Source: a virus (taxonomy: Duplodnaviria > Heunggongvirae > Uroviricota > Caudoviricetes). Taken from it: a stretch of DNA of 64,000 nt. Below the pieces are notes generated by a model. That model had not been told where the DNA came from and made no database searches. It saw nothing but the letters and a program-made list of their open reading frames with translations. Made by a program: the position numbers and the translations under genes. Below, in pieces: positions 1 to 64,000 of this stretch. The stretch lies in IMG/VR virus record IMGVR_UViG_3300048588_000114, positions 15,309 to 79,308 of that record. One strand, given 5' to 3'. Position 1 is the first letter of the stretch. The number at the start of each line of letters is the position of its first letter.

Positions 1-8
1 TAGGATAT

Positions 9-1520
9 ATGTTTACACACTCGAAGTATCAATTAGGTTTATTCAATGAGATTGAAGAAGGCACTGGCAATATATTAGTAAAGGCAGTAGCTGGAAGCTC
101 TAAGACCTATTCAATAGTAGAGTCTCTCAATCATATATCTCCGATGAAGTCAATTGCTTTCTTTGCCTTTAACACACATATCGTGGAGGAGCTAAAGACT
201 AAGACACCATCCTACGTTGATATAACTACTTTACATAGCTTCGGTTGGAGGCATATGCAAGTTTACTACCGGGGCGTCAAGCTAAATCCTAATAAGGTCT
301 ATCAATACTGCGAGAAGCTATTGAAATTCAAAATCAAGGCAGAAGATCGTGGGTGGTATTTCATGACAATCGTGAGATTGATAGAGTTAATCAAATTTAA
401 TATCACTTTAAGCAAGAATAAGCTATTGGAGATGGCTTCTTTACATAATATGGACTATATCACTGAGGAAATACTAAAGGATGCTATAAACGTCTTTCAC
501 GTGACCTTAGAAGACAAAAGGCAATTTGACTTTACTGATATGATTTATGTCCCAGCTATACTGGATGACATAAGAATAAAGCAATATGATATAGTATTTG
601 TAGATGAGTGTCAAGATTTAAGCATTGCTCAGCAGCAACTACTCTACAGAGCAGTGAAGAGAAAAGGTGGTAGACTAATAGCAGTAGGCGATCCAAGACA
701 GGCAATATATGGCTTTGCTGGCTCTGATGCGATGAGCTTCAAGAGATTAGAGGAAAGACCGAATACAACTATTCTTCCACTTAGTGTTTGCTATCGTTGC
801 GCTAAAGAGATTGTTTATAAAGCCCAAGAGATAGTTGATGAGATAGAGCCATATGAAGAAAGTCCTGAGGGTGTCTATCGGACAGATGGTAAGATACATG
901 AGATGCGTAGGGGGGATTGGGTATTGTGTCGTAATGTTAAGCCATTAATCATTCTCTATATAGACCTCATCACCAAAGGGAAGTCTGCACACATTAAAGG
1001 TGAAGACATCGGTAGGTCTATAATAGCCCTATTAAAACAGACAAAGCAGAAGAGCATGGACGGCATAATCAGTAAACTGATTGATAAATACAAGCAGGTA
1101 CGTGCCGACCTCGCTAAGAAAGGGCATAAGAACCTTGAGAAACATCCTAAATTAGGACAACTTCAAGAGCATATATCAATCATAATGTTTCTCTCAGAGA
1201 AGTTCAATACAGTAGCCGAGGTAGAGAAAGCCATTGGTAGAATGTTTAAAGACAAGGGTGACGGCATACTTCTTAGTACAATCCATAAAGCGAAAGGATT
1301 AGAGAATGATAGGGTGTTTCTGATATGCCTTGACTTAATCCCCAGCAAATACGCCATTAAGCCGTGGCAGATTGAGCAGGAGGAGAATCTACTGTATGTT
1401 GCTTATACAAGGGCTAAGAAGGAACTTATAGTGGTGGATGACTTCAGAGATAGCGTTGAGGACTTTCTCAGCAAGGCAAGAGCAAACAAAAAACAGTTAA
1501 ATACAGAGTTACTAAGGTAA
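9..1520 (+). CDS. UvrD/PcrA/Rep-like superfamily-1 DNA helicase
   Basis: 503 aa. Walker A-like AVAGSSKTYS and Walker B VFVDECQDLS. SF1 motifs VGDPRQAIYGFAGSD, STIHKAKGLENDRVF and LYVAYTRAKKEL are present. Confidence 0.85.
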   Translation: MFTHSKYQLGLFNEIEEGTGNILVKAVAGSSKTYSIVESLNHISPMKSIAFFAFNTHIVEELKTKTPSYVDITTLHSFGWRHMQVYYRGVKLNPNKVYQYCEKLLKFKIKAEDRGWYFMTIVRLIELIKFNITLSKNKLLEMASLHNMDYITEEILKDAINVFHVTLEDKRQFDFTDMIYVPAILDDIRIKQYDIVFVDECQDLSIAQQQLLYRAVKRKGGRLIAVGDPRQAIYGFAGSDAMSFKRLEERPNTTILPLSVCYRCAKEIVYKAQEIVDEIEPYEESPEGVYRTDGKIHEMRRGDWVLCRNVKPLIILYIDLITKGKSAHIKGEDIGRSIIALLKQTKQKSMDGIISKLIDKYKQVRADLAKKGHKNLEKHPKLGQLQEHISIIMFLSEKFNTVAEVEKAIGRMFKDKGDGILLSTIHKAKGLENDRVFLICLDLIPSKYAIKPWQIEQEENLLYVAYTRAKKELIVVDDFRDSVEDFLSKARANKKQLNTELLR

Positions 1521-1530
1521 AGCAATTGTT

Positions 1531-2052
1531 ATGGAGGAAAGACCTAAGCCGCCTAAAGAGTTTGTGGAGCGATACAACAAACTCACTGCAGACCTAAAAG
1601 CATTAGGTCAGGAATTTGGCTTGTCTGAATATAACCTATTTTTCACTAAGTATGATGATGAATCAGGGAAATATCAGTGGGGCTACCATAACTATAAGAT
1701 TCAACACCCGTCTAACATTGATGCTTATCAACATAAGCTAAATGGACTGAAAGCAACCTTATTTGAAGAACAAAGATTTAGTGAGTTTCTAAATCTTAAA
1801 GAGTTCAATGTAGAGTGTCTGGATGATAACATGTCTCAGGAACTAAGAGATATACAAATCAGACAAGGCGGTGATTGGATAAGACGTGGAGAAACCTATA
1901 CAGTTTGGAAGAGAGGGAAACCAATTGGAGATGCTGGTGGCTTTACCTTTTTCCTGAAAGATAGAGAGGGTCAGTGCCTCGTGCCGCCATTCCCCTTTGA
2001 GGGTTGGCACTCTTCTCGTTTTAAGGTAGTTGATTACACTAAACTTAACTAA
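1531..2052 (+). CDS. hypothetical protein
   Basis: 173 aa ORF in the co-directional dense gene array; RBS-like GGAGG upstream. Confidence 0.5.
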   Translation: MEERPKPPKEFVERYNKLTADLKALGQEFGLSEYNLFFTKYDDESGKYQWGYHNYKIQHPSNIDAYQHKLNGLKATLFEEQRFSEFLNLKEFNVECLDDNMSQELRDIQIRQGGDWIRRGETYTVWKRGKPIGDAGGFTFFLKDREGQCLVPPFPFEGWHSSRFKVVDYTKLN

Positions 2053-2059
2053 AAAGACC

Positions 2060-2701
2060 ATGCCAGATACCATACAATATGCAGAGTTTCAGATGACCAG
2101 TGATTCTTACATCCTGAAGCTCAACGCAATTACGAATATTCTTTCCATTCAGTCCTATAATGATGTAGTATTAGGAGAAATACCCGGTACTTCTGTATTA
2201 GTCCGGGATTTTAGATACTCTACTAACGGAGGCAATACATATACTGCTTGGGCAACCCTTACTGACTTGGCTTTGCAGGCTATATCAGTGACTTTGACTC
2301 AAAGTATCTTATTTGAGTTTAGATATGTTAGGAGTGATTCAGGCTATAATCCATCTGTAATACGTCTAAAAGAATTCTTATTAGACAATATACAGGTTGA
2401 GGAGCACGTTGTACTTCGTGTTAACAGGGCTGTCTATGATTCAGTATATGGAACTCAAAAGTATTTAGATATTCTGGCTGCTCTCGATTCACTTAACACA
2501 TGGTCATTAGCTGCTCAGAATGTTTTCACCTACATAAAAGATGATAACACCGTGTCTGGACAGAATATATTGATTGATAATGTGCTTTCAAGTACTGTAA
2601 GGGACATTGATTTCAACATTTTACTACGGACAGAGTACGGCAAACGTCTAATAAAGATGTTTAATGACCTTGATATTAACCCTAATAATCCACGTTCATA
2701 A
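2060..2701 (+). CDS. hypothetical protein
   Basis: ORF 2030-2701; the internal ATG at 2060 avoids overlap with the upstream gene. Confidence 0.5.
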   Translation: MPDTIQYAEFQMTSDSYILKLNAITNILSIQSYNDVVLGEIPGTSVLVRDFRYSTNGGNTYTAWATLTDLALQAISVTLTQSILFEFRYVRSDSGYNPSVIRLKEFLLDNIQVEEHVVLRVNRAVYDSVYGTQKYLDILAALDSLNTWSLAAQNVFTYIKDDNTVSGQNILIDNVLSSTVRDIDFNILLRTEYGKRLIKMFNDLDINPNNPRS

Positions 2702-3003
2702 TGGCAAAGAAGAACGCCTTATTAGATAGAGACTTCACTGGAGAAGAAGAATACTATAAAAAGGTAGAGAGACCGGCAGATGAAGTAGAAAAAAAGAGCG
2801 AATTAGCTCCTCTTGCTAAGTATCACATACAATACCAAGTCGGGGGTCTTGATCCATATATAGATGAAATCAATGACTTAGAGTTCCGTTTGCTCCCTGT
2901 CCCAACTAATACTGAGATATTGGATGACTTAATCAAAGCACGTCCATCTCTTACTAATAAGAGAATGCACATTACCATCCTTAGATCGCAGGCAATTAGA
3001 TAA
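2701..3003 (+). CDS. hypothetical protein
   Basis: 100 aa ORF, start abuts previous stop (ATAATGG). Confidence 0.45.
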   Translation: MAKKNALLDRDFTGEEEYYKKVERPADEVEKKSELAPLAKYHIQYQVGGLDPYIDEINDLEFRLLPVPTNTEILDDLIKARPSLTNKRMHITILRSQAIR

Positions 3004-3005
3004 AT

Positions 3006-3224
3006 ATGGCTAGTCAAATCATAATCATTGAGAAAGCAGACAATGGGAATATATCCTATACTATAAACCCTAAAGAAGACATTCATTCTGTTGTTGGTGC
3101 TCTCCAGTTAGTTAGGAGAGTATTGGAAGCACAAATGGTCAGTGAAGTTTTATCAGCTAAAGCTATTGATAAAACTAACGATCATGATAATCAACATCAA
3201 CAATCTGAAGCAAACCCAAGCTAA
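3006..3224 (+). CDS. hypothetical small protein
   Basis: 72 aa ORF immediately after previous stop. Confidence 0.35.
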   Translation: MASQIIIIEKADNGNISYTINPKEDIHSVVGALQLVRRVLEAQMVSEVLSAKAIDKTNDHDNQHQQSEANPS

Positions 3225-3786
3225 ATTAGGCCATAAGTGGTTTGAAGATCAGCCTAACATCATCGGTATTAGAACTACTCTATGTATTCCTGATCAATTT
3301 AATGATGTATTAGCCATTGTCTATCGGGCAGATGGTAAAACCGGAGAAGAAAAGATATTCACTGCCATTATCACTACTGAGCCTGGCACAACTTATCAAA
3401 AAAAGCTATTAAATCCACGTGGTTGTGCTGTTATGCAACCCGGTCAATTCATTAATGCCTATAAGTTGGGCTATCATCAAGGAAAGAAAGACCATCGCTG
3501 TCTAAAGCAGGTAGGGAAGATTCTTTTGAAAAGAGATAAAGACTTGGATGGCATCCCAGGAAACTCAGGAGTTGTAGAGTGGAACACTGACGCCGGATGT
3601 AATATTCACGGAGCTAATAAGGGTCAAGTCACCGCAGCTATTGGGCCGTGGAGTGCTGGCTGTCAGGTTCACGAGAGATGGAGTAAAAAAGAAGAAATGT
3701 GCGATATAGCTCAAATCTACGAGAAAGTCAATAATGGTCTTCTGACTTACAGTCTTGTAGAGGAGCGATATATGGTGTCCGCTTAA
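3184..3786 (+). CDS. putative cell-wall-active enzyme with L,D-transpeptidase(YkuD)-like His...SxGC motif; candidate lysin
   Basis: CNIHGANKGQVTAAIGPWSAGCQVHE resembles the YkuD catalytic His-x(16-18)-S-x-G-C-[IV]-[RH] signature. A terminator follows at 3839-3867. Confidence 0.4.
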   Translation: MIININNLKQTQAKLGHKWFEDQPNIIGIRTTLCIPDQFNDVLAIVYRADGKTGEEKIFTAIITTEPGTTYQKKLLNPRGCAVMQPGQFINAYKLGYHQGKKDHRCLKQVGKILLKRDKDLDGIPGNSGVVEWNTDAGCNIHGANKGQVTAAIGPWSAGCQVHERWSKKEEMCDIAQIYEKVNNGLLTYSLVEERYMVSA

Positions 3787-3838
3787 CTAAAGTTATTACT
3801 AACGAAGTAATTGTTTTCATTCTTTCATTGTAGTTTTA

Positions 3839-3867
3839 GGCAGGGATTAGTCACCCCTGCCTTTTTC
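3839..3867 (+). terminator. rho-independent terminator
   Basis: GGCAGGG-loop-CCCTGCC hairpin followed by TTTTT. Confidence 0.6.
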
Positions 3868-3892
3868 ATTTTACTAAAGTTATTGGAGAGAT

Positions 3893-4171
3893 ATGCCTAA
3901 AAAATTTGGCGGCGCTAATGGCGAAGCCCTCCGATTAAATAAAGAAATTAAAGCTAATGAATTTAGCCGAAATCTTGCTGAATTTGACCGATTGACCAAC
4001 AGCCTGTTAAAGAGACTGGATTTATTAGAGGAATTTCTTATAGCTAATGATAAAGAGAAATCAGAAATACGGATATATAGTGTCTCTGAAGGATTCAGAC
4101 ATAATGCCGTGGGGGAAACACCAAGGGACAAGGCTGGGCAGCATCCCAGCAGACTACTACGAATGGCTTGA
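3893..4171 (+). CDS. hypothetical protein, possibly joined to the downstream DUF3820-like segment by a frame change
   Basis: First ~65 aa look coding (charged, helical). The reading then overlaps a conserved domain in another frame. Confidence 0.3.
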   Translation: MPKKFGGANGEALRLNKEIKANEFSRNLAEFDRLTNSLLKRLDLLEEFLIANDKEKSEIRIYSVSEGFRHNAVGETPRDKAGQHPSRLLRMA

Positions 4172-4232
4172 CGCTCAACCGTGGTGCCCGCCGGGTCTAA
4201 AAGCCTATATAGCTAAGAATAAAACAAAATAA
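4104..4232 (+). CDS. DUF3820-like domain (ExoX C-terminal / Qsr-like small domain)
   Basis: MPWGKHQGTRLGSIPADYYEWL matches the MPFGKYKGxxLxEIPxxYLxWL signature of DUF3820. ATG at 4104 lies inside ORF 4047-4232. Confidence 0.45.
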   Translation: MPWGKHQGTRLGSIPADYYEWLDAQPWCPPGLKAYIAKNKTK

Positions 4233-4233
4233 A

Positions 4234-4566
4234 TTGGGCTACGTCTACATACTCCATTTTGATAAGCCCTATAAGCATGCGGCTCACTATATTGGCTATG
4301 CTATAAAGGATTGGGAAGCGAGAATAGATGAGCATCGTAGAGGAATTAGCCGTGTAAGAATAATGGAAGTTATCAAAGCTGCTGGAATAGGCTTTGAGGT
4401 GGCTAAAGTATTTAAAAGAGTTCCGAAGACCTTTGAAAGGAAGTTAAAGAACCGTCACGGAGCGTCAAAGATATGTCCTATATGTAAAAAGAATAATCAT
4501 GGCAAAACAATACATAGTAAGAATCAACAAAAACCTCCGTTGGGAGGGAATGAAACCTTGGTATGA
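4234..4566 (+). CDS. GIY-YIG-like nuclease-domain protein with C-terminal Cys cluster
   Basis: GYVYILHF ... YIGYA ... RIDEHRRG fits the GIY-YIG core with conserved Arg/Glu. C-terminal CPICKKNNHG. Confidence 0.45.
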   Translation: MGYVYILHFDKPYKHAAHYIGYAIKDWEARIDEHRRGISRVRIMEVIKAAGIGFEVAKVFKRVPKTFERKLKNRHGASKICPICKKNNHGKTIHSKNQQKPPLGGNETLV

Positions 4567-5374
4567 CGCTTATCAGGAAGAGAAATTCCAAGTAAAGGAG
4601 AACTCAATCACTGATTGGGCACTAACCGATAAAGAATGGTGTCAAAAATATTTAGGAACCTCAACGGCTACGATTGATAAACGTCATTGCTCAGTAGTAT
4701 CTGAGGTCATTGAGAAGTTCTCTCCAGCAGTATTAGCTAAAGAATCAACTGATCAGGTTGAGAAATACCGTAAAAAGTATGGAGATAGGACAGGCAATGC
4801 TCTATCATCCCACTTAAATAGGGGAGAAAAGACTGTTTTTGAAAAAGCTATTAGTGAGACAACTGATAAGATACAAGAAATGGCAGATAAAGTGATGGAG
4901 AAAGATGGTTCACCTAAGGTTGATCTAACAAAGCAACCAACCCATTTCTCAGGCATGTTTGAACAACATTCAGAGAAGGTAGATGATAAAGCGATATATG
5001 GCGAGTGCGCTAGACATCCCGGTAACAATATGGTTGATTGTATTGAATGTTCTACAGAAGAAGCGACAATTGGCGATATTGGTCTAAAAACAAAGAAATC
5101 TGACTTTGAGAAACTTGAGGAGCCTAAAGATAAGAGCCGCAAACTACAAGACAAGGTTGCTCAGCCTGATAAAGAAACAGTAAAGAGACCCCCGCTTGGC
5201 GTGATACCTCGTTTTATCTATGAAGAGAAACGCCGTGAGCATCTTAAAGATGGTATGATTAGATTCTTAGAAGCTGGTAAGAAGTTAAATGATGAGTGGA
5301 TAGATGAATACAATGAATTAACCGATAAGATTGACGCCCGTCAACGGCTCGAAGAATCAAAAGCAAAGAAGTAA
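4499..5374 (+). CDS. hypothetical acidic protein
   Basis: 291 aa ORF; true start may be the internal ATG near 4550. Confidence 0.55.
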   Translation: MAKQYIVRINKNLRWEGMKPWYDAYQEEKFQVKENSITDWALTDKEWCQKYLGTSTATIDKRHCSVVSEVIEKFSPAVLAKESTDQVEKYRKKYGDRTGNALSSHLNRGEKTVFEKAISETTDKIQEMADKVMEKDGSPKVDLTKQPTHFSGMFEQHSEKVDDKAIYGECARHPGNNMVDCIECSTEEATIGDIGLKTKKSDFEKLEEPKDKSRKLQDKVAQPDKETVKRPPLGVIPRFIYEEKRREHLKDGMIRFLEAGKKLNDEWIDEYNELTDKIDARQRLEESKAKK

Positions 5375-5589
5375 TGTCAGAGAAACAAACTAAAGGCAAG
5401 AGCCTCCTTGAATCAATTGTAAATACGGCAGTTGGATATGCTGTTACTGTTATATTTAGCCCACTTATCTACTGGATTTGTGATGTTAAAGTGAACTTTA
5501 CCCAGATAAATCTAATAACAATCTTGTTCACATTCTTATCAATAGGAAGAAACTATGTTGTGAGGCGTTGGTTTAATAAAATTAGTTAA
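5374..5589 (+). CDS. small membrane protein
   Basis: 71 aa with two hydrophobic segments; ATGTCAG overlaps upstream stop. Confidence 0.45.
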   Translation: MSEKQTKGKSLLESIVNTAVGYAVTVIFSPLIYWICDVKVNFTQINLITILFTFLSIGRNYVVRRWFNKIS

Positions 5590-5591
5590 TA

Positions 5592-5888
5592 ATGAAGAAC
5601 GGCGAAAAAACAATTAATGATAAGTCTGTAGAAATCACTTATTCAAAAGACTATCAAGGCTTATCTGTATATATTAATGGCGTTGAGCATTTCAATTTCC
5701 TTTGGGATAACTATTCACACAGGCAACAATGGAAAGACGGATATGAAGGTGTTAGATTTATGATAGAAATTACAATGAAGGAAGGTGAACCACTACTGCT
5801 TGGCTATGACGACAGAGATACGTGGGTGCGAATTATAGCTATTCTCAATGGAGCCTCTTCAAAGAAAAAGAAGATATATCACGGATAA
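5592..5888 (+). CDS. hypothetical protein
   Basis: 98 aa ORF. Confidence 0.45.
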   Translation: MKNGEKTINDKSVEITYSKDYQGLSVYINGVEHFNFLWDNYSHRQQWKDGYEGVRFMIEITMKEGEPLLLGYDDRDTWVRIIAILNGASSKKKKIYHG

Positions 5889-5936
5889 AATTAATCAAGC
5901 TGATAATTAGTCATTTACCCAATAATGGATAAAAAT

Positions 5937-5980
5937 CTTTGAAATATATTTGGTTTATGGGGAAATTCGCCTTATCTTAG
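5937..5980 (+). promoter_or_regulatory. Bacteroidetes-type promoter (-33 TTTG, -7 TATCTTAG)
   Basis: CTTTGAAATATATTTGG, then a 20 nt spacer, then TATCTTAG, about 27 nt upstream of the ATG at 6008. Same architecture at 7670, 9183, 24614 and 42223. Confidence 0.55.
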
Positions 5981-6007
5981 TAGCGAATTAATAAACAACC
6001 TCAAACC

Positions 6008-6379
6008 ATGAAAAATCAACAAAGCACTAAAAAGACTAAAGTAAGTCAATTTCCTGAATCTTTCAATGATAGGATTCACGGCAAAGTAACTAAAGTAGGT
6101 GAAACCAAGAACGGCAATGGCGCTACTTATCTAATTAATGAAGGCGATCACGCTGGTGGTCATCTTTATTTAAAGCCAATTGAAGTACTTAGCCGCTTCA
6201 TTAAACTATCTAGTCAGCATCCCGCCACTTACAGATTAATTGATCTTTTAAAAGAAAAAAGCGTAACTGTTGCTGAATTTTTAGTGTTTCTGGAACTTGA
6301 TAAGTTCACAAAAGAAGAAATATTAGATACAAACTATATTTCAGAACGTATTGATATTCATAAATCTCATAAATCCTAA
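6008..6379 (+). CDS. hypothetical protein
   Basis: 123 aa ORF downstream of the promoter motif. Confidence 0.55.
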   Translation: MKNQQSTKKTKVSQFPESFNDRIHGKVTKVGETKNGNGATYLINEGDHAGGHLYLKPIEVLSRFIKLSSQHPATYRLIDLLKEKSVTVAEFLVFLELDKFTKEEILDTNYISERIDIHKSHKS

Positions 6380-6390
6380 ATCTCACAAAT

Positions 6391-6570
6391 ATGAAAAACG
6401 AAAAACCAACCCCGAAGCCACTGAAGTGGTATGAATTGCTTCCCTTTATTATTGCGGGAGTATTATTGTTAGTAACGGCTGTACTTGTATTATGTAACCC
6501 TCCAAAGCACCCGATGGGTCATCCAAGATTTTGGAAGTATCAGCAAACCGATACCGTTAAACACCATTAA
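6391..6570 (+). CDS. small membrane protein (59 aa)
   Basis: MKNEKPTPKPLKWYELLPFIIAGVLLLVTAVLVLC has one TM segment. Below the ORF-track cutoff, read manually. Confidence 0.3.
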   Translation: MKNEKPTPKPLKWYELLPFIIAGVLLLVTAVLVLCNPPKHPMGHPRFWKYQQTDTVKHH

Positions 6571-6644
6571 TTAACCCAGTAGCCCCCAGTTCAAAGAAAG
6601 GATTGGGGGCTATTAAAACCAATATAAATCTAAATCTCACTACA

Positions 6645-6953
6645 ATGAAAGACAATCAATTAACCCCGGAACAAATCACGAAGGCAGCGTTGAGTTGCAC
6701 TGCCCGTCAGATCGTTAGTAAACTCAAGAAAGAGGGAATACAAGTTAAGACCTGTACCCACCGTTCACAAGCTAAGCACCGCTGTGGATGCGACATCATG
6801 TTAGAGTTAAAGGAATATTCGATAGATAATATCATCGAAAGAGGCGATGACTTCTGTCTTACTCAGCATGAATGGCATATCTCAGGCTACACAGGCCGCT
6901 CAGGAGTAGAGCGCACCATTGTTCATATTGTACTTAAACCTACTTTAAACTAA
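6645..6953 (+). CDS. hypothetical protein with Cys/His cluster
   Basis: ORF 6603-6953; ATG at 6645 (MKDNQL) is the likely start. Confidence 0.45.
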   Translation: MKDNQLTPEQITKAALSCTARQIVSKLKKEGIQVKTCTHRSQAKHRCGCDIMLELKEYSIDNIIERGDDFCLTQHEWHISGYTGRSGVERTIVHIVLKPTLN

Positions 6954-6957
6954 TATC

Positions 6958-7611
6958 ATGACAACAGCAACAATTACAGTATATAGAACTCATCTAGGTT
7001 TAACTAATAGAAAATTCACCAAAGGAGAAGATGGTGTAGAAAGAATAGAACTTTATCCAGAAAATTTGGAGGTAAGAATACATTATGATTCTGGACAGAC
7101 AGTAATAACAACTGGCTTTCCGTATGAATTATTAGAGAAAGAGTTGCCTGAGGAAGAGATTGATCGCACTTTAACCCCGGAAGACAAGAAAGAACTCATG
7201 GAGGCTTTCTCAGTAGCCAGCGATAAAATAAAGGACGCTAAGTTGCTTGATTTTTATGTTACTTCTACTAATTTACTTCGTGAATATTGTGATAACAACA
7301 ATATTGGCAGGAAGGGAGAAAATATATTTGAGAGAGTGTTAGAGGCATTAGGCAATGCATCAGGAAGTCATCCGATGAGCCTTGAAGGGCTACATGTTTG
7401 TGTTAAGAGATATGTAAAATCACATTTCCCTAATGAGAAATTAGCGGTAACTGTGAGTTTCAAGTACTATTCAGTCAAAGTGGCTATGATTACTAATGCT
7501 AGTGCCTTAGAACTAAGAGAATTAGTAATGGATGGGCTAAAAGATAGGCCAAATGTGTCGTTTCCTAAACCAAAGGGCGCATCTGTTTATTTCAAGATAA
7601 ATCCAAAATAA
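6958..7611 (+). CDS. hypothetical protein
   Basis: 217 aa ORF. Confidence 0.55.
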   Translation: MTTATITVYRTHLGLTNRKFTKGEDGVERIELYPENLEVRIHYDSGQTVITTGFPYELLEKELPEEEIDRTLTPEDKKELMEAFSVASDKIKDAKLLDFYVTSTNLLREYCDNNNIGRKGENIFERVLEALGNASGSHPMSLEGLHVCVKRYVKSHFPNEKLAVTVSFKYYSVKVAMITNASALELRELVMDGLKDRPNVSFPKPKGASVYFKINPK

Positions 7612-7669
7612 ATAATCATACTATTATTCAGTAAGTTATACTGAACTGAATAAAATAGTTTGAAATATA

Positions 7670-7700
7670 TTTGGTTTTAGCTAAAAAGTCCGTATCTTAG
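7670..7700 (+). promoter_or_regulatory. Bacteroidetes-type promoter (TTTG, 19 nt spacer, TATCTTAG)
   Basis: GTTTGAAATATATTTGGTTTTAGCTAAAAAGTCCGTATCTTAG upstream of ATG at 7736; near-identical to the 5937 and 9183 copies. Confidence 0.55.
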
Positions 7701-7735
7701 TGGCTGAATTAATAACCTCTTAAAACAAAAAAATC

Positions 7736-8716
7736 ATGAAAAAGAACAAAAACTCAATGGAAACTGCTGTAAAAGTAGTAGTTAAGCAAATCGACTCAAC
7801 AGAAGAATGTACGCCTTTTGAAGGAAGCCCGGTGGAGGTGAGAGACCCTTCTAAGTATATAGGGCAAGAAGGCTTAGCCAAGCCTCAGGAAAGATCAAAA
7901 GGTGATCAACCGGGTAAATGGTATGATGTTACTTTCGCTGACGGGGCTGTAGGGACGTTTAAGAAAATCGAACTGGAGTTCTGGCCAGTGGTGTCTCCTC
8001 GCAATATCGTATCTTTTCAATTAGCTAATCAGCTATTTGAAGGTGGATTTAATGAGCCTTGTATCCAGTATTATGGTAGAAAATCATGTACTTTATATGG
8101 TAATGATTGGTTGGAAAGTGAAACAAAGCTAACAGATTACAACAATCAGCCTGGGCATGATGATATCATATCAGCGCCAACAGTAGAGCAGGCTAATGAA
8201 TGGTTAGCTAAAAAGAACGTTGAATTAGAGAACAAACTAAAAGAGCTAGAGCGTCAAGATGATATTGGCCTCGCTACCCTACATATCACTGATATTAAGG
8301 TGGATTATCTACGTCAGGCCATATTAGACAGCGATAACCCTAACAAAGTAGAGCGCACGTTGTTTGAGATTGCTCAGCAAGCAAATGATTTAGGGGAAGA
8401 AAGAGCAATTGAAGCCTTCGGCCCAGTGCTTACTAAAATAGCGATGAAATTATTTCCCGGCGTAGATGTTAACAGTAAGTTCGTTGAACCAAGGAATAAA
8501 TGGGTTGATGAATCAATCATAGAAGCCTTTAAATATGCTGGATATACTAATATTCACGAGACAAACGTTGAATTTAAGGACGGTGTATATTCAGTAACTT
8601 CTAGGAAACAAGATGCTGTTCGCATTGCAGACTTTGTAAAAGAAGCAGTTAAGGGAATAAAGCCATCCATTATCGACATAAATTCAAAGGTTTGCGAGTT
8701 ATCATTTCGCTTCTAA
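7736..8716 (+). CDS. hypothetical protein
   Basis: 326 aa ORF downstream of promoter. Confidence 0.6.
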   Translation: MKKNKNSMETAVKVVVKQIDSTEECTPFEGSPVEVRDPSKYIGQEGLAKPQERSKGDQPGKWYDVTFADGAVGTFKKIELEFWPVVSPRNIVSFQLANQLFEGGFNEPCIQYYGRKSCTLYGNDWLESETKLTDYNNQPGHDDIISAPTVEQANEWLAKKNVELENKLKELERQDDIGLATLHITDIKVDYLRQAILDSDNPNKVERTLFEIAQQANDLGEERAIEAFGPVLTKIAMKLFPGVDVNSKFVEPRNKWVDESIIEAFKYAGYTNIHETNVEFKDGVYSVTSRKQDAVRIADFVKEAVKGIKPSIIDINSKVCELSFRF

Positions 8717-8743
8717 CACAAATACTATAAACAACGAGAAATC

Positions 8744-9061
8744 ATGAACACACCGATAACAATACTAAAGACAACCGGGCCACTGAAGCTGATAACCGAT
8801 GGAAAAACAAGTGGTTGGGTGAAGCATAACTGGATCAACTTAGACGGTTCAATCAACAAGGAAGCCCAAGCCGCCTTATCCAAAGGGAAGCCGTATAACG
8901 GCACCGAACACGCCCTCACCATAAAGATATGGGTAGCTGAGGGAATGGCTGAGACGCACGCCCGGATAGCTCTCAAAGAGAAAGAAAGCAAGGGCGGGTT
9001 CCATACCTGGAAAGCAGAGCAGTACCGGGTGGAGGCCGTAAAACTCCGTGCTCAACGCTAA
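8744..9061 (+). CDS. hypothetical protein
   Basis: 105 aa ORF, followed by terminator. Confidence 0.5.
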   Translation: MNTPITILKTTGPLKLITDGKTSGWVKHNWINLDGSINKEAQAALSKGKPYNGTEHALTIKIWVAEGMAETHARIALKEKESKGGFHTWKAEQYRVEAVKLRAQR

Positions 9062-9089
9062 TCTGATTATTCCTTTCTGATTTATCCCA

Positions 9090-9121
9090 GTCCCGCCCCA
9101 ATAAGGCGGGATTGCTTTTTA
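9090..9121 (+). terminator. rho-independent terminator
   Basis: CCCGCC-CCAATAA-GGCGGG hairpin then ATTGCTTTTT. Confidence 0.65.
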
Positions 9122-9182
9122 AAATTAATTGCCCTAATAATCAGATAGTTATGAATTGAGGCCAAAAATAGTTTGAAATATA

Positions 9183-9214
9183 TTTGGTTTTTAGCTAAAG
9201 ACCCCTTATATTTG
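9183..9214 (+). promoter_or_regulatory. Bacteroidetes-type promoter (TTTG, 20 nt spacer, TATATTTG)
   Basis: AGTTTGAAATATATTTGGTTTTTAGCTAAAGACCCCTTATATTTG; the -7 box is a perfect TAnnTTTG. Confidence 0.6.
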
Positions 9215-9247
9215 TACTCACAAAACAACCTCAAAAACAAAGAAATC

Positions 9248-10324
9248 ATGACAACAGTAAATCCAAAATCGAAAAACACCGACAAGTCACTACCTAACTA
9301 CCCTTCAGGAACTCCTGTAGCCTTATTAATAGATGGAACAGAAGTTCAAGGGGAATTCTCTCACTGGACTAAACTCAACGAAGCATATATCAAAGCAAAC
9401 GGAACCAACTGGTGGAGAAAACCAGCTAAGTTTCGTGTATTAAGCACTGAAATGATGGCTCTCCAACAAGAACTTCACAACGCTAGAGAGAACGGCCAAG
9501 AACTTACAGAAGATGAGCATAATCAAATCATATCAGCACCTATCAACTTAGCCCCGGTAAAGACTTTTGATATCAACAAACGCTTTGAATTTTTAGGCTC
9601 TCTAACCAAAATGGTGTTACGTCAGGAGCAAGCCGCTTTAGTAGTGACTGGCGATGGTGGATTAGGTAAGACATTTGAAGTCCTAAAACAGTGCGATGCG
9701 ATGGGTCTTCGTAAATTAGGTTTGCCTGCAAACCCAGAAGATATGGATGATGCGGAATATACACCAAACGACATAGACGGTGATGGATACGATTATGTGG
9801 TGATCAAAGGCTATTCAACTCCTAAAGGTCTCTACCAAACTCTTTACACTCACCAAGACAAATTGATCATATTTGATGACTGCGACAGTGTTTTAATGGA
9901 TATGCAAGCAGTGAATATCCTTAAAGGTGCCCTGGATTCCTACGGACAAAGGGTGATTAGCTGGATATCAACAGTGCCAATGGAAGGTCTGCCTAACAGT
10001 TTTGAGTTCTTTGGCCGGGTGATCTTTATCTCTAACCGCAAGCGCACTCAAATCCCTCAGCCGATGATTAGCCGTGCTACTTCAATCGACGTATCAATGA
10101 CCGCTGACGAGAAGATCAATAGAATGAAGCATATCCTTGCTGACGTAAGGCCTGATCTGGACATGGATTTAAAAACAGAGTGTCTTGACATCCTTGAGAA
10201 ATACAAGCACTCAGCTAAAGACTTAAACGTGCGCACCCTCCTGAAAGTGATTAACATCAAAACCAGTAAGGTAGTGGCCGAAGCAGAACAGACTGAACTG
10301 GCTGAATACATGGTTCTCTCTTGA
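9248..10324 (+). CDS. P-loop NTPase (AAA/DnaA-like ATPase; possible replication initiation or helicase-loading factor)
   Basis: Walker A VVTGDGGLGKTFEV and Walker B KLIIFDDCDSV. ATG 9248 follows promoter; the upstream part of ORF 9173 is promoter sequence. Confidence 0.65.
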   Translation: MTTVNPKSKNTDKSLPNYPSGTPVALLIDGTEVQGEFSHWTKLNEAYIKANGTNWWRKPAKFRVLSTEMMALQQELHNARENGQELTEDEHNQIISAPINLAPVKTFDINKRFEFLGSLTKMVLRQEQAALVVTGDGGLGKTFEVLKQCDAMGLRKLGLPANPEDMDDAEYTPNDIDGDGYDYVVIKGYSTPKGLYQTLYTHQDKLIIFDDCDSVLMDMQAVNILKGALDSYGQRVISWISTVPMEGLPNSFEFFGRVIFISNRKRTQIPQPMISRATSIDVSMTADEKINRMKHILADVRPDLDMDLKTECLDILEKYKHSAKDLNVRTLLKVINIKTSKVVAEAEQTELAEYMVLS

Positions 10325-10353
10325 TAAGAGGTTGTTTTGAGGAGCCAAATCGA

Positions 10354-10386
10354 AGCCCCGCCCTAATCCGGCGGGGTTTTCTTTTG
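10354..10386 (+). terminator. rho-independent terminator
   Basis: CCCCGCC-CTAATCC-GGCGGGG hairpin followed by TTTTCTTTTG. Confidence 0.65.
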
Positions 10387-10765
10387 CCCTTAATCGTTCC
10401 CCCGGAGGGAAAGAGACCCGGTTGAGGCAAATCTAAATACAACCCCGATAAACACTCAAATAAGCCCTATAAGCAACGTTCAACCCTCAGCCCAATACAA
10501 AGTCCATCCGTTCACCCGCCAACCTAAAAATCACCTTAAAACAAAGATTTAGTGTTGGGAACATCAAACATATGAATCAATCTAACTTAAAACTGTCCAA
10601 GCCCACCGAAGAGCCGAAGAACTCAACCTCAAGAATACGACCCAGACCCCGGAGATAAGGGAAGGTAAGACCACTAACACCCCTGAGCAGTTATAGGCTA
10701 CTAAGAGACACCCTTGAGTGAACAATGTTATATAAGGTGTTTATGTACTCTAATGAATCAAACAT

Positions 10766-12106
10766 ATGAAGAAAGAGAACCTCGATAAGATAAGGGCTGC
10801 ACAACGGAAGGCCGCTGAACAAAATGCCAAAAAGAGGCTGGGCGATGATGATGCGTTCGATGAAATTCCCGCCGGGTCTAAGGTGAAGCTGCAAGATATG
10901 TCCAGAAGAAAGGGCATCGGGTCTGAGGACTTAGACGCTGAGATGGTTGGCGTGAAAGACAAGGAAGCATATCAGAAGTGGCGCCGGATGAAGAACCTAC
11001 CAATACTAAATGAAGGGATGATCATTCCGACCTCTGACGGTGGATCAGCGAATATGGGCTGGCTTCCTCACTACTTTGAGAAGCGTACACTCCACTTACC
11101 CCAGGCTGAACAGGATGCGCTGAATGTAAAGAGAGAAATATACAACAAAATACACCTTCAGGCGGTGTTCTTGAAGCATAAGGCTTATGGGACTAATCCG
11201 GTGAAGAAAGCGCAGGAGCGGGCTTCCGGGAGGGCTAAGGAGTTGGGGTTCTTAAAGGCAAAGAAGGCACAACTGATTGAGTTATTCGGCAAAATGTTCT
11301 CCGTGGATGAGATTCACAAGATAATCGTGGAGGAGTGGAACTTCCCAATAGCCAAGGCAGACATTATAGACTTCAAGATGAACAACTTGTCTGTTATCTC
11401 AGAGAAACAAGAGATACACAAGCGTGAGCACTCTGACCTTAGGCTAGTTCATAAGCGTTCACGGTTGGAAGAACTAACGTATCTATATAACCGCTTGAAT
11501 GATAAGATTAAAGTCACTACTAACCGGGAAGATATACGGGTGATGACCTCTATACTGGTCGAGATACGTAGAGAGATAGAGGGTGAGAAGGTAACTATTA
11601 ATGGTAAGCTGGACGTGAACATAGAAGCCGACATCAATACCCACCTTCAGAAAGAAGTGTTCAAGGAGTTCAGCTTAGTACAGATCATTATGGGGCGTGT
11701 TGCTTCACGGATGAGAACCCCGGTGTATAGGATTATACAAGGATTACAGAACTCATATTATGCCCGGTACAACCGTTTCTTAGGTAATGAGCCGGAAGAC
11801 GTTGATTGGGAAGAGATAGAACACCCATCCCAGATGGGGTTTGACTTCGAGAAGATCGCTGCTCAGTACCGGGAGAAAGAGGTGCGCTACGCAAATGAAT
11901 TAACTGCCCATAAGGCAAAAGAGGCCGAAATCCAGACCAGAGTGGCCTCAAGCGGTATAAAGGAAATGTTGATGGCCCGGATTGCTGAAAAGACTGGCGA
12001 TGTTAAGGCTCAAAAGTTACAAGTAAATGTGTTGGAGTTAGAGAAGAAGAAGGCAGAGGCATCTGATAAGTCCGGGCTAAGGACTAAGCGACCTGATCAA
12101 GGTTAG
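10766..12106 (+). CDS. hypothetical charged, coiled-coil-rich protein
   Basis: 446 aa ORF after a 440 bp non-coding region. Confidence 0.55.
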   Translation: MKKENLDKIRAAQRKAAEQNAKKRLGDDDAFDEIPAGSKVKLQDMSRRKGIGSEDLDAEMVGVKDKEAYQKWRRMKNLPILNEGMIIPTSDGGSANMGWLPHYFEKRTLHLPQAEQDALNVKREIYNKIHLQAVFLKHKAYGTNPVKKAQERASGRAKELGFLKAKKAQLIELFGKMFSVDEIHKIIVEEWNFPIAKADIIDFKMNNLSVISEKQEIHKREHSDLRLVHKRSRLEELTYLYNRLNDKIKVTTNREDIRVMTSILVEIRREIEGEKVTINGKLDVNIEADINTHLQKEVFKEFSLVQIIMGRVASRMRTPVYRIIQGLQNSYYARYNRFLGNEPEDVDWEEIEHPSQMGFDFEKIAAQYREKEVRYANELTAHKAKEAEIQTRVASSGIKEMLMARIAEKTGDVKAQKLQVNVLELEKKKAEASDKSGLRTKRPDQG

Positions 12107-12113
12107 TAATACT

Positions 12114-12380
12114 ATGGCCAAAATAAAAATTAATAATGAAGACAAATATGTCTTTAGGCGCTATCTAAGTGAAAATCCACATCATTATGAAGATATTGAG
12201 ATGGATGGTAGAACAGTTGCCGCTCTTGCTCAATCCTATCTTTCAGTGAAGAATAAAGATACCAAGTATGTGAAGTTCACCGATGGTGCTGTAATATCTA
12301 ATGATTTATTTGATCAGAAGATATTAGGCCGTCCAGAGCTAATCAAATCAACAGAAGAAATCCCATTAGGTCACGCCTAG
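12114..12380 (+). CDS. hypothetical protein
   Basis: 88 aa ORF. Confidence 0.45.
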   Translation: MAKIKINNEDKYVFRRYLSENPHHYEDIEMDGRTVAALAQSYLSVKNKDTKYVKFTDGAVISNDLFDQKILGRPELIKSTEEIPLGHA

Positions 12381-12395
12381 ACTAATAATACTATA

Positions 12396-12815
12396 ATGGT
12401 AAACTATCTAATCAACGTAACAGTAGAGGGAGACAGTGATACTTGGTCAAAGGAACGGTATAGCCGTGATCAATCCAAGGGCACCTCTAAGATGAATGTC
12501 GCCTATCTAAAGAAAGTAGTGTTTGCGATAGAGGACGCATTAGCTCAAGCTAAATCAGATCTAAGTGGGGCAATACATATCAGTGGGGATATCAAGAATA
12601 TGAACCGCCGGGAGTTTAATCACTATAAATCAGTATGGATTGAGGCTAACAAAGACCTAATCAAGAGCATTGTTGATAATGATTATGGACGCACCGACCC
12701 TAAGGGAAAGGAGCTAATCACTAAGGCTCGAAAGGAATTAGGCTACTGTGATGGATATGTTGATCAAGACCTCTTCCGCTCATTAGTTAATACCTATAAA
12801 AGACACCATCCATAG
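12396..12815 (+). CDS. hypothetical protein
   Basis: 139 aa ORF. Confidence 0.5.
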   Translation: MVNYLINVTVEGDSDTWSKERYSRDQSKGTSKMNVAYLKKVVFAIEDALAQAKSDLSGAIHISGDIKNMNRREFNHYKSVWIEANKDLIKSIVDNDYGRTDPKGKELITKARKELGYCDGYVDQDLFRSLVNTYKRHHP

Positions 12816-12897
12816 TCATGAGACACCTACCGGCACGCCATTGGGCGCTAATCATATTAATCGTCATCGCTTTAATTATAGTCTTAACCTAACAGTC

Positions 12898-13254
12898 ATG
12901 GACTTCCACTCAGAGAGAAGAATGGCTGAGGAGATAGGCCGACTAATCAAGTTCACCTCTACGCCTGACTTCCAATACTTTGCCCAGCGTTTACCTAAGC
13001 TAACACTAAGAACTGATATGAATGATATAGAAGACAAAGTCTACGCCCTAATGCAGCAATTCATCAAGCCATCAGTGTTGGTGATTTCTAATGATCTACT
13101 CAGTAAGATACTGGATAGAATGCACATCCCGCCACATATAGCCGTTGAATCTAAAGAAGGCTGGGACACTCTCAATGTTGGTGGTCATAAGCTAGAGATA
13201 GTCAGGACATACAGAAGTAATGTCTGTGAAGTCTACGGTAAAGATCGCTTGTAA
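12898..13254 (+). CDS. hypothetical protein
   Basis: ORF 12841-13254; ATG at 12898 (MDFHSERR) is the likely start. Confidence 0.45.
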   Translation: MDFHSERRMAEEIGRLIKFTSTPDFQYFAQRLPKLTLRTDMNDIEDKVYALMQQFIKPSVLVISNDLLSKILDRMHIPPHIAVESKEGWDTLNVGGHKLEIVRTYRSNVCEVYGKDRL

Positions 13255-13469
13255 TGTTTAGCCGCTTTGTATATTGGCTCCTCTCTATCACGAGAGAAAA
13301 GACACCTGCTGGATATTCAGAAGAATCCACCTCAATGATTACCCATCCTAATGATCGATGCTTTAACTGTGGCCGTGAAGGCAAGCAGACTAGCCTAATC
13401 AATGGCCGCTCCTACTGCTGTCGTAGATGTAACGTTTGGTGGATCAATCCGGCTCCAAGTCAGAGTTAG
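13254..13469 (+). CDS. small C4 zinc-ribbon protein
   Basis: CFNCG ... CCRRCN cysteine pairs in 71 aa. Confidence 0.4.
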   Translation: MFSRFVYWLLSITREKTPAGYSEESTSMITHPNDRCFNCGREGKQTSLINGRSYCCRRCNVWWINPAPSQS

Positions 13470-13491
13470 TAAAAGCCTAATATTAAATCAA

Positions 13492-14337
13492 ATGGAAGAA
13501 AACAGATTAATCGGGAACAAGGCCGTAGTGATGGACTTGACTACACTGGAGACACCGGATGAAAGTTTCTGTATGGTGTTATTCAAGCTATTAATGCCTG
13601 TGCCTAATGAGGCAGAGCTAAGAGAGTTCTATATGGGCACGACACGTAGAATATCTAAGCATATGGGAAGGATTGATGAGTTCCGGGTCTTCACTTCAGA
13701 GGAGATGACTAAGCAAAAGCAACGTGAGATAGAGCATGGGGTGGAATGGCTTAACCGCAAACTAAACAAGGCTCTAAAGGAAGGCATAGCTGATCATAAC
13801 AAGCCGGAAGAAAAATGGGCTGATTTGATTATCCCATTAGATAAGGAACGCTACTCAGAGATTAAAGTGGTTGAGTGGAACACTGAAGATACCAGCTATG
13901 TTACTAAGGCCAAGGAAGTGTATCAAGATCGTACAGAAGCTCAGCAAGCCATATTGGATATTGAGAACAGCAGAGCTATGAAGATGATTCAGAATGAGCG
14001 TAGAGAGCAAGTGATGAAACATGGGTTCACCATTGAGAAGGACAGGGAACTCTATAAGAACGGTGAGTTGGTGATGGTGGCTAACGCCTTGATCAATAAG
14101 GACATCACCAGCTGGCCTAAGGGAGCGATGGAGATGAGGTGGTGGTGGAAGTTCATGGAGAAGTCCCGGATAGATCAATACAAGATCGCAGGGGCATTGT
14201 TGATGGCTGAGGAAGAGAGATTAGTGGCGTTCAACAAATATGAGCGGGACATCGAGGCAGTGGCTAAGGCGATGGAGAGCCTAATCAGGGATACACCTAA
14301 GCCTAATGAAGAAGCAGGGCAGTCCGGTCACGCTTAA
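13492..14337 (+). CDS. hypothetical charged protein
   Basis: ORF 13402-14337; ATG at 13492 (MEENRLIG) is the likely start after the zinc-ribbon gene. Confidence 0.55.
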   Translation: MEENRLIGNKAVVMDLTTLETPDESFCMVLFKLLMPVPNEAELREFYMGTTRRISKHMGRIDEFRVFTSEEMTKQKQREIEHGVEWLNRKLNKALKEGIADHNKPEEKWADLIIPLDKERYSEIKVVEWNTEDTSYVTKAKEVYQDRTEAQQAILDIENSRAMKMIQNERREQVMKHGFTIEKDRELYKNGELVMVANALINKDITSWPKGAMEMRWWWKFMEKSRIDQYKIAGALLMAEEERLVAFNKYERDIEAVAKAMESLIRDTPKPNEEAGQSGHA

Positions 14338-14363
14338 TAACTATTAAATCTAAAACATATATC

Positions 14364-14726
14364 ATGAAAACAAATGTAACAGCAACGGCCATGAACTTTG
14401 GCCAAGCGTTAGAGACGCTAAACTTAGGAGGCTTAGTAGCCCGTGAAGGTTGGAACGGTAAAGGGATGTGGTTGAAGAAAATCAACAACTACGAGGTCAA
14501 CGAAGACTTAGGCCCAGTATGGGGTGAGAAGAAAGATGGGGACAATGTTGTAAACAATGGAGAAAACCCGCTCCTACCGTGGATAGGAATGAAGACAGCA
14601 GACAACAAGTTTGTACCGTGGTTAGCCTCTCAAACAGACATACTGGCTAATGATTGGTGTCAGGTGGAACTCGTGAAGCCAATGGGAGACAAGGTTCCCG
14701 ATGATCACAAGACAAACAAAGACTAA
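14364..14726 (+). CDS. DUF2829-domain protein (Tad2-like candidate anti-Thoeris signal sponge)
   Basis: N-terminus MNFGQALETLNLGGLVAREGWNGKGMWL matches the DUF2829 hallmark (FGEALEALKxGKKVxRxGWNGKGM). 120 aa, typical size. Confidence 0.6.
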   Translation: MKTNVTATAMNFGQALETLNLGGLVAREGWNGKGMWLKKINNYEVNEDLGPVWGEKKDGDNVVNNGENPLLPWIGMKTADNKFVPWLASQTDILANDWCQVELVKPMGDKVPDDHKTNKD

Positions 14727-14733
14727 TTAGCCA

Positions 14734-15099
14734 ATGATGAAGCAAAAGAATAACATCCGTATGAGAGTACAGGGAGCAGAGGAGCCAGCCGCTGACTTCG
14801 CCAAGAGATTAGAGAAGGATTGTGATGCGTTGGCTAAGGAACTCAATGCCGTCACCCCGCCTATCTGTGTAATGACTGCTTCTTCGTCCGGTAGGATGAC
14901 AGCAACCATTCAGATCATCACTAACGTGGATGACGATAGAGAAGAGGCTGTTTTCAATGGCTTTGAGCTTCAGATGGCCTACGAACTATACAAAGACCAG
15001 CCTGACTATAATCCAGCAGCACCCTTGGATGGCTATAATGACTGGCTTATCAGGCTCAAAAGAAAAGATTTGAACCCGGAGAAGTCAGGTAAAGACTAA
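14734..15099 (+). CDS. hypothetical protein
   Basis: 121 aa ORF followed by two tandem terminator hairpins. Confidence 0.5.
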   Translation: MMKQKNNIRMRVQGAEEPAADFAKRLEKDCDALAKELNAVTPPICVMTASSSGRMTATIQIITNVDDDREEAVFNGFELQMAYELYKDQPDYNPAAPLDGYNDWLIRLKRKDLNPEKSGKD

Positions 15100-15136
15100 A
15101 CGATACTGCGATGAGCTGAGTAGCAGCAGTTGAGAA

Positions 15137-15175
15137 AACCCCCGGTGACCGCAACGAACCGGGGTTTTTCTTTTA
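15137..15175 (+). terminator. rho-independent terminator
   Basis: AAAACCCCCGGT-loop-ACCGGGGTTTTT. Confidence 0.65.
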
Positions 15176-15198
15176 ACAGCGTTTATGAGAGTTCTAAG

Positions 15199-15266
15199 AG
15201 GGGCGGTGTTTTGGGTAGCCGCTCCCCCTAACCAGCCCCCGTTTTGACCAGCGGGGGTTTCTTTTT
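15199..15266 (+). terminator. second tandem terminator hairpin(s)
   Basis: GGGGCGG...CCGCTCCCC and CCCCCG...CGGGGG hairpins followed by TTTCTTTTT. Confidence 0.5.
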
Positions 15267-15288
15267 AGCTAAAACAGCGTTAATTTAG
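15258..15288 (+). promoter_or_regulatory. putative promoter (-7 TAATTTAG) with paired TTAGCTAA palindromes
   Basis: TTTTTAGCTAAAACAGCGTTAATTTAGCTAAAC lies 15 nt before ATG 15303. Confidence 0.35.
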
Positions 15289-15302
15289 CTAAACAATAAA
15301 TC

Positions 15303-15536
15303 ATGGCGAAGTCAAATCTAATTATCAAGGAAATCAAATCATCCACTGGAACTGACGAATCTTCTACATTGAAGCTAATTGCCGATACCCAGAGTGGTAA
15401 GACTTTCATAGAGGTCACTAAGACAATTAGAGAATGTTACCCATTGACTGAGTATGACAAAGCTGATCAACTCTATGAAGACCTCAACCGGGGTGGAGGC
15501 AGGAAGGTAGTAAAACTAAAGGATTTAACCAAATAA
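15303..15536 (+). CDS. hypothetical protein
   Basis: 77 aa ORF. Confidence 0.45.
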   Translation: MAKSNLIIKEIKSSTGTDESSTLKLIADTQSGKTFIEVTKTIRECYPLTEYDKADQLYEDLNRGGGRKVVKLKDLTK

Positions 15537-15548
15537 TCAACAATAACA

Positions 15549-16079
15549 ATGGAGACAAAAGAAAACAAGCCTAAGATAGGCAAATTTACGTGTTTCGTTG
15601 ATGTCGATACCGATGTCAGCCCAGAGGCACTAAAGAGAGCAACACCACACATCCACAGAGGTGTTCAATTCAAAGAAGAAGACCGGGATGCTATTCAGCG
15701 GCTCTTTAGTCACTGTCCTATCCCGACAGACTTTGAAGAGAACGGAGACTGGCTGTTTGAAACAATGACTGATGGTAAGTATCACTACGTCATAGTGTCC
15801 GACAAGGATGTAAAGGAGAAGTACAAGGGTTTCGATGCGTCCGGTGTACTTGGCTGTGGGCCAGGCAGTGAGAGGTTTGCCGTACCTACCAAAGATCAGG
15901 TAATGGAGTGTATGAAGGGCAGTAAATCAGAAGCAGAATGGAATGAGAACTGCGATAAGGTGAAGAAAGCCCACGGTGGCCAATACCCTGACTATTGGTA
16001 TGAGACTTTCATCCAGTCAGGCCTAATCAATGAGATACTTGGCCCCGGCTCTGACGAAATTAAAATCAAGAAAGGGTAG
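15549..16079 (+). CDS. hypothetical protein
   Basis: 176 aa ORF. Confidence 0.55.
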   Translation: METKENKPKIGKFTCFVDVDTDVSPEALKRATPHIHRGVQFKEEDRDAIQRLFSHCPIPTDFEENGDWLFETMTDGKYHYVIVSDKDVKEKYKGFDASGVLGCGPGSERFAVPTKDQVMECMKGSKSEAEWNENCDKVKKAHGGQYPDYWYETFIQSGLINEILGPGSDEIKIKKG

Positions 16080-16084
16080 GAATC

Positions 16085-16867
16085 ATGGATATAGGACATC
16101 TCGATAAAGCAGAGGTATTAGCTGCCCTCTATAATGCGGCAAAGATTCAAGGCGGTGGAGCCTTTCACGCTAAAGGTGATCTAATGCCAGTTGATCAGGC
16201 CCAACGAATACTGGATGAGAGCAAAGACAAGTATTTTGACTATCTGTTCGGACGGGTGATGAAAGTGGACTTATCTCAGGACAAAGTAGACCCGTGGCTG
16301 TATAACAGGGACAACGGGGAACACGCCTTTGAGAAAGCTATCCAGCACCTAATGCCTAAGACAGCTGGTAAGACCGGGTTAGCGATGATTCTATTGCTGA
16401 TTAGTTTGATATTCTCAAGTTGCTCTGAGAACTACTCTAACGGCAACCGGGTAGGAACAATCACCCGGTTCTCCAAGCAAGGTCATATGTGTAAGAGTTG
16501 GGAAGGCCACTTAAACGTCACCCAGACTGGAATGAACAGCGGTGGGCAGTTTGAGTTCTCTATCGACAACGACAATGAAGATGAGGGTGTTATTGCTTCG
16601 TTAGATAGCGCCCTACAAAAGGGTTGGATTGTTGACGTTACATATCACGAGGTAGCCGGGCTCAATTGGTTAAACAACCGGGGGGAAACTGATTATTTCG
16701 TAACGGGCGTCAAGGTCTTGGAGCGAGACCCTACTGGATTACATCAGCGTCAGCAGTCAACCGTATCAGCGCCCAATGAATTAGATAATAAGGACTATTA
16801 TACACTGCCCATATTAGACGGTGTATACGTGGATAGTATAATTGTTGTGTATCGTAAAAGACGTTAG
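16085..16867 (+). CDS. hypothetical protein containing an internal, in-frame lipoprotein-type signal (possible nested lipoprotein from ATG ~16385)
   Basis: 260 aa ORF. Residues 101-117 MILLLISLIFSSCSEN look like a signal peptide plus lipobox; the N-terminal 100 aa are hydrophilic. Confidence 0.55.
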   Translation: MDIGHLDKAEVLAALYNAAKIQGGGAFHAKGDLMPVDQAQRILDESKDKYFDYLFGRVMKVDLSQDKVDPWLYNRDNGEHAFEKAIQHLMPKTAGKTGLAMILLLISLIFSSCSENYSNGNRVGTITRFSKQGHMCKSWEGHLNVTQTGMNSGGQFEFSIDNDNEDEGVIASLDSALQKGWIVDVTYHEVAGLNWLNNRGETDYFVTGVKVLERDPTGLHQRQQSTVSAPNELDNKDYYTLPILDGVYVDSIIVVYRKRR

Positions 16868-16887
16868 CTAATTCAGAGTTTATTACC
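16864..16887 (+). repeat. 15-mer motif TTAGCTAATTCAGAG(TTTAT), copy 1
   Basis: Overlaps stop codon of the 16085 gene; repeated at 17004 and 28365. Confidence 0.5.
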
Positions 16888-16952
16888 ACATAAGGACAAC
16901 GCCTACTGCCCGCACCTGACGAGGTCAGCCTAAGCAGAGGGAATCCACTCAA

Positions 16953-17003
16953 AAGCCGCCGCCCGAAATACAAAAGGGAATTAATGGGCGGCTTTTTTTT
17001 TAT
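16953..17003 (+). terminator. rho-independent terminator
   Basis: GCCGCC ... GGCGGC stem followed by TTTTTTTTT. Confidence 0.6.
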
Positions 17004-17028
17004 TTAGCTAAATCAGAGTTTATCTTAG
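17004..17028 (+). promoter_or_regulatory. 15-mer motif copy 2 plus -7 box TATCTTAG
   Basis: TTAGCTAAATCAGAGTTTATCTTAG lies 30 nt upstream of ATG 17059. Confidence 0.45.
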
Positions 17029-17058
17029 CTAAAAGACACCATTAAAACCAAAATCATT

Positions 17059-17301
17059 ATGAAAAAAATGTTAATTATCTTCGGTTGTTTAGTAGTATTA
17101 CTATCTATCACCGTATTTGGAATGATCAAGATATTCAGTGACGAACAGGCTAAAGCTAAGGAAAAGATAGGCCATCGCTACGTATTAGGCAAAGACACTA
17201 TTTTGGTGATTGACTTCTCAACCATCAAGGACACCTACACAATCTACGGGGGACAAGAGGTGGCGCCTGAATTACTAAGTACATTAGTGGAGGTAAAGTA
17301 A
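17059..17301 (+). CDS. small secreted/membrane-anchored protein
   Basis: N-terminal hydrophobic MKKMLIIFGCLVVLLSITVFGMI. Confidence 0.45.
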   Translation: MKKMLIIFGCLVVLLSITVFGMIKIFSDEQAKAKEKIGHRYVLGKDTILVIDFSTIKDTYTIYGGQEVAPELLSTLVEVK

Positions 17302-17592
17302 ATGAAGAAGATATTCCAACCAACGGTAGTGGACTTCAATGAGCACCCACATAAAGCTAAGATATTGGCTTTGATTGGTAAGGAAGTCACTATTGAACCT
17401 AATCATGATCGTTCAAAGATTAAATATGGTAGGTATAAGGGCCAATACAGGTGGCAGATACTTGAAGTCCATAGGGACTACTATTGGTTCCCGTGTGAGG
17501 ACTTCAAAGATGTGTTAGTATTAACGGCTGAGGAAGAGAATAAAATGAACGTGATAATCAAGGAATCATTAGAATTACCAGTTGAAATCTAA
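17302..17592 (+). CDS. hypothetical protein
   Basis: 96 aa; start overlaps previous stop (TAAATG). Confidence 0.45.
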   Translation: MKKIFQPTVVDFNEHPHKAKILALIGKEVTIEPNHDRSKIKYGRYKGQYRWQILEVHRDYYWFPCEDFKDVLVLTAEEENKMNVIIKESLELPVEI

Positions 17593-17595
17593 ATT

Positions 17596-17820
17596 ATGGC
17601 TAAGAAACCATCACCACCAGAACGCTCCCAAGAGGAGAAGAACTACGGCTCAGTAGTTGTAGCCATGATGTCATTGAGTCAAATCAAATTAGATGGATTT
17701 ATTCACCCAGTAGAACTGGCTGATATGAAAACTAATTTAGCACATTGGGAGGCTAAGCTAAGGAAACACCTAAATGAGCAAGGAATCAAAACACCAAATA
17801 TAGAAAGACTATTGAAATGA
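17596..17820 (+). CDS. hypothetical protein
   Basis: 74 aa ORF. Confidence 0.4.
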   Translation: MAKKPSPPERSQEEKNYGSVVVAMMSLSQIKLDGFIHPVELADMKTNLAHWEAKLRKHLNEQGIKTPNIERLLK

Positions 17821-18032
17821 GGCAACGAATAAAAGCATTCTGGTTGAGATTCTGGCACTGTCTAATAATGACTGCCAGACAGCCCGGCGTTGACCACCGG
17901 ATGGAGACTAACGCCACCTACCGTGGCCCAATTAGGATTAAGACACATTATATTGGGTGCGCCTGTGGCAAGGTTTATTATGGTAGGAGAACGTGGGAGT
18001 TCTTTGATAAACACGATAAAAGCAGGAAATAA
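17817..18032 (+). CDS. hypothetical small protein
   Basis: 71 aa, ATGA overlap with upstream gene. Confidence 0.4.
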   Translation: MRQRIKAFWLRFWHCLIMTARQPGVDHRMETNATYRGPIRIKTHYIGCACGKVYYGRRTWEFFDKHDKSRK

Positions 18033-18235
18033 TGATCATTTGCGGTATAGATATAGCCAAGACCGATGCAGAGCAATGTGCTTTTGTAATAGCGAGAATC
18101 AAGGATGGAGTGATGGAGATAATAGATACCGATAGCTTTCCAGCCCCTAATACACCTGAAAGACGTGAGGCATATGAAGCAATGGTGGATAAGATCGTAC
18201 AGAGATTCCCTAATATCACTAAATTATATACATAA
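18032..18235 (+). CDS. hypothetical small protein
   Basis: 67 aa, ATGA overlap. Confidence 0.4.
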   Translation: MIICGIDIAKTDAEQCAFVIARIKDGVMEIIDTDSFPAPNTPERREAYEAMVDKIVQRFPNITKLYT

Positions 18236-18236
18236 C

Positions 18237-18770
18237 ATGGAAAATAAAACAGAAATAGTAAGTCTCTTCGCAACTGGCCTATTAGGCTTCACGATAGACT
18301 ATAAGACAGAGAAAGGCCACCCCGCTAAGGGAACAGTGGTAGACAAATACCGGGGCAGCACGGTAGGGGAATATGCTGTTGATTATTATTTAGTTGTAGA
18401 TAAAGATGGGATGGCTGATTGTATCCGACCATTTCAAGTTACTAAAGTCTACACTCAACCAATATTTATCAACAGCAAGCCAGAGCCTAAAGTAGTGAGT
18501 GATTGGTTGGACAGCAATACACCTGATAATCAAGATTGCTTTATATTAGAGATTGAGCATGGTGAGGATACATATGTATTAGAGATTGGCTGTAAGGCTG
18601 GATATTATTATGCAAAATTAAATAAATTCTTAGATAAAGCAGACAAGAGAAAGCAAGAAGAAAACATTCTCATACATGCTGATAGTGATCATCCAGATTG
18701 CACCATATCAAGCATAGAGGTATTGAAGAAACAAGCAACCTGGAAAGCTCTACAATTTCTAAAGAAATAG
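18237..18770 (+). CDS. hypothetical protein
   Basis: ORF 18165-18770; ATG 18237 (MENKTEIV) follows upstream stop. Confidence 0.55.
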   Translation: MENKTEIVSLFATGLLGFTIDYKTEKGHPAKGTVVDKYRGSTVGEYAVDYYLVVDKDGMADCIRPFQVTKVYTQPIFINSKPEPKVVSDWLDSNTPDNQDCFILEIEHGEDTYVLEIGCKAGYYYAKLNKFLDKADKRKQEENILIHADSDHPDCTISSIEVLKKQATWKALQFLKK

Positions 18771-18772
18771 TC

Positions 18773-19309
18773 ATGAAAAAGAGCTATAAAACCTACCTCG
18801 ACAAGCTGATTGACTTAATCAACGTATCTAAGCTGGATAGCCGTAAACTTGAAGTATTAGAGGAGTTCGGCAGAAGAGAGGATTCTGAGTTACAATTTAC
18901 CATTGATAACAAGTATCTTAGCCAGCTCACTGCATTAGTTAACCAGAATTACACGCCTCACACTGCTGAAATCATGATCTTTCGCCAGTATGTCAAGGTC
19001 AACGGCAAGGAGTTTAAGCAAAAGTTTGAGATAGCTGGGGATTTATTGGCTGAGATAGACTGGGAGAGTGATTCTTACAGTACTTATACGGTACGTGGTA
19101 TAGTGATTGATGTAAAGAATGGTGTTTTGATCACTGAGAACATCGAGAACCACTACTATCCTAATCCAGCTGACCGATTCAAGATGGTTCAAGGCAAACA
19201 GTTCTATGGCTCAACCATCAAGCGGGTCTATTCCTTAGCTAACGTTAATTACCCCACTAAATATGAGGCAATCCAACCCGGATGCCCTAATAACAAAGCA
19301 AAGCAATGA
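18773..19309 (+). CDS. hypothetical protein
   Basis: ORF 18698-19309; ATG ~18773 (MKKSYKTY) follows upstream stop. Confidence 0.55.
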   Translation: MKKSYKTYLDKLIDLINVSKLDSRKLEVLEEFGRREDSELQFTIDNKYLSQLTALVNQNYTPHTAEIMIFRQYVKVNGKEFKQKFEIAGDLLAEIDWESDSYSTYTVRGIVIDVKNGVLITENIENHYYPNPADRFKMVQGKQFYGSTIKRVYSLANVNYPTKYEAIQPGCPNNKAKQ

Positions 19310-19803
19310 GATCAATCATATTCATAAAGAAAGTCATCGTCATTGTCAAGAGAATACTAAAGGACGAAGCTACCACCGATTATAGTATCAAGGAAAAGAG
19401 CCTTGTTTACTATGCTGAGGGAAAAGATAAGCCGCTTTTGACTGATTATAAGCCCTACATTGTAGAGGATATCAACTGGACATACCTTACTGCTGCTTGT
19501 ATCAGAAGTGAAACAAAGGAAGACACTCCTAATTTTAAACACGTGATCGTGTTTGTTAAGGTCATTCCATTAGCGTTATTAGTGACTAAGGAGACAATGG
19601 AGAGGAGGTTAGAGCGTGAGAAGACACACCAGACTAAGTCCATGGTGGCTAATTCGCTCAAGAATAAGAAAGTCTACTACTGCGACATGTGCGGCGGCAA
19701 GTATAACTCAGATCAATGTGAGAACGTAGTCTGTCCAGATTATGTATTGCCGCTGAGACGTGGAAACAGTGAGTATAAGGGCTGGAATGGTAATACAAGA
19801 TAG
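19306..19803 (+). CDS. hypothetical protein with C-terminal Cys cluster
   Basis: YYCDMCGGKYNSDQCENVVCPDY zinc-binding-like. Confidence 0.5.
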   Translation: MRSIIFIKKVIVIVKRILKDEATTDYSIKEKSLVYYAEGKDKPLLTDYKPYIVEDINWTYLTAACIRSETKEDTPNFKHVIVFVKVIPLALLVTKETMERRLEREKTHQTKSMVANSLKNKKVYYCDMCGGKYNSDQCENVVCPDYVLPLRRGNSEYKGWNGNTR

Positions 19804-19805
19804 GC

Positions 19806-20171
19806 ATGGACAGCGAATACAGACATATATGCGCCCGTTGTGGCCGTAACTCTACAGAGAAAGGCTGCTGGAGGGATGAAGATAGGTTCGACAATGGAGG
19901 CCCATGTGAATCTATCCAATGCTTTGTAATAACAGCCACTCCGGTAGATGTTATATCTACAGATATGCCTTGGGCCATCCGCAAGCGGGTTGAGCATGAT
20001 GTATTGATATTAGGTTCGGCTTTTGTTGAGAAGACCTATGTAGAGAAAGTTGTCCACGGCGAAAAGCTGAAGTTTACTAGGTGGATACACTATCCGGCTG
20101 AGCAAATGACCATCGGGCAGCTAAATACTTGGAGCAAGCGTAATGGTTTCACTAAATATCCTAACCAATGA
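19806..20171 (+). CDS. hypothetical protein with N-terminal CxxC
   Basis: 121 aa ORF, CARCGRN. Confidence 0.5.
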   Translation: MDSEYRHICARCGRNSTEKGCWRDEDRFDNGGPCESIQCFVITATPVDVISTDMPWAIRKRVEHDVLILGSAFVEKTYVEKVVHGEKLKFTRWIHYPAEQMTIGQLNTWSKRNGFTKYPNQ

Positions 20172-20557
20172 AAACATTAAAAGATAAAATCCTAGAAGCA
20201 TCAATGACGGTGATTGGAGAATTCGGCAAACCAAGGCCGCTCCTAATGACTAAATCAGGTAAAATAGTTGACATGGGTACTTTACAGCAAGTATTGCCTG
20301 AAGTTCAAGAGTTTTATGATAAACCAACCAATATGACTACAATAGAGCTATTAACTACCATGCGCCATAAAGGTGCGGCCTGGCAGAGCCAAGAAAAGGC
20401 AGAGGCCACTCTCATGAAACTCAAGATGCATCTAACTGAGGTGGAGTTCCGTGACTTACAGATCGCTCATAATCACTATCAAATAGGGGAAGGGGCAAGA
20501 GAGTTTTATGATGAGGTCAACAAACTTATAGAGAAATACACCAATAAAAAGGAATAA
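20168..20557 (+). CDS. hypothetical alpha-helical protein with HEPN-like Rx5H motif
   Basis: C-terminal EFRDLQIAHNHYQ fits R-x(4-6)-H; sits immediately upstream of an MNT-like nucleotidyltransferase. Confidence 0.45.
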   Translation: MKTLKDKILEASMTVIGEFGKPRPLLMTKSGKIVDMGTLQQVLPEVQEFYDKPTNMTTIELLTTMRHKGAAWQSQEKAEATLMKLKMHLTEVEFRDLQIAHNHYQIGEGAREFYDEVNKLIEKYTNKKE

Positions 20558-20560
20558 TTC

Positions 20561-21136
20561 ATGAAACAATTAGAACAATACATGGAAGCGTTTGGCCAGA
20601 TTATGGTCACGCTACAACATCCTAACAAGGAGCCTAACGTCATCATCGGGGGAAAATGGGCGTTGTGGCTTCACGGACTTAATATGTCTCAACCGCCAGC
20701 AGACCTGGATATCATCATTTACAACGCTAATCCACGCCAGCGGGCTATCTTTGAGAAGCTCAGAGAGAACGATATAGTTAGTGACCGTCCACGCCGGGCA
20801 GTGCAAGAGGTTGGCTATGAGGGTGATACCACTGTAAAAGTCATTAAACTGGAGAGCAACAACGGATTATTGGCAGACATAATCAAGGAAGAAGACACCC
20901 ACCCGGATGGCGTGGAAAGCCTTTTAACCTACCGTATAGGCAATACATCATGGCCTGTCCAATCAATCCGTAGGGTAATCGAGGCGAAGGCATCTTATAG
21001 CTTCTCTCACAGTGGAACGGAGCTACCTAAAGAAGAAGGTGAGCCAATCAAGCTACAGAAGTACATGCGCTCAAAGGACTTGATTGACTTCATTGATCTA
21101 AAGAATCTAAACTTCAATACAAAAAATGTCAAGTAA
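20561..21136 (+). CDS. minimal nucleotidyltransferase (Pol-beta superfamily, MNT-like)
   Basis: IGGKWALWLHGLNMSQPPADLDIIIY fits the GSxxxG...DxD nucleotidyltransferase signature. Confidence 0.5.
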   Translation: MKQLEQYMEAFGQIMVTLQHPNKEPNVIIGGKWALWLHGLNMSQPPADLDIIIYNANPRQRAIFEKLRENDIVSDRPRRAVQEVGYEGDTTVKVIKLESNNGLLADIIKEEDTHPDGVESLLTYRIGNTSWPVQSIRRVIEAKASYSFSHSGTELPKEEGEPIKLQKYMRSKDLIDFIDLKNLNFNTKNVK

Positions 21137-21365
21137 AGCGGCTGAACTCTGGCTTGTCGCTAACAACAAAGTGTATGATAAAGCCGACATTTACTATTCC
21201 CTTAGCGGGGCTTTCCCTTATGTGCAGGTGTCTTGGTCTCGCAATAGTGGCCCAGAGCCTCGAACTCATTCTCATCGTATTGATTTACCAAACTGGTTAG
21301 AGTTTTTAGGCGAACAGCTATTCATCTCCCAGTTCAAAGATACTATCAAAAAGAAGAAATCATGA
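21126..21365 (+). CDS. hypothetical small protein
   Basis: 79 aa ORF. Confidence 0.4.
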   Translation: MSSKAAELWLVANNKVYDKADIYYSLSGAFPYVQVSWSRNSGPEPRTHSHRIDLPNWLEFLGEQLFISQFKDTIKKKKS

Positions 21366-22525
21366 TCATAACTAAGAAAAGCAGATTGTTTAGCCAATTT
21401 GCGTCAATAAGTATCTGTAAAATAGCGTCCCGCCTAAAGTGCGATGCTCCAGCAACTGCCTATTTCATGGGCGCAGATGGTAAAGAAATCCGTTCAATTA
21501 ATGCTGAAATTAGGACGGGCTACGGTCTCCGGGCTTGGACAATCAATCATTTACTTGACTGGTTGATGAAGGAAAAGAAAATACTCATCCATATTGATCT
21601 AAGCTACGGTGTATTTAAGAGAACTTTCACTGGCAAGGTCTATTCCATAAACAAGCATGGCGGCTCTGTGAGTGTGAACTCAATGGTTCATAGTTCACCT
21701 AATTCAAGAACTGTAGTAGTCAAAACACTCCTGTGGACTTTAAAACACCTTGAGCAGCAATTAGTCATTGAGGCTCTAAAACCGGGAGAAATATTAGGTC
21801 GCACAACTCCTGATAAGCCTAAAGTTGATTGGCGTGATAAGGCAATGGATAATATGCATGGTCATCATCAAATTGCTGATGTTGTAAAGAAAGTAACAAA
21901 GAAATATGTCGGAAAGCCAAACACGCCAATAAACCGGGTGCGAATTAAAAGAGACGTAAAGAAAGCCGTAACAGAGGAATTAGGGCTTGATAATATTGCC
22001 CGTAATGCCGCTGCTAAGCTCAACACAAAGGTTGGGCCACTTAAAGGATTTAAGGTGCCTAAAGGCAAGATTTCAGACAAGCCGGGCATGATTAAGCCGC
22101 TCATTGAAGGAAATATTAAGCCGGGGAAGTCATCTATCATTGGTCATATCTCAAAGACAGTCAAGAACAAGAAAGGAATCATTATCACTGCTGAGTTAAA
22201 CAAGACCGGGATGGATTTAGTTGATAAAATTAAGACCGGGCCTATTAGAAAGGGAGATTCCGTGAAAAGAAAAGTAGGTGATAAATTTCAACCAGACCCA
22301 GATAAAGGCAAAGTCATTAGTATCAGCAGAGGCAAAGCAAAAGTGAGGTGGCCCAAAGGCTCTCACCGTCTATCTTCAACAGAAAAATTCTTAATGATGG
22401 GAACATTTAAGAAAGCCACTGTAACTATTCATCCATTAGAAAGACTAATTAAATGCGATGATTCAAAGCCTAAGAAGCCAAAAGACCCTAATGCTCATAT
22501 GTTAAACGGCTGTCAAGCATTGTAA
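21362..22525 (+). CDS. hypothetical lysine-rich basic protein
   Basis: 387 aa, K/R-rich (possible nucleic-acid binding). Confidence 0.55.
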   Translation: MIITKKSRLFSQFASISICKIASRLKCDAPATAYFMGADGKEIRSINAEIRTGYGLRAWTINHLLDWLMKEKKILIHIDLSYGVFKRTFTGKVYSINKHGGSVSVNSMVHSSPNSRTVVVKTLLWTLKHLEQQLVIEALKPGEILGRTTPDKPKVDWRDKAMDNMHGHHQIADVVKKVTKKYVGKPNTPINRVRIKRDVKKAVTEELGLDNIARNAAAKLNTKVGPLKGFKVPKGKISDKPGMIKPLIEGNIKPGKSSIIGHISKTVKNKKGIIITAELNKTGMDLVDKIKTGPIRKGDSVKRKVGDKFQPDPDKGKVISISRGKAKVRWPKGSHRLSSTEKFLMMGTFKKATVTIHPLERLIKCDDSKPKKPKDPNAHMLNGCQAL

Positions 22526-22527
22526 TT

Positions 22528-22962
22528 ATGGAGTTTATAGAAATAGACCCGCTAAATCCACTACCTTTAGGGGAAGTATTAGCCACCGATGGCAATGGCC
22601 TCTATCTACTGGGTGAATTACATCGTGTGAACTTAGGCAATATCATATGTATTGGTAATAAAGAGGAGCTACCACGTGTAACTCACTATCTCATACCGGA
22701 GAAACCAATCAAGAAAGTCCTACTACCTCCACGTGAGCAGCCATATAATCAGATTGTGGCTAACCTAAGCCTACTAAAGTCTCACGGACTTATTAAATCA
22801 ACCGGGCGCAAGCGTTTCATGATCATAGGAGACATCCCAGCGGACATGAAATGTAGCCGCAAGAAGGCCACAGAGGAACCACAGTTATCTACCACCGATG
22901 AACGAACAGAAAATAATTCACCGGACTTATCTGAACAGGCCACGGAAGAAGGGCATGGGTGA
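22528..22962 (+). CDS. hypothetical protein
   Basis: 144 aa ORF. Confidence 0.5.
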   Translation: MEFIEIDPLNPLPLGEVLATDGNGLYLLGELHRVNLGNIICIGNKEELPRVTHYLIPEKPIKKVLLPPREQPYNQIVANLSLLKSHGLIKSTGRKRFMIIGDIPADMKCSRKKATEEPQLSTTDERTENNSPDLSEQATEEGHG

Positions 22963-23179
22963 TACAGGCATATACGTGAAGTTCACTAATAACGCAGGTG
23001 AAACAATACACGGCAAAGTCCTGAATAAAGACCAAACCACCGAACTCGCTAAGAAGAACTTGGTAGCTTTGCTTGTTATGAATGAGGATTATAGTAAGCA
23101 TCTATTCACCTCTCAAGGCAAGCTATTGAGAATGCTTGTGAAAGCTAGTAAATTACAACTAACAGGCTATATAAACTAA
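22955..23179 (+). CDS. hypothetical small protein
   Basis: ORF 22898-23179; ATG 22955 (MGDTGIYVKF) overlaps upstream stop by 8 nt. Confidence 0.4.
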   Translation: MGDTGIYVKFTNNAGETIHGKVLNKDQTTELAKKNLVALLVMNEDYSKHLFTSQGKLLRMLVKASKLQLTGYIN

Positions 23180-23460
23180 TGAAAAAGCCAAAAGCAGAAG
23201 ATTTCATATTCCCAAATGATCCAACTGGAGCTAAGCAATGGGCAGCATACTCTAAAGCTAAGGCTGAATGGAGGCTTGCGAAAAAGAACGATGAAGTGGT
23301 GGTTGATAGTGAAATTAAACGCTTGAAGAAGAAAATCAATGATATAGCTGATGGGCCAGCTTTAGAATATAATTGTCCATATAGTAAGGATTCTAAGTTC
23401 TGTGAACATTATCAAAAATCAGCGATGAAATGTATAGAGTGTATAGGTCATGAAAGCTAA
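23179..23460 (+). CDS. hypothetical protein with Cys cluster
   Basis: 93 aa; CPYSKDSKFCEHY...CIECIGH. Confidence 0.45.
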   Translation: MKKPKAEDFIFPNDPTGAKQWAAYSKAKAEWRLAKKNDEVVVDSEIKRLKKKINDIADGPALEYNCPYSKDSKFCEHYQKSAMKCIECIGHES

Positions 23461-23580
23461 GAAAAAGAAAGCCCTGAAGAAGGCAAAGAAGCTAATTAGT
23501 AGAGTTACCGGGCCATGGGAAGGTCATGAAACTGAGCATAAACTCTTTAAGATACTAAAGAAACTAAGCAAAGCGATATA

Positions 23581-24057
23581 ATGGAAATAGTCATACATAC
23601 CGGAACCCTAAAGAACTTAGGGCCAAATTGGTGGATGGTGGAGCATAAAGGCATATCCTACAATGTAAGCAGCGGCTCAATGGAGATGATTGAGTTGGGA
23701 ACTCTAAAAGACGGCGATGATGTTCAATTTTGGATCATCAACAGTCCAGCAGAAACTAAGAGTATAATGCCTGACTGGGTGTGTCTACGCTGTCCTCACT
23801 GCCATAATTATGGTGATGCTGGTAAACATCCGCATATTCAGAATAAGCATATCCTACAATTTAACAATGAAATGATTGACTTATCCCATCCGGCTTGGGC
23901 AAGGCTGGAGGTATTGGATGATAAAGGCGTTGTTATTCCTAATGTCGTGTGTCTTAATACAAAGACGTTAATGGCGACACTTAGAGGAGTTACAGAAGGA
24001 GGAATGATTGGAACTTGGGAAAAGCAATTAGAAAACATAACATTTAGACTAAGATAG
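23581..24057 (+). CDS. hypothetical protein with CxxC...HCH zinc-binding motif
   Basis: WVCLRCPHCHNYGD. Confidence 0.5.
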   Translation: MEIVIHTGTLKNLGPNWWMVEHKGISYNVSSGSMEMIELGTLKDGDDVQFWIINSPAETKSIMPDWVCLRCPHCHNYGDAGKHPHIQNKHILQFNNEMIDLSHPAWARLEVLDDKGVVIPNVVCLNTKTLMATLRGVTEGGMIGTWEKQLENITFRLR

Positions 24058-24543
24058 ATGAAAATCCTTGCCATCCTTCAGAACGCCTACTCTGACCCAC
24101 GCAGGGCGGTTCTCCTTCGTGAGATGCTGTCCTTTGTAATCAATCCGGAAAACCTCACTGGTAAGAAACTCTATCGTATTACGGCGGGGCATGAATTACG
24201 TGTAGCGAACGCCTGTCCTGAAGTTTTCCATACCGTTGCGGAAACAGGAAAAACAGACCTTGAGAGACTGAAGAAATCAATCAAAGAATATGATTATGAC
24301 CTGTATATTAGTTGCGGTAAGCAATCTAATCATGCCTGTATAGCTATTATTGATGCTTTCAAAGGCAAACCATTAATCATAATGCCTCATCCAGCATCTA
24401 GAAACCTAACGAACGCACTGCTTGATGCCGTTAAAAAGAGTATTGTATTAGTGAAACCTAATCAGGTGTATGAGTTTATGCAAGAGAAAGGCCGTCACCG
24501 CTTAGTGATATCTAATAAAACATTTGAGAAATATGATGTTTAG
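24058..24543 (+). CDS. hypothetical protein
   Basis: 161 aa; start overlaps upstream stop (TAGATG). Confidence 0.5.
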   Translation: MKILAILQNAYSDPRRAVLLREMLSFVINPENLTGKKLYRITAGHELRVANACPEVFHTVAETGKTDLERLKKSIKEYDYDLYISCGKQSNHACIAIIDAFKGKPLIIMPHPASRNLTNALLDAVKKSIVLVKPNQVYEFMQEKGRHRLVISNKTFEKYDV

Positions 24544-24613
24544 CGGCTTAGCTAAGGGCCACAAAATTAATCATGCTGAAATTCAACGTTTTACCCATTA
24601 AAGCAAAAATAAA

Positions 24614-24645
24614 TTTGGTTTCTGTGTAAAGATCGCTTAACTTAG
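24614..24645 (+). promoter_or_regulatory. Bacteroidetes-type promoter (TTTG, 20 nt spacer, TAACTTAG)
   Basis: AAATAAATTTGGTTTCTGTGTAAAGATCGCTTAACTTAGTGG upstream of ATG 24673; near-identical to the copy at 42223. Confidence 0.55.
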
Positions 24646-24672
24646 TGGTCATAAACTTAAAACAAGCAAATC

Positions 24673-25893
24673 ATGAAAACAACAATTACAACGATAATCT
24701 TAGTGTTATCAATCAGCCTACGGGCTCAAACCTGCTCAATTGGCGCTTCTCCCATGTTCCAGAACGTCAACTGTCAACTGTCCTCAATACAGGGAGTTAC
24801 CATTTCATCCACTCCAGCCAATGTCTCCTACACGATTTACAATCCAAGCGGGACTTCATTTACATCCGGCGCTAATACTACGGTATATCAGCCACTCGGA
24901 ACTGGCTCATATACAGTTAAGTTGCTGGATATAAATACTGGATGCACTAACACCGCTCAGTTCGCAGTTGCTTCTGCTGACGTTTATCCTACTTACACCC
25001 TATCGCCTTCGTCATTTGTATTAGGCTGTGCGCCTAAAGACGTGTTTATTCTGGGCATAACAACCACTACTTCATCAGGTGCTCCGACATATACGGTGCT
25101 TTCTCCGGGTAGCCCTACAGCGGTTCCGAACGCCCCACTCGGCATTCAGAATAATTATAACATCAACTCAACTGGAGTTTGGACAGTAATTGTTAGAGGT
25201 AACAATGGTTGCCAAACACGTGTGCCTATTACAGTGACTGAAAATACTATTGCTCCGACCTTTTCAGTGTCGGCGTTTATAAGCACCTTGACCTGCTCAC
25301 AGCCTACTACCTCTATTGCGGGGACTTCTTCAGCACAGGTAAATTATGTGTGGGCAGGTCAAACAACTACTGTTACAGGTGGAATGCTCACCGTATCCAC
25401 CAATACAGCTATCCCTTCTAATGGTCTGATTAACAGCTACACGCTCAATGTGATTGACGCTAATAACGGCTGTACTTCAAGCACTATCTTGCCTGTATAT
25501 CAGAATATAACCACTCCTACACTGAATATCGGGTCTACATATACGTTAGATTGTTGGTCTAACTCAGTATTGATTGACCCAATTAATCCTAACCTAAATT
25601 ACAATTTCAGCTGGACAGGAGGCATAAATACACCATCTTTATCCGTGACTGCTCCCGGAGGCTATACACTTCAAACTACTAATCCTACAAACGGATGCTC
25701 ATTGATGAGTTCGGTGACCGTGTACACCTGTCAGAGCGTAGGAATTGAAGAATATGCGCTTGATCCAAATGCGGTATTCTCCTATACAGACCTAATGGGC
25801 CGTCCGATGGATAAAGCCTTTAATGTCCCGATGATAGAGTGGGTAAAGGTGGGAGACAGAATATTGAGCCGTAAATTACTAATTCAAAACTAA
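24673..25893 (+). CDS. secreted SprB-repeat protein with short T9SS-type C-terminal tail
   Basis: Signal peptide MKTTITTIILVLSISLRAQ, then five ~80 aa Cys-framed repeats (e.g. YNFSWTGG...GGYTLQTTNPTNGCSLMSSVTV) resembling SprB repeats, ending in VKVGDRILSRKLLIQN. Confidence 0.6.
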   Translation: MKTTITTIILVLSISLRAQTCSIGASPMFQNVNCQLSSIQGVTISSTPANVSYTIYNPSGTSFTSGANTTVYQPLGTGSYTVKLLDINTGCTNTAQFAVASADVYPTYTLSPSSFVLGCAPKDVFILGITTTTSSGAPTYTVLSPGSPTAVPNAPLGIQNNYNINSTGVWTVIVRGNNGCQTRVPITVTENTIAPTFSVSAFISTLTCSQPTTSIAGTSSAQVNYVWAGQTTTVTGGMLTVSTNTAIPSNGLINSYTLNVIDANNGCTSSTILPVYQNITTPTLNIGSTYTLDCWSNSVLIDPINPNLNYNFSWTGGINTPSLSVTAPGGYTLQTTNPTNGCSLMSSVTVYTCQSVGIEEYALDPNAVFSYTDLMGRPMDKAFNVPMIEWVKVGDRILSRKLLIQN

Positions 25894-25896
25894 AAT

Positions 25897-26082
25897 ATGG
25901 GGAATATAACCGAAGATTTCCTGAATGAACCAGTATCGTTAGAGACCAAGCTAAAAGTCTCTAACGATATGGCATTTATGAGCCTAGTCACTGACTTAGG
26001 TTACCGGACAGGAATGTGGTCACCGGAGGAAGAAGAGACCTATAAAAAGTTGATGAAGAAGGAATCAAGGACACAGCGATGA
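25897..26082 (+). CDS. hypothetical small protein
   Basis: 61 aa ORF. Confidence 0.4.
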   Translation: MGNITEDFLNEPVSLETKLKVSNDMAFMSLVTDLGYRTGMWSPEEEETYKKLMKKESRTQR

Positions 26083-26175
26083 TGCCGGCAAACCATCACT
26101 GCGACATAGAGCGAATAATGGATTTGATCAAATATATGCGTCAGCGTTTAGATAAAACAGAAGAAAATTTGAAAA

Positions 26176-26460
26176 ATGGAAACAACGAGACCGAAGGACT
26201 TTGACCCACAGGCTATTGTAGACGCCCTCAACGGGACGGCTAATGATATTCAGGAGGCTCTGGATGACTATTATCCGGGAATGCTAGATACAGACATGTT
26301 ATCGACAGATCATGATATCATTGATAATCAGATTTTCAAGTGTTCCTGTTGTGGCTGGTGGTGTGAAATCCACGAAGCCGTAGAGAACGATGGTGGGAGC
26401 GAAGATATATGTACGGACTGTAAAGATGAAGGTGATGATGGAACCGACGAAGAAGAGTGA
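26176..26460 (+). CDS. highly acidic small Zn-ribbon protein (DNA-mimic-like candidate)
   Basis: 94 aa, about 30 percent D/E, with CSCCGWWC...CTDC cysteine pairs. Confidence 0.5.
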   Translation: METTRPKDFDPQAIVDALNGTANDIQEALDDYYPGMLDTDMLSTDHDIIDNQIFKCSCCGWWCEIHEAVENDGGSEDICTDCKDEGDDGTDEEE

Positions 26461-26782
26461 GGAAAAGCCTAAAATCCTATTAATTGATGACGATATTAGC
26501 CCTAATTTAAAGGCTTTAGCGGAATTACATTGTTATTTCAAGCAATTAGCTTTAGAATCAGTAGGCATACCAGCAGATAAGATTGACTTTAAGATTAGGA
26601 AAGTAGATGATGCGAATGTTGCGATAGACTGCTCATTTATGCCGCCTAAGCCAGTAAATAGGATTTTCATTAAGGGTTTTGTCTTTAATATCCACAAGGA
26701 ACTAAGAATCAAAGCAAAGCGACCTAAATGCACCCCTAACAGACGGCTTCGTGAAATTGTGAAGCAAATATATGGGTGCTAA
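26426..26782 (+). CDS. hypothetical protein
   Basis: ORF 26390-26782; an internal ATG (26426 or 26435) is the likely start, overlapping the acidic gene's end. Confidence 0.45.
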   Translation: MKVMMEPTKKSEEKPKILLIDDDISPNLKALAELHCYFKQLALESVGIPADKIDFKIRKVDDANVAIDCSFMPPKPVNRIFIKGFVFNIHKELRIKAKRPKCTPNRRLREIVKQIYGC

Positions 26783-26895
26783 TGCTTTCTTGTGGAGTGA
26801 GACAATAAAAGTATTGACCCGGAGGTAAAAGAGCAGGAGAAGCAAAATAAATTGGTGAATTCGACCAGTTATAGATCAACCTTAAACTAATTAAT

Positions 26896-27210
26896 ATGAC
26901 CGGAGATATCAAAACACAAATGCTGCCTCAAGAAATTGAGGATAAAATTAGAGCCGCTATGCCAGAATGGATAGAGCCGGGAACTTATGAAGAGGCTAAA
27001 GCCTATTTTGAATTAGGAGAGCCTAAGATGAAAATGGAAGTGCTCCAAGACGCAGAAAAGTTTAAAGGTGCTATCACTGACGTTAGGACTACTGAAGATC
27101 AATCTGTAATCATCTCAGTAGCTACTCCTCCAGGAAAAACAGAAAAAGATTGTTGGAATGCCCTATTTAGAGCAGGCATTGATGAAATGATTAGGAGACA
27201 AAACTCCTAA
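26896..27210 (+). CDS. hypothetical protein
   Basis: 104 aa ORF. Confidence 0.5.
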   Translation: MTGDIKTQMLPQEIEDKIRAAMPEWIEPGTYEEAKAYFELGEPKMKMEVLQDAEKFKGAITDVRTTEDQSVIISVATPPGKTEKDCWNALFRAGIDEMIRRQNS

Positions 27211-27239
27211 AACACAAGGAGTGCGAGCCTTGAACCTCC

Positions 27240-27395
27240 CAGTTTGAGCGCATTGTAAGCGGGGCAGGCAACCTTAGCAGTTCACTGAGCCCCGCCCTTA
27301 CTAAGAAGTCAGGTACAGCAGTGGGGGCTAACCCATGAGCGTTGTAGGATTGGTAGTTTTCCCAACCGATGACCAATGTGTGTGGCTGGCCTGAC
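27240..27395 (+). ncRNA. candidate structured non-coding element (GC-rich multi-hairpin in a 230 bp ORF-free gap)
   Basis: Nested stems AGTCAGG...CCTGACT and GCGGGGC...GCCCCGC with TGGG..CCCA and TTGG..CCAA inner stems, followed by a TTTCTTTATT T-run. No credible ORF. Confidence 0.25.
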
Positions 27396-27440
27396 TTTCT
27401 TTATTATTAGACAGTTAAGAAAGTAACTAAATGATGAACT

Positions 27441-27650
27441 ATGTTGGTTACTATACTCAAAGACGGCAGAACGGCCAAGGCGCTAACCTCCGGCAAAGTT
27501 TTTATAATTCAAGGACTTCTAATACAGACAAAACGCCAATTAGACCCAGTGTTTTACTCAATGGAAGACAGATTGACTCAACTAATTTGTAGCCCCGGTA
27601 CTATACACAAAGCAACAGCATTATCAAACCGCAAAATAAATATCATATGA
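27441..27650 (+). CDS. hypothetical small protein
   Basis: 69 aa ORF. Confidence 0.35.
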   Translation: MLVTILKDGRTAKALTSGKVFIIQGLLIQTKRQLDPVFYSMEDRLTQLICSPGTIHKATALSNRKINII

Positions 27651-28252
27651 CACCTGAAAAATTAGCCGAATTAAAGGCTCAAACCATCGCTTTCTACAAG
27701 CGCAAGCCTGAAGAAGGCACTGGAGTATTCCGTCACGTAGGATTTGACGACAACGAAGACTTCCTGTTCAATAGTTTAACGTCCTTAGATAAGCCCTTTC
27801 CGATTCGTAAAGTAGATGTAGCTAAGAAATACGAAAAACTTGAATCATACAACTTAGGCTCTCTTGAGTTCGTTAAATGCCCACGTCTAATTGGTACACG
27901 ATTTGAAGATGAAGATCAATGTTGGAATGTCCTTCCTAATGGCGATAAGACTTGCTCAGGCTGTGGGTCATATCATCCTAAAGAGTGGATTGATTGGTTA
28001 GATAAAGCCACCGACCCTTCTACAGAAGACAGACTAACCACCACTGATAAGGGCTATAAGATGTATGTGGAGAAGCCCGGAGTAAGAAATGCTAGCGAAG
28101 GGGCTATTAAAGTCTATCTTCAACACGTCAAGCAGTATGCAGAAGAGCATAAACTCAACATTGAAGAACTTGATAAGAAAATTCATGCTGCTGCGATAGC
28201 TGGCAATACTAAATTTCAGGCAAAAATGAATAAGATGAGAGAAGGCGAATAA
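27647..28252 (+). CDS. hypothetical protein with CxxC-containing segment
   Basis: 201 aa; KTCSGCGSYHP. Confidence 0.55.
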   Translation: MTPEKLAELKAQTIAFYKRKPEEGTGVFRHVGFDDNEDFLFNSLTSLDKPFPIRKVDVAKKYEKLESYNLGSLEFVKCPRLIGTRFEDEDQCWNVLPNGDKTCSGCGSYHPKEWIDWLDKATDPSTEDRLTTTDKGYKMYVEKPGVRNASEGAIKVYLQHVKQYAEEHKLNIEELDKKIHAAAIAGNTKFQAKMNKMREGE

Positions 28253-28308
28253 TCAAAGTTATTGGATAAAAGACAATTTGTGTGCTGTCTTCCTCATGTT
28301 CCTGGAAG

Positions 28309-28366
28309 GCCCATCCTATAAGGCTCTATGTGCTCGTAGCTTTATTGGGATGGGCTTTTTCTTTTT
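28309..28366 (+). terminator. rho-independent terminator
   Basis: GCCCATCC ... GGATGGGC stem followed by TTTTTCTTTTT. Confidence 0.55.
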
Positions 28367-28384
28367 AGCTAATTCAGAGCTAAG
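28365..28384 (+). repeat. 15-mer motif TTAGCTAATTCAGAG, copy 3
   Basis: Immediately 3' of terminator; TAGCTAAG repeated again 12 nt downstream. Confidence 0.45.
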
Positions 28385-28433
28385 TGTAGCTAAGTGCTGT
28401 TGTAAAGCGACATTAATTCTAAACCGTACTAAA

Positions 28434-28943
28434 ATGAAAGAATCTGAAATTAAGGCTTATTTAGATAAGCAATTCGCAAGTGTTGGAGTATCTAAATTAG
28501 CAATCGAATTAGGCTTTAAGAAGCCATGTTTACCATGGAATGGTAGTCATTATAGGCCACTTTGGCAACAAATTATTGACTGGCTCAGGGAAGATCACAA
28601 CATCATTGTAGAGCCATCCTATGACTTTGCTGAAACACAAACTTACAATGTAGCTCTAATCCAGGAAGGCGATAGTCCAGTGTATCATGCCACTGATATA
28701 TTAGAGGAAAAAGACTACTATGAAGCCCGGCGTAGAGGGGTAGAGCAGGCTCTCCAGATGGTAAAGGATGGGACTATGGACTATCTACAATTTGAAGCGT
28801 GGTTTACCAGCGTTTTAGAATTATGGGCAGAGGCCGGGCTATATAATCGTATTGCGATAGATAAAGACAATGCGAGACTACATTACGATCTTGGAACTAC
28901 ACCTGAGCAGTATGTAAATCAAGCAAAAGAAGAATTCAAATAG
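28434..28943 (+). CDS. hypothetical protein
   Basis: ORF 28278-28943; the first 52 codons span terminator and motif, so ATG 28434 (MKESEIKAY) is the likely start. Confidence 0.55.
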   Translation: MKESEIKAYLDKQFASVGVSKLAIELGFKKPCLPWNGSHYRPLWQQIIDWLREDHNIIVEPSYDFAETQTYNVALIQEGDSPVYHATDILEEKDYYEARRRGVEQALQMVKDGTMDYLQFEAWFTSVLELWAEAGLYNRIAIDKDNARLHYDLGTTPEQYVNQAKEEFK

Positions 28944-28945
28944 TC

Positions 28946-29116
28946 ATGACTAAGAAAAGAAAGAAATCAATTAAGCGCTATGGCGGCTCATATAAGATTA
29001 AAGCTAAGAAACTTGAGAAGAATTTAGCCAAAGAAGAAGCTGAACTTAGGGAAGAGTTGGCAAAATTAGACGAAGTCAAGAGACAAGTTGATCAGATGAT
29101 TAAAATAGCGCACTAA
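28946..29116 (+). CDS. small basic coiled-coil protein (56 aa)
   Basis: MTKKRKKSIKRYGG...; below ORF-track cutoff, read manually. Confidence 0.3.
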   Translation: MTKKRKKSIKRYGGSYKIKAKKLEKNLAKEEAELREELAKLDEVKRQVDQMIKIAH

Positions 29117-29134
29117 ACAGCTAAAAGGTCTAAT

Positions 29135-30028
29135 ATGAGCAATGACGAATATCAACACCAAAACACCTTTAAGAATATGAAAAGAGCTATTGTAATACAA
29201 GGCGGGGGTAGTTACGGAGCATACACTGCTGGCCGTATCTGTCGCCGAAAACTCAATTATGACGCTGCCGTAGGTAGCTCAACAGGTGCGCTAATTGCGC
29301 CTTTCGCTCTCTTAGGACAATATAGTGTTCTAGAAACCGGATACACAACCATTGGAAATAAAGAGATTTATTCAAGAACTCCATTCTGGGGTGACGGAAT
29401 ACCTAAGGTTTATTTGGCTCTTTGGTCTTGGATTAGGCAGAAAAAGGGCATCACTGATTCAAAACCGCTCCGCAAACTAATCGGGCAACTTTACACTCAA
29501 AAGATGCATGAATCCATCCCAGCACTAGGAAAGAAGCTATATGTGACTGGTTGTAATTTAAACTCCAATGTAACACCATCAAAATACTATGATTCGGCGG
29601 CATATACTTGGGAACAGTACTGTGATCTAATCTGGGCCTCAACGCTGGTTCCCGGACTACTTGAGCCCTACCATTCAGATTTACCCATCTTCAAAGGTAT
29701 AGATATGGTAGATGGTGGAACAACTGAGAATGTTGGAATGCGTGTTATAACTAATAAGAATTATGACTTCGTAGATATTTACCTTCATAATACTATCAAA
29801 TACGGCATGAAAGAGGAGGGGAAGAACTGGATTCACAACCTCATCCGGGCTTTAATCATTCAGCGAGAAGAAGTCATAAATGATGATTTGTATAGTAATT
29901 TAGATGGGATTAATCATAAAATACACTACCTACCTAAACCTTTGGAAGGGGCTGGGGCTATGGATTTTCAACCAAAAGTGATGCGTAAATGGTTTGATCA
30001 AGGCTTCCACGCTAATGTGGATTCTTAG
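29135..30028 (+). CDS. patatin-like phospholipase
   Basis: Oxyanion-hole GGGSYGAYTAG, nucleophile elbow G-S-S-T-G (GxSxG), and the catalytic Asp motif DGG in VDGGTTENVG. Confidence 0.8.
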   Translation: MSNDEYQHQNTFKNMKRAIVIQGGGSYGAYTAGRICRRKLNYDAAVGSSTGALIAPFALLGQYSVLETGYTTIGNKEIYSRTPFWGDGIPKVYLALWSWIRQKKGITDSKPLRKLIGQLYTQKMHESIPALGKKLYVTGCNLNSNVTPSKYYDSAAYTWEQYCDLIWASTLVPGLLEPYHSDLPIFKGIDMVDGGTTENVGMRVITNKNYDFVDIYLHNTIKYGMKEEGKNWIHNLIRALIIQREEVINDDLYSNLDGINHKIHYLPKPLEGAGAMDFQPKVMRKWFDQGFHANVDS

Positions 30029-30272
30029 TAGACTTATTGTGACGCCTACGGGTAGCTTGTTGAATAAGATTATCAATGCGCTCCTGTAGAGCCGCCTTGT
30101 CTTCACGAAGTTCATTGATTTGTCTTTCGTAGAGTTCAATTAGACGGTCATCTTTCTTGGAGGCGTTTTTATTCCGCTCAGTAAGGTAATTCCAGATAGC
30201 TTGACGCTTGAAAATACCTATAACAGCTAAGAAAATTGATCCAATAGTGGTGTATATTTGTGTGTCGCTCAT
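30012..30272 (-). CDS. small single-TM plus coiled-coil protein (i-spanin-like topology), the only credible minus-strand gene
   Basis: MSDTQIYTTIGSIFLAVIGIF TM, then heptad-rich ELYERQINELREDKAALQERIDNLIQQA. Convergent with patatin gene, overlapping its 3' end. Confidence 0.4.
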   Translation of the reverse strand: MSDTQIYTTIGSIFLAVIGIFKRQAIWNYLTERNKNASKKDDRLIELYERQINELREDKAALQERIDNLIQQATRRRHNKSTKNPH

Positions 30273-30320
30273 AAAATTACGATAACTGAAAACACTAAAC
30301 AATTAAAAATAAACAATATC

Positions 30321-30803
30321 ATGAATTTAGAGAAAATCTATGTTAAATTAACATCTGCATCTAATAAGGGCAATGTTTACCTAAGCCCAGACATCAAGCC
30401 TCAGGCACTCGTAGAAAGTGTCTATAAATCAAGTTCTGAATCTGAAGGTGTCCCAGTGGTGTCTATATATTTTCCTGGTAATATGCATATGGTGACTGAA
30501 ACCATAGAGCAGATAGTTGAGCAATATGAGAAGAAGCGCACCAAAGCTGTGTCTAACTACTTTTCAAAAGATGTGTTTGGTGAGATTGAGGAAGGAGCCT
30601 ATAATATGTCTAGCAAAGGAACACGCCCTACCAAAACAATCATTGGTCAAACTAAATTTCAAGAGCTAATTGATGGAATTATACCCAAAGAAGAGCAGAC
30701 CGGACAGGAATATGAGCATATAAGTGGTGTGGCGTTAATCACTCGTTTTGGTGTTCTATTGCTCGAAGAATCTAAAGAGGCCACTGAACTAAAAGTAAGT
30801 TGA
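30321..30803 (+). CDS. hypothetical protein
   Basis: ORF 30258-30803; ATG 30321 (MNLEKIYVKL) is the likely start. Confidence 0.5.
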   Translation: MNLEKIYVKLTSASNKGNVYLSPDIKPQALVESVYKSSSESEGVPVVSIYFPGNMHMVTETIEQIVEQYEKKRTKAVSNYFSKDVFGEIEEGAYNMSSKGTRPTKTIIGQTKFQELIDGIIPKEEQTGQEYEHISGVALITRFGVLLLEESKEATELKVS

Positions 30804-30845
30804 TTCACAGTTATAAACAAAGAGAAGCCACTAAAGGCTAATATT

Positions 30846-31163
30846 ATGAAAAAATCAGTCCTTATCCTCTGTTGTGCGCTCCTATTAGGAGCCTGTAACA
30901 GCGTTGCGGCTGGCTATTCACGCGCCCCTGACCGGGACGTAGGCCAGAACTACGAAAGTGTAAGCGCACCTGCGCACGATGTATTTGTGATCAACGAACA
31001 GTACGGCCAGGAACTACCTACCGCCGTGGATTTCGGAGCAGCTGTAGAGATACCTGCGCCGGAGGAAACCACCGGATATGGAGTGACCGCCAATGCAAAA
31101 CCGATAAGCCCCGGATTAACCCGGAAAATCTACCTGCTGAATTGCTCCATTAGGCAGTGTTAG
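30846..31163 (+). CDS. lipoprotein
   Basis: MKKSVLILCCALLLGAC signal peptide with lipobox LLGAC; two C-terminal cysteines. Confidence 0.55.
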   Translation: MKKSVLILCCALLLGACNSVAAGYSRAPDRDVGQNYESVSAPAHDVFVINEQYGQELPTAVDFGAAVEIPAPEETTGYGVTANAKPISPGLTRKIYLLNCSIRQC

Positions 31164-31186
31164 TTTAATCACAAAAAGTTTAGTCA

Positions 31187-31220
31187 AACCCCCACCGCAA
31201 GTGGGGGTTTTTGATTTTTT
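31187..31220 (+). terminator. rho-independent terminator
   Basis: AAACCCCCAC-CGCAA-GTGGGGGTTT followed by TTGATTTTTTT. Confidence 0.7.
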
Positions 31221-31277
31221 TAGCCACCACAGTTCCCCAGAGTTATTGTGGATATAACCATAAAAACAAATAAAAAT

Positions 31278-32780
31278 ATGATTACAACAGCAATTACCAT
31301 CGGAGTACCAGCAGTATTGGCGCTCATCATCATTCTCTACGTCTTTACCCTGAGACGCATTGTGCCCACTAACGTAGTGCACATTGTACAAAGAGGAAAG
31401 AACACTGTATCCTACGGAGTAGGCAAGGGGGACAACGTTTACTACGCATTTCCAAGCTGGATGCCTGTTATAGGCGTAGTTGTGCGTGAACTTCCAGTGT
31501 CTAACTTTGGGATAGACCTACATGAATACAATGCCTACGACAAGGACAGGGTGCCTTTTGTAGTAGATATCAAGGCGTTCTTCCATATTTCTGACACTAA
31601 TAAGGCGGCAGAGAAGGTTGAATCCTACGAAGAACTGGAGAAGCACCTTGAGAACGTGGTTCAAGGTTCCGTTAGGTCTATCCTTGCGCAGTCCAAGTTA
31701 GAAGAAATCATGGAAGGACGTTCAGAATTTGGGGAAAAGTTTACGTCCAATGTTAAGAGTGACCTGCTTCAATGGGGAGTTGAGCCAATCAAAAACATCG
31801 AACTCATGGATGTCCGGGATGCTAAGGAATCTACGGTCATTAAACAGATTATGGCGAAACGGATGTCGGCAATTGATTCTGAATCACGCACGGAGATAGC
31901 TAAGAACAAGCAATCAGCGGAGCAGGCAGAATTAGCTTCCAAACAAGCCATCGCTGTAAGTGCTGCCGAAACCAACCTAAAAATAGGAGAAGCGCAAGCT
32001 CAATCTGACCAAGCTGTAGCTATTGCAAAGGCTGAAAGTGAGAAGAAAGCTGGTATCGCTAAGCAAGAATCCATTGCTGAGGTTGCCAAATCAGAGAAAG
32101 ACACTGCTGAGAAACAGATGGATGTAATTCGCACTAAACAGACTAAGCAGGCAGAGATTGACAAAGAAACGGCCATCATCGCATCAGAACAGGAAGCCCG
32201 TCAGATGGAGATTAAAGCAGAAGCAGCCAAGAAGCAGCTTGAAATCCAGACCAACGCTAACAAAATGAAAGTTGAGACCGATGCGGAAGCCCGGAGAATA
32301 GCCACCGAGAAGGACGCAGCAGCCCTGCTTATTAAACAGGAGAATGAAGCCAAAGGTAAGGCAGCAGTTGGTAAGGCAGAAGCATCCATCATTGAAGCCA
32401 AAGGTACAGCGGAAGCAGAGGCTAAGAAACTTTATGAATTAGCCAGTGTAACCGCTCAGACTACTCTCGCTAAGGATATTGGTGACAATAAGGAATACCA
32501 AACCTACATGATCGAACTGAGAAAGGTTGAAATGAATGAGAAAATAGGTGTTGCACAGGCTGAGAATCTCGCAGTAGCGATGAAAGATGCTGACCTGAAA
32601 GTTCTCGTTAATAGTGGGGACGTACATTCAGGCATTGGTAAGCTATCCGACCTTTTCACCTCTAAAGGTGCTTCTCAGCTAAACGGCCTAATTGAAGGCT
32701 TGGGACAAACTGAAGGAGGTCAGGCTATCGTAGACCTTTTAGATAAAATCGGTGTGAAATTACCAACTAAAGCTAAGTAA
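31278..32780 (+). CDS. flotillin-like SPFH/band-7 domain membrane protein
   Basis: N-terminal TM ITTAITIGVPAVLALIIILYVF, SPFH-like core (VVHIVQRGKNTV...), then a long Ala/Glu/Lys-rich coiled coil (AEAEAKK) typical of flotillins. Confidence 0.75.
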   Translation: MITTAITIGVPAVLALIIILYVFTLRRIVPTNVVHIVQRGKNTVSYGVGKGDNVYYAFPSWMPVIGVVVRELPVSNFGIDLHEYNAYDKDRVPFVVDIKAFFHISDTNKAAEKVESYEELEKHLENVVQGSVRSILAQSKLEEIMEGRSEFGEKFTSNVKSDLLQWGVEPIKNIELMDVRDAKESTVIKQIMAKRMSAIDSESRTEIAKNKQSAEQAELASKQAIAVSAAETNLKIGEAQAQSDQAVAIAKAESEKKAGIAKQESIAEVAKSEKDTAEKQMDVIRTKQTKQAEIDKETAIIASEQEARQMEIKAEAAKKQLEIQTNANKMKVETDAEARRIATEKDAAALLIKQENEAKGKAAVGKAEASIIEAKGTAEAEAKKLYELASVTAQTTLAKDIGDNKEYQTYMIELRKVEMNEKIGVAQAENLAVAMKDADLKVLVNSGDVHSGIGKLSDLFTSKGASQLNGLIEGLGQTEGGQAIVDLLDKIGVKLPTKAK

Positions 32781-32885
32781 ACATGAAACTCAAAGCATTT
32801 ATCTTCGTTTCAGCTTTGGTTCTCATCGGGTGCGCCTTTACTATCGGATATGTAATTTGCCACTAACCCACCAAAGCGATGTGAG

Positions 32886-32920
32886 TTCCCCCACTAAAAA
32901 TGGGGGAATTTGCTTTTATT
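32886..32920 (+). terminator. rho-independent terminator
   Basis: TCCCCCA-CTAAAAA-TGGGGGA followed by ATTTGCTTTTATT. Confidence 0.6.
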
Positions 32921-32936
32921 CAAAGTTTATAAAGAT

Positions 32937-33167
32937 ATGGAGAAAATTAGCTATACCCTTGAAAGTCTTAAAAAGCCTTATTTTTGGCTGTCAATATTTG
33001 CCGCAATACTTTTACTGGCTCTGGTATTTAACGGGCAGGATTTTGACGATTTCAGCTATTTTTCGGCTATTATTCTCTTGTCTCTCTTTGTTATCGTAAT
33101 GCTCCGTGAAAACAACACTGCTATCAGGGTGCTCAAGTATAAATCTGGTAAACGTTTAACACTATGA
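32937..33167 (+). CDS. small two-TM membrane protein
   Basis: ORF 32910-33167 with two hydrophobic helices. The overlapping alternative-frame ORF 32830-33099 is rejected. Confidence 0.45.
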   Translation: MEKISYTLESLKKPYFWLSIFAAILLLALVFNGQDFDDFSYFSAIILLSLFVIVMLRENNTAIRVLKYKSGKRLTL

Positions 33168-33454
33168 GTAGCAGCAAAGGCGGGCATTCGGCCAAAGATC
33201 AAGATGAAGAAGCCTACAAAAAGTTCATGATTGACTTCGAAGGAGACAGTATGGACTATCGTTCAATAGTAGATATTGAACAAGGGCATAGAGCCTCAGA
33301 CAAATTTGAAGAAGGCGTAGAGTATTTTATTAGGATTATTAGGACTGTATATCCCGGCGAAAAGGTCTACACTTTCCAGACAACTGTAGAGAGAGACAAG
33401 AAACTCCAGAAACTCAGAAACAAAATGCAAATGATAAATACTATATTTCTCTAA
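33164..33454 (+). CDS. hypothetical protein
   Basis: 96 aa, ATGA overlap. Confidence 0.45.
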   Translation: MSSSKGGHSAKDQDEEAYKKFMIDFEGDSMDYRSIVDIEQGHRASDKFEEGVEYFIRIIRTVYPGEKVYTFQTTVERDKKLQKLRNKMQMINTIFL

Positions 33455-33873
33455 TGAAAATGAATCGAAACACCGTCCCGACCAATCAGCTTAGGCTACA
33501 TATGCCTAAGAATATGGATTATTATAATGAAATCTTTAACACTCCCAAGCCAGAAATACCTATTGAGCGAGAGTTTAGAGCAATTAAAAATCCAAAAGGC
33601 TGGTGGGTTTATAGTAATGAGCCTTGTTATGCTGAGATAGGCTCAAGGCTTCAATGCAAAGAAGACAAAGCAATCAAAGTCACCGCTGATTATGAGAACC
33701 TTGCTGAGCTAAGAAAAGACAAGAGATTTGAGCTAATTACTGAGCGGTTCATTAGTGATGAGTTAGTTATTGGCTCTTGTCCAGTGGATATTGAACATAA
33801 CAGACCATTCATAGGCTTAGACTGGGTAGATCAAAAGCATCATGAATGTGTAGTATTTCTTAGACACATATGA
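33454..33873 (+). CDS. hypothetical protein
   Basis: 139 aa ORF. Confidence 0.5.
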   Translation: MKMNRNTVPTNQLRLHMPKNMDYYNEIFNTPKPEIPIEREFRAIKNPKGWWVYSNEPCYAEIGSRLQCKEDKAIKVTADYENLAELRKDKRFELITERFISDELVIGSCPVDIEHNRPFIGLDWVDQKHHECVVFLRHI

Positions 33874-34085
33874 GCGGCTTTCAATCAGTTCCTATTAAAG
33901 GGAAAGAATATAGAATGAAATCTGGTAAGCATGAGGGCAAATCATTAGGAGAATTATTAGAAATTAATCCCGGTTACATTGTCTTCCTTCATGAAAAGAA
34001 TCTATTAACAATACAATTTGACCTAATTGACGAGGCAAGAGCAGCAGTCAAACTTAGAAATGATCAAAAAGGGAGAAAAGCATAG
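33870..34085 (+). CDS. hypothetical small protein
   Basis: 71 aa ORF. Confidence 0.4.
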   Translation: MSGFQSVPIKGKEYRMKSGKHEGKSLGELLEINPGYIVFLHEKNLLTIQFDLIDEARAAVKLRNDQKGRKA

Positions 34086-34341
34086 TCATTTTAATGATGG
34101 TCGAAAGGTGTTCACGCCTAAGAATCGGACAGGAATAAAATTTAAAGGCTGGAAAGAAGTCAAATATTCTAAGATTTTAGAGGAATTCCCCTTATCAATA
34201 CATCTAAAACTTAGGAATAAGGAGGAAATAATTGTTCAAAAGAAACGCTCTGTAGTGTTAAAGAAGTTGAAGAAGGTCTATATTGAGCCCAGACACTACG
34301 AGAAAGACCACAAGAGATATGTTGAAATGGTCGCTGAATAG
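34060..34341 (+). CDS. hypothetical basic protein
   Basis: ORF 34027-34341; internal ATG 34060 is the likely start. Confidence 0.4.
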   Translation: MIKKGEKHSHFNDGRKVFTPKNRTGIKFKGWKEVKYSKILEEFPLSIHLKLRNKEEIIVQKKRSVVLKKLKKVYIEPRHYEKDHKRYVEMVAE

Positions 34342-34382
34342 GCTAATTCAAAGTTATTATCAACACAATAAAGACAATTTAA

Positions 34383-34637
34383 ATGGAAACTACTAAAGCA
34401 AAGCATAAAGTACTGGTTGTAAAAAAAGAAATTGATACAATGAACTGGAATAAAAGCCTTCCCGTGCCGCTGGTAGGGGGAGCAAAAGTTGTTGTATTAG
34501 ATGATCAGGCAGGTTTAATGGATCCAGAAAACTATATTAAGGTGAAGCATGGGCCGGGTCTAAAGACAATTTCTTCTTTCTCAAAAAATCATTTCTTAAC
34601 ACTATCAGGAAAGGAGTTCAGCAAATGCAAGGATTAA
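34383..34637 (+). CDS. hypothetical small protein
   Basis: 84 aa ORF. Confidence 0.4.
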   Translation: METTKAKHKVLVVKKEIDTMNWNKSLPVPLVGGAKVVVLDDQAGLMDPENYIKVKHGPGLKTISSFSKNHFLTLSGKEFSKCKD

Positions 34638-34969
34638 TTCTTAGTACTGCCCCAATTTTTGCTTGGGGAATTGTCTTTTCGATAGCCGTAGCCATATTTA
34701 TATGCTGGTACTTTGTCACCCGTCCCGGTGTAGCTAGCGGATATGATTATGATAAAACACGTTGTATAGGTGAAATATTAAAAGACGGCAAAACACAGGT
34801 TTTAGAAGGCATTGACAACCCCAGTAAATTCAAGGCATTTTTGATTGATCTTGAGTTCATCCATCCGGGATTAGGCCGTAGGGTCTTATATGTTCCCCCT
34901 CACGATGACTGTAATGCCTATACGGTTAAATTGATGGAGGGTAAATACCAGTATCATTCAGAGTTATAG
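34625..34969 (+). CDS. membrane-anchored hypothetical protein
   Basis: N-terminal TM LILSTAPIFAWGIVFSIAVAIFICWYFV. Confidence 0.45.
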   Translation: MQGLILSTAPIFAWGIVFSIAVAIFICWYFVTRPGVASGYDYDKTRCIGEILKDGKTQVLEGIDNPSKFKAFLIDLEFIHPGLGRRVLYVPPHDDCNAYTVKLMEGKYQYHSEL

Positions 34970-35035
34970 GCAATTGTATAGCGGTTCTTGTGGATTTTGC
35001 TGGCTTTGTGAGATTTGTTAGCAAGATTAGATTAG

Positions 35036-35066
35036 GCAGAGACAACGTTCTCTGCTTTTTCTTTTA
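35036..35066 (+). terminator. rho-independent terminator
   Basis: GCAGAGA-CAACGT-TCTCTGC followed by TTTTTCTTTT. Confidence 0.65.
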
Positions 35067-35096
35067 CTAAGGTTACTAACGTTTTAGTTAAAAGAT

Positions 35097-35774
35097 ATGT
35101 CAAAAAATGTTTTAGTAGTATTCGACACGGAAACCGGAGGTCTCAAGCCCAAAGAAAACCCTATAATGGAGATTGCATTGGTGGCTTTAGATATGAAGAC
35201 ACTTGATGAAGTTGGCCGTTGGGAAACATTAGTCAAGCCCTATAATGGACTTAAATATGATCAGGCCGCATTAGATATACACGGAATATCAATATCAGAA
35301 GCAACCAACAAGGGTGTGTCCTTGGAAGAAATGGTTGCAACCACCATCAAATTTTACAAGCAATTCACGCCTAAAGGTGGCCGGGGCGGCGGTAGACCAA
35401 TTCTCTCAGGGCATAACCTGCCTTTTGATAATGGAATGCTTAAAGAGGCTTTTTCACTGGCTGGATACAATCTCTTTGACTTTGTATTGTCTAATGGAGA
35501 AGAAATTAGCGTATTTGATACCTTGCCAATATCTAAGTTTGTCTGGCCTTCAGAAGATAAACACACATTAGGTGAATGCTGTAAAAGAGCGGGCATGGGT
35601 GACTTTACAGCCCACAGAGCCATGCCGGATGTGATTGCTTCTTGCGATCTTATTAGATTCTTTAGGAGTTTAACTGGCGGGAAGGCATCAGCTTCTGTTA
35701 AGAAAGAAGTAGAGGGCGGCTCAAAAGGCCGGGAACTAATAAAGACTAATAGAAAAGTCAAATTTCAATTCTGA
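35097..35774 (+). CDS. DnaQ-like 3'-5' exonuclease (DEDDh family)
   Basis: Exo I VVFDTETGG, Exo II GHNLPFDNGML and Exo III HRAMPDVIASCDL are present. Confidence 0.8.
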   Translation: MSKNVLVVFDTETGGLKPKENPIMEIALVALDMKTLDEVGRWETLVKPYNGLKYDQAALDIHGISISEATNKGVSLEEMVATTIKFYKQFTPKGGRGGGRPILSGHNLPFDNGMLKEAFSLAGYNLFDFVLSNGEEISVFDTLPISKFVWPSEDKHTLGECCKRAGMGDFTAHRAMPDVIASCDLIRFFRSLTGGKASASVKKEVEGGSKGRELIKTNRKVKFQF

Positions 35775-36340
35775 TGCACATAACAGCCTATACAGACGGT
35801 AGTTGTAATAATCGAAGCCCTGAAAGAATGGGTGGCTTTGCCGCTATCCTCCCATCAGCAATTGATTATGAGGGTTTGATTCTAATAGGTGGGGAAGCAG
35901 GTTCTTCATCTGCTCGTATGGAGTTAGCCGCCGTCTGTGCAGTAGTTCAGCATTGTTATAAATACAATGGTGTAGAGTTAACTATCTATTCTGACGCTGA
36001 ATATATTGTAAAGTCTTTTAAATTAGGTTGGGTATTTGACTGGATGAAGGCGGGCTTTCCCAATACTAAGAATCTCGACATATGGAAAGACATTCTTAGA
36101 GGAATACAGAGCCGTCACATATCATCATTTCAAATACACCATGTTAAGGGACATTCCGGAGTATGGCTTAATGAAGTTGCTGATAAATGGGCAGGTTGGG
36201 CATCTTGGAATATGAAAGAACTCAATAGAAACACTAAAAAGACTACATTTATTTCCAAAATACAAGAAGGTGATCTACGAATTCACAAAGATAAAGTTGG
36301 GCAAGATGCCCTTAATAGAGTTTTACACTTGGAGCGATAA
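35774..36340 (+). CDS. ribonuclease H (RNase HI-like)
   Basis: YTDGSC...GGFAAIL, ELAAV, IYSDAEYIV and HHVKGHSGVWLNEVADKWA match the RNase H D-E-D-D active-site pattern. Confidence 0.8.
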   Translation: MHITAYTDGSCNNRSPERMGGFAAILPSAIDYEGLILIGGEAGSSSARMELAAVCAVVQHCYKYNGVELTIYSDAEYIVKSFKLGWVFDWMKAGFPNTKNLDIWKDILRGIQSRHISSFQIHHVKGHSGVWLNEVADKWAGWASWNMKELNRNTKKTTFISKIQEGDLRIHKDKVGQDALNRVLHLER

Positions 36341-36536
36341 CAAACACGAAGTTATCATCCAGATTGGCAAGCACTCACATACATTTCAGACCGATGATGT
36401 AGTTGCTATACTAAGAAAATTTGACTGTATTGAAGAATTTGGAGGTAAAATAAGGTTAGATTTACTACAGCCTAAGCTATTACCATTTGTAAATGAATTA
36501 GTAAAATTAGATCAAAAAGCAACAATAATCAAATAA
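36306..36536 (+). CDS. hypothetical small protein
   Basis: ORF 36270-36536 overlapping the RNase H 3' end; internal ATG is the likely start. Confidence 0.35.
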   Translation: MPLIEFYTWSDNKHEVIIQIGKHSHTFQTDDVVAILRKFDCIEEFGGKIRLDLLQPKLLPFVNELVKLDQKATIIK

Positions 36537-36542
36537 AACCAT

Positions 36543-37220
36543 ATGAATCCAATAGATTACATCAGAGTAGACATCGCAGACGGTGTGGGCTCTATCGAAA
36601 AGGCTAGAGAGTTAGCCGCCGCTAATCCGGGGAAACTGGAGCTTGTACCGTTCCCTGACGAAACCCATAATTTCTGCTTATTCTCTAAGCTGAACATTAT
36701 TGAGTTTAATGTTCAATCCAAGGAGTTTAGCCTTCCGCAGGTTAAATGTCCGGTAACAGGCATAGTTGGTGTGTATGATCAAGAACATTATGAGGAAAAC
36801 CAAGCGGCTCCTAATACTATTGGAGATTTAATCAAAAATGTAGAATTATTCCACTATCTCTTCAAGCACCCAATAGGGACTGAACTAAGGCTATTAACAC
36901 CAGAAGAGGTGAATAAGCGCTATAACTACATCCGTGAAGAACTTGACGAATTTCAACAGGCTAAGACTATCGATCAGCAATTTGACGCCATGCTTGATAT
37001 GTTGTACTTTATCTTCGGGAACTTTGTTATTGCCGGATATGACGGAAAGATAGTGGAAGAAGGCTTTTTGGAGGTTCAAGCATCCAATATGACTAAGTTG
37101 GGTGAAGATGGCAAGCCTATCTATAAAGAGGGTGACGGCAAGATTATGAAGGGGCCAAACTACCGGGAACCACAGTTACAAGCTATAATTGACAAATTCA
37201 TAAGTAAAAAACAACTGTAA
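36543..37220 (+). CDS. hypothetical protein, possibly all-alpha NTP pyrophosphohydrolase (MazG/HisE-like)
   Basis: IREELDEFQQA ... DAMLDMLYFIFG resembles the EExxE...D metal-binding helices of MazG-type enzymes; assignment weak. Confidence 0.45.
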   Translation: MNPIDYIRVDIADGVGSIEKARELAAANPGKLELVPFPDETHNFCLFSKLNIIEFNVQSKEFSLPQVKCPVTGIVGVYDQEHYEENQAAPNTIGDLIKNVELFHYLFKHPIGTELRLLTPEEVNKRYNYIREELDEFQQAKTIDQQFDAMLDMLYFIFGNFVIAGYDGKIVEEGFLEVQASNMTKLGEDGKPIYKEGDGKIMKGPNYREPQLQAIIDKFISKKQL

Positions 37221-37221
37221 A

Positions 37222-38016
37222 ATGGCTGAAAACATCGAGAATCCGGGCGAACACACTGATAATACCGCTAAGCCCGAAGTGGTTAAACGTCACCCAGATA
37301 GCGAAATCCTATACGTGGGGTGTAAAGACGCAGTTGCTGTAGATTTAATCAAGGCAGCATTGGGTGAGAAGTTCCGTATCTTTGTAATGAACAAGGATAT
37401 ATTTAACAAAACCAGTGACAATTTTGTCCGTGCCTACTCTAAGCATGCTGAAGATGAGAAGATTCTTGAGTACTGTAAGAAGCCAGAGAATATGCATGAG
37501 GCTCTCAAGACAGCTAAACGTGTTGAAGAAAAGGTAGGAGAAGGAAACTGGTTTACTCTAAAGCAATTCATTGATGAGACATCCTTTACCTATAAACACG
37601 CCCGTTCCACTATGGAGATGCTGTTTGCTTTTGGGTTTGTAGCCCAGAATGTTAGGACAGATCAATATATGGTTGTTGCTGATCCAAGAATTAAACTAAA
37701 GTATGTGGAGGACATCGAAAGAGACCTCATCTCAGACTTAGAGAAATTCAAGGAAATTAAACGCCAAATCAAGGACGGAATAGAGGAGGGGCTAAAAGCA
37801 ATTGAAGAAGTCAAAGAATCTCTTAGGAAATCTAAAGACGAAGGGACAGAAGAACTTTCAAAATCAGCCCCTGCTGATGAAACCACGGAAGAAAGCAAGA
37901 AGATTGCTGAAACAGCAACCGCTCCGGTGGCTGAAAAACCCGTTAAGAAACGTGCGCCACGGAAGAAGAAAGATACCTCTACCGACACCTCAAGCGAGGC
38001 TAAAACAGGCGAATAA
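37222..38016 (+). CDS. hypothetical acidic protein with lysine-rich C-terminal tail
   Basis: 264 aa; C-terminus KKRAPRKKKDTST. Confidence 0.55.
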   Translation: MAENIENPGEHTDNTAKPEVVKRHPDSEILYVGCKDAVAVDLIKAALGEKFRIFVMNKDIFNKTSDNFVRAYSKHAEDEKILEYCKKPENMHEALKTAKRVEEKVGEGNWFTLKQFIDETSFTYKHARSTMEMLFAFGFVAQNVRTDQYMVVADPRIKLKYVEDIERDLISDLEKFKEIKRQIKDGIEEGLKAIEEVKESLRKSKDEGTEELSKSAPADETTEESKKIAETATAPVAEKPVKKRAPRKKKDTSTDTSSEAKTGE

Positions 38017-38057
38017 ACAATAATTCAGCTATAATCCTGATAAGGTTAAGTAATGCT

Positions 38058-38090
38058 AAAAGGGTGGGGCTTAGGCTTCACCCTTTTTGT
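38058..38090 (+). terminator. rho-independent terminator
   Basis: GGGTG-GGGCTTAGGCTT-CACCC followed by TTTTTG. Confidence 0.55.
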
Positions 38091-38118
38091 TCATTGTTAT
38101 TTATCAAAAGTACTAATT

Positions 38119-39855
38119 ATGCTAAAGAGTAGCATTGACCTAAGTGTGCCTAAATTGATCTTACCTAACACAGCAAATGCTTCGTATGGTAGGAACGATG
38201 TGGTAACACTAGACCAAGCACGTGAAGTTTACCGGGTTGTAGATGACCTCATTGATGGACTGGATGATGTGTCCCTTGATTTGCTATTTAGTGCCTCAGA
38301 GCATGATGTAGACAGGGTTTTATCCACTTTCTTTGAAGAATCATATGCTGTAATGTATGGCGGTGAGACACGTATCAAGGAAACATCTGTCAATTATCTG
38401 GAGAGATTATCTGAGAATATAGAAGAAGTATTGAGGGTTGAGAATTTCAACTATTTCCTAACCAATGTTCTCACTAATTTTGATATAAATTGGCACCACT
38501 TAGAGTGGGGGAGTTTAGCTCAGAATAATCGCTTCACTAATTTTATTGCTCCACGTGACCACGGAAAGACCTATTTTTTCTCTAATGCAATGACTTGTTG
38601 GCGTCTTTATCGCTATAAAGACCCGGATAGTGTAGCTAGACATCTAAGAAAAAGAAATGAACTTAATCGAAAAGGCTTCATTATCACTAATGAGATGGAG
38701 TTGGCCGAAGAAATCTTAGAGACTGTAAAGAATACCATAGAGGAACATGATATTTTACATGAAAGGCTCTATCCTAATACAAAAGACAACTGGTCAAAGC
38801 GTAGTATTAAGTGTAAAAACGGAGCAAGAGTAGGTTTAAAATCCTACGGTGGTAGCTTCCGGGGGCGCCACCCCGGTTGGATTACAGTGGATGACTTCTT
38901 AAAAGACAATGTGCTCTATTCTGAGGTTCAAAGAAAGAAAGCAATCGACTACTTTCACTCAGTAATTATGAATGCTATTTCTCCGGGTGGTAGCGTTACT
39001 GTAGTTGGAACACCATTCCATCAAAATGACCTCTACGGAGACCTAAAGACCAAGAAAACTTGGAAATGCTTTGAATATCCTGCTATTACTCCGCATGGAG
39101 ATGTATTATGGAGAACCCGTTATTCCTATAAAGACCTTATTGAGAAGCGTGAGGCGCAAGGAAATATCATTTTCTCTCGTGAAATCTTAGTTGTACCCAT
39201 ATCAAGCAACTCTACTTTATTCCCTTGGAATGTATTGAAGCGTTGTTTCATAGGTATGCAAGACTACACATTAGTGAAAAATAGAGATTCATTCCCTAAG
39301 AAATTCACAAAAGTAGTAACTGCTTGTGATTTCGCAAGAAGCGCCAATGTAGGTGCTGATTATTCAGCATTTACAACTTGGGGGATAGACGAGAATGAGG
39401 ATATGTGGCTATTGCATATCTGGAGGGCTAAAGGTCGGTCATTCCGTGATCAAATCAATGCCGTTAAGTCAATAAACGCTAACTTCAGGCCAGATGTAAT
39501 TGTGATGGAGGTCAACCAATTCCAGCAGATTATGGCTGATATTGCTGAAGAAGAAGGATTAACCAATGTTGTTCCACATACTACTACTGGTAAGAATAAG
39601 CATGACTTTATCATCGGTGTTCCGGGCTTAGCTATCCTATTTGAGAAAGGAAAAATACACATACCACGTGGAGATCAGTACAGCCGGGATGCCTCTGATG
39701 TTCTCATGTCTGAATTAAGTGCGATAGCATGGACAGATGAGGGAATACAGGGTGTTGGAGAGCATGATGATATGGCTATATCTACTTGGTTGGGAACAAT
39801 TGGAGCAAGAAAAATAGGTGTTGGCTTTGGACTTAGCTTCTTAGCGGCAGCATAA
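38119..39855 (+). CDS. terL: terminase large subunit (TerL)
   Basis: ATPase Walker A FIAPRDHGKTYFFS and Walker B ITVDDF. C-terminal RNase-H-like nuclease acidic motifs VVTACDFARS...DYSAFTTWG, DVIVMEVNQFQ and GEHDDMAIS. Confidence 0.85.
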   Translation: MLKSSIDLSVPKLILPNTANASYGRNDVVTLDQAREVYRVVDDLIDGLDDVSLDLLFSASEHDVDRVLSTFFEESYAVMYGGETRIKETSVNYLERLSENIEEVLRVENFNYFLTNVLTNFDINWHHLEWGSLAQNNRFTNFIAPRDHGKTYFFSNAMTCWRLYRYKDPDSVARHLRKRNELNRKGFIITNEMELAEEILETVKNTIEEHDILHERLYPNTKDNWSKRSIKCKNGARVGLKSYGGSFRGRHPGWITVDDFLKDNVLYSEVQRKKAIDYFHSVIMNAISPGGSVTVVGTPFHQNDLYGDLKTKKTWKCFEYPAITPHGDVLWRTRYSYKDLIEKREAQGNIIFSREILVVPISSNSTLFPWNVLKRCFIGMQDYTLVKNRDSFPKKFTKVVTACDFARSANVGADYSAFTTWGIDENEDMWLLHIWRAKGRSFRDQINAVKSINANFRPDVIVMEVNQFQQIMADIAEEEGLTNVVPHTTTGKNKHDFIIGVPGLAILFEKGKIHIPRGDQYSRDASDVLMSELSAIAWTDEGIQGVGEHDDMAISTWLGTIGARKIGVGFGLSFLAAA

Positions 39856-39888
39856 ATCAGTTATAATATAGTTTTAAACATTGAAATA

Positions 39889-40500
39889 ATGGAGAAATCA
39901 GTAAATTCAACGCTTGGTCTTGATGACTTTATAGGTAAAGGTAGGACTTTAAACCTTAGTGGCTTCGGCTCTTTAGAGAAAGCTAAAGAAACAGACATTG
40001 AAAAAGGCGAATTAGGAGCCGCTTTAGGCTATAATTTTACCAATAACAACAAATTCAGCAAAAAAGGCAGCGATATTGCTGAGAAAATTAAGGCTCTTGT
40101 AGCTAAAGTCACTGCTAAGCAAACCCAAGCCCTTTCAGATATGATGAAAATAGTAGAGGACACCGGGGTGTCTCCTACTCAGCCTCTGGACAGATGGGAT
40201 AAAGAAAACCTATCGGATGAGGTGGCATCTACAATGAAAAGCTATTCTTGGGAACAGTGTTGTTTTGATTCTAATAATCAGACTGCTTGCGCTGACGTTT
40301 CTGTAACAACTGAGAAAAAGGCACCAAAAATGGCTGCTTCTCAAGACCACGCCGACAAGCACCGTCTCTACAATAGTATTTTGAATCAATTTTTGGATTG
40401 CTGCCGTGACTTAACGAAAGCCGATGTATTCCTAAGAAACGTAGATGAGAAGAAAACTTACACTTTGTCTCTGGATGAGATGAAGTCTTTAGGCTTCTAA
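39889..40500 (+). CDS. hypothetical protein
   Basis: 203 aa ORF. Confidence 0.55.
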   Translation: MEKSVNSTLGLDDFIGKGRTLNLSGFGSLEKAKETDIEKGELGAALGYNFTNNNKFSKKGSDIAEKIKALVAKVTAKQTQALSDMMKIVEDTGVSPTQPLDRWDKENLSDEVASTMKSYSWEQCCFDSNNQTACADVSVTTEKKAPKMAASQDHADKHRLYNSILNQFLDCCRDLTKADVFLRNVDEKKTYTLSLDEMKSLGF

Positions 40501-40501
40501 G

Positions 40502-40678
40502 ATGGCAAGTATTACTAAAAATGAATCTGAACTTACAAGCTACCGCCAGTTAGTAGCAGCTAACCAATTAGAGGTTAGAATAATCACCGACCCACGCCCG
40601 GTAGATTGGGTATTGACTGGATATGTATGGAATGATGATAAGGTGTGGAAACCTAACGAATTTTGGACTAACATTTAG
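40502..40678 (+). CDS. hypothetical small protein (58 aa)
   Basis: Manually read ORF MASITKNESELTSYRQL...; below the ORF-track cutoff. Confidence 0.3.
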   Translation: MASITKNESELTSYRQLVAANQLEVRIITDPRPVDWVLTGYVWNDDKVWKPNEFWTNI

Positions 40679-40689
40679 ATTTAACAACT

Positions 40690-41334
40690 ATGGCCGGAAG
40701 TTTAGCCGCAATACCACTGCTCAATGATAGCGACAGTGGACTTCACATAAAAAATAATATCATTAATGAGCTTGTGAGACGCATCAATTCAGCTGGATAT
40801 CAGATGACTGGTCTGAAATACACCAGCGGAACAGATTCAATAATTGATGGAGCTCAGCCTGAAACTTCTATGTTCGACATGGGTTCAGGTTCTGGTGATC
40901 TAAATTTATTACCCAATGAACTACAACAATCCACTCAATTGCGCATTAAAATTAGGGGGACATATGATAATGTGTCTGGTTCTTTTGCGGCAGATATAAA
41001 GGTGAAGTTAGGAGCAGATGTGCTCATAACTAAGACTTTAGCAACATTAAAAAATGCTTCAGATCAACATTTTGAAATTGAAGCAATGATAATGTGTAAA
41101 GTCACTGGCGCTTCTGGTGAAGTGTTTATTTCTGGCACTGCGACTTATGGACAAGGGGATGATCAGCCGCCTTATTTAGTAGGCTTAAATGACACTTCAG
41201 CAACAGTTTTAGATACAACCACAGCATTACAATTAGATGTTACACTAACTCCATCAAGTCCTGGTGGAGGTGATAGGTTTGTAATTCTTAGCGCTACTGT
41301 AGAAAAATTGAATTTAGTCATCTCTGAGTCATAA
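40690..41334 (+). CDS. hypothetical beta-rich protein (possible structural protein)
   Basis: 214 aa, Ser/Thr/Gly-rich. Confidence 0.55.
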   Translation: MAGSLAAIPLLNDSDSGLHIKNNIINELVRRINSAGYQMTGLKYTSGTDSIIDGAQPETSMFDMGSGSGDLNLLPNELQQSTQLRIKIRGTYDNVSGSFAADIKVKLGADVLITKTLATLKNASDQHFEIEAMIMCKVTGASGEVFISGTATYGQGDDQPPYLVGLNDTSATVLDTTTALQLDVTLTPSSPGGGDRFVILSATVEKLNLVISES

Positions 41335-41383
41335 TCAATCAGTTATTAATCCATATAAAATCAAACATTTAAAACTTATTCAA

Positions 41384-41977
41384 ATGAAAGCCGAACAAAA
41401 GAGATTAGAATTTAGAAGCAGTGTAGCAGCAGCTAATGAGCTGTTCTTCTCTGTAATGGTTATGGAAACTGGCCCGAATCGCTATTCGGTAGCTAATTTC
41501 TTTCCTGAATCATATTATGCTGTCAATTCATCTGCTAATATCGCAGCGTGGAACAGCTTTTATTCACTCATATCAAATACATTCAAGATAGGCGCTGAGT
41601 ATAAAAAGCAGGAGTTTATCGACTGGGCAGACACTAATGACTACTCTCTCATTGAGACTTCTCAGGAAAATGCTGCCGGACAAGTGTTCACATTAGATAT
41701 TGGCTCAGTTGCTTCTCTATCTGCAGGAACTCCAAACGCTACTGATGCTACCATAACCTGGTCAAACACAGGAGCGACTAAGAACACAAAAATTAATGTG
41801 TATCTATCTGATGATGATGGCGTGACTTACACCTTTGTAAGTTCAGTAGCCGCTAATGCTACTACCAGTGGAGCAATCACTGGCTTGACTACCGCTACAG
41901 CGTACAAAGTAAAGATCACGCCAGCTAATGCCTACGGCGAAGGAACTGGAGTGGAGGTTTCATTTACTACAGCATAA
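41384..41977 (+). CDS. protein with C-terminal fibronectin-III/Ig-like domain (possible virion surface protein)
   Basis: TITWSNTGATKNTKINVYLSDDDGVTYTFVSSV...AYKVKITPANAYGEG resembles an Fn3 domain. Confidence 0.55.
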   Translation: MKAEQKRLEFRSSVAAANELFFSVMVMETGPNRYSVANFFPESYYAVNSSANIAAWNSFYSLISNTFKIGAEYKKQEFIDWADTNDYSLIETSQENAAGQVFTLDIGSVASLSAGTPNATDATITWSNTGATKNTKINVYLSDDDGVTYTFVSSVAANATTSGAITGLTTATAYKVKITPANAYGEGTGVEVSFTTA

Positions 41978-42000
41978 CAAAATAAATTCTTATCTAAAGA

Positions 42001-42031
42001 GGAGGGGAGCCAAGCGGTTCCCCTTTTTTTA
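42001..42031 (+). terminator. rho-independent terminator
   Basis: GGAGGGGAGCCAAGCGGTTCCCC followed by TTTTTTT. Confidence 0.6.
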
Positions 42032-42222
42032 TTGCCGTTTTGGTGGTAAATTCTGCCTAAGGGAAATGTTAGGCAGTTAGCCAATACTTTACTTGCCCCG
42101 GAGGTTAAAACGGCATTAAAAGCAAAATATCAATAGTGATCTAACTTTAGCTATTCAAAGCAAAATTCTCCCATTGACTAACAGCACGTTACGTTCAAAA
42201 TTCAAAGTTTATCCAAAATAAA

Positions 42223-42254
42223 TTTGCTGCTTGTATCAAAAATTATTACCTTAG
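42223..42254 (+). promoter_or_regulatory. Bacteroidetes-type promoter (TTTG, 20 nt spacer, TACCTTAG)
   Basis: AAATAAATTTGCTGCTTGTATCAAAAATTATTACCTTAGTGG upstream of ATG 42304. Confidence 0.5.
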
Positions 42255-42303
42255 TGGCGATAGTCAAAGAAAACACCATTATTAACCAATAAAACCGCAA
42301 TTT

Positions 42304-42714
42304 ATGCTAAATCTCAGACACAAGCAGGAACCTCAGCGCATCTTTAGGCTGCAGGAACTAAATCTCAACAGAAACAAAGTTGACTACTTAGGGAAGCCCT
42401 ATGTATTAATTGAAATACGAAGCCTTCATTGTAAGGGCTTAGGATTCTCTAGATCAACATCATTCAACCTGTCGGAAATAGACATTTCACATCAGGACAA
42501 TCCCGGTACATATCCACTGAAGGCTGTTAACGTCTATCGTTGGCAAATTTCTCATAACCGTGTAATGCTCTATCACTGTCTAGCTATATTCTCGAAGAAT
42601 AAAGAGGGCGAAGGGGTAGGAGATATCATTGGTAAAACTGAAGTGGGAACATTCAATTCTATTGATGTACTAAGGGATTTTGCTAAAAGACACAAATTAC
42701 AACTAATTAACTAA
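42304..42714 (+). CDS. hypothetical protein
   Basis: 136 aa ORF downstream of promoter. Confidence 0.5.
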   Translation: MLNLRHKQEPQRIFRLQELNLNRNKVDYLGKPYVLIEIRSLHCKGLGFSRSTSFNLSEIDISHQDNPGTYPLKAVNVYRWQISHNRVMLYHCLAIFSKNKEGEGVGDIIGKTEVGTFNSIDVLRDFAKRHKLQLIN

Positions 42715-42732
42715 TCATTAAAACCAAATACA

Positions 42733-43305
42733 ATGAGCACAACTAAAGAAGACAAATACTCTAACACAGAAAAGTTAGATATGACGCCAACCTGGGTAGG
42801 CATACTCCCAGTTTATTTAGCCGCCTTTGAGGATGGCAACGCAACAGGACGTGAAGCAGCCAAGAAAGAGCTATATCGAATGGCTCAATTAGCTGATAAA
42901 TACGCTGAAATAGTAAAGCAACAAGAAGCTGAAGGCAGCACTGATCGTATAAAGGTCATTATTCCTAAAAATACTGGAAACAGTCACATGGATGATGATG
43001 CTTTCACTAAGTATATTGAATTTTTAGCTGGCGAAATGCGTAGTTTCCCGGAGAATATTAGACAGATCAAGCGGATTGATGATATTTCAGATATTGAGAG
43101 CCTCTCTCACTATGTTCCGAACCGATATAGCAAAGATTTAACGAATGAGGTAGATGGAATCAATCCAAATGCGGTCAATGATGGTCACCACTTAGTGATA
43201 ATACCAAATAATATCCGTGCAATAGTTGCTAACGGCTCTCCTCTTAGGATATTCATTGACAAAAAGGACATTAAGAAATTTGAAAAACAACTAAAACCAC
43301 TATAA
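42733..43305 (+). CDS. hypothetical protein
   Basis: 190 aa ORF. Confidence 0.55.
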   Translation: MSTTKEDKYSNTEKLDMTPTWVGILPVYLAAFEDGNATGREAAKKELYRMAQLADKYAEIVKQQEAEGSTDRIKVIIPKNTGNSHMDDDAFTKYIEFLAGEMRSFPENIRQIKRIDDISDIESLSHYVPNRYSKDLTNEVDGINPNAVNDGHHLVIIPNNIRAIVANGSPLRIFIDKKDIKKFEKQLKPL

Positions 43306-43310
43306 ACACT

Positions 43311-43673
43311 ATGATCAAAATCACACAAACCGAGGAAATGCTCAAAAGAGTTAGTAAGAACGATGTAATTTGGTTCTTCAAGAGCATAATGATGGATAAA
43401 AACCTAACAACCGGAGCAGCCATCAATCTCTTATCAGCCGGGTACAGTAAGTCAGAAAGACATCGTCATTATGCTCCTGATGGGGAAACTAAGGTGAAAG
43501 CCCTTATTGTTAAGATGAACTTAGCCGGAGCAGGCAAAAGAGAGTATTTTGAGTTCTATCTTGTTAGGGATAGTAAGAAGAATGTAGTGTTTCACCGCTC
43601 AATATCCCGTATCGAAACTATTGAAAATCATACTAAAACTAAGAAAAATGCCAAAGATAGCGTTCCGGCCTAA
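43311..43673 (+). CDS. hypothetical protein
   Basis: 120 aa ORF; 3' end overlaps next gene. Confidence 0.5.
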   Translation: MIKITQTEEMLKRVSKNDVIWFFKSIMMDKNLTTGAAINLLSAGYSKSERHRHYAPDGETKVKALIVKMNLAGAGKREYFEFYLVRDSKKNVVFHRSISRIETIENHTKTKKNAKDSVPA

Positions 43674-44673
43674 ATTAGGTCTAAATAAGAAAAATCTCAA
43701 ACAGCTTGAGTTAGTTAACTCAATCATTGAGGAATACAGGAAAATGGGCTACCGTCTAACCCTCAGGCAATTATACTACCAATTAGTCTCTCGTGATGTG
43801 ATAGCTAATGATGTGAAGGAATATGATAAGCTGAGCAATCTACTTACCAAGGGTCGAATGGGTGGCGTGGTTGATTGGGATGCAATTGAAGATAGGATTC
43901 GTCAGCCAAGATTGCCTTATGCGGTAGAAGGAGTTGATCACGCAATAGATGAAGCCTACAATCATTACCGTATTGATCGTCAGGAAGATCAACCTAACTA
44001 CATTGAATTATGGGTGGAGAAAGATGCCTTGAGTTCTGTTCTATGGCGTAAATCTAAGCATTACCACATAAATTTGATGGTTAACCGGGGCTATTCTTCC
44101 TGCACAGCTATGTATGACGCCTATTGTCGTTTTAAGGCCGCTACAGATCGTGGTCAAGAAATCCATATTCTCTATTGTGGAGACTTTGACCCATCAGGAC
44201 GTGATATGCTCAGGGACATTGATGAGAGACTTACAGAGTTCGGAGCTAAAACAATTATGGTTCACTCCATAGCCCTGACTATGAAGCAAATCAAAGCACA
44301 TAAGCCACCGCCTAATCCGGCTAAGATAACTGACCCAAGGGCTAAGGATTATATCATTCAACATGGTAATAAATCATGGGAAGTGGATGCTTTACGTCCA
44401 GAAACTCTACATGAAATCATTGATACTAATATTGAAAAACTCTTAGATTTAGAGCTATTCAATAAGAGAATGGAGCGTGAGGAAGCAGAAAAGGTCGAAT
44501 TAGCTTTAGTTCCTAAGCAGCGCAGAAATATCAATGAAGTTCAAAAGTATCTCAAAGAGAGAATGGAGCAACTTGATAGGAATATGAAGAGCGAGAAGCA
44601 AGCTAAAGAAGACCTTCGTAGGAATAAAGTGCTTCAAGCTGAATTGAAATCAGTATTTGATTTGATAAAATAG
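43648..44673 (+). CDS. Spo11/topoisomerase-VI-A-like protein (5Y-CAP-like winged helix plus Toprim domain)
   Basis: LTLRQLYYQLVS resembles the Spo11/TopoVIA active-site Tyr motif. IELWVEKDAL gives the Toprim Glu. ILYCGDFDPSGRDML gives Toprim DxDxxG. No TopoVIB-like ATPase partner nearby. Confidence 0.65.
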   Translation: MPKIAFRPKLGLNKKNLKQLELVNSIIEEYRKMGYRLTLRQLYYQLVSRDVIANDVKEYDKLSNLLTKGRMGGVVDWDAIEDRIRQPRLPYAVEGVDHAIDEAYNHYRIDRQEDQPNYIELWVEKDALSSVLWRKSKHYHINLMVNRGYSSCTAMYDAYCRFKAATDRGQEIHILYCGDFDPSGRDMLRDIDERLTEFGAKTIMVHSIALTMKQIKAHKPPPNPAKITDPRAKDYIIQHGNKSWEVDALRPETLHEIIDTNIEKLLDLELFNKRMEREEAEKVELALVPKQRRNINEVQKYLKERMEQLDRNMKSEKQAKEDLRRNKVLQAELKSVFDLIK

Positions 44674-44678
44674 GATAA

Positions 44679-45302
44679 ATGAGCAAACTTTGCATCTGGA
44701 TTATAGGGGGCAGCGGGGTGGGTAAGACCACCTTAGCTGCCTCTATCCATAGTATGATAGCCGAATTGACCAAAGCGGCATTAAAACCACAAATAATTGG
44801 CTGGGGAGACAAAGATAAAGAATTTGTATTTACCCGAATGTCTAAATATTCATCTAATTTAGGGACTTTTGGACAGACTGCCTGTGGAGGAACTGATAGT
44901 CTCTCTACTAAAGATCGCATATCAGGTTCCTATTTGGAAGCCATAAAACATTCCCCGATTGTAGTAATTGAAGGGATTATGGCAACTTCGACTTGGTTTG
45001 ATTGGATCAAAGAACCAGATAGAACTAAATTATTCTTAATTCATCTTGAAATCAGCCCGGAGGAGAACTTTCGCCGTCTAAGAATCCGCAGGGCTGCTCG
45101 CAAAGGTATCAAACCGGAAGATGTAGAATTACAGCCAAAAACGCTTGATAATTTATCATCGAAGCTCAAAAACTTCCGCAATCTCTACAGGAAGATTGCT
45201 CCCAAGTCAGACTACCATCTTCAAATTCACTGCGAAGTCCTAAATCAGGAGCGCACCGCTGATATTGTTCGACAATTTATGATCGACCATATTCTTAGCT
45301 AA
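44679..45302 (+). CDS. P-loop nucleotide/nucleic-acid kinase, paralog 1
   Basis: Walker A IIGGSGVGKTT. Shares with 48590 and 49261 a G(T/L)DS(L/V)S(T/S)K segment, a hhhhE Walker-B-like element and NFRRLRIRR. Confidence 0.7.
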   Translation: MSKLCIWIIGGSGVGKTTLAASIHSMIAELTKAALKPQIIGWGDKDKEFVFTRMSKYSSNLGTFGQTACGGTDSLSTKDRISGSYLEAIKHSPIVVIEGIMATSTWFDWIKEPDRTKLFLIHLEISPEENFRRLRIRRAARKGIKPEDVELQPKTLDNLSSKLKNFRNLYRKIAPKSDYHLQIHCEVLNQERTADIVRQFMIDHILS

Positions 45303-45593
45303 TCCTAAGCAACAACAGTTATACAAAGTTATCGGTTTCTCAAGAGCAAGACATGGTGTACTGAGTTTGTAGTAGGTTCTCCACTTCACCCGCTTGCAAC
45401 ACTATACTGAATCTAAGTTGGCAATTTAATTAGCCGTTTTCAGATAGAGGTCATTAGACTTACACTTTGTAGGTTTTGTCCACCTTTTATCTCCCACTAC
45501 CTGAATAGTACAGAAAGTTGCTGTTCACATGTGAGACGACCAATCAACGTTAATTCCCCTTACAAATTAGTGACTTTTTAGCCCTTATTCCAT

Positions 45594-46115
45594 ATGGAAA
45601 ACACACAAAATGTAGACATTACCACGTTCGTTGGATATGAAGATGTCAAAAATTTAGTTTATAAGCTAATTCAGGCAGAATTGAATAAGCCCTCATTAGA
45701 GCAAGTCATCGGTTATGATCTGGCGAATTGTATTCGTAACATGGACTTCTACCAGTTACAGGACAAACACCGTCAAGGATTTGATGTTTATCTAATAAAA
45801 TTACTAAGCGGCGCAGACCGTCTTTCCCTCATTTACTCAGACATATTAGAGACGGAGGAAGAATTAGCAGTTTTTCGTGCGAAGTATGATGAATTGAAGC
45901 GTCAGTTTGATATTGCCGTTGCCCGCCCGGATTGGAAAGCTGGCGTAACAGAAGTTCAAGTCACGGAGGAAGGCAATCAATACTATGGAAAGCAGTACAT
46001 AGTTAGTAAGTTTTACTACGTCCCTTCAGAGAAGGTCTGGATGGTTGAAGTAAAACACCCAAATAATCCTAACAACAAAAACATTTTTAAACACACACAA
46101 TTAGGTAAAATCTAA
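45594..46115 (+). CDS. hypothetical protein
   Basis: 173 aa ORF after a 290 bp ORF-free gap. Confidence 0.5.
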   Translation: MENTQNVDITTFVGYEDVKNLVYKLIQAELNKPSLEQVIGYDLANCIRNMDFYQLQDKHRQGFDVYLIKLLSGADRLSLIYSDILETEEELAVFRAKYDELKRQFDIAVARPDWKAGVTEVQVTEEGNQYYGKQYIVSKFYYVPSEKVWMVEVKHPNNPNNKNIFKHTQLGKI

Positions 46116-46252
46116 TGGAAAATCAAAGCAAACGCACTCCTTCGAACATTAAGGACATCAAAAAGCGGCTGAAAAATGGAGAGCCGACAACGTTTCATGA
46201 AAGAAACATAGTTAATATCTATGATAAGAAGAAACTAAAGAACAAAAAGTAA
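46115..46252 (+). CDS. hypothetical small basic protein (45 aa)
   Basis: Manually read; start and stop both overlap neighbours (TAATG). Confidence 0.25.
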   Translation: MENQSKRTPSNIKDIKKRLKNGEPTTFHERNIVNIYDKKKLKNKK

Positions 46253-47241
46253 TGAAAACAGACATAGTTGTAATTGGTAGTGGCCTTATAGGTAGTATGG
46301 TCACTAAATATCTTCGTGAAGTGCGAGGTATGGAAGTAGTGATAATAGACCAAAAGAACACCATGGCCGCTTCCAAGTGTAGTTTTGGCGTGTGGAAAGA
46401 AGGTTGGGTCAATGAGGTTATCCAGAAAGAATACAAGGACGGCTTAGAGCTATTAGATACTTTTAGCGGAGGAATCAAAGAAGAAGAATTCATTATCAAG
46501 CCGAAGCCCTATAAAAACAGGTCTATGGTAGATACATATGAGGTTAAATTAGAGATGAAGGCAGAAACCTTTAAGCGGGTGGATTGCTCTCTACTTCTGA
46601 ATGAGGAATCAATCAATGCTACGGTTCTCTCTATAGATCAAAACCGGGTTACGATCTTACATGCTGGCAAAGAGCAACGCAAAGAAGTCATTGTAGCTAA
46701 GCATATTGTGGTTGCTGCTGGGGTTTGGACTACCGACATACTAACAGAGAATGGACTGATGAATAATCTGCCTTATCTTGACCGCCAGTGGGGGGCTGTA
46801 TTCCATCTAAAAGGGAATGGCGATGTGAATTTACCAGCATCACAGATGCAAGAGTGGGCACCCTATAAACAGTCAGTATTCGTCAATTTAGGCAATAATC
46901 GTGGTGTATTTGGAGATGGTGCAACCATTAAAAATCCTAAGCCGAATGACGATAAGGTGAGATTTGCTTCTGATAGAATTGTTCTCCATATGAATGATTT
47001 ACTAAAGAGAAACATTAAAGACGGCAAAGAAACCTATTCTCAGACTAAATTCACAGGAAGCATAACTGAAATTCTTGAAGGCTACAGGCCGTATCTAAAT
47101 AAGCAGAAATCACATACCGGGCGTTTTGTGAATCGTCACTCAGATTATGTTATTTCAGCTACAGGAGGCGCTAAAAACTCTACGATTCTTTGCGGTCACA
47201 TGGCTAAAGAAGTGTGGAGGCTAATTAAGGCCGCTGGGTAA
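46252..47241 (+). CDS. FAD-dependent oxidoreductase (DAO/glycine-oxidase-like Rossmann)
   Basis: N-terminal dinucleotide fold MKTDIVVIGSGLIGSMV...VVIIDQ (GxGxxG plus acidic end of beta2); C-terminal SATGGAKNSTILCGHMA. Confidence 0.65.
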   Translation: MKTDIVVIGSGLIGSMVTKYLREVRGMEVVIIDQKNTMAASKCSFGVWKEGWVNEVIQKEYKDGLELLDTFSGGIKEEEFIIKPKPYKNRSMVDTYEVKLEMKAETFKRVDCSLLLNEESINATVLSIDQNRVTILHAGKEQRKEVIVAKHIVVAAGVWTTDILTENGLMNNLPYLDRQWGAVFHLKGNGDVNLPASQMQEWAPYKQSVFVNLGNNRGVFGDGATIKNPKPNDDKVRFASDRIVLHMNDLLKRNIKDGKETYSQTKFTGSITEILEGYRPYLNKQKSHTGRFVNRHSDYVISATGGAKNSTILCGHMAKEVWRLIKAAG

Positions 47242-47305
47242 TTCTCAAAGTTATTAGCTACTCTACTAAAGAAGTAAAAGACATACCAATAAAATCAAGA
47301 AAACC

Positions 47306-47569
47306 ATGGCAAAACAAGAAACAAAAGCACCTGCAAAAAAGGCAGCGGCTAAAACGGATGATGGACAAATCTGGGCTTACAATGTAAGAGCTAAAGAAAA
47401 GCAAGTGATGCACAACGCTGTTATCAGCAAAACCACTCGTGGTGGTTTTATGGCTTCCGGAACATCGGAAGATGGCGAAACGAAGCTCACCACCATCCTA
47501 TCAGCAGCTAATGCTGAGAAGTTCGTTGAAAGCGGCGTAGCTAAAAAAGACAAGAAAACCTGGAAATAG
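47306..47569 (+). CDS. hypothetical small basic protein
   Basis: 87 aa, Lys/Ala-rich N-terminus. Confidence 0.45.
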   Translation: MAKQETKAPAKKAAAKTDDGQIWAYNVRAKEKQVMHNAVISKTTRGGFMASGTSEDGETKLTTILSAANAEKFVESGVAKKDKKTWK

Positions 47570-47601
47570 TTATTCTCAAAAACTAAACCCGGCTAAGAAG
47601 T

Positions 47602-47634
47602 GATGCCCTGCTGTGAAGTGGGGCATTTCTTTTA
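47602..47634 (+). terminator. rho-independent terminator
   Basis: GATGCCC-TGCTGTGAAGTG-GGGCAT followed by TTCTTTT. Confidence 0.55.
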
Positions 47635-47654
47635 ACCCACAGTTATCTAACAAC

Positions 47655-48593
47655 ATGAGCAGAAACATCTATCGAGATTTTGATATATTTGCCCGGGCAT
47701 TAGTTAAGTCTAATGATGTAGACCCGGTTTATCCAGTAGTTAGGGGAATCCTAAAAGCCTATCCAAAATACCAGCCTGAGTGGTTTATTTTCGTGTATGT
47801 TGCTTTCTACAATCTTGAGACGGCCATACAGTTCTGCGATTTATGGCCTACGGCTTTGAGTTTCCAAGAACCTCAGGCACATCGGGAGTTTATGGAGATG
47901 CGATTGGCTGGTAAACTAAAGAAATTTGGCCATGAGCGCCGGGGGTCTTGCCGGAATCCTAAGAATCAATTGGAGTTATTTGATGCTGCGACTTGTTTCA
48001 CAGAAGATTGTATTAAGGGACGTGGCTTGAAGCAAGCTGATAATCTAACCTTTCGTCAGGTGTTAATGGAGCATCCTTGGCACGGTTATTGGTCTTCCTA
48101 CAAGATCGCAGAATTGTTTGAGAAATCTTTAGGCTGGGACAACTTAAAGATCAATGACTTAGGAATTGACGGTAGAGACCCTAACAGTAATGATGGCCCT
48201 ATTGGAGGACTAAGATGGCTGTTTGATAGAGAAAGTCAATATAATTCCCTTTGGTATAAGATATGGAATAGATTTGGCAAGCGATTAAGCAAAGAATATG
48301 GGTGGGGGATAGGAGAAACAGAGACTTGCTTGTGTAAATTTCATAAATTGATGACCGGGAAGTATTATGTGGGTCATGATGTGGATGAATTTTATGATTT
48401 AAGGCATGTTTTAAGCCCGGAGAACTATCGAAACATATTGGGCAATAATTTTACTGGCTTTTGGGAAGAAGGCATTAAAGGGGTTAAAAAGCACCAAAAA
48501 TCGCACTACCAAAAAACTGGAGAGATTTTGAATTCACATTATGGGGATTCTGTTTCCCCGGTTGATGTGGAAAAACTAATACTTGAATTATGA
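47655..48593 (+). CDS. hypothetical ~313 aa enzyme-like protein, paralog A of a duplicated family (candidate DNA-modification transferase)
   Basis: ORF 47613-48593; ATG 47655 follows terminator. N-terminal NIYRDFD...EWFIFVYVAFYN is paralogous to NVYRELD...LFHILVFRIFNQ in 49889-50872. Alternates with P-loop kinases. Confidence 0.6.
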   Translation: MSRNIYRDFDIFARALVKSNDVDPVYPVVRGILKAYPKYQPEWFIFVYVAFYNLETAIQFCDLWPTALSFQEPQAHREFMEMRLAGKLKKFGHERRGSCRNPKNQLELFDAATCFTEDCIKGRGLKQADNLTFRQVLMEHPWHGYWSSYKIAELFEKSLGWDNLKINDLGIDGRDPNSNDGPIGGLRWLFDRESQYNSLWYKIWNRFGKRLSKEYGWGIGETETCLCKFHKLMTGKYYVGHDVDEFYDLRHVLSPENYRNILGNNFTGFWEEGIKGVKKHQKSHYQKTGEILNSHYGDSVSPVDVEKLILEL

Positions 48594-49264
48594 GTAAGCA
48601 GAAAATCTTAGTAGCAATACATGGCGGCGGCGGGAGTGGTAAGACCACCCAGCTAAAGAAGCTAATTGATTTCCTTTCAGAAGGAAAAAATGATGGAATT
48701 GTGGAGTCAAAAGTCATATCTAAGGAGAAGATGGACTACTGTTACACGCTTTATCCTAAGGCTAATCTAGCCGTTATAGGTAAATTAGGCGATAATCAAT
48801 GTACTGGATTAGATACAGTTTACAGTAAGTTAGGAAATGAAGGGGTTGGAAGAAGTATCAAAGCTGCCTTGGAGAATCCGGAAGTAGATATCATAGCAAT
48901 TGAGTGTTTGTTTTTAACCTTCAGTTGGTATGAGACTTGGGTGAAAATGGGTATTAGGAGCCAATTTAAGCTACTTTTCGTGCTGCTTGATCTATCTCTC
49001 TGGGACAACTTTAGGAGAATTCAATTGAGGCGTTTTAAGAAGAAGCCGGATGGCGTTGAGGACTATCGTGATGTGTTTCTTGAAGATACCGTTTACAAGA
49101 ATGTAGGCACTAAGAATGGTGAAGCGAGAATTATCTATCAAAAGATAGCCGGGGAACATCCTAAAAGCCTAACAAAGTGCGCTGATATGTGTTTTACGGT
49201 TGACGCTAAACTCCATCCTGACCTAATATTCAATAAGATTATTAATGCCATTTATAAGATATGA
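48590..49264 (+). CDS. P-loop kinase, paralog 2
   Basis: Walker A AIHGGGGSGKTT; QCTGLDTVYSKLGNEGV and NFRRIQLRR motifs shared with paralogs. Confidence 0.7.
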   Translation: MSKQKILVAIHGGGGSGKTTQLKKLIDFLSEGKNDGIVESKVISKEKMDYCYTLYPKANLAVIGKLGDNQCTGLDTVYSKLGNEGVGRSIKAALENPEVDIIAIECLFLTFSWYETWVKMGIRSQFKLLFVLLDLSLWDNFRRIQLRRFKKKPDGVEDYRDVFLEDTVYKNVGTKNGEARIIYQKIAGEHPKSLTKCADMCFTVDAKLHPDLIFNKIINAIYKI

Positions 49265-49884
49265 CTACTATCATCTGGATTGTTGCTGGCCTTTCTGTAG
49301 GCAAAACCACGTTAAACAAGGATTTGATTGAGGTTTTAGGTGATGAGCCACGCCGTCTCGTAGAGGGGACAAACAATGGTGTGCCTTATTGTTATACCCG
49401 TTATGGGGTGATTTGTAGTTTAGGCAATCTGAATGATTCCCAATGCTCAGGATTAGATAGAGTTAGTAGTAAATTAAAGAATGAAGGAATTGAAGAATCT
49501 ATAAAACAGGCAGTTAAGGATGGTGTTCAATTCATAATTGTAGAGAGTATCATGTCAGCGTCAACTTGGCTTGATTTCTTAAAGAAGCATACCGATAATT
49601 TACTAATGGTTCACTTATGTTGTGATTTTGAATCCAATGTGAGACGTCTAAAATACAGGCAATTTACAAGCCCGGATTATAAGGGAATTGCTGAAGCCCC
49701 AGTTGATATTAGACTTACTGATGGGAATTATGAGTTTATTCGCAAGACCCGGAAGCAATATCTGGCCATATATGAAAAGTTCAAAGACAAAGTTAATCAC
49801 AGTGTTAGTATTGATACTACCAACATCGGCACTAAAAAGGTGATGAAGGGAGTGCTGAAGCTAATTAACGACAGTCTTTCCTAA
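49261..49884 (+). CDS. P-loop kinase, paralog 3
   Basis: Walker A IVAGLSVGKTT; QCSGLDRVSSKLKNEGI and NVRRLKYRQ motifs. Confidence 0.7.
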   Translation: MTTIIWIVAGLSVGKTTLNKDLIEVLGDEPRRLVEGTNNGVPYCYTRYGVICSLGNLNDSQCSGLDRVSSKLKNEGIEESIKQAVKDGVQFIIVESIMSASTWLDFLKKHTDNLLMVHLCCDFESNVRRLKYRQFTSPDYKGIAEAPVDIRLTDGNYEFIRKTRKQYLAIYEKFKDKVNHSVSIDTTNIGTKKVMKGVLKLINDSLS

Positions 49885-49888
49885 GATT

Positions 49889-50872
49889 ATGGCATTATTA
49901 AATTTTCAAAGCAGCTATGGGACTAACTCAAATTTAGAGAAATCCCTACCGGACGCATCACTACAATTAGATGAGTTCCATTTAGACACGTTCTTCGGAA
50001 CAATGCTGGAGCGTCAGCGTATTACAATGAAGCGGCTTCGTGGAGAGCCGTGGCCTTGGACAGAGAATAAGTTTCTCCGGGACTATAAATTCACTAATGT
50101 TTACCGGGAATTAGATCGTAACTCTCAATGGGAAATCAACAATATCATAAAAAACGAGAAGTTGACTGACGAAGATACCCTATTCCACATCCTAGTTTTT
50201 AGGATATTTAATCAACCGGACTTCTTTGAATACAATAAAAAACACAAGGGATGGAAGAATGGTATTCCGCTCTTTAGAGAATTTAGTAAGGAGGCATTTG
50301 AACAGGCCATTTATGATTACAGGGCAACAGGGAATAATCCCTTCACTAATGCTTACCTTACTAATTCTCAATCTTGTCCCGGTCAAACCCGTGATTGGTG
50401 TTATGGCAACGTCATAATCCCTAACTATCATGAGCGTGTCCCAGAGTTTTTGGAGGCGTTTAAAGAGCATAAAACCGCTAAAGAGACAGCTAAAATGCTA
50501 GTAAGTCTCAAGTCAGCAGGTTGGTTTGTGGCTCATGAGTTCTATATTTCACTATGCTATATCGCTAAATATCGGGAAGAAACCTTCTTTCCTTGGACTG
50601 AAATGGATTGGACTAATGTTGGGCCTGGCGCTAGCTTAGGTTTAAGGCTTATATTTCCGAATCTTGATAGTACTTCTAAGCAATTAGAAGGTATCTTTTT
50701 GCTCCACAAAATGGCTAGATCTAAATTTAAGCAATTAGGTGGTTTTGAATGGTTAGATGAACGCAAAGAATTCACCCTTCATCAGATAGAATTTTGGTTG
50801 TGCGAATACGGGAAATACTATAAAATGATGGTTGGAGAAGGAAAGCAACGCTCTAAGTACATTCCACACTAA
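49889..50872 (+). CDS. hypothetical 327 aa enzyme-like protein, paralog B (candidate DNA-modification transferase)
   Basis: PWPWTENKFLRDYKFTNVYRELDR segment; same length and shared N-terminal motif with 47655-48593. Confidence 0.6.
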   Translation: MALLNFQSSYGTNSNLEKSLPDASLQLDEFHLDTFFGTMLERQRITMKRLRGEPWPWTENKFLRDYKFTNVYRELDRNSQWEINNIIKNEKLTDEDTLFHILVFRIFNQPDFFEYNKKHKGWKNGIPLFREFSKEAFEQAIYDYRATGNNPFTNAYLTNSQSCPGQTRDWCYGNVIIPNYHERVPEFLEAFKEHKTAKETAKMLVSLKSAGWFVAHEFYISLCYIAKYREETFFPWTEMDWTNVGPGASLGLRLIFPNLDSTSKQLEGIFLLHKMARSKFKQLGGFEWLDERKEFTLHQIEFWLCEYGKYYKMMVGEGKQRSKYIPH

Positions 50873-51358
50873 ATGTTTAAGAAAGGCAATACTGTAACAT
50901 TAGGGCGCAAGCTAAATTTAAGCGATGAAGAGCGCAAAAGACGTGCTAATCATGTTAAATCGAATATAAATGCCAAAGGACTAAATGTTGAGAATGGTAA
51001 CTATTGTAAATTCTACGAAGTTGATGGATTGAGAATCCAAGGTAGATGGGAATTAGCCTATATACTAAATCTAAAGGCATTAGGTCTTCCGTTACCAACT
51101 AAATCCAAGATAATTTTAACTCCAACTGGTGCCTATACGCCTGATTTTGAATTTGATGATTATTTTGTAGAGGTTAAATCCGCCTACACCATTAGGACTT
51201 GTAGGACAAATGGCCAATTTGAGAAGATAAAATGGGTTAGTAATAACATTAAAAAAGTTAGGATAGTTCTAATAACAGAAAGAAGAGTTGGGGAGATTTT
51301 ATTCAGGCAAAGATACGCAAAATACCAACGTTCTCTAAGGAACCCTTATCAGATATAG
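50873..51358 (+). CDS. PD-(D/E)xK-type nuclease-like protein
   Basis: TPDFEFDDYFVEVKS contains D...ExK in the expected beta-strand context; a YxxxE-G motif lies upstream. Confidence 0.45.
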   Translation: MFKKGNTVTLGRKLNLSDEERKRRANHVKSNINAKGLNVENGNYCKFYEVDGLRIQGRWELAYILNLKALGLPLPTKSKIILTPTGAYTPDFEFDDYFVEVKSAYTIRTCRTNGQFEKIKWVSNNIKKVRIVLITERRVGEILFRQRYAKYQRSLRNPYQI

Positions 51359-51384
51359 GTTCATTAAACTAATTTCATTCCAAA

Positions 51385-53484
51385 ATGATCAATTCATTAG
51401 ACTTTGCCGCTAACCTACACAAAATGAAGTGCAGGAATATCACTGCTGGTTTCGTAGGAGAAGCCGGAGAAATTCAAAAAGGAGAAGTAGAGGATGTAAT
51501 GGCCTATACTAAGTTTCAGTCAGCTGTCCATTCTAACAATATACTTGGGAAAGTGTCGGAAGACAAGACCCATCTATTGACTAAGGCAGTTGATATGGAT
51601 GAGGATATATTCCTCAAAGCCGTAAAAGATCAAGCACTGGAGGTTTATGACCACGGTAGTCTAAATAAGTTTAAATCAGATTTAGTAAAAGCCGCTGCTT
51701 CAGGGAAAGTGTCTTCTGACATAATTGAAAAGGCTAAAAAGGATTTAGGCAAACTTACTAAAGTCCAAGTGTCAGACAAGAACGGCCAAAAGCGCACTGT
51801 TTGGGTCAAGAGAGGAGGTGACGATGAAGCGTCACAGGGAAAGCAAGCTAAGGTTGCCTATGCCTCAGATACTAAGACTAAGGAAGAAGGTGACCACATT
51901 ATCAGCCGGGCTAAGGCTGCTTTAGATAATCCACGAACTCCAATGTCAATGAGAGCTAAGGCTCAAGAAATGATTGACGCTGAAAATAAGAAGTGGTCTA
52001 AAGAACAGGAAGCACATTCTGATTATTCTAACGAAAAACACCCACATCACGAGGCTTACAAGGCGGGGCATGAAGCCGCTAAGAGCGGGGGAACTTCTCA
52101 TGCCTATGATAAGAACTCTGAATCTGGTAAAGCAAAGGCAGAGGCTTGGGAAGCCGGGCATAAAGCTGCTGGAGGTGGTAAAAAACCTGACTATGACAAG
52201 GAACTCGAAGACATGTACGACAAAAAGACTGGCGGCGATAAGGAAAAAGCCCCGGAGGAAAAAAAGCCTGTGGAGAAACCTAAAGCCAAAGAAAAAAAGT
52301 CTGTAGATGATACTGAGAAACATGAGGCTAGACGTAAAGACTTAGCTAAACGTGCTCTTGACGAGCATAAAGATGTTGAAATAGCTTCGCATATTCTCGA
52401 CTCTAAGAAAACTAAACATACTGATTTAGACGGACATGAAAAAACCTTAAATGAGCTAACTAAAAAGAAAAAGAAGATTGATGAGAGTGTTAAAAAGTTA
52501 GTAGCCGCTGGATATTCTGAAGATGATGCTAATGATTTTGCTGATGAGCACTATCAAGGAGGCTCTAAACTTCCAGCGAAAGCTAAGGCTGTTATTGAAG
52601 GTAAGTATGAAAAGCCATCAATGACTAAAGAAAAAGCTAAGGAAATTACCTCTAAATACAACAAGGACGGCTCTGAAAAATCCAGTATGTCTAAGGAAAA
52701 GGCTAAAGAAATAACTTCTAAATACAATCGTGATGGTTCTGAGAAAAAAGCAGAGCCTAAAAAGCCTAATTCTAAAGAATCTGACGTTATTGGAGGCGTT
52801 AATGTTAGGAATTTAGCTAAGGAGGCAATAGATGAAGAACCTGAAGTAGAGGGCGATGGAGAAGACGCAATGGCAACTGGCGCTTGCGCTAGTATTACTG
52901 AGCATATTCATCAAAATTTAAAAAAGAAAGGCATAAAATCAGAAGTTTTAGACATAGCTCCAACTAAAACTCCATATTCTGGAGTTGGCCCAGATCACAC
53001 AGCCCTATATTTACCAGATCATGATTTGATTTTAGACACACAGGTTTGGCAATATCATAGTAAAACAGAGCTACCTGATGTTGATATTTCAAAACGAAAA
53101 ATCACTTACACTCCAGAGGAATATGAGAAATTAGGATTTGAAGTGCCTAAAGATATGCCTATGAATGGCAAATCAGCGTATTTGAAGAGAAGCGGTAAGA
53201 AAGAGGCAGAAAAAACACCTAAAAAGAGCATGAAAGACCATCTCAGCGACAAAGAAGGCTGGGAACGCAATAAAGAGTATGATATGGATTCTAAGCACGT
53301 AGGAGGAGGAATTCATGCCTTTAAAACGGATGAAGATCAAATGGTGTATATGTCTAATCCGGGGTCAGCCAAAGAGAAGGAACACACTGAAGAAGAAGCA
53401 GAAGCCGCCTACAAGAAGCATAAAGACAAGGTTGAGAAAGCCATGGAGGATGATTCAATCCTTGAAGAAGTAGGTAAAAACTAA
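51385..53484 (+). CDS. large Lys/Glu-rich low-complexity protein with internal tandem 20-aa repeat (candidate internal/ejected virion protein)
   Basis: 699 aa. Repeat SMTKEKAKEITSKYNKDGSEK / SMSKEKAKEITSKYNRDGSEK at ~52615-52745; folded-looking C-terminal domain. Confidence 0.6.
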   Translation: MINSLDFAANLHKMKCRNITAGFVGEAGEIQKGEVEDVMAYTKFQSAVHSNNILGKVSEDKTHLLTKAVDMDEDIFLKAVKDQALEVYDHGSLNKFKSDLVKAAASGKVSSDIIEKAKKDLGKLTKVQVSDKNGQKRTVWVKRGGDDEASQGKQAKVAYASDTKTKEEGDHIISRAKAALDNPRTPMSMRAKAQEMIDAENKKWSKEQEAHSDYSNEKHPHHEAYKAGHEAAKSGGTSHAYDKNSESGKAKAEAWEAGHKAAGGGKKPDYDKELEDMYDKKTGGDKEKAPEEKKPVEKPKAKEKKSVDDTEKHEARRKDLAKRALDEHKDVEIASHILDSKKTKHTDLDGHEKTLNELTKKKKKIDESVKKLVAAGYSEDDANDFADEHYQGGSKLPAKAKAVIEGKYEKPSMTKEKAKEITSKYNKDGSEKSSMSKEKAKEITSKYNRDGSEKKAEPKKPNSKESDVIGGVNVRNLAKEAIDEEPEVEGDGEDAMATGACASITEHIHQNLKKKGIKSEVLDIAPTKTPYSGVGPDHTALYLPDHDLILDTQVWQYHSKTELPDVDISKRKITYTPEEYEKLGFEVPKDMPMNGKSAYLKRSGKKEAEKTPKKSMKDHLSDKEGWERNKEYDMDSKHVGGGIHAFKTDEDQMVYMSNPGSAKEKEHTEEEAEAAYKKHKDKVEKAMEDDSILEEVGKN

Positions 53485-53496
53485 AAGCATTTCGTT

Positions 53497-55149
53497 ATGG
53501 CTGGAAATAAGTTAGAGAAACTAATTCAATTAGAGCAAAAAGTAGGTAAACTAAAGGACAGGGAGATTGAAAAAGCCCTTTCCTCTAGCGACCCTAATGA
53601 GCTCATAAAAGCCCACTTAGCTTTCCAGAAGCAAGTAGAGGCACGTCAAGATCACGGCCACAAAGCATATCTGGTTGACCCTAATGAGTTCCAAAGTTCT
53701 TTTGGCTACAAAGATCGACCAGTCAATTTGTCCTATAATATGCTGAAGGGAATGGCGAGAGTGCCTGTAATTAATGCGGTCATAAAGACCCGTATCAATC
53801 AGGTTGCTGCTTTCTGTGAGCCTCAGAAGAATGAATATAGTGTTGGCTATGTTATTCGAAAACGTAAACTACCCGGTGAGAACTCTCCTACTAAAATGAC
53901 TAAGGATGAGAGACAGGAAATTTATGATCTTCAGGATTTCATGGAGAATTGTGGGGAAACAAATGTCTGGGGTGCTGATGATTTTGATGCTTTCTGTAGA
54001 AAGATAATCAGAGATAGTCTTGTATTTGATCAAATGACCTTTGAAGTAGAGAGGGACAGAAGAGGAAAGCCAGTGGCTTTTTATGCTGTAGATGCTTCTA
54101 CAATGAGACTATCTGAAAGTTTCGATGATCAGAACTATGAGCAGTATAAGAACACAATCAATGTAGGTACGAAGATAGCTAAGGTTCAAAATTACTATCC
54201 TTCCTATGCTCAGATATTGGATGGTAGTGTACATGAGCTATTTTATCCATGGGAAATGTGCTTTGGTATTCGGAATCCCACTACTGATGTTACAATGTCA
54301 GGATATGGAGTTTCTGAGTTAGAAGAATTAGTGTCTGTGGTTACATCTCTTGTCTGGGGAGAAGAATATAACAGACGTTTCTTCAAGCAAGGTTCTGCGC
54401 CTAAGGGTATTCTTAGGATTTCAGGCTCAATGCCTGATCATAAATTGAATGAGTTTAGGCAGAATTGGAACTCCACTATGCGTGGTGTCCAAAACGCCCA
54501 CCGAACTCCGGTTCTCGAAGCAGAGAAAGCTGATTGGATTGATCTTCAGCGCAATAATCGGGACATGGAGTTCACTCAATGGATGGAGTTCCTAATTAAG
54601 GTAGCTTGCGCCATTTATACCATAGACCCTTCTGAGATTAACTTCCCTATGAGTGGCTCAGCTGGCTCTTCTCCTATGTTTGGAGAAAACAAAGAGTCAA
54701 CATTGAAGTTTTCTCAAATGAAAGGTCTTTATCCCATCCTAAAGTTCCTACAAAAACGCATCAATAAGTATCTTATTCAGCCACGCAATCCTAAGTATGA
54801 GTTTGCTTTTGTTGGTTTAGATGCGATGACACCTAAGGAACAAGCCGAACTGGATGAGAAGTCAGTTAAAACCTACAAGACGGTGAATGAGTTGAGGAAA
54901 GAAAAGAACCTCAAGCCATTGCCGGGCGGGGATATATTGCTTGATTCTACTTTCGCTAGGGCTGTAAATGCAGAGAAACAGAGACAAATGATGGATGATA
55001 GCCAAGGATATGAGGACGGCGGTGCCGGGGCAGAAGAAGCCATTATTTCAGGTAAATATCCCGGCGGTGAGGCTGAGGAAGAACTGGATAAAAATAATCC
55101 AATTATCAAATCCTTAGAGGAGTTCTTGATTGGCATCAATACGAAATAA
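53497..55149 (+). CDS. candidate portal protein
   Basis: 550 aa at the head of the capsid-morphogenesis block; size and position are typical. No decisive motif. Confidence 0.45.
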   Translation: MAGNKLEKLIQLEQKVGKLKDREIEKALSSSDPNELIKAHLAFQKQVEARQDHGHKAYLVDPNEFQSSFGYKDRPVNLSYNMLKGMARVPVINAVIKTRINQVAAFCEPQKNEYSVGYVIRKRKLPGENSPTKMTKDERQEIYDLQDFMENCGETNVWGADDFDAFCRKIIRDSLVFDQMTFEVERDRRGKPVAFYAVDASTMRLSESFDDQNYEQYKNTINVGTKIAKVQNYYPSYAQILDGSVHELFYPWEMCFGIRNPTTDVTMSGYGVSELEELVSVVTSLVWGEEYNRRFFKQGSAPKGILRISGSMPDHKLNEFRQNWNSTMRGVQNAHRTPVLEAEKADWIDLQRNNRDMEFTQWMEFLIKVACAIYTIDPSEINFPMSGSAGSSPMFGENKESTLKFSQMKGLYPILKFLQKRINKYLIQPRNPKYEFAFVGLDAMTPKEQAELDEKSVKTYKTVNELRKEKNLKPLPGGDILLDSTFARAVNAEKQRQMMDDSQGYEDGGAGAEEAIISGKYPGGEAEEELDKNNPIIKSLEEFLIGINTK

Positions 55150-55170
55150 TAACATTTAGTAAATTAGATA

Positions 55171-55449
55171 ATGAAAAACGACACGCACGATTATCCTATT
55201 GTAAAGACAGTAGACGGTCAATTCCCACCTCAATTGAAAGAGGTTGACACTTCGGTAGCCGGGACGGTTACTACATTTGAAGGTTGGTGCCCAAGAGGGG
55301 CTAAAACTGATGAAGCGAAGTGGAAAATTCGTAAGACAGTAGCTGTAACAGCATCTAATGTGACTACAACTACTACATCTTTTCCTGATGGAGATGATGA
55401 ATTCAAATTCAAATGGTCTGAGAGGGCAACGCTTTCGTTTGCTTACTAA
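55171..55449 (+). CDS. hypothetical protein
   Basis: 92 aa ORF. Confidence 0.4.
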   Translation: MKNDTHDYPIVKTVDGQFPPQLKEVDTSVAGTVTTFEGWCPRGAKTDEAKWKIRKTVAVTASNVTTTTTSFPDGDDEFKFKWSERATLSFAY

Positions 55450-55499
55450 TCGTATGTCTTAGAGAATTAACAGATGTTTAACAGTTAAAAACTTTTAAA

Positions 55500-55916
55500 A
55501 TGTTTTATAGTCTAATCCTCAAATCGAAGCAAACGTTTATGTGGTCTCATTTCTTAGTGTTTTTGGTGTCGTTGATTATGCCAATCCTGCCAGCAATAGT
55601 GATAACTGGTGTTCTCATCTTCACTGATTTTGCTACTGGCTTATATGCGGCTCACAAAACTAAGAAACGCATCACTTCAAGCAGGATGAGAGACACTATT
55701 GATAAGATATTTGTCTATAATACAAGCATCATACTTGCTTATTTGATAGAGAGATACATGCTTCAGGGGGCTTTTCCGGTTCTCCGTGTAGCGCTTGGCT
55801 TTATCGCATTAGCTGAGTTCAAATCAATTTCTGAGAATTTCCATAAAATAACTGGGATAAATCTACATAAGAAGATTTTATCCTATTTGAAAAAGAAACA
55901 CGACTTAGAACTTTAG
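55500..55916 (+). CDS. multi-TM small membrane protein (holin-like)
   Basis: 138 aa with 3 predicted TM helices (FLVFLVSLIMPILPAIVITGVLIF, SIILAYLIERYM, VALGFIALAEF). Confidence 0.45.
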   Translation: MFYSLILKSKQTFMWSHFLVFLVSLIMPILPAIVITGVLIFTDFATGLYAAHKTKKRITSSRMRDTIDKIFVYNTSIILAYLIERYMLQGAFPVLRVALGFIALAEFKSISENFHKITGINLHKKILSYLKKKHDLEL

Positions 55917-55922
55917 ATAATA

Positions 55923-56192
55923 ATGGCTTTCGGCGTTAAACATATCGTAAAAGAGACCCCTAAATGGGCAACTTGGATGTTCAGAATTGTCTTGGCTCTG
56001 ACTACAGCGGCGTCAATATGGATAAGCGGAACATCCATCATTGAGGATTCTATAAAAGTAGAAATAATCAATGGCTTGAAAGTTTTCGACTGTTTAGCTT
56101 TAGTATTTTCTAAAATGTTCGGTGTTGATGTAAATGTAACCACTGATAATGAAGGAAATGAACAAACTACAGACGAAACACCCGCTAATTAA
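55923..56192 (+). CDS. small single-TM protein
   Basis: WMFRIVLALTTAASIWISGTSII TM; charged C-terminus. Confidence 0.4.
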   Translation: MAFGVKHIVKETPKWATWMFRIVLALTTAASIWISGTSIIEDSIKVEIINGLKVFDCLALVFSKMFGVDVNVTTDNEGNEQTTDETPAN

Positions 56193-56919
56193 TCTAAAAA
56201 ACATTATTATTCTGTTGCTCCTCTTAGCTGTAATGGCATTAGGAGCAATAGTTATGTTAAATAACAACCGAAGTATTAGTCCTAGTCAATATAAGGCATT
56301 AGAGGACTCAATTCATTCCTATCGGGATAAGGATGGTAATCATATAGCTACCATTCGATCTTTAGAGTTTGCTAATGCTAAGCAACTTTTGCGTCTTGGA
56401 GCACAAGATAGCTCCATTAGATGGTTACAGCAATCTATGAGGGATTTTAAAGGTGAAGTTAGGGCTGCTATAGTATTGGGCATAAATACAGTATCTCAAG
56501 GGTCATCCTCTACTACAATTTTACCCGGAGACACCATTAGAAGTGGCGACACTCTCAAGCTATATCCGCATTATGAGACTAATTGGTCTAATAAATGGGA
56601 ATTAGGGCACATCAAGGCCACTAAAGATTCTATATTCAGAAATATAAAAACTATCAATGAGTTAGAGATTATTACAGGGTATCAGAAGAATCGTTGGATA
56701 TTCTTCAATTCTCCAGACCTTGAGGTGAAAGTCAAAAATCTAAATCCTAACACAGTCACTCAAGAGCTAAGAAGTTTCAACGTTAAAAACGAAACAAACA
56801 GGTTCAGCTTAGGAGCGAGTGGGGGAGTCATGTGGATACCGGGATTAAATCCTAAGCCGTACATAGGTATTGGAATCAATTACGACATAATAAGATTCAA
56901 GAAGTGGCGAAAACGCTAA
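56149..56919 (+). CDS. signal-anchored periplasmic protein (lysis accessory candidate)
   Basis: N-terminal IIILLLLLAVMALGAIVML TM followed by ~220 aa soluble domain. Confidence 0.5.
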   Translation: MKEMNKLQTKHPLINLKNIIILLLLLAVMALGAIVMLNNNRSISPSQYKALEDSIHSYRDKDGNHIATIRSLEFANAKQLLRLGAQDSSIRWLQQSMRDFKGEVRAAIVLGINTVSQGSSSTTILPGDTIRSGDTLKLYPHYETNWSNKWELGHIKATKDSIFRNIKTINELEIITGYQKNRWIFFNSPDLEVKVKNLNPNTVTQELRSFNVKNETNRFSLGASGGVMWIPGLNPKPYIGIGINYDIIRFKKWRKR

Positions 56920-57089
56920 AAAAACATAATCACGGGAAAGACCTTCCCCGGTACAAGGTAGTTGTAGGCTATGAGAAAGACTTCAAAATGGCCTATGCTA
57001 AGCACTTAGGTACAGCAATAACTACAGTAATAGAAAAACTTAATGATACTAACCCCAGCCCAGATACAGGAATTAGTCAAGATAATTGA
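56904..57089 (+). CDS. hypothetical small protein
   Basis: 61 aa ORF overlapping both neighbours. Confidence 0.3.
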   Translation: MAKTLKKHNHGKDLPRYKVVVGYEKDFKMAYAKHLGTAITTVIEKLNDTNPSPDTGISQDN

Positions 57090-57963
57090 AAATCAACATC
57101 TCATTTTCTTGGCTAATACAGTTGGGACTGGTATTCTCTCCCAATCTGACTTAGATATTCTAACTAGTCATGGGATAGATGTGACTAAATTACCCACATA
57201 TGGTGTAGTTGACGATGCTTTTCGTTTCGGAATATTAGCGGATGCGCTTGGAAGCGAGAAAGCTAAGAAAATGTCTTATAGTGATTTCAAGAATACCCTA
57301 AAGAGTGGCGGTTTCCTTCCCTTAACTAAGGCAGAAAAAATTAGTCTTGATCACATAAAGCAACGCACTTATAGTGATGTAACTGGATTAGGTACTAAAA
57401 TCGGTAAAGATTTAAGCAATATAGTCATAGAGAACTCTAAGAAACAAAGAGCGCAATATGAGAAAATTCTACAAGATACAATAGCTGCTGGCGCTGAGAA
57501 GAGCAGGTCTGCTCGTGAAATTGCTTCAGATTTAGGCCACGCCACAAAAGATTGGGCAAGGGACTTCGATCGCATAGCTGATTATGTACTTCATGAAGCT
57601 TTTGATACAGGTAAAGCCATGTCCATACTAAGAGAAGCGGAGGCGGCTGGTGAAGAAGCGTATGGCTACAAAGAAGTTTATGAAGGAGCATGTCAGCATT
57701 GTATTAGTCTTTATCTAACAGACGGCATTGGAAGTAAGCCCCGGATATTCAAAATGTCTACACTCATTGCCAACGGCTCTAATATTGGTCGGACGGTAAA
57801 GGAATGGAAACCCGTGATAGGCTGTACTCATCCTTGGTGCCGTTGCGAATTATACCATCTCAGACCTAATAATGAGTGGGATTCAGAAAAGAAAATGTTT
57901 GTCCTTAAACGTAACACCTACGGAGTTACAAGGAAATCTAAAATCAAAATCATATCGGAATAA
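57043..57963 (+). CDS. putative head-morphogenesis protein (Mu gpF / SPP1 gp7-like position) with C-terminal Cys4 motif
   Basis: 306 aa between portal region and protease; CQHC...CTHPWCRC zinc-like cluster. Confidence 0.45.
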   Translation: MILTPAQIQELVKIIENQHLIFLANTVGTGILSQSDLDILTSHGIDVTKLPTYGVVDDAFRFGILADALGSEKAKKMSYSDFKNTLKSGGFLPLTKAEKISLDHIKQRTYSDVTGLGTKIGKDLSNIVIENSKKQRAQYEKILQDTIAAGAEKSRSAREIASDLGHATKDWARDFDRIADYVLHEAFDTGKAMSILREAEAAGEEAYGYKEVYEGACQHCISLYLTDGIGSKPRIFKMSTLIANGSNIGRTVKEWKPVIGCTHPWCRCELYHLRPNNEWDSEKKMFVLKRNTYGVTRKSKIKIISE

Positions 57964-59951
57964 TGGAAACATTAGTAAACACCTACATTGGGGAAGCTCT
58001 CATCCCCAGAGGCACCATCGCCTTAGACATTCAGGGAAGAGATTTTATGATAAAACGTGATGTTTACATGAAAATCACTAAAGCACAAGATGGGGAATTG
58101 ACTTTTGAGCACGATGGGGAATTTTATTTCGTTAAGGCTCATCAAACCTCTTTCAGAAAATACGAAAATCCCATCGAAATTCTACCTGAGAGCATCGAAA
58201 AGTCCGAATCCAATACTTTGCCCACCGTGGAGGCCAAAGGTCACGATAAAGGCGAAAAATTGTCCGAATCAACTGGTGTAGATTTCGCCTACAAAAAATA
58301 TATGGACAAATCTCTTGGTAGGAAGAGAGAGCAAATGCCACAATTTGATTCTGATACGTTGGCCGATGTGTTGGTTCACTTCGCACAGAAGGTTAAAGTA
58401 GTGAAAACAAAGAGAAAATTGAGTTCTCTCAAGCCAGCCCAAGGCGAAATCAATGAAGATAAGATTTTAGAGCGAATAAAGTCTAAGTATGATGGATGGA
58501 AAGATCGTGAGTACATTATCAGCTTAGACGGTTACATTATGGATGGTCATCATGATTGGGCTCATGGCTTAGATATTGATGAAGATGCGGAAGTTGACTG
58601 TTGGCGCATTAATCTGCCTATAAAAGTCTTATTAGTTAGAGCGAATAAGCTAAATGTAGCTAAGAAAAAAGATATTGAGGGCAATGAAATCGAGAAGGGA
58701 AAGCATGAGGAGATGGTTCAAGTTCACGGGAAGAACAAGACTTTCTACAGAAAGCAGATGGTAGGCCATAAGGATGAGCCTAAAGAAGCTACTGTGAAGA
58801 CAATAATGGGAGAAATGAGAACAATGAAGCCTAAGAAAGTAGCTGCTTCAGAACAAGAACCCACTAAACGCATAAGCCTGAAGCCTAAAGTAGAACATGC
58901 TAAGCGTGAGAGAACCCCTCAATGGTATGACAAATACACTGAAAAGCATGGGAAAATGCGGGGTCTTCCAATAGGTATGGATGAAAGCGAAGTTCAAATT
59001 AATCATGCGGCTAAAGACCCCCACGGAGAATGGCTGATGAAGTATAAAGACAAGAAAGGTGTCAATAAAACCGTTTACACCGAAGAATTCATGCGCCGTA
59101 ATGCTGAGAAGAAGTGGGCTCGCATCAAGAATATCAACCCTGCTCAAGTGAAATTAGTAAAAACTCAACCTATAAAGCTATTGGATAAAGAAGGTTTAGA
59201 TGATACATCGAAGCAATCCTTAGCTGTTATAGCGATTATAGCAAATACAGGGCTGCGTCCCGGTAGCCGTGTTGGGTATATGAGAACTAAAAACCGGGGA
59301 GTGTCCACCCTTCACCCAGATAATGTAAAGATAACAGGTGACCGTATAGATTTCGACTTCATCGGGAAATCATATCAGCAGAATGTATCTACAATTGTGG
59401 ATAAGAAGCTGGCTCAATACCTCACAAAGCTAAAGAAAGACAGGAAAGGGGAGCAATTCTTGTTTAATGTGAACAAGACCCATTTAATGACGACATTTAG
59501 AGATAAGTTAGGATTTAAGGGGTTGAAGTTGAAGGATTTAAGGACATATGTAGCCACTGATTTAGCTAAAAATCTTTTGTTTGAATCTAAACTGCCGCCA
59601 TTGCCATTAGCTGATAATCCTAAAAAGAACAAAGCGAATCTACAAAAGAAACTTCAAACCGTGTTTGAGGCTGTTTCTCAGAAGCTCAACAACACCCCGG
59701 CTATGGCGAAAACAAGTTATATCCATCCAGCAGTCATTGATGCTCACATTATTTCCATTGGCATGGATAAAACAGAACTACAAAAAGGTGGGGAAGAAGA
59801 GAAAAAAACAGTGCCTAGTTTAGCTGAAATCGCTAAAAATAGCAATTACGAAGGAAAAGACATCGAAACGTCCACGGATGATGACGAAGACGAAGATTTA
59901 GATGTTTTGTATCCACTTCCAGCATGGTGGGACGAATCCCTAATGGATTAA
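57963..59951 (+). CDS. ParB-like N-terminal domain fused to type IB topoisomerase domain
   Basis: Topo IB: GVSTLHPDNVKITGDRIDFDFIGKS, EQFLFNV, KLKDLRTYVATDLA (cf. poxvirus KDLRTYGVN), and active-site Tyr in NTPAMAKTSYIHP with Asn in place of His as in bacterial TopIB. N-terminal ParB-like YIISLDGYIMDGHHDWAHG. Confidence 0.8.
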   Translation: METLVNTYIGEALIPRGTIALDIQGRDFMIKRDVYMKITKAQDGELTFEHDGEFYFVKAHQTSFRKYENPIEILPESIEKSESNTLPTVEAKGHDKGEKLSESTGVDFAYKKYMDKSLGRKREQMPQFDSDTLADVLVHFAQKVKVVKTKRKLSSLKPAQGEINEDKILERIKSKYDGWKDREYIISLDGYIMDGHHDWAHGLDIDEDAEVDCWRINLPIKVLLVRANKLNVAKKKDIEGNEIEKGKHEEMVQVHGKNKTFYRKQMVGHKDEPKEATVKTIMGEMRTMKPKKVAASEQEPTKRISLKPKVEHAKRERTPQWYDKYTEKHGKMRGLPIGMDESEVQINHAAKDPHGEWLMKYKDKKGVNKTVYTEEFMRRNAEKKWARIKNINPAQVKLVKTQPIKLLDKEGLDDTSKQSLAVIAIIANTGLRPGSRVGYMRTKNRGVSTLHPDNVKITGDRIDFDFIGKSYQQNVSTIVDKKLAQYLTKLKKDRKGEQFLFNVNKTHLMTTFRDKLGFKGLKLKDLRTYVATDLAKNLLFESKLPPLPLADNPKKNKANLQKKLQTVFEAVSQKLNNTPAMAKTSYIHPAVIDAHIISIGMDKTELQKGGEEEKKTVPSLAEIAKNSNYEGKDIETSTDDDEDEDLDVLYPLPAWWDESLMD

Positions 59952-59969
59952 AACAGTTATAAATTCACC

Positions 59970-61703
59970 ATGAAGAAGAATAATAATTTCAAATTCTGGG
60001 TTCCCTTAGAATTTTCCAAGGCTAAGAATGAAACCACCGGAGAAGTTGAGATGAAAATAGGCGGGATTGCCTCTACATCAGCGAAAGACAGCGATGATGA
60101 GGAATTAGACCCGGCAGGTTTTGATCTCAGTGTCCTAAAATCCCATGGTGTCATCAATTGGCACCACATGCAAAAGACCAATCCAGATGCGATTATTGGC
60201 GAACCCACTAAGGCAGAACTAACTCCAAAAGGGTTGTATTTAGAGGCAAAGCTCTATCCAGATAGTGAATTAGCTAAAAAAGTTTACAAATTAGCTGAAG
60301 TTTTAGCTAAAAATTCTAAAACCCGTAGACTTGGATTTTCCATCGAAGGCAAGAAGACAGAAGTTGACCCTAATGATGAAACAAAAATCCTGAAGGCAAA
60401 GATCACCGGGTGCGCCATCACCTATCTTCCAAAGAATCCTACCACATTTGCTGATATCATCAAAGGTCATGAGGTTGAGGAACCTATCTATGAATTTGAT
60501 GAGGAGATAGAAAAAAGTGACCTTTCAATCAAGGCATTGAATAACGCCGCTAATGGCGGTGCAGTTAAATTCTTAGTAAATCTAACGACCAAGGACGGAA
60601 AGACCGTGAAGGTCACTGAAGATGGTGAAATAACAGTTGATATGTCTAAATCATTAACAACAGAAGCCGGGAGCGGGGGTGCTCTCAAGAAAGAGCATGT
60701 AGATTCAGGGCTCAAGGAAACAATCAAAACAAGTGATAAACCTAAGGAATTAACAAAAGCCGAAGCCTTTGATAAAATATTTTCTGATTTCCCAGATATA
60801 GACATTCAAAAGGCTAAGCAAATTTTCAATACAACAACTAAAATTACTGCCATGAGCAAAGAAAAAACCAAACCTACAAAGGATGAAATCGAGAAGGCCT
60901 ACGCTGTTTTAGGTCTCAACAATGAATCAGAAGATGATAACATTGAAAAAGGCGAAAACACTACCGAATCAGAAGATGAGGTAAAACCGCCAGCAAAGAA
61001 ACCAGCAGCACCAGCTAAAACAGCTACTGTTGAAAAAGGTGGAGGCGACAAAGGCCCAGATGAAGAAGAGGAGGAAGAGGAAGAAGAGGACGAAGAACCA
61101 GCGAAACCAGCAAAAAAAGATATGAATAAAGCACAATCCAGCGACCTGATGTATTTCCAGAAGGGCGACAATTACGTAGCCATGGTAAACAAAGGCGGCG
61201 AACTTCAGGAAGTCCCTGATAAATTATTCCAAAAGACCGCAAGCGGCTACCAGGAAATCATCAAAACCCCTATCGAGAAATCAATTGAAGAAAACATTGG
61301 AAAACTGCTCAATGGCCAGTCAGACCTTCAAAAAGCTATCGGTGTAGTGGTTGGTGACCTGAAAGCTCAGGTAAGTGGTCTGCAAAAACAGGTGGAAGAA
61401 ATGAGTGGACAGCCCACAGGCCGTAAATCGGCTACAAACGCCACAGTGAAAGAAAAGAAATTTGCTGGTGCAAATGATGACCTTACCAAAGGCCGTACCG
61501 ATGGCAAGACCCTCTCTATCAAGAATCGTAACGCAGTATTGTCAGTGCTTGAGAAAGCAATGTACTTGCCGCTTGAGAAAGGCCAAGGTGGTCTCGATGC
61601 TGGTTTTGAGAAAGCAATGACCACTTTTGAAGCCAGCGGGCAGATTTCTGCACAAAACGTAGGCCGTCTTGAGCGTGAATTCGGAATATTCCTCGTGGAC
61701 TAA
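59970..61703 (+). CDS. prohead protease (HK97 gp4-like) fused to scaffold-like C-terminal region
   Basis: N-terminal KIGGIASTS...DPAGFDL...INWHH...LGFSIEGK resembles the HK97-family prohead protease core. C-terminal half is coiled-coil with poly-Glu tract EEEEEEEEDEE. Confidence 0.6.
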   Translation: MKKNNNFKFWVPLEFSKAKNETTGEVEMKIGGIASTSAKDSDDEELDPAGFDLSVLKSHGVINWHHMQKTNPDAIIGEPTKAELTPKGLYLEAKLYPDSELAKKVYKLAEVLAKNSKTRRLGFSIEGKKTEVDPNDETKILKAKITGCAITYLPKNPTTFADIIKGHEVEEPIYEFDEEIEKSDLSIKALNNAANGGAVKFLVNLTTKDGKTVKVTEDGEITVDMSKSLTTEAGSGGALKKEHVDSGLKETIKTSDKPKELTKAEAFDKIFSDFPDIDIQKAKQIFNTTTKITAMSKEKTKPTKDEIEKAYAVLGLNNESEDDNIEKGENTTESEDEVKPPAKKPAAPAKTATVEKGGGDKGPDEEEEEEEEEDEEPAKPAKKDMNKAQSSDLMYFQKGDNYVAMVNKGGELQEVPDKLFQKTASGYQEIIKTPIEKSIEENIGKLLNGQSDLQKAIGVVVGDLKAQVSGLQKQVEEMSGQPTGRKSATNATVKEKKFAGANDDLTKGRTDGKTLSIKNRNAVLSVLEKAMYLPLEKGQGGLDAGFEKAMTTFEASGQISAQNVGRLEREFGIFLVD

Positions 61704-61768
61704 AAGCATTAAATCGTAGACAAATAGGGTAATTCAATCAATAATTTAATAATAAATCAACAAAAATC

Positions 61769-63289
61769 ATGAACGGCTTAGGAAATTTAGGCATCAACCT
61801 GTCGGCTTACAACAATGTTGTGAACGACAATCAGGTGTTGTTTGGCAATGCCAGCACATCGATGGAGCAACTCAATGATTTATCCAAAGCGTTAGAGGCT
61901 GGCGAGATCACAGGACGTGAGACCACCAACTCTACTACAGCTTCAGGCGCAGGTCTGAAAATGGAAAGTTTGGATAAAACACTGAAATTGCTGACCTACC
62001 GTGAAAGTGAGATCGTGCTGTGGAAGAAAATTCCTAAGCTAGCGGCTTACAACACTGTAGAGGAGTACAATCAATTAGCGTCATACGGTCAAGACCGTGG
62101 AGGCTTCATGCAAGAAGGTGGTTTACCACTGGAAGAAGACAGCACTTACATCCGTAGGGCGCAGTTAGTGAAGTTCCTTGGTGTGACCAAATCAGTGACT
62201 CACCCAATGACCTTAGTGCAAACTATGATCGGGGATGTTATTGCCCGTGAAGCTAAGAACGGTTCACTGTGGATTCTCCGCAAGCTGGATAAAGCCCTAA
62301 CTAAGGCTAATTCACGCCTCGTGGCTGAAGAGTTCAATGGACTTTACGCTCAGCACGAAGAAAACGATGCTTATTCAAGCAAAAACGCCTACTACAACGG
62401 AAACGAAGTGGTTGTTGACTTGCGTGGGGACTACCTGCAAGAGAAATACATTGAGCGTGGCGCTGAAGGAATCATTGAAAACTTCGGTTTGGCTAACGAA
62501 TTGTTTGCTCCACCTAAAGTACTGAGTGACTTTGTTCAATCATTCTACGGAAATAAGTTCATCCAGCCTAATTCAGAAATGACTTCTGCTGGTGGAATGG
62601 GTCAAAAAGTTAACTACTTTGATTCGCAATTTGGCCGTATCAACCTGAACTGGGACATCTTCATGAATAAAGGTGCTAACAAAACCACTGCTACACCAGC
62701 TGAATCACCTAACGCTCCTGCGGTAATTGTGCCTGACGGTTCAACTCCTATCGCTGCCGTTGCTGCTACTGCTGCCAATACAATGTGGGCTTCTACAGAT
62801 GCTGGTGCGTACTTCTACGCAGTGAGTGCATTCAACATGTACGGTGAATCAGCATTGACTGCTTTATCTGCTTCAGCGACTACAATCGCAACAGGTGGTG
62901 CAGTTGACCTTAAATGGGCTGCTGGCGCTGGCGCTAATGCTGCAACTGGTTTCCGTGTGTATCGTTCACAAAAAGGTGCTGTTTCCGTAGCTACTTCAAC
63001 ATTCTATCCATTGTTCGACGTTACCCAGACTGAGATCACTGCTGGATATGATGGAGGTGCAGCCGGGTTGGTAAGGGACTTAAACCGTATTATGCCTAAC
63101 TGTAATCAGGCTTTCATGCTTCAAATGGACGAAGATGTACTGGCTTTCCGTCAGTTGGCTCCATTAATGAAAATGGATTTAGCGATGATCTCTACCGCTT
63201 ACCGTTTCATGATTCTCCTTTATGGAACTCCGCTGTTGTTCGCTCCTAAGAAAATGGTGCGTTACATCAACATCGGTTTGAAACCCTAA
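61769..63289 (+). CDS. major capsid protein candidate with Ig/Fn3-like insertion
   Basis: 506 aa directly downstream of protease-scaffold. Internal segment GGAVDLKWAAGAGANAATGFRVYRSQKG is Ig/Fn3-like. Terminator follows. Confidence 0.6.
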   Translation: MNGLGNLGINLSAYNNVVNDNQVLFGNASTSMEQLNDLSKALEAGEITGRETTNSTTASGAGLKMESLDKTLKLLTYRESEIVLWKKIPKLAAYNTVEEYNQLASYGQDRGGFMQEGGLPLEEDSTYIRRAQLVKFLGVTKSVTHPMTLVQTMIGDVIAREAKNGSLWILRKLDKALTKANSRLVAEEFNGLYAQHEENDAYSSKNAYYNGNEVVVDLRGDYLQEKYIERGAEGIIENFGLANELFAPPKVLSDFVQSFYGNKFIQPNSEMTSAGGMGQKVNYFDSQFGRINLNWDIFMNKGANKTTATPAESPNAPAVIVPDGSTPIAAVAATAANTMWASTDAGAYFYAVSAFNMYGESALTALSASATTIATGGAVDLKWAAGAGANAATGFRVYRSQKGAVSVATSTFYPLFDVTQTEITAGYDGGAAGLVRDLNRIMPNCNQAFMLQMDEDVLAFRQLAPLMKMDLAMISTAYRFMILLYGTPLLFAPKKMVRYINIGLKP

Positions 63290-63313
63290 TAATTAGCAAT
63301 ATTAACCAATAAA

Positions 63314-63343
63314 AGGCCATCCAACACAGGGTGGCCTTTTTTG
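63314..63343 (+). terminator. rho-independent terminator
   Basis: AGGCCATCC-AACACA-GGGTGGCCT followed by TTTTTTG. Confidence 0.7.
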
Positions 63344-63931
63344 TTCAACGTTAAAAACACTACATTAACCACTAAAACAAATAATATCATGTCAAAAAAA
63401 GTCAAAGTTGTGTGTAAACAAGCACAGTATCACGGTAAAAAAATGAATCTGCCTATCGCAGGAGAAACTGAGATTGGCGAAGATGGCTCTGCAATGGTTT
63501 CTGAGGAAGCAGCAGAACAATTGGTAGAAGGAACAAATGATTGGGAATATGGTGACAGTAAACCAATTGTGAAGAAAGTGAAGCCAGCCCCGATTGTTGA
63601 AGAAGAAAGAGAAGAAGAGGAGGTTGAGGAAGAAACTGAGGAAGAGGAGACCGAAGAAGAAAAGACCGATGACGAAGAGGCATCTAAATCCAATGAAAAT
63701 CCTGCCGAGGAGCAACCCAATGAGGCAGAGGTGGACAAAGAGCTGAAGCAAGCCTTAATCCGCAAATTCACTGGCCCAAATGCTGATACGGAATTGAAGG
63801 AAATGGCATCAAAAGCTGGAGTGTCCAAAACAGTTATAGGTAAGGCTAAAGGGAAAACCGACCTTATCAACATGATTCTTGGTAAAATGGAGTTAGCTGA
63901 TAAGGTTGAGTTGCTCAAAGCACAAGCCTAA
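63341..63931 (+). CDS. acidic poly-Glu protein (head decoration/scaffold-like candidate)
   Basis: 196 aa; EEEREEEEVEEETEEEETEEE tract; the GAA-rich run creates spurious ORFs on both strands. Confidence 0.5.
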   Translation: MFNVKNTTLTTKTNNIMSKKVKVVCKQAQYHGKKMNLPIAGETEIGEDGSAMVSEEAAEQLVEGTNDWEYGDSKPIVKKVKPAPIVEEEREEEEVEEETEEEETEEEKTDDEEASKSNENPAEEQPNEAEVDKELKQALIRKFTGPNADTELKEMASKAGVSKTVIGKAKGKTDLINMILGKMELADKVELLKAQA

Positions 63932-64000
63932 TCAGATCATGCCATGCCAACAGTAAATTTCACTATTAAATACTCCAAAAACACAGGACTTGTCCTAAGT

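What the first reader, a model, noticed from the sequence alone, without database searches (positions are those of the whole stretch)
28946..32780. Membrane-directed accessory cassette: patatin-like phospholipase, antisense TM plus coiled-coil gene, lipoprotein and flotillin-like SPFH protein
Within 4 kb the phage encodes a patatin-like phospholipase with GGGxxG, GxSxG and the catalytic DGG Asp motif. A convergent minus-strand gene (the only credible one in 64 kb) has spanin-like TM plus coiled-coil topology and overlaps the patatin 3' end. A lipoprotein with a lipobox follows. Then comes a 500 aa flotillin-like protein with TM, SPFH core and AEA-repeat coiled coil, bracketed by strong terminators. 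Patatin-like lipases are effectors of CBASS and other defence systems, and flotillins scaffold membrane microdomains, but neither is a standard phage gene. The group could be an unconventional lysis, superinfection-exclusion or membrane-remodelling module, or a hijacked abortive-infection effector held in check by a partner.
Basis: partly seen in the sequence, partly recalled or inferred. Interest (0 to 1): 0.8.

Follow-up and report, generated by a model that had tools for sequence, protein, structure and literature searches.

The report
Mix-and-match membrane genes in a phage
A large phage of Bacteroidota-type bacteria carries an apparently active lipid-cutting enzyme (patatin) and a flotillin-like membrane scaffold close together, but related phages carry these genes in almost every other combination, so they are independent accessory genes and not one machine.

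Summary
A patatin-like phospholipase lies at 29135-30028. Its Gly-rich, GxSxG (Ser49) and DGG (Asp193) motifs are invariant in 20 relatives. A real antisense gene for a membrane-anchor plus coiled-coil protein lies at 30012-30272 and overlaps the patatin 3' end by 17 nt (dN/dS 0.07). An unmentioned 160-aa ORFan, a signal-peptide/lipobox protein and a 500-aa flotillin-like SPFH protein follow. The SPFH gene sits between two strong terminators that recur in relatives.

Four related contigs carry these genes in different combinations:
- L014 has the patatin CDS precisely replaced by a 66-aa ORF.
- L232 has SPFH only.
- L236 has patatin and the lipoprotein, but no SPFH and no antisense gene.
- L233 has patatin plus the convergent antisense gene.

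None of 82 phage-flotillin loci has a patatin within 10 kb. No other patatin locus has an SPFH gene.

The flotillin belongs to a stand-alone family found across large phages. The patatin belongs to a small clade seen only on phage-like contigs. The one recurrent pair, patatin with the convergent membrane/coiled-coil gene, resembles the proposed patatin lytic cassette of phage WO. All functions are inferred. These are new members of known kinds, of moderate interest.

The parts
28946..29116 (+). 56-aa basic, coiled-coil ORF upstream of the variable slot
   Evidence: Conserved in L014 (61% aa, dN/dS 0.18) and absent in L232. No significant family hit.
29116..29183 (+). Conserved start cassette: spacer plus the first 16 codons, MSNDEYQHQNTFKNMK. 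The same leader heads different ORF bodies in relatives.
   Evidence: 84% nt identity to L232 354-419, where it heads the homologue of the 160-aa ORF. Partly shared with L233 and L014.
29135..30028 (+). Patatin-like phospholipase, 297 aa. The native start may be Met15 at 29177. Soluble, with no signal peptide. Catalytic Ser49 and Asp193.
   Evidence: PF01734 E=3.4e-15. Motifs are invariant in 20 homologues. AF2 pLDDT 88.6. Foldseek matches CapE, CapV, PlpD and patatin and viral patatins. In L014 this CDS is precisely replaced by a 66-aa ORF.
30012..30272 (-). Antisense gene, 86 aa: short N-terminal membrane segment, coiled coil and basic C-terminus. Convergent with patatin and overlapping it by 17 nt.
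   Evidence: Called by JGI. Homologues exist in L014 (80% aa, dN/dS 0.07) and L233 (40% aa, E=3e-12, again convergent and overlapping a patatin). Only weak SieB and SLATT hits, all below cut-off.
30321..30803 (+).
   Evidence: Homologues occur only in L014 (58%) and L232 (37%, fused to the leader) among 5.8 billion and 1.84 billion proteins. dN/dS 0.13. The AF2 model is unusable (pLDDT 45.5).
30846..31163 (+). 105-aa envelope protein with a signal peptide and lipobox (LLGA|C17). Fast-evolving, with an invariant C-terminal NCSIxQ motif.
   Evidence: The sequence and a lipobox regex. Homologues in L014 (44% aa, dN/dS 0.53) and L236, with the cysteine at different positions. Absent in L232.
31186..31210 (+). 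Intrinsic terminator hairpin plus T-run upstream of the SPFH gene
   Evidence: 10-bp stem with 6 GC pairs. The stem is conserved in L014 and nearly so in L232, with different loops, and is followed by a conserved CCCA(G/A)AGTTAT spacer motif.
31278..32780 (+). Phage flotillin-like SPFH protein, 500 aa from the ATG (510 aa from the GTG at 31248). N-terminal membrane segment, cytoplasm-facing SPFH domain, long Ala/Glu/Lys coiled coil and a conserved C-terminal region.
   Evidence: Band_7 E=7.5e-16. NCBIfam FloT scores 62 bits against a cut-off of 700. PDB sequence hits to QmcA and stomatin. Homologues in 54 phage records and 77 IMG/VR loci. Alignment A2.
32783..32866 (+). 27-aa hydrophobic ORF (MKLKAFIFVSALVLIGC...), probably not a conserved gene
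   Evidence: Read from the sequence. Lies in a window-specific insertion absent from L014.
32881..32913 (+). Intrinsic terminator hairpin after the SPFH gene
   Evidence: 13-bp stem with 6 GC pairs plus a T-run. Conserved in L014 with a different loop.
32937..33167 (+). 76-aa protein with two membrane segments and a basic C-terminus (holin-like topology only)
   Evidence: Hydropathy. Conserved in L014 (58% aa; 61% by tblastn) and in L236. No family hit.

Best explanation
This stretch is a hypervariable accessory-gene zone in a large myophage that most likely infects Bacteroidota. It lies between early-type small genes and the DNA-metabolism and terminase genes. It is not one co-evolved module. 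Each gene is a separately gained and lost unit that acts on the host cell envelope.

(1) Patatin. It belongs to a small clade seen only on phage-like contigs. It is a compact, soluble Ser49/Asp193 acyl hydrolase. It sits in a swappable slot whose start cassette and stop context are shared with relatives that hold other ORFs there. Inferred mechanism: from the cytoplasm it hydrolyses host inner-membrane glycerophospholipids, and so helps to permeabilise or dismantle the membrane late in infection. It would be a dispensable lysis or host-killing accessory, as proposed for phage WO. Enzyme competence is supported by the sequence and the model. Substrate, timing and role are inferred.

(2) Antisense membrane/coiled-coil protein. 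It is a real, strongly constrained gene that partly travels with the patatin. It may tether or time the patatin, or act alone, for example in exclusion. This is inferred.

(3) SPFH protein. It belongs to a phage-wide, stand-alone flotillin family, and here it forms its own terminator-bounded transcription unit. Inferred mechanism: oligomeric cages facing the cytoplasm that organise or stabilise the host inner membrane during the long infections of large phages.

(4) Fast-evolving signal-peptide/lipobox protein. It is probably an envelope or receptor-level protein of the kind phages use for superinfection exclusion. This is inferred.
For: Phage identity and likely host:
- PHROG hits to helicase, terminase, portal, protease and major head protein.
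- The major head protein is 46% identical to those of Bacteroides phages DAC16-23 and 39% to a Chryseobacterium phage.
- Shine-Dalgarno-like motifs precede only 8 of 82 ORFs, and leaders are A-rich.

Mosaicism:
- L014 is collinear with the window at about 70% nt identity. The patatin CDS (window 29142-30018) is replaced there by a 66-aa ORF, with the ATGAGC start and GATTCTTAG end shared.
- L232 keeps the leader, a homologue of the 160-aa ORF, the terminator and SPFH (89% aa). It lacks the 56-aa ORF, patatin, the antisense gene and the lipoprotein.
- L236 has patatin, the lipoprotein homologue and the two-segment membrane ORF. It lacks the antisense gene, the 160-aa ORF and SPFH.
- L233 has patatin plus the convergent antisense gene, with different flanks.
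- HMM searches found no locus with both patatin and SPFH among 15 patatin and 82 SPFH loci with 10-kb flanks.
- No neighbour family is shared by more than 5 of 58 SPFH clusters.

Patatin:
- Catalytic motifs are invariant in the family, and the model is confident.
- There are about 19 close relatives (47-58% identity), all on phage-like metagenomic contigs.
- The nearest cellular relatives are 27-32% identical, in Chitinophagaceae, with no cyclase nearby.

SPFH:
- Terminators on both sides recur in relatives.
- 52 of 77 IMG/VR loci lie on contigs of at least 50 kb.

Antisense gene: dN/dS 0.07. Lipoprotein: dN/dS 0.53.

The WO analogy comes from PMC9203015.
Against: - No function was tested. Roles in lysis, exclusion or membrane scaffolding are inferred from family knowledge and context only.
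- The clustering of five or six envelope-directed genes within 4 kb could still reflect a loose functional theme. Patatin plus the antisense gene recurs once (L233), which argues for some coupling.
- Four of the five relatives are short contigs (1.6-4.3 kb, counting L003), so an 'absent' gene could lie elsewhere in those genomes.
- A patatin made from an early or middle gene block would risk killing the host too soon, so it may be regulated or may have a different substrate.
- No endolysin, holin or spanin was recognised in the ORFs scanned. The relation to the real lysis genes is therefore unknown.
Confidence: 0.7

Rival explanations
1. Patatin and the convergent membrane/coiled-coil gene form a two-gene membrane-lytic or killing pair, like the proposed patatin plus 'holin-like' cassette of phage WO. 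The small protein would tether, gate or time the lipase at the inner membrane. Alternatively, its antisense transcription would keep patatin expression down until late in infection.
For: - The pair recurs in L233 after much divergence (patatin 58%, partner 40%, E=3e-12). It keeps the same convergent, overlapping layout although the flanking genes differ.
- The small protein meets all four descriptive 'holin-like' criteria used for WO: one N-terminal membrane segment, a C-terminal coiled coil, fewer than 150 aa and a highly charged C-terminus (sequence).
- In L235 a patatin homologue lies two genes after an Amidase_2 endolysin.
Against: - L236 has patatin without the partner, and L014 has the partner without patatin.
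- A profile of the partner finds nothing in the other patatin loci, which are about 50% identical to the window patatin.
- The WO cassette itself is only a hypothesis.
- No endolysin was found near the window's copy.
Confidence: 0.2
2. The patatin is a captured CBASS-type abortive-infection effector (CapV/CapE-like). The phage would use it as a decoy, a filament poison or a ligand-activated killer, held in check by a neighbouring gene.
For: - The best PDB fold matches are CapE and CapV, at E 2e-12 to 7e-11 and TM 0.56-0.65, and these proteins are of similar size.
- The best PDB sequence hit is CapE, E=2.2e-7, covering the N-terminal motifs only.
- PADLOC phospholipase effector model: E=2.6e-5, 21.7 bits.
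Against: - Identity is only 14-16%. PlpD and plant patatin score almost as well, and giant-virus patatins score better.
- No CD-NTase or other defence gene was detected among the neighbours.
- The nearest cellular relatives are Chitinophagaceae patatins in housekeeping contexts.
- An invariant catalytic dyad argues against a pure decoy or poison.
- There is no conserved partner gene.
Confidence: 0.04
3. The region is a cryptic lysis cluster. The antisense membrane/coiled-coil protein would be an i-spanin, the lipoprotein an o-spanin, the two-segment 76-aa protein a holin, and the 160-aa ORFan or the patatin the lytic enzyme.
For: - The topologies fit superficially.
- The membrane/coiled-coil gene and the lipoprotein are both present in the window and L014, and both absent in L232.
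- The two-segment ORF has a holin-like size and a charged C-terminus.
- The endolysin context of L235.
Against: - The candidate spanin genes lie on opposite strands and are separated by another gene.
- The K/R residues after the membrane segment predict a cytoplasmic coiled coil. This is an inference from the positive-inside rule.
- L236 has the lipoprotein without the membrane/coiled-coil gene. In L233 the membrane/coiled-coil gene is followed by an unrelated secreted protein.
- The lipobox cysteine is not positionally conserved.
- No muralytic domain was detected in the 160-aa ORF, and its model failed.
Confidence: 0.06

Closest known systems
Patatin-based putative lytic cassette of Wolbachia phage WO (patatin-like phospholipase A2, small 'holin-like' protein and ankyrin protein; PMC9203015)
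   Same: A phage-encoded patatin lies next to a small protein with one N-terminal membrane segment, a C-terminal coiled coil and a charged tail. In both cases the lipase is proposed, not shown, to act on host membranes.
   Different: - There is no ankyrin gene here and the genes are not beside the tail module.
- The partner is on the opposite strand and overlaps the patatin 3' end.
- The pairing is found in only 2 of about 13 patatin contexts examined.
- The host has peptidoglycan, so the patatin cannot be the sole lytic enzyme.
- Sequence homology to the WO proteins was not tested. The window patatin found no tblastn match in the phage collection at E<=1e-5.
CBASS effectors CapV and CapE (cyclic-nucleotide-activated patatin phospholipases; PDB 9ion, 9ioq, 8zr9)
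   Same: They are the best solved-structure matches. They share the size (about 300-340 aa), the single-domain patatin fold and the Ser-Asp dyad.
   Different: - Identity is 14-16%.
- There is no CD-NTase operon.
- The gene is encoded by a phage, not by a defence island.
- Nucleotide activation could not be tested here.
Viral patatin-like phospholipases of giant viruses, nudiviruses and ascoviruses, plus one RssA-like esterase from an uncultured Caudovirales phage (BFVD)
   Same: Same fold, with better scores than the PDB matches (E 1e-16 to 1e-13, TM up to 0.72). This shows that viruses encode patatins repeatedly.
   Different: Most are from viruses of eukaryotes. Identity is 14-21%. None of their functions applies directly to a phage that infects bacteria.
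Bacterial flotillins FloT, FloA and YqiK, and other SPFH proteins (QmcA, stomatin, HflK/C)
   Same: N-terminal membrane anchor, Band_7/SPFH domain, then a long Ala/Glu-rich coiled coil. Partial FloT profile match (E=5e-17). PDB sequence hits to QmcA and stomatin.
   Different: - The score is far below the FloT equivalog cut-off (62 against 700 bits).
- There is no NfeD-type partner gene.
- The protein belongs to a distinct family shared at 38-64% identity among large phages of Vibrio, Ralstonia, Xanthomonas, Brevundimonas and Erwinia and among uncultured phages.
Phage flotillin or SPFH genes already annotated in phage genomes (Vibrio Thalassavirus gp119, Xanthomonas phages BUDD and X1, Brevundimonas Kabachok, and the SPFH ORFs of the T4-like phages 44RR, Aeh1 and RB43)
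   Same: A direct homologue at 39-60% identity. Like them, it is a stand-alone gene in an accessory region. Papers record the presence of such genes but state that the role is unclear (PMC13239085, PMC13384950, PMC1524935).
   Different: This is a Bacteroidota-type phage lineage. Here the gene lies next to other envelope-directed accessory genes, including a patatin. That combination was seen nowhere else.
Lipoproteins that block superinfection (T5 Llp, Cor of phi80 and N15)
   Same: A small phage-encoded signal-peptide/lipobox protein in an accessory region, evolving fast (dN/dS 0.53). The comparison rests on my own knowledge of those systems.
   Different: No sequence similarity was shown. 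The lipobox cysteine is not conserved in position. No receptor is known.

Membership tests
Patatin-like phospholipase (PF01734) | Profile match above the curated cut-off | tested here: met
   57.2 bits against a cut-off of 27.7, E=3.4e-15, covering profile positions 1-187 of 191.
Patatin-like phospholipase (PF01734) | Gly-rich oxyanion motif, GxSxG nucleophile and DG[GA] catalytic Asp, conserved in relatives | tested here: met
   G23-G25, S26, G28, G47, S49, G51 and D193-G195 are invariant in 20 sequences. The usual Arg/Lys in the Gly-rich motif is replaced by Tyr or Phe.
Patatin-like phospholipase (PF01734) | Patatin alpha/beta fold | tested here: met
   AF2 pLDDT 88.6. Foldseek probability 1.00 to CapE, CapV, PlpD, patatin and iPLA2 and to viral patatins.
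Patatin-like phospholipase (PF01734) | Acyl-hydrolase activity on lipids | not testable with these tools
   Needs an enzyme assay with S49A and D193A controls.
CBASS effector CapV/CapE | Encoded in an operon with a CD-NTase cyclase | tested here: not met
   No cyclase or other defence protein among the neighbours by Pfam, PADLOC or NCBIfam. None next to the two nearest cellular relatives examined.
CBASS effector CapV/CapE | Membership in a defence-effector sequence model | tested here: inconclusive
   PADLOC phospholipase effector PDLC00758, E=2.6e-5, 21.7 bits. PDB profile hit to CapE over the N-terminal motifs only.
CBASS effector CapV/CapE | Activation by a cyclic nucleotide, with filament formation | not testable with these tools
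   Needs biochemistry.
Phage WO-type patatin lytic cassette | Patatin next to a small protein with an N-terminal membrane segment, a coiled coil and a charged C-terminus (under 150 aa) | tested here: met
   The window (86 aa) and L233 (107 aa) both have it, convergent with and overlapping the patatin.
Phage WO-type patatin lytic cassette | The pairing is conserved wherever the patatin occurs | tested here: not met
   Absent from L004, L007, L010, L013, L096, L234, L235, L236 and L237. L014 has the small gene without patatin.
Phage WO-type patatin lytic cassette | Ankyrin-repeat partner and a position beside the tail module | tested here: not met
   No ankyrin hit. The region lies between small accessory genes and the exonuclease, RNase H, MazG and terminase genes.
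Flotillin / SPFH superfamily | Band_7/SPFH domain | tested here: met
   PF01145, 59.1 bits against a cut-off of 23.6.
Flotillin / SPFH superfamily | N-terminal membrane anchor followed by a long coiled-coil (flotillin) region | tested here: met
   Hydrophobic residues 1-31. Ala/Glu/Lys-rich region at about residues 200-400, aligned across seven phage homologues. The FloT profile aligns to residues 79-394.
Flotillin / SPFH superfamily | Equivalog of bacterial FloT | tested here: not met
   62 bits against a curated cut-off of 700.
Flotillin / SPFH superfamily | Adjacent NfeD-type partner gene, as is typical of bacterial SPFH operons (from my own knowledge) | tested here: not met
   No NfeD hit among the neighbours. 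No neighbour family is shared by more than 5 of 58 SPFH clusters.
Two-component spanin | o-spanin: a small outer-membrane lipoprotein with a lipobox | tested here: inconclusive
   A lipobox, LLGA|C17, is present in the window. The cysteine position differs in L014 and is doubtful in L236.
Two-component spanin | i-spanin: N-in, C-out membrane protein with a periplasmic coiled coil | tested here: not met
   The N-terminus is acidic (MSDTQ) and K/R residues follow the membrane segment, which predicts a cytoplasmic coiled coil. This is inferred from the sequence.
Two-component spanin | Genes adjacent, overlapping or embedded on the same strand, usually with a holin and an endolysin | tested here: not met
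   The genes are on opposite strands with a 160-aa gene between them. No endolysin was recognised in the ORFs scanned.

The most novel reading that the evidence does not exclude
The phage flotillin may be a general counter-measure of large phages. On this reading it is a cytoplasm-facing SPFH cage that stabilises or partitions the host inner membrane, so that a long infection survives membrane-disrupting abortive-infection effectors, premature holin firing, or the phage's own lipase.

The family is a stand-alone gene, terminator-bounded in this lineage, present in at least 58 sequence clusters of phage contigs, many of 50-455 kb and one 635-kb phage genome. It occurs in phages of Proteobacteria and in this Bacteroidota-type lineage. 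The window phage is the only case seen that also carries a patatin, so it would be a natural test case.
Probability: 0.1. Interest if true: 0.75.

Novelty: new member of a known kind. Interest (0 to 1): 0.35.

Why it matters
Two points are worth keeping.

- A compact patatin clade with an intact catalytic dyad appears only on phage-like contigs. Even close relatives gain and lose it. This gives a tractable case for asking what a lipid hydrolase does for a lytic phage, and whether the lysis idea proposed for phage WO applies more widely.
- The flotillin-like gene belongs to a conserved, widespread family in large phages. Its role is stated to be unclear in the literature (PMC13239085), and a major comparative survey of jumbo phages does not mention it (PMC7824862). 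Cultured Vibrio, Xanthomonas and Brevundimonas phages carry homologues, so knock-outs are feasible.

The specific claim of a four-gene membrane cassette should not be carried forward.

Tried and rejected
- Megablast of 28000-34000 against 50,697 phage records found nothing.
- tblastn of the patatin against the same records found nothing at 1e-5.
- Single-sequence scans of IMG/VR for patatin and SPFH found nothing. Alignment-based scans were needed.
- PHROGs gave no hit at E<0.001 for any ORF in the reported region. PADLOC gave only a weak phospholipase hit.
- The weak hits of the antisense protein to SieB (E=0.019), SLATT_4 (E=0.009) and ZapB are all far below cut-off. I treat them as membrane-segment and coiled-coil noise.
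- The 160-aa ORF: the AF2 model was unusable (pLDDT 45.5). The search of 1.84 billion representatives added one true homologue and one low-complexity false hit. The idea that it is a cryptic endolysin is therefore untested.
- Consensus sigma-70 promoter hits were no more frequent than in shuffled sequence (19 against 17.6). The Bacteroidota TAnnTTTG motif is not enriched on the coding strand (23 against 20.6). No promoters are assigned.
- I looked for a conserved partner of the phage flotillin by clustering neighbours within 2.5 kb, and found none. A lipobox ORF directly upstream recurs in a few unrelated loci, but it is not homologous to the window's.
- I looked for lysis genes with PHROGs in 40 further ORFs of the window and recognised none. 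This is inconclusive, because the genome extends beyond the window.

Full report
WHAT THE WINDOW IS

All substantial ORFs lie on the plus strand. PHROG profiles identify a helicase, large terminase, portal, prohead protease and major head protein. Downstream of the region lie an exonuclease, RNase H and a MazG-like pyrophosphatase. The major head protein is 46% identical to those of Bacteroides phages DAC16-23 and SJC03 (167-179 kb) and 39% to a Chryseobacterium phage. Shine-Dalgarno-like motifs precede only 8 of 82 ORFs, and leaders are A-rich. The window therefore comes from a large myophage that most likely infects Bacteroidota. The patatin protein occurs on a JGI contig of 110 kb.

CHECK OF THE OBSERVATION

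The patatin ORF (29135-30028) matches PF01734 at E=3.4e-15.
- A search of 5.8 billion proteins returned about 19 close relatives at 47-58% identity, then a sharp drop to 28% or less.
- In the 20-sequence alignment, the motifs GGGSxG (23-28), GxSxG (Ser49) and DGG (Asp193) and an ASxxxP block are invariant.
- The AlphaFold model is confident (pLDDT 88.6).
- Its best PDB matches are the CBASS lipases CapE and CapV (E about 1e-11 to 1e-12, TM 0.56-0.65, 14-16% identity), followed closely by PlpD and plant patatin.
- In the viral structure set, giant-virus patatins and one uncultured Caudovirales esterase score better.

The minus-strand ORF is best read as 30012-30272, 86 aa from an ATG.
- It fills the only sizeable plus-strand gap in the region.
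- JGI called it independently.
- It overlaps the patatin stop by 17 nt.
- It is 80% identical in a relative, with pN 0.12 against pS 0.69.
- It is a real gene, and the only convincing antisense gene in the window.

The remaining features are as follows.
- A 105-aa protein with a signal peptide and a lipobox (30846-31163).
- A strong terminator (31186-31210).
- A 500-aa SPFH protein (31278-32780; Band_7 E=7.5e-16; partial FloT profile match).
- A second strong terminator (32881-32913).
- A 76-aa protein with two membrane segments (32937-33167).

THE SYNTENY TEST

Searching with the antisense protein and the 160-aa ORF, and looking up the patatin homologues, produced four informative contigs from relatives of this phage.

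Gene content of the window and the four relatives ("?" means the contig ends before that position):

| Locus | Patatin | Antisense gene | 160-aa ORF | Lipoprotein | SPFH | Two-segment ORF |
|---|---|---|---|---|---|---|
| Window | yes | yes | yes | yes | yes | yes |
| L014 (34-kb contig) | replaced by a 66-aa acidic ORF | yes | yes | yes | yes | yes |
| L232 | no | no | yes, fused to the leader | no | yes (89% aa) | ? |
| L233 | yes (58%) | yes (40%, E=3e-12) | ? | ? | ? | ? |
| L236 | yes (50%) | no | no | yes, frameshifted | no | yes |

- L014 is collinear with window positions 22,000-40,000 at about 70% nt identity. The patatin CDS (window 29142-30018) is exactly replaced by the 66-aa ORF. 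The ATGAGC start and the GATTCTTAG end are shared.
- L232 keeps the 16-codon leader MSNDEYQHQNTFKTMK, fused directly to the homologue of the 160-aa ORF. An unrelated 78-aa ORF, the terminator and SPFH follow. The 56-aa ORF, patatin, antisense gene and lipoprotein are all missing.
- L233 has the patatin with the antisense-gene homologue again convergent and overlapping. Its other neighbours differ.
- L236 has a homologue of the 66-aa acidic ORF, then the patatin, a lipoprotein homologue, a terminator and the two-segment ORF.

Every gene is therefore gained and lost on its own.

More broadly, profile HMMs of both families were run over 15 patatin loci and 82 SPFH loci with 10-kb flanks. Apart from the window, no locus held both. 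tblastn with all window ORFs found no other shared neighbour.

THE FLOTILLIN FAMILY

Homologues at 38-64% identity occur in 54 phage records. These include a 635-kb uncultured phage, T5-like Vibrio Thalassavirus, Ralstonia RP13 and jumbo phages of Xanthomonas, Brevundimonas and Erwinia. They also occur in 77 IMG/VR loci, 52 of them on contigs of at least 50 kb.

Across 58 clusters at 85% identity, no neighbour family is shared by more than five clusters. In the annotated phages the gene sits alone among hypothetical genes or tRNAs.

In the window lineage the upstream terminator stem and a spacer motif recur in three relatives, and the downstream terminator recurs in L014, all with different loops. 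This marks a discrete transcription unit.

K/R residues follow the membrane segment, which places the SPFH domain in the cytoplasm, as in bacterial flotillins. This is an inference. Papers note SPFH genes in phages but give no function (PMC13239085, PMC13384950, PMC1524935). A large comparative survey of jumbo phages does not mention them.

THE PATATIN CLADE

Close members lie on phage-like contigs of up to 452 kb, among small co-directional ORFs, RNA ligases, exonucleases and HNH genes. Only one close member is in IMG/VR, and there was no tblastn match at E<=1e-5 in 50,697 phage records.

In 185,579 species genomes the nearest relatives are 27-32% identical. They are mostly in Chitinophagaceae, in housekeeping contexts without cyclases. 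This argues against a recent capture of a CBASS effector.

Contexts vary. One copy lies inside a run of very large ORFs (L004). One split copy lies two genes after an Amidase_2 endolysin (L235).

HOW IT MOST LIKELY WORKS

Shown here:
- The patatin looks catalytically competent and is under selection.
- The antisense gene is real and constrained.
- The SPFH gene is an independent, widely shared unit.
- The genes assort independently.

Inferred:
- The soluble patatin attacks inner-membrane phospholipids from the cytoplasm. It would serve as a dispensable aid to late membrane breakdown or host killing.
- The antisense membrane/coiled-coil protein may tether or time the patatin. It meets the descriptive 'holin-like' criteria applied to the phage WO patatin cassette (PMC9203015).
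- The flotillin forms membrane-scaffold assemblies.
- The fast-evolving signal-peptide/lipobox protein (dN/dS 0.53) acts in the envelope, perhaps in superinfection exclusion.

A spanin reading is disfavoured. The two candidate genes are on opposite strands, another gene lies between them, the coiled coil is predicted to be cytoplasmic, and the two assort independently.

VERDICT

The four-gene cassette is not supported. A weaker two-gene pairing, patatin with the convergent membrane/coiled-coil gene, remains a minority hypothesis.

Both headline genes are new members of known kinds: viral or phage patatins, and phage SPFH/flotillin genes. The region is best described as a plastic accessory zone, complete with a shared start cassette that heads different ORFs in different relatives.

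Interest is moderate. The open question of most value is what the widespread phage flotillin does.

Noticed in passing
window 29116-29183; L232 354-419; L233 762-815; L014 10420-10500 (minus strand): A conserved spacer plus the first 16 codons (MSNDEYQHQNTFKNMK) heads three different ORF bodies in relatives: the patatin here, the homologue of the 160-aa ORF in L232, and a 97-aa membrane ORF in L233. Patatin homologues elsewhere start at the equivalent of Met15 (29177). It looks like a portable start cassette or a recombination hot spot.
   Followed up: partly
window 32783-32866: A 27-aa hydrophobic ORF (MKLKAFIFVSALVLIGCAFTIGYVICH) lies directly after the SPFH stop codon. It sits in an insertion that is absent from L014, so it may be a tiny membrane peptide or simply noise.
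   Followed up: partly
window 32937-33167: A 76-aa protein with two membrane segments and a basic C-terminus (holin-like topology). It is conserved in L014 and L236 and has no family hit.
   Followed up: partly
window 44679-45302, 48590-49264, 49261-49884, 49889-50872: Four ORFs each give weak hits to PHROG_800 ('terminase small subunit'), three of them in tandem. This may be an array of paralogues near the structural genes.
   Followed up: no
L040 5241-5750, L041 9406-9915, L043 8472-8981, L054 9476-9997, L038 103-579: A conserved lipoprotein of about 169 aa (..LAGC..QAQKAAEAANSIQYSENAEIDNIKRRL) lies directly upstream of the phage flotillin gene in L040, L041, L043 and L054 and about 1.1 kb upstream in L038. 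These IMG/VR phages are not close relatives of the window phage. The protein is not homologous to the window's lipoprotein. The background rate of lipobox ORFs was 0.6%.
   Followed up: partly
L235 637-2629: A patatin homologue (55% identity) is split into ORFs of 196 and 95 aa. It lies two genes downstream of an Amidase_2 endolysin. This is the only patatin context found next to a recognisable lysis enzyme.
   Followed up: partly
L004 4689-16361: In a 452-kb phage-like contig, the patatin homologue is embedded in a co-directional run of very large ORFs (772 aa, 874 aa with Laminin_G_3, 122 aa, 1106 aa and 714 aa). This hints at a structural or host-recognition context in that lineage.
   Followed up: no
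window 27191-27376 (minus strand) and 27203-27232: A second, weaker antisense candidate: a 61-aa ORF with a TTG start lies in the plus-strand gap 27211-27440, with two terminator-like hairpins on the minus strand. No antisense gene was called at the equivalent place in L014.
   Followed up: no
window, whole: Shine-Dalgarno-like motifs precede only 8 of 82 ORFs, and the 20 nt upstream of starts are 47% A against 34% overall. This fits Bacteroidota-type translation initiation.
   Followed up: yes

Follow-up and report, generated by a model that had tools for sequence, protein, structure and literature searches.

Several small phage proteins, including T4 RI and RIII, lambda S107 and P1 LydB, are encoded in or near lysis cassettes and time lysis by acting on the holin in the inner membrane. 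RI is periplasmic and carries a releasable signal anchor, RIII is soluble and acts from the cytoplasmic side, and S107 is an N-terminally extended isoform of its holin. The lysis genes of T4 are scattered and separately regulated. A protein of a different kind, PhiX174 E, is the product of the lone lysis gene of a small ssDNA phage; it is about 90 aa long, with an N-out/C-in N-terminal helix and a basic cytoplasmic remainder, and it inhibits MraY.

The gene considered here lies antisense to its neighbours in the window, by which we mean the whole stretch of 64,000 nucleotides that was analysed. Its product shares with RI, RIII, S107 and LydB a small size, and its family shares with them a location in lysis cassettes. 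The cytoplasmic side from which RIII acts matches the location predicted for the coiled coil of the window protein and, as in T4, the lysis genes of the window are scattered. However, there is no sequence similarity to RI, RIII, S107 or LydB, none of which is an N-out single-anchor coiled-coil protein. The likeness to PhiX174 E is one of architecture only (a predicted N-terminal N-out/C-in helix and a basic remainder), again with no sequence similarity, and the phages that carry the family, unlike PhiX174, encode endolysins and holins. Single-TMD (class III-type) holins are also similar in having about 80-90 aa, a single hydrophobic helix and a C-terminal region that is basic and highly charged, and the genes of most relatives of the window protein adjoin an endolysin gene. 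Indeed, the window protein has the operational features of a holin, being small, with at least one TM helix and a charged C-terminal domain, the helix being short for a full span. It differs from holins in matching no Pfam or NCBIfam holin model and in the 12-16 residue hydrophobic core of its family, and the window has a Phage_holin_4_1 gene elsewhere.

A lone antisense gene beside a patatin-like gene

The locus is organised as follows.

29135..30028, + strand: patatin-like phospholipase gene, 297 aa (Pfam Patatin, E 3.4e-15)
30012..30028: convergent 3' overlap of the antisense gene and the patatin gene, 17 nt, from the coordinates
30012..30272, - strand: antisense gene, coding sequence of 86 aa; ATG at 30272..30270, stop codon TAG at 30014..30012; product MSDTQIYTTIGSIFLAVIGIFKRQAIWNYLTERNKNASKKDDRLIELYERQINELREDKAALQERIDNLIQQATRRRHNKSTKNPH
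30253..30290, + strand: possible weak promoter, consisting of TATATTTG (30253-30260), a 22-nt spacer and TAACTGAA (30283-30290); boxes kept in the related loci L001 and L002
30295..30302, - strand: candidate -7-like box TTGTTTAG, which departs at one position from the Bacteroidota TAnnTT[TA]G motif and lies 22 nt before the ATG
30321..31220, + strand: divergent two-gene unit and terminator beside the antisense gene
30321-30803, + strand: 160-aa protein, first gene of the divergent unit
30846-31163, + strand: 105-aa lipoprotein-like protein, MKKSVLILCCALLLGAC, second gene of the divergent unit
31186-31210, + strand: intrinsic terminator, a stem-loop plus T tract, at the end of the divergent unit

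All non-shadow ORFs of at least 100 aa in the window lie on the + strand. Of the 106 genes in a greedy gene call, seven are on the minus strand; apart from the antisense gene these are six gap ORFs of 40-61 aa. The antisense gene is the sole credible minus-strand gene among about 100 in the window, whose phage is of Bacteroidota type. In the relative L001 the public gene call likewise places one of 35 genes on the minority strand, and this one is the homolog of the antisense gene. The preliminary description had reported a minus-strand ORF that converges on and overlaps the patatin stop, every other confident gene being on the + strand, and on all of these points it was correct. The ORF can be read in two forms, of 86 aa from the ATG or of 96 aa from a TTG (30012..30302, - strand). 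The ATG at 30272 is the likely start, since in the L001 homolog, the JGI gene call and all 113 family members the protein begins 2-5 residues ahead of the hydrophobic stretch.

The antisense ORF is protein-coding and under purifying selection. It shares 80% amino-acid identity and 76% nucleotide identity with its L001 homolog, and the differences are distributed 12/8/42 over the three codon positions, such that the third position accounts for 42 of the 62 substitutions. The corresponding dN/dS is about 0.07 (NG86 omega), a constraint equal to that of the best-conserved neighbour in the same comparison. Moreover, the remaining five frames over the gene are closed in both the window and L001, leaving that of the antisense gene as the only one open in both. 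That the ORF arose by chance in intergenic or promoter DNA might have been suspected, given that the region also carries conserved + strand promoter-like boxes and that other parts of the window have minus-strand shadow ORFs of comparable length. The codon-position bias, the low omega and the lone frame open in both genomes indicate more than a chance ORF; with the match to the family profile (E 2e-26 in a local hmmsearch, single copy in the window), they refute this reading, whose probability we consider negligible. Conservation in related genomes, proposed in the preliminary description as a check on the ORF, is thus seen both in L001 and in the wider family described below.

In L001 the patatin gene is replaced by an unrelated 66-aa ORF with the left junction conserved, and the antisense-gene homolog overlaps this ORF by 29 nt. 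A back-translated patatin search in IMG/VR gave no match. The L001 comparison shows that the lone antisense gene is core to its lineage, and that the patatin gene that it overlaps is exchangeable cargo that is not needed for keeping it. These observations bear on the earlier suggestion of a cis-antisense RNA, whereby such an RNA or convergent transcription would down-regulate the patatin phospholipase and the ORF would be incidental. The antisense orientation and the overlap at the patatin 3' end are compatible with this, and some transcriptional interference could arise as a side effect. However, since the gene is kept antisense in the patatin-less L001, patatin regulation cannot explain its maintenance. 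The constraint acts strongly at the protein level, the genes of the 113 homolog clusters mostly run in the direction of their neighbours, as they do in 9 of 11 lineages, and the overlap amounts to 17 nt. Nor does the overlap form a stable structure, as a small hairpin at the two stop codons (30006-30021) was not above the shuffled background (z = -1.3), and Rfam and tRNA scans over the whole window were empty. As the gene's raison d'être, control of the phospholipase by antisense RNA is therefore unsupported; it is largely refuted by the L001 comparison, and we regard it as very unlikely.

A minus-strand TAnnTTTG motif had been suggested for the interval 30300-30340. The exact motif is absent there and the one-mismatch box TTGTTTAG, read at 30302..30295, is the only candidate, and it lacks a suitably spaced -33 TTTG. 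In L001 a perfect TATGTTTG lies at an equal distance from the antisense-gene homolog, and TTGTTTAG might weakly be proposed as the promoter box of the antisense gene. A full -33/-7 pattern scan of the window returned six + strand sites and none for the antisense gene, while sigma-70-type and terminator scans for this gene stayed at background level, and neither a convincing promoter nor a convincing terminator could be assigned to it.

The start codon of the antisense gene sits between the two + strand boxes: TATATTTG falls inside its codons 5-7, and TAACTGAA ends 30 nt before the ATG at 30321. Their layout resembles that of the six clear + promoters, with two mismatches in the -7 box, and they are a possible promoter of the divergent unit that starts at 30321. 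An alternative assignment of TATATTTG at 30253 as a -7 box was rejected, because in the six clear promoters TA[TA]ATTTG is the -33 element. The gene order and terminator stem of the divergent unit are conserved in L001. Its 160-aa protein has a homolog in L001 only, and AlphaFold2, given these two sequences, modelled it with a pLDDT of 45.

Protein architecture and the family of homologs

The antisense gene product can be divided into three segments.

30210..30257, - strand: N-terminal hydrophobic anchor, codons 6-21, IYTTIGSIFLAVIGIF, from the sequence and helical in AlphaFold2
30051..30152, - strand: heptad-repeat coiled-coil segment, codons 41-74, DDRLIELYERQINELREDKAALQERIDNLIQQAT, from the AlphaFold2 helix and 3-4 spacing
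30015..30050, - strand: basic C-terminal tail, codons 75-86, RRRHNKSTKNPH, a divergent counterpart of (T/L)KSRGKK

AlphaFold2 modelled the protein as one continuous helix over residues 3-82, with a mean pLDDT of 80.7 that rises to about 95 over residues 50-70. Direct reading of the sequence shows hydrophobic residues at 3-4 spacing from L44 to I70. The N-terminal hydrophobic helix and heptad coiled coil of the preliminary description are therefore confirmed, with the reservation that the hydrophobic stretch, at 16 residues (6-21), is short for a membrane span. It is preceded by an acidic tip, MSDTQ, and followed by KRQAIW.

An exhaustive HMM search with the antisense gene product found five distant homologs. 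A profile search, in which the family was defined by a profile from alignments A4 and A5, extended this to 113 protein clusters, none with a Pfam domain; a narrower alignment, A6, was used for the related-locus search. The window protein matched the family profile with E 8e-29 in the profile search, over its full length and with the conserved G/A-x-x-G anchor, W27 and R33. Family loci in IMG/VR number 58, and members were found on phage contigs only. The family is a previously unannotated one of crAss-like and other Bacteroidota-type phages, and no description of it was found in a literature search.

Members are 81-119 aa long and share a common layout, consisting of an acidic N-terminal tip of 2-5 residues, a 12-16 residue anchor, KGKD-W-YL, a heptad coiled coil and a KSRGKK tail. 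The coiled coil varies in length and both ends of the protein are conserved, with invariant columns at G11, A16, G19, W27 and R33. In most members the hydrophobic core has 12-14 residues, which is again short for a membrane span. A KSRG-type motif is present in 98 of the 113 members, and the final 12 residues hold on average 4.6 K/R vs 1.3 D/E. The KGKD and (T/L)KSRGKK motifs are absent from the window and L001 proteins, which have KRQA and RRRHNKS(T/S)KNP there. These two proteins form a divergent subgroup of the family in which the basic character of both regions is retained.

Database searches beyond the family were negative. The GTDB species genomes contained no relative of the family, and hence provided neither prophage copies nor a direct assignment of the host. 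Among the isolated phages of INPHARED, tblastn with the window protein, the proteins P0039 and P0013 and the 2-TM neighbour gave no significant match, and a DNA search of isolated phages with the 2.4-kb region gave none either. No holin, antiholin or spanin model in Pfam, NCBIfam, PHROG or PADLOC matches the window protein; sequence searches of these databases and of PDB returned sub-threshold coiled-coil noise (SieB, ZapB, TolA-like names and Toxin A repeats).

The distribution of charge around the anchor is strongly asymmetric. Across 111 members the N-terminal flank of 2-5 aa contains 111 D/E vs 4 K/R, and the anchor is directly trailed by KGK or KR, with 3.8 K/R within the next 15 residues. 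The acidic tip and the basic residues after the anchor make N-out/C-in the most likely topology, charge-based assignment being a rule of thumb that gives a prediction only. Lambda Rz likewise has basic residues following its anchor. With this topology, the antisense gene product would be a small bitopic membrane protein consisting of an acidic N-terminal tip, a 16-residue anchor, a cytoplasmic coiled coil and a basic tail.

Lysis genes in the neighbourhood of the family

In 6 of 11 lineages a peptidoglycan hydrolase gene lies no more than four genes from the family gene, and the count rises to 8 of 11 when a recurrent 2-TM holin-like gene within the same distance is included. With a rough expectation of ~8% per lineage, 6 of 11 would arise by chance with a probability of roughly 1e-4, the 11 lineages not being fully independent. 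Five endolysin types interchange beside the family gene. At the crAss-like loci it begins 2 nt past an Amidase_2 endolysin, which in L006 has been swapped for a Peptidase_M15_3 endolysin upstream of the family gene. Further loci of the crAss-like lineage have a homolog of the phrog_3000/phrog_33083 'endolysin' at -1 or a GH24 Phage_lysozyme at +1, and in other lineages GH19 enzymes occur at +1, +2, -1 and -4. Most cassettes also encode a 2-TM protein resembling a primary holin. In a second lineage that is not syntenic with the window, L070, the family gene is also antisense, and diverges from a PG_binding_1+GH19 endolysin. Recognised lysis neighbours are missing from three or four lineages, among them those of L012, the P0086 contig and L062.

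The window lineage has no hydrolase or holin gene within about 8 kb of the antisense gene, so the endolysin adjacency expected of a holin, present for homologs in the six lineages above, is absent here. The nearest candidates are 25-26 kb away.

3142-3786: putative endolysin, 26 kb from the antisense gene
55500-55916: Phage_holin_4_1 gene, passing the Pfam Phage_holin_4_1 model

An N-terminal anchor followed by a coiled coil, encoded in lysis cassettes, is also the arrangement of i-spanins of the lambda Rz type, one of the functions initially suggested for this gene. An i-spanin has its anchor N-in, and its coiled coil spans the periplasm and binds an o-spanin lipoprotein; as the final event of lysis the complex fuses or disrupts the outer membrane. 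A coiled coil of variable length between conserved ends would suit such a protein, as would the lipoprotein-like gene that lies two genes away in the window. However, the N-terminal tip is acidic and essentially never basic, and with KGK after the anchor this favours a cytoplasmic C-terminus, the opposite of the i-spanin topology. The window protein is shorter than i-spanins, and 81-86 aa is short for crossing the periplasm. Its nearby lipoprotein gene is on the opposite strand, beyond the 160-aa gene, and no o-spanin gene embedded in, overlapping or directly following the antisense gene was found in the window. Furthermore, several cassettes, those of L075, L064 and L077, encode a lipoprotein together with a separate TM+coiled-coil protein whose N-terminus is basic; in L075 and L064 the two genes of the pair are adjacent, share a cassette with the family gene and are a better fit to spanins. 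In relatives, then, the lipoproteins pair with a TM+coiled-coil protein other than the family member. We consider an i-spanin function improbable.

A second possibility is some other membrane role, either in superinfection exclusion or host takeover, or in an envelope-remodelling cluster with the patatin, the lipoprotein and an SPFH/Band_7 protein, where proximity to lysis genes would reflect a shared accessory region. In keeping with this, the gene's window neighbours include these three envelope-directed products, L013 and L014 have a Band_7 gene at 5 kb from their family gene, the family gene is independently oriented in two lineages, and some lineages have no recognised lysis neighbour, as noted above. 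The top Pfam match of the window protein, a weak one, is to another small phage membrane protein, the superinfection exclusion protein SieB (PF14163). At 15 bits and E 0.019 this match is not significant and, since the score falls below the gathering cut-off of 26, the window protein is not a member of SieB. Against this reading, the patatin gene is dispensable cargo, and the tight, near-translational coupling to five endolysin types amounts to non-orthologous replacement around a constant gene. Overall, another membrane role seems to us unlikely.

A proposed function in lysis timing

Since its relatives in other phages adjoin cell-wall-degrading lysis genes, we judge control of lysis timing to be the most likely function of the antisense gene. 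Specifically, the product of this genuine coding gene, a member of the family, would act at the inner membrane as an antiholin, holin partner or second holin, a reading to which we assign a probability of roughly 0.5. The lysis role is suggested by gene neighbourhood and architecture, and an antiholin-like version would be our best guess. One alternative of the preliminary description was a genuine small membrane protein that might be an i-spanin or antiholin-like. In its general form this claim stands, supported by purifying selection and by the occurrence of the family in lysis cassettes; the i-spanin version is disfavoured.

Mechanistically, the anchor might pack on the helices of a holin through its conserved small-residue A-x-x-G face, the coiled coil could drive oligomerisation of the protein, and the basic tail would rest at the cytoplasmic leaflet. 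In the window phage and its relative the gene is separated from the putative endolysin and the Pfam holin, and would be transcribed alone from the opposite strand. We infer that it has its own promoter and is transcribed independently; with such lone transcription, its timing could differ from that of every other gene.

A broader proposal, which we put forward tentatively, is that the family represents an undescribed and widespread class of lysis regulators in Bacteroidota phages, including the crAss-like phages. In these proteins a single N-out anchor, with its coiled coil and tail, would gate a co-evolving 2-TM holin, and the strand flip seen in the window and in L070, with a start codon that in the window is interleaved with the + strand promoter boxes, could turn head-on transcription into a timer. 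If this were true, lysis control could begin as one transcription unit is switched off, the two events being coupled by head-on transcription.

The lysis systems of Bacteroidota phages are poorly annotated, including those of the abundant gut and freshwater crAss-like phages, and in a survey of flavobacterial phages only 'proteins with TMDs' could be listed beside the lysins (PMC8776804). The present analysis defines by sequence a family of 113 clusters that stays put while five endolysin types swap around it, and offers a better annotation of the antisense gene than its JGI label, 'membrane protein involved in colicin uptake'. It also brings to light three more recurrent, unannotated components of the cassettes: the 2-TM holin-like protein, the TM+coiled-coil protein and the small lipoproteins. 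Together, the family and these components provide concrete holin, antiholin and spanin candidates for Bacteroidota phages.

Coding status of the antisense gene

Read from its ATG, the minus-strand open reading frame (ORF) at 30012..30272 gives a protein of 86 aa; starting at the TTG at 30302, further upstream, would lengthen it to 96 aa. It converges on the patatin gene, sharing 17 nt with it, and is a lone minus-strand gene as the preliminary description had stated: the remaining minus-strand ORFs in the window gene call are fillers of 40-61 aa, and without it the gap between the plus-strand genes would be 292 nt. A search of 5.8 billion proteins returned, besides the window protein itself, only one close relative, P0002 (90 aa, 81% identity), encoded on L001, a 34-kb Logan contig that shares synteny with the 22-40 kb part of the window (66-76% nucleotide identity). 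The homolog is likewise the only minority-strand gene among 35 called in L001. The conservation in relatives proposed beforehand as a check is evident here, with 80% amino-acid identity, 76% nucleotide identity and a Nei-Gojobori omega of 0.07, which equals that of the best-conserved neighbour and is below that of most neighbours. Differences in a gap-free codon alignment number 12, 8 and 42 at positions 1, 2 and 3, and each of the five other frames contains 3-11 stops in the window and L001 alike. A chance ORF is excluded by this codon-position bias, the low omega and the closure of the other frames in both genomes. We are therefore nearly certain that the ORF is a real gene.

The convergent gene is as follows:

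29135-30028, plus strand: patatin gene (Pfam Patatin, E 3.4e-15)

The GGGSYG, GSSTG and DGG motifs of this patatin-like phospholipase are intact, and the gene has a weak PADLOC match to 'phospholipase effector' (E 2.6e-5). The overlap had suggested a cis-antisense RNA controlling the phospholipase. In L001, patatin is missing and its slot is taken by an unrelated 66-aa ORF (L001:10245-10445). The slot keeps its left junction through the first two codons (ATGAGC). On the right it is bounded by the 3' end of the antisense gene, and cargo and antisense gene overlap in the window and in L001 alike. Since L001 lacks patatin and retains the antisense gene, patatin is exchangeable cargo and the antisense gene the conserved element. 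This takes away what chiefly spoke for an antisense RNA dedicated to the phospholipase, and that reading is not supported. Additionally, Rfam gave no match and RNA folding around the overlap was no better than for shuffled sequence. Judging from this comparison, the antisense gene is not tied to patatin. The same pair is present in a second metagenome (JGI 3300048834, L003:3992-4252), where the antisense-gene copy carries a single substitution, K22T, directly after the membrane anchor.

An unannotated family in lysis cassettes

An exhaustive HMMER search with a two-sequence profile (window protein and P0002) gave five distant homologs, 73 to 107 aa long, with E values from 5e-8 to 2e-5, and the seven-sequence profile gave 113 clusters, mostly of 81-86 aa, none with a Pfam domain or meaningful name. 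In the window, the family profile finds the window protein as a single copy (E 2e-26). Members have an acidic N flank of 2-5 residues (111 D/E vs 4 K/R in 111 members) and then a hydrophobic core that spans 12-14 residues, or 16 in the window protein, and has a conserved G...A-x-x-G face. The core is followed by KGKD(I/V)W(D/E)Y(L/F)K, by a helix with heptad repeats that varies in length and by a basic C-terminal end, usually (T/L)KSRGKK (98/113); the window protein diverges from these motifs (KRQAIWNYL and RRRHNKSTKNPH). The structure predicted by AlphaFold2 from the family alignment is a single unbroken helix from residue 3 to residue 82 (mean pLDDT 80.7, ~95 in the coiled-coil part). The family was found neither in isolated phages nor in GTDB (one genome per species), and so appears confined to uncultured, probably lytic, phages.

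Gene contexts were taken from contig look-ups and 58 IMG/VR loci, using our own ORF calls and clustering. On crAss-like contigs, recognised by the Pfam domains of crAss ring, muzzle and capsid proteins in neighbouring genes, the stop codon of an Amidase_2 endolysin gene comes 2 nt ahead of the family gene's start. This -1 slot holds Peptidase_M15_3 in L006 and, in other members of the crAss-like lineage, a protein of 182 aa that hits phrog_3000 and phrog_33083 ('endolysin'); further members have a GH24 Phage_lysozyme at +1. Other lineages have GH19 enzymes, some of them carrying PG_binding_1 as well, at +1 (L058), +2 (L064), +3 (L075), -1 (L070) or -4 (L008 and L077). Seven sampled contexts contain, at +1, +2, -2 or +4, a protein of 74-86 aa that has two hydrophobic helices (2-TM protein) and the motifs ..SSKRVCG.. 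and ..LAFGCLGLxxxDKF, for which no database annotation was found.

When family proteins were grouped at 75% identity, six of the 11 lineages had a peptidoglycan hydrolase within four genes of the family gene, and eight had a hydrolase or the 2-TM protein. With one endolysin per ~100 genes, the rough chance expectation is ~8% per lineage; six of 11 would then have a chance of order 1e-4, a rough estimate for lineages that are not fully independent. That five unrelated hydrolase families have replaced one another beside a small gene that stays in place also argues for a functional link. We put the probability that the family is lysis-linked at about 85%. The antisense gene is a divergent member of this new, unannotated and widespread family of phage lysis-cassette proteins.

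Predicted topology and role

An i-spanin or antiholin-like membrane protein had been suggested for the antisense gene. A genuine small membrane protein of antiholin-like type is supported in general terms, and the i-spanin is disfavoured by the acidic N-tip and by separate spanin-like pairs. Cassettes of five contigs (L075, L064, L077, L004 and L058) encode a separate protein of 70-94 aa with a TM helix, a coiled coil and a basic N-terminus, the pattern that would be expected for N-in/C-out, and a small lipoprotein often lies directly downstream. As a two-component spanin, this pair is a better fit than the family, and the 2-TM protein is the natural holin candidate. None of the curated models for holins, antiholins or spanins matched the family. 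From the acidic N-tip, the KGK anchor flank and elimination, we read the family as N-out/C-in, which would place the coiled coil and basic tail in the cytoplasm; the protein would then be an antiholin, holin partner or second holin. We consider an antiholin or holin-partner mechanism tentative, at slightly worse than even odds.

Three unannotated families recur in these cassettes: the 2-TM holin-like proteins, the TM+coiled-coil proteins with basic N-terminus and small Cys-containing lipoproteins (L004:8267-8512, L077:5066-5320, L075:5274-5926, L064:5359-5993 and similar). The latter two form spanin-like pairs.

Placement and transcription in the window

ORF calling gives ~100 genes in the window, on the plus strand throughout apart from the antisense gene. 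Three of them identify the window as part of a tailed-phage genome:

38053-39855, plus strand: large terminase
53497-55149, plus strand: portal
59970-61703, plus strand: prohead protease

The nearest isolates by terminase are the Bacteroides thetaiotaomicron phages DAC19, DAC20, DAC22 and SJC03 (36.7% identity). Gene leaders are A-rich, without Shine-Dalgarno sequences, and six intergenic plus-strand sites, 28-62 nt upstream of start codons, fit the promoter pattern of Bacteroidota, TTTG-N18-22-TAnnTT[TA]G. Together these features make a Bacteroidota host likely.

5949-5980, plus strand: Bacteroidota-type promoter
7670-7700, plus strand: Bacteroidota-type promoter
9183-9214, plus strand: Bacteroidota-type promoter
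24614-24645, plus strand: Bacteroidota-type promoter
35005-35035, plus strand: Bacteroidota-type promoter
42223-42254, plus strand: Bacteroidota-type promoter

Five of the six share an extended consensus, aaaaTA[TA]ATTTGgttt ... cTTAnCTTAGTgG, and the promoters probably form one temporal class. Four plus-strand stretches without an ORF (10325-10765, 4172-4498, 41978-42303 and 45303-45593) are unusually long (291-441 nt) given how densely genes are packed elsewhere; nothing turned up there in Rfam and tRNA scans.

Likely lysis genes are scattered, with the endolysin candidate at ~3 kb, the family gene at 30 kb and the Phage_holin_4_1 protein at ~55 kb; they are listed here together with two features near the family gene, a terminator and a Band_7 gene:

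3142-3786, plus strand: putative endolysin, homolog of the crAss-type '-1' protein (35% identity, E 6e-33; phrog_3000/phrog_33083)
5374-5589, plus strand: 2-TM DUF7220 protein, likely lysis gene
31186-31220, plus strand: strong intrinsic terminator 3' of a lipoprotein-like gene (10-bp stem, 6 G-C pairs, T tract)
31248-32780, plus strand: SPFH/Band_7 membrane protein past the terminator (510 aa; N-terminal TM helix, long Ala/Lys/Glu-rich helical region)
55500-55916, plus strand: Phage_holin_4_1 protein (Pfam, 39 bits vs cut-off 22)
55500-56919, plus strand: the Phage_holin_4_1 protein, then two TM proteins

The terminator bounds a two-gene unit beside and divergent from the antisense gene, encoding a 160-aa protein with no assigned function and the 105-aa lipoprotein-like protein; its counterpart in L001 (9062-9028, minus strand) has an identical stem and a different loop. 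Two unrelated loci, L013 and L014, also have a Band_7 gene, ~5 kb away from the family gene.

A minus-strand TAnnTTTG near the gene start, a check named beforehand, was not borne out: the minus strand has no exact match to it and no -33/-7 pair, and the box at 30302..30295, TTGTTTAG, has one mismatch. The box at this offset in L001 is a perfect TATGTTTG. Two plus-strand boxes, TATATTTG at 30253-30260 (within codons 5-7 of the antisense gene) and TAACTGAA at 30283-30290, are kept in L001 and L002. Their spacing is like that of the -33 and -7 elements in the six clear promoters, and they end 30 nt before the ATG at 30321. If these boxes form a weak plus-strand promoter, the antisense start codon would lie between them and the two units would interfere head-on, a speculative proposal.

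The only other sampled lineage with an antisense family gene is that of L070, a 90-kb IMG/VR contig without synteny to the window; there the gene and that of a PG_binding_1+GH19 endolysin are divergently oriented. Beyond the endolysin gene, the same minority strand carries another small TM ORF (L070:3856-4146, 96 aa). In the window, the antisense gene is unusual only in its unlinking from other lysis genes and its opposite transcription, a placement that implies its own promoter and, with it, separate timing.

Follow-up and report, generated by a model that had tools for sequence, protein, structure and literature searches.

A run of phage genes that includes three P-loop kinases, an FAD-dependent oxidoreductase and a TopoVIA-like gene raises the question of whether it encodes a new route of post-replicative DNA modification, as the initial annotation suggested it might, or a known one in a distant relative. 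The window analyzed here comprises 64 kb of a 110,210-bp contig; the phage is known from metagenomes only. Every ORF was recovered on the + strand, at or near the position first assigned to it. With a probability of about 0.75, positions 44679 to 50872 are predicted from sequence to form a PaMx11-type cassette for post-replicative thymidine hypermodification; the phage is divergent and probably belongs to a Bacteroidota-infecting lineage. Gene sets of this type decorate thymine in viral DNA, evading host nucleases. The cassette is of the known 5-hmdU kinase/aGPT-Pplase type and does not constitute a new pathway: its route is that of PaMx11 (PMC8989533; PMC11472151) minus the acetyltransferase. 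Its novelty is modest and consists of a lineage-conserved K1/K2 kinase pair, the restriction of K3 to this lineage, a small conserved protein encoded downstream of the lyase, and the likely Bacteroidota-phage lineage. The features of the region are as follows.

43648-44673, +, A: TopoVI-A/Spo11-like protein, 341 aa, adjoining the cassette
44679-45302, +, K1: divergent 5-hmdU DNA kinase (5-HMUDK)-like P-loop kinase, 207 aa; founding member of the conserved K1 clade
45303-45593, +: intergenic region with blocks conserved relative to related locus L005
45594-46115, +, X: 173-aa protein with no Pfam or PHROG match
46115-46252, +: 45-aa ORF directly adjoining the FAD gene and also called on an identical contig
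46252-47241, +: FAD-dependent Nα-glycinylthymidine lyase/oxidase, homolog of PaMx11 gp47 (NGTO)
47306-47569, +, S: small Lys-rich protein after the lyase gene, 87 aa; no Pfam or PHROG match
47602-47627, +: terminator-like hairpin in the S-P1 gap (11-bp stem, then a T-run)
47655-48593, +, P1: amino-acid:DNA transferase (AADT), aGPT-Pplase clade 2, PF18724, 312 aa
48590-49264, +, K2: second 5-HMUDK-like kinase, 224 aa; its clade is always directly 3' of the AADT gene
49261-49884, +, K3: third paralog of the kinases, 207 aa; lineage-specific sister of the K2 clade
49889-50872, +, P2: aGPT-Pplase clade 1/"5-hmdU DNA kinase helical domain" protein, 327 aa
50873-51358, +, N: 161-aa ORF present in this phage only, contiguous with P2

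Transferase, helical protein and lyase

Homology, conserved catalytic residues, fold and synteny were observed directly, and together they bear out the earlier suggestion of 5-hmdU DNA kinases acting with aGPT-Pplases: the cassette holds members of PF18724 and PF18723, phrog_800 kinases, and a gp47-like FAD enzyme. The genes are tightly packed, with 4-nt overlaps at P1/K2 and K2/K3, a 4-nt gap at K3/P2, and P2 abutting N.

What had been described as an unplaceable family of ~326 aa resolves into two known aGPT-Pplase clades, PF18724 (ADDT) and PF18723 (HMUDK_hel). P1 matches PF18724 at 28.7 bits, above the Pfam gathering score of 26.2, and has a weak PDB match to 25qc, "Amino acid:DNA transferase." It keeps 10 of the 12 active-site residues of PaMx11 gp46 (D24, Y51, E92, W146, K150, E243, T244, C247, D262, and E265 in gp46 numbering) and departs from gp46 at two pocket residues, with V at Y47 and H at K261. 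The equivalents of E243, T244, and C247 lie in the P1 segment "ETCLCKF." In gp46, C247 is the nucleophile, E243 and T244 are metal ligands, and W146, K150, and D24 contact glycine (PMC11472151). We place the P1 start at ATG 47655, which matches the gene call on the identical contig; a GTG start at 47613 would give 326 aa, but the hairpin at 47602-47627 overlaps it and thus favors the ATG. The closest homologs of P1 in cultured phages are from actinophages (Rhodococcus phage Tonitrus and Gordonia phages), whose clusters resemble this one in that a small kinase follows the AADT.

P2 matches PF18723 far more strongly (183.1 bits; gathering threshold, 25), covering profile positions 3 to 279 of 281. 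Its fold is HhH-glycosylase-like, the type with which the ~326-aa proteins were to be compared, and its nearest solved structure is PaMx11 gp46. P1 and P2 had been taken for paralogs of equal length. This relationship stands at the superfamily level only; their lengths differ (312 versus 327 aa), BLASTP finds no similarity between them, and hhalign of two small family alignments gives a weak match (probability, 7.5%; E value, 0.005).

The FAD-dependent oxidoreductase was confirmed (PF01266; E value, 4.6e-12). Its N-terminal GxGxxG motif is "GSGLIG" (residues 9 to 14), and it matches the "flavin-dependent lyase" of PDB entries 8z2o and 8z79 over its full length (residues 1 to 80 and 141 to 326; E value, 6.2e-19). 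Residues W51, Y180, Q182, K202, R242, Y244, and K268 of gp47 are kept in this protein and at four related loci; R210 is K here. W51, Y180, Q182, and K268 form the base cage of gp47, and R242 binds the carboxylate; in the window protein these five correspond to W52, Y205, Q207, K308, and R279, respectively. Homologs in cultured phages were found in PaMx11-like phages only, with PaMx11 itself as the best match.

Predicted chemistry

From these enzymes the series 5-hmdU, 5-PmdU, Nα-GlyT, and 5-aminomethyl-dU (5-NmdU) is the probable course of modification, as read from sequence. We infer the identity of the substrate, the division of labor among the kinases, and the final product as follows. The phage would replicate with 5-hydroxymethyl-dU in place of T, for which the window shows no source enzyme. 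One or more of K1, K2, and K3 would then phosphorylate the hydroxymethyl group in duplex DNA, yielding 5-PmdU; P2 probably works with the kinases. The initial annotation had 5-hmdU DNA kinases pyrophosphorylate the base, but the characterized 5-hmdU DNA kinases add a single phosphate in vitro, giving 5-PmdU (PMC8989533). The conserved cysteine of P1 would attack C6 with expulsion of the phosphate, and P1 would link glycine through its amino group to the exocyclic methylene, producing Nα-glycinylthymidine. The FAD enzyme would finally oxidize the N-Cα bond, and hydrolysis would release glyoxylate and leave 5-aminomethyl-dU. No acetyltransferase domain (GNAT, gp48 type) was detected by Pfam or PHROG in any ORF of the 43.6- to 51.4-kb region; the predicted final base is thus 5-NmdU with a free amine, or else a derivative formed from it by an unassigned small protein.

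The gp46-gp49 cluster of PaMx11 encodes the 5-AcNmdU pathway (PMC8989533; PMC11472151). Both it and the present cassette contain a Cys/Glu/Thr AADT, a flavin-dependent Nα-GlyT lyase, and a small P-loop 5-HMUDK, as well as a clade-1 helical protein encoded separately, immediately 3' of a kinase gene. They differ in the product (5-NmdU predicted here, not 5-AcNmdU, as the acetyltransferase is missing), in kinase number (three here and one there, with 20 to 30% identity to the kinase of the PaMx11-like phage Ab18), and in the additional conserved 87-aa protein that follows the lyase here. The lyase gene precedes the AADT gene in this cassette, which lies between terminase and portal; the PaMx11 cluster is located beside ThyA and PolA. 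Protein identities between the two systems are only ~21 to 28%. Pseudomonas phage M6/MP1412 (5-NedU pathway) likewise has an AADT, a kinase, and a clade-1 protein, with the kinase followed by the helical protein. In M6, Nα-GlyT is further processed by a radical-SAM isomerase and a PLP decarboxylase; Pfam found no counterpart of either in this cassette.

A different product of the same cassette is conceivable. P1 might add an amine or amino acid other than glycine, or the base might be tailored by X, the 45-aa ORF, S, N, or an extra kinase, or both. Glycine as the P1 cosubstrate is a presumption, since AADT cosubstrates are not legible from sequence; family members with near-identical active sites use glycine, serine, putrescine, or 1,3-diaminopropane (PMC8989533, PMC13458397). 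The substitutions at Y47 and K261, the additional tailoring genes of related loci (Methyltransf_21 and TAGT), and the four conserved or adjacent ORFs without a function assignable by Pfam or PHROG point the same way. We nonetheless consider this variant unlikely. The lyase keeps the whole base cage and R242, which binds the carboxylate of the adduct, and whatever amino acid were attached through Nα, cleavage would still yield 5-NmdU. Moreover, Pfam and PHROG detected no acetyl-, methyl-, or glycosyltransferase domain in the window's cassette.

Three divergent kinases

The main oddity of the predicted PaMx11-type cassette is its three copies of a very divergent DNA-base kinase. K1, K2, and K3 are true paralogs, as first annotated, with 28 to 33% identity over ~190 to 220 residues by BLASTP (E values, 1e-12 to 4e-18). 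The motifs reported for them are present: Walker A (the first G is A in K3), C-x-G-x-D...SK, and NFRRLxxRR. G71 and D73 are invariant in an alignment with two Pseudomonas-phage kinases, and R137 is invariant across the K family and Ab18 ORF12 but is N in MP1412 gp13. K3 retains the Walker A Lys, D73, R133, and R137.

Judged against both 5-HMUDKs and dNMP kinases, the three proteins group with the former. The best PHROG for each is phrog_800 (E values of 7.3e-10 for the N-terminal part of K1, 1.3e-8 for K2, and 2.2e-6 for K3), which also comprises the M6-like, PaMx11-like, and Tonitrus kinases (E values, 1e-23 to 1e-39). By hhalign, the K family matches known 5-HMUDKs with a probability of 98.1% (E value, 1e-13) over 131 columns, well past the P-loop. 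When the K-family profile was run against 1.84 billion representatives, 22 of 47 distant matches were to PF18748 (HMUDK_HMUD1) proteins, and one of the 47 is fused to ADDT. K1 to K3 themselves did not match PF18748 (gathering threshold, 27 bits) at an E value of ≤0.1, and no 5-HMUDK Pfam model was reached; K2 gave a weak match to PF18747 (HMUD2; E value, 0.056). Ab18 ORF12, the ortholog of the PaMx11-type kinase, also falls below the threshold (16.5 bits to PF18748), indicating that the model misses genuine members. By tblastn, K1 had no match in 50,697 phage records, and K1 to K3 had none in cultured phages. The three form a branch that is rare and divergent; among named proteins, its closest relatives are 5-hmdU DNA kinases.

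Salmonella phage ViI and Bacillus phage SP10 likewise encode several 5-hmdU kinases, two each, and ViI shares the pairing of clade-1 and clade-2 Pplases (PMC5889632, Table 3). In ViI and SP10, the second kinase comes from another family ("Kinase2," PF18747 HMUD2) and the genes are dispersed, in contrast to the single cassette here with its three paralogs from one divergent family.

On another reading, at least one of K1 to K3 would be a nucleotide kinase (e.g., a 5-hmdUMP kinase supplying 5-hmdUTP), and only one paralog would act on DNA. The proteins show the general NMP/dN-kinase fold signature and secondary weak matches to guanylate and thymidylate kinase PHROGs, 10 of the 47 distant relatives also touch PF01712 (dNK), and hmU phages are generally known to require phosphorylation of 5-hmdUMP (PMC8989533). 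This division of roles is nevertheless improbable, given that all three share the C-x-G-x-D motif and an Arg-rich segment with validated-type 5-HMUDKs and have phrog_800 as their best family, that the K2 and K3 genes, flanked by those for the AADT and the clade-1 protein, show translational coupling, and that PF18748 is the specific family most often matched by the distant relatives.

Related loci, substrate supply and neighboring genes

The core set of K1, the FAD enzyme, S, P1, K2, and P2 recurs at related loci L005, L007, and L025/L026 and in part at L008. It lies upstream of the portal gene wherever a portal was seen (none is present in partial L008), with terminase on its other side in the window, L005, and L007. 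K1 orthologs occur near the FAD lyase in L005, L007, L008, and L025/L026, and K2 orthologs directly follow the ADDT gene in L005, L007, and L026. S is directly 3' of the FAD gene in the window, L005, L007, L008, and L026. K3 was found in the window and L005 only (44% identity); its position in L007 and L025/L026 is occupied by an FkbM-type methyltransferase gene.

Scanning of the 64-kb window (Pfam, ~50 ORFs; tblastn) revealed no dUMP hydroxymethylase, TET/JBP dioxygenase, dCMP deaminase, or dUTPase, and a supply of 5-hmdU is therefore a presumption. Actinophage clusters make 5-hmdU by oxidizing T in DNA with TET/JBP enzymes (PMC8989533; PMC13229309); neither these nor a ParB partner was detected within the window. 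The window begins at its UvrD helicase gene, and in a distant relative a ThyA-like gene lies just upstream of the UvrD helicase.

The predicted chemistry also resembles the tRNA xnm5U pathway (MnmEG, MnmC), in which glycine is placed at the C5-methylene and FAD-dependent cleavage leaves an aminomethyl group (PMC8989533); L007 and L025/L026 add a methyltransferase, as MnmC2 does in that pathway. Here the substrate would be DNA, and a base kinase, not folate/FAD-dependent carbon transfer, would provide activation. That the cassette is an inactive remnant for want of 5-hmdU, or acts on RNA, would fit the window's lack of a 5-hmdU source and the kinship of gp47 to the tRNA enzyme MnmC (MnmC1) (PMC8989533), but it is highly improbable: catalytic residues are intact in every component, tight packing and 40 to 75% identity kept across several contigs indicate selection, the DNA-wedge and DNA-contact residues of gp47 (Y180, K202, R210, and Y244) are kept, R210 as K, and the distant relative carries the ThyA-like gene.

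The TopoVIA-like gene said to head the cluster is real (phrog_6247, "DNA topoisomerase"; E value, 3.6e-86). Its model (pLDDT, 85.6) has the two-domain fold of a winged helix (5Y-CAP) plus Toprim, and its top two Foldseek PDB matches are to Methanosarcina mazei Topo VI-A (9o8p_A, E value of 7.9e-4 with a probability of 1.00; second match, 7.6e-3). The segments "RQLYY," "WVEKD," and "GDFDPSG" are invariant in the family alignment. Among the scanned ORFs, none resembling a B subunit (GHKL ATPase) was noted. Heading the cluster has no functional sense, however, as the family has >7,300 homologs (without a Pfam model) and A adjoins the cassette in the window and L005 only, not in L007 or L025/L026. 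Homologs of A occur in 85 cultured phages, and no annotation at the matched record position names a hypermodification gene. A is a widespread phage gene that probably only neighbors the cassette.

Between K1 and the lyase gene, the 45303-45593 region shares long identical blocks with the corresponding L005 gap by alignment. It contains no tRNA or Rfam match, has a fold z-score of -0.4, and is possibly a promoter or regulatory region. For X, L005 shows partial conservation (35% identity to a 107-aa ORF), and the 45-aa ORF has a 47-aa counterpart there in the equivalent position (55% identity; E value, 1e-10). N has no Pfam, PHROG, PDB, or phage match and does not occur in L005, L007, or L026; it is a downstream neighbor outside the conserved cassette and might be a nuclease-like gene acquired by insertion. 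By eye only, a PD-(D/E)xK-like motif, "PDF...VEVK," can be discerned in N.

Kinship of the three kinases

The reading frames described in the initial annotation are all present, and its grouping of three small P-loop proteins as paralogs was confirmed. K1, K2, and K3 are 28 to 33% identical (BLASTP E values of 1e-12 to 4e-18) and have in common a Walker A motif, a C-x-G-x-D motif, and an Arg-rich NFRRLxxRR segment.

Genes of the cassette region (window positions)
43648-44673, TopoVIA-like protein A
44679-45302 (+), kinase K1
45303-45593, K1-X intergenic gap
45594-46115, protein X
46115-46252, 45-aa ORF
46252-47241, FAD protein (lyase), homolog of PaMx11 gp47
47306-47569 (+), small Lys-rich protein S
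47655-48593, P1, AADT/aGPT-Pplase clade 2 (PF18724, ADDT)
48590-49264 (+), kinase K2
49261-49884 (+), kinase K3
49889-50872, P2, aGPT-Pplase clade 1 (PF18723, HMUDK_hel)
50873-51358 (+), protein N

In Pfam, all three kinases fall below any 5-HMUDK model. The ortholog of the PaMx11 kinase, an enzyme validated by experiment, likewise falls short (16.5 bits versus a threshold of 27). Four independent lines put the K family close to the 5-hmdU DNA kinases. The top PHROG for K1 (E = 7e-10), K2 (1e-8), and K3 (2e-6) is phrog_800, to which the M6-like, PaMx11-like, and Tonitrus kinases also belong. Comparison of an 11-member K alignment with those three kinases by hhalign gave a probability of 98.1% (E = 1e-13, 131 columns). 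Residues G71 and D73 do not vary when the K family is aligned with both Pseudomonas-phage kinases, while R137 is invariant in the K family and in ORF12 of the PaMx11-like phage Ab18 (it is N in gp13 of the M6-like phage MP1412). Finally, searching 1.84 billion representative proteins with a K-family profile retrieved only 383 matches at E ≤ 1e-3 (64 of these at E ≤ 1e-30), and its distant tail contained PF18748 HMUDK_HMUD1 (22/47), HMUD2 (2/47), and ADDT-fused (1/47) proteins; the other frequent matches there were to generic P-loop models. PDB sequence searches with K1, the K-family profile, and a YuA-type kinase returned P-loop matches only, with no 5-HMUDK structure, and were not discriminating.

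Judged from sequence, the K family appears to be a rare and very divergent 5-HMUDK branch. It comprises approximately 100 clusters at E ≤ 1e-10 among the 1.84 billion representative proteins, a search of 5.8 billion nonredundant proteins with K1 gave only 11 homolog clusters (E ≤ 1e-3), and no K-family homolog was found in cultured phages. BLAST searches starting from the M6, ViI, or ΦW-14 kinases, the method of the published survey (PMC8989533), would probably miss such a branch. A neighbor-joining tree separates K1, K2, and K3 clades, with K3 sister to K2. Because the Walker A lysine, D73, R133, and R137 are kept in all three, no copy looks dead.

The P1 transferase, the flavin-dependent lyase, and the clade-1 protein

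P1 was aligned with its PaMx11-type ortholog Ab18 ORF09, which reproduces the published numbering of PaMx11 gp46, an AADT with a known active site. P1 retains gp46 residues D24, Y51, E92, W146, K150, E243, T244, C247, D262, and E265, differing only at Y47 (V) and K261 (H). In the gp46 crystal structure, the conserved positions comprise the C6-attacking cysteine, the metal ligands contacting uracil O4, and glycine-holding residues (PMC11472151). The P1 start is most likely the ATG at 47655, giving a 312-aa protein, judging from how the gene is called on an identical contig and from a terminator-like hairpin located at 47602-47627.

Along its full length, the FAD protein aligns with gp47, the solved "flavin-dependent lyase" (8z2o, E = 6e-19), and its homologs among cultured phages are confined to PaMx11-like phages. 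All gp47 residues reported to form the cage around the flipped base or to contact DNA (W51, Y180, Q182, K268, Y244, and K202) are kept both in this protein and in four related loci, except that K takes the place of R210. R242, the proposed ligand of the glycine adduct's carboxylate, is also conserved in the FAD protein.

P2 is a full-length match to PF18723 (E = 9.6e-54), the sister Pfam family of that containing P1 (PF18724). P1 and P2 had been described as paralogs of about 326 aa. Their kinship at the superfamily level holds, while recent paralogy was rejected: the pair shows no BLASTP similarity, and hhalign of small alignments gave a weak result (probability of 7.5%, E = 0.005), with the G-x-aromatic and E-x-x-L-C motifs in register. 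In MP1412 and Ab18, the P2 homolog gene lies directly 3' of a small kinase gene; thus, characterized phages normally encode the kinase on its own, with the helical protein after it. The 511-residue phrog_800 profile matches K1 to K3 in its N-terminal part and P2 in its C-terminal part, a pattern that would fit a fused kinase-plus-helical form. In Bacillus phage YungSlug and Acinetobacter phage nACB2, the small ORFs preceding clade-1 genes were considered as split kinases and rejected, as they encode Tad2-like and Macro-domain proteins.

In P2 and its homologs, E301...C305 is invariant and E306 nearly so; the resemblance of E301...C305 to the AADT E-T-x-L-C motif suggests a catalytic rather than purely structural role. 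Clade-1 homologs approximately 44% identical to P2 are very abundant, some clusters having hundreds of members. Their contigs are ∼58 to 97 kb in size, and the clade-1 gene (10001-11011 in L023/L024) adjoins the portal gene near a dUTPase/DCD gene. No ADDT gene was present within the 20 kb covered; clade-1 proteins may therefore act without an AADT.

Predicted chemistry and roles of the kinases

The initial annotation had raised the possibility of a new modification pathway. This was not borne out: the cassette is genuine, is interpretable from its homology with a known system, and is a variant of a known pathway, and surveys already describe the "combinatorial diversity" of 5-HMUDK/AADT clusters, flavin oxidoreductases included (PMC8989533). 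What is distinctive is the rare, divergent, triplicated kinase family, the missing acetyltransferase, the conserved small partner protein, and the phage lineage.

By homology with the reconstituted PaMx11 pathway (PMC8989533; PMC11472151), DNA would be replicated with 5-hmdU replacing T, and the 5-HMUDK-type kinases would convert this base to its phosphorylated form, 5-PmdU. The P1 cysteine would then attack C6, with elimination of phosphate and addition of glycine, to give Nα-GlyT. Oxidation of the N-Cα bond by the FAD enzyme, followed by hydrolysis, would release glyoxylate and leave 5-aminomethyl-dU (5-NmdU). Pfam and PHROG searches of the cassette detected no acetyltransferase, methyltransferase, PLP enzyme, or radical-SAM enzyme; the pathway is thus predicted to end at 5-NmdU, unless a further step is contributed by X, the 45-aa ORF, S, or N. 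The sequence analysis shows the homologies, the conserved active sites, the folds, and the synteny; the substrates, the part played by each kinase and by P2, and the end product are inferred from these. Since the lyase cuts N-Cα, any Nα-linked amino acid would yield 5-NmdU, and the product prediction is more robust than the assignment of glycine.

Pfam scans and tblastn of the window, which covers 64 kb of a ∼110-kb genome, detected no dUMP hydroxymethylase, thymine dioxygenase, dCMP deaminase, or dUTPase. With four phage ThyA proteins and one JBP as tblastn queries, a ThyA-like gene was found only in a distant relative, the 94.9-kb IMG/VR contig L013, at 8174-8914, ∼1.2 kb upstream of a UvrD helicase gene. 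As the window starts at the orthologous helicase, a hydroxymethylase gene could lie just outside it, although this is suggestive only. It may be speculated that the MazG-like protein of the window helps to clear dTTP or dUTP.

Phages ViI and SP10 also have two kinases, but from two different families, whereas the three found here are paralogs of one family. The K1/K2 split is kept across at least four divergent contigs. One less likely reading, to which we assign a probability of about 0.2, is that K1 to K3 divide labor rather than being redundant and that the lineage would use free 5-NmdU as its natural end-product base. In one version, one kinase may add the first phosphate and another the second, giving the 5-pyrophosphoryl intermediate that has been reported in vivo in ΦW-14 and SP10 and never reconstituted in vitro (PMC8989533). 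In another, each kinase may serve its own downstream enzyme and its own sequence context, with P1 leading to 5-NmdU and the Cys-bearing P2 to thymine or a second product. K1 could be paired with the lyase module, K2 with the AADT, and K3 with P2; alternatively, one paralog could act on nucleotides instead of DNA. Differing sequence-context specificity is a further option, given that hypermodification is context dependent in known phages (PMC8989533).

If the prediction is true, 5-NmdU would be a natural final DNA base and not just an intermediate, and the three-kinase set would offer a natural system in which to ask why phages keep several base kinases and what clade-1 aGPT-Pplases do. Enzymes of this kind have practical use in enzymatic DNA labeling and in making restriction-resistant DNA.

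Phage lineage, related loci, and neighboring genes

Nearly all genes of the window, which derives from a divergent tailed-phage genome, are on the + strand, and the cassette lies between the terminase and portal genes. The majority of the remaining ORFs had no Pfam match.

Landmark genes of the window (Pfam)
9-1520, UvrD-type helicase
35097-36340, RNase T + RNase H
36543-37220, MazG/PRA-PH protein
38053-39855, large terminase
53497-55149, portal
57963-59951, type-IB topoisomerase-like protein
61769-63289, SU10-like capsid protein

The window's proteins are also encoded on a 110,210-bp JGI contig. Megablast of the cassette region against 50,697 cultured-phage records gave no match, and the nearest cultured terminases, at 37% identity, are those of Bacteroides thetaiotaomicron phages. 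The cited literature describes hypermodified bases only from phages of Pseudomonas, Salmonella, Delftia, Bacillus, and Acinetobacter, with the gene system predicted in a Rhodococcus phage. The cassette extends the thymidine-hypermodification toolkit to a lineage of ∼95- to 110-kb phages with Bacteroides-phage terminase relatives.

Gene order in related metagenomic contigs
L005 (105.9 kb): A-K1-X'-45aa-FAD-S-P1-K2-K3-P2
L007 (50.7 kb): K1-FAD-S-dUTPase/DCD-...-ADDT-K2-type-Methyltransf_21-HMUDK_hel
L025/L026 (95.9 kb, NCBI MAG): K1-type...FAD-S...TAGT-ADDT-K2-type-Methyltransf_21-HMUDK_hel
L008 (partial): K1...FAD-S, ADDT further on

Upstream of the portal gene is the position of the cassette wherever that gene is visible (all contigs except L008, which is partial). 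K1, the lyase, S, the AADT, K2, and the clade-1 protein make up the conserved core. K3 is restricted to the lineage of the window and L005; relatives have an FkbM-type methyltransferase in its slot.

In L007, L025, and L026, this methyltransferase (PF05050) occupies exactly the K3 place, and L025/L026 also carry a gene for a TET-associated glycosyltransferase (TAGT, PF20691) just before ADDT. These enzymes could produce glycosylated derivatives or 5-methylaminomethyl-dU, which would be the DNA counterpart of mnm5U in tRNA. The L007 cluster additionally contains a dUTPase/dCTP-deaminase gene.

PF05050 and PF20691 (TAGT) genes of relatives
L007: 15121-15810
L025: 8760-9476
L026: 8451-9167 and 6061-6873

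S (71 to 87 aa) is encoded directly 3' of the lyase gene throughout the lineage. It was assigned to no family by Pfam or PHROG and has no PaMx11 counterpart; it could be a DNA-binding or partner subunit.

Genes encoding S
Window: 47306-47569 (+)
L005: 12390-12650
L007: 11665-11919
L008: 10902-11129
L026: 3154-3369

The TopoVIA-like identity of A is upheld, the best PDB match of its model being Methanosarcina mazei Topo VI-A, while its place at the head of the cassette was rejected on distribution and synteny, leaving it a neighbor only. A adjoins the cassette in the window and L005 only. Its family has >7,300 homologs (∼60% identity, typically ∼290 aa), lacks a Pfam model, and carries RQLYY, WVEKD, and GDxDPSG as invariant motifs. 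The family is widespread in siphophages; no B subunit was noticed. A occurs in 85 cultured phages, whose annotation, read at the match only, names no hypermodification gene.

N (161 aa) abuts P2 in this phage only, being absent from L005, L007, and L026. It had no match in Pfam, PHROG, PDB, or cultured phages and may be a mobile or homing-type insertion. By eye, its "TPDFEF...VEVKS" segment resembles a PD-(D/E)xK nuclease motif.

The 291-nt gap between K1 and X shares long identical blocks with the L005 gap, where the flanking proteins are only 35 to 71% identical. An RNA element was rejected, since the gap contains no tRNA, matches no Rfam family, and shows no excess in folding energy. The gap probably serves as a promoter or regulatory region.

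Between the cassette and the portal gene, 51385-53484 (+) encodes a 699-aa Lys/Glu-rich low-complexity protein with a near-duplicate internal segment (…KEKAKEITSKYN(K/R)DGSEK…) and 55 to 61% identity to L005 across two segments (∼380 residues). The topoisomerase IB-like gene (+, 662 aa) encodes a eukaryotic-type catalytic core (PF01028, E = 4.8e-18) and sits between the portal and capsid genes, an odd location for a topoisomerase. The early/middle region encodes two proteins uncommon in phages, a patatin-like phospholipase (29135-30028, +; PF01734, E = 3e-15) and a 510-aa SPFH/Band-7 protein (31248-32780, +; PF01145, E = 7.5e-16).
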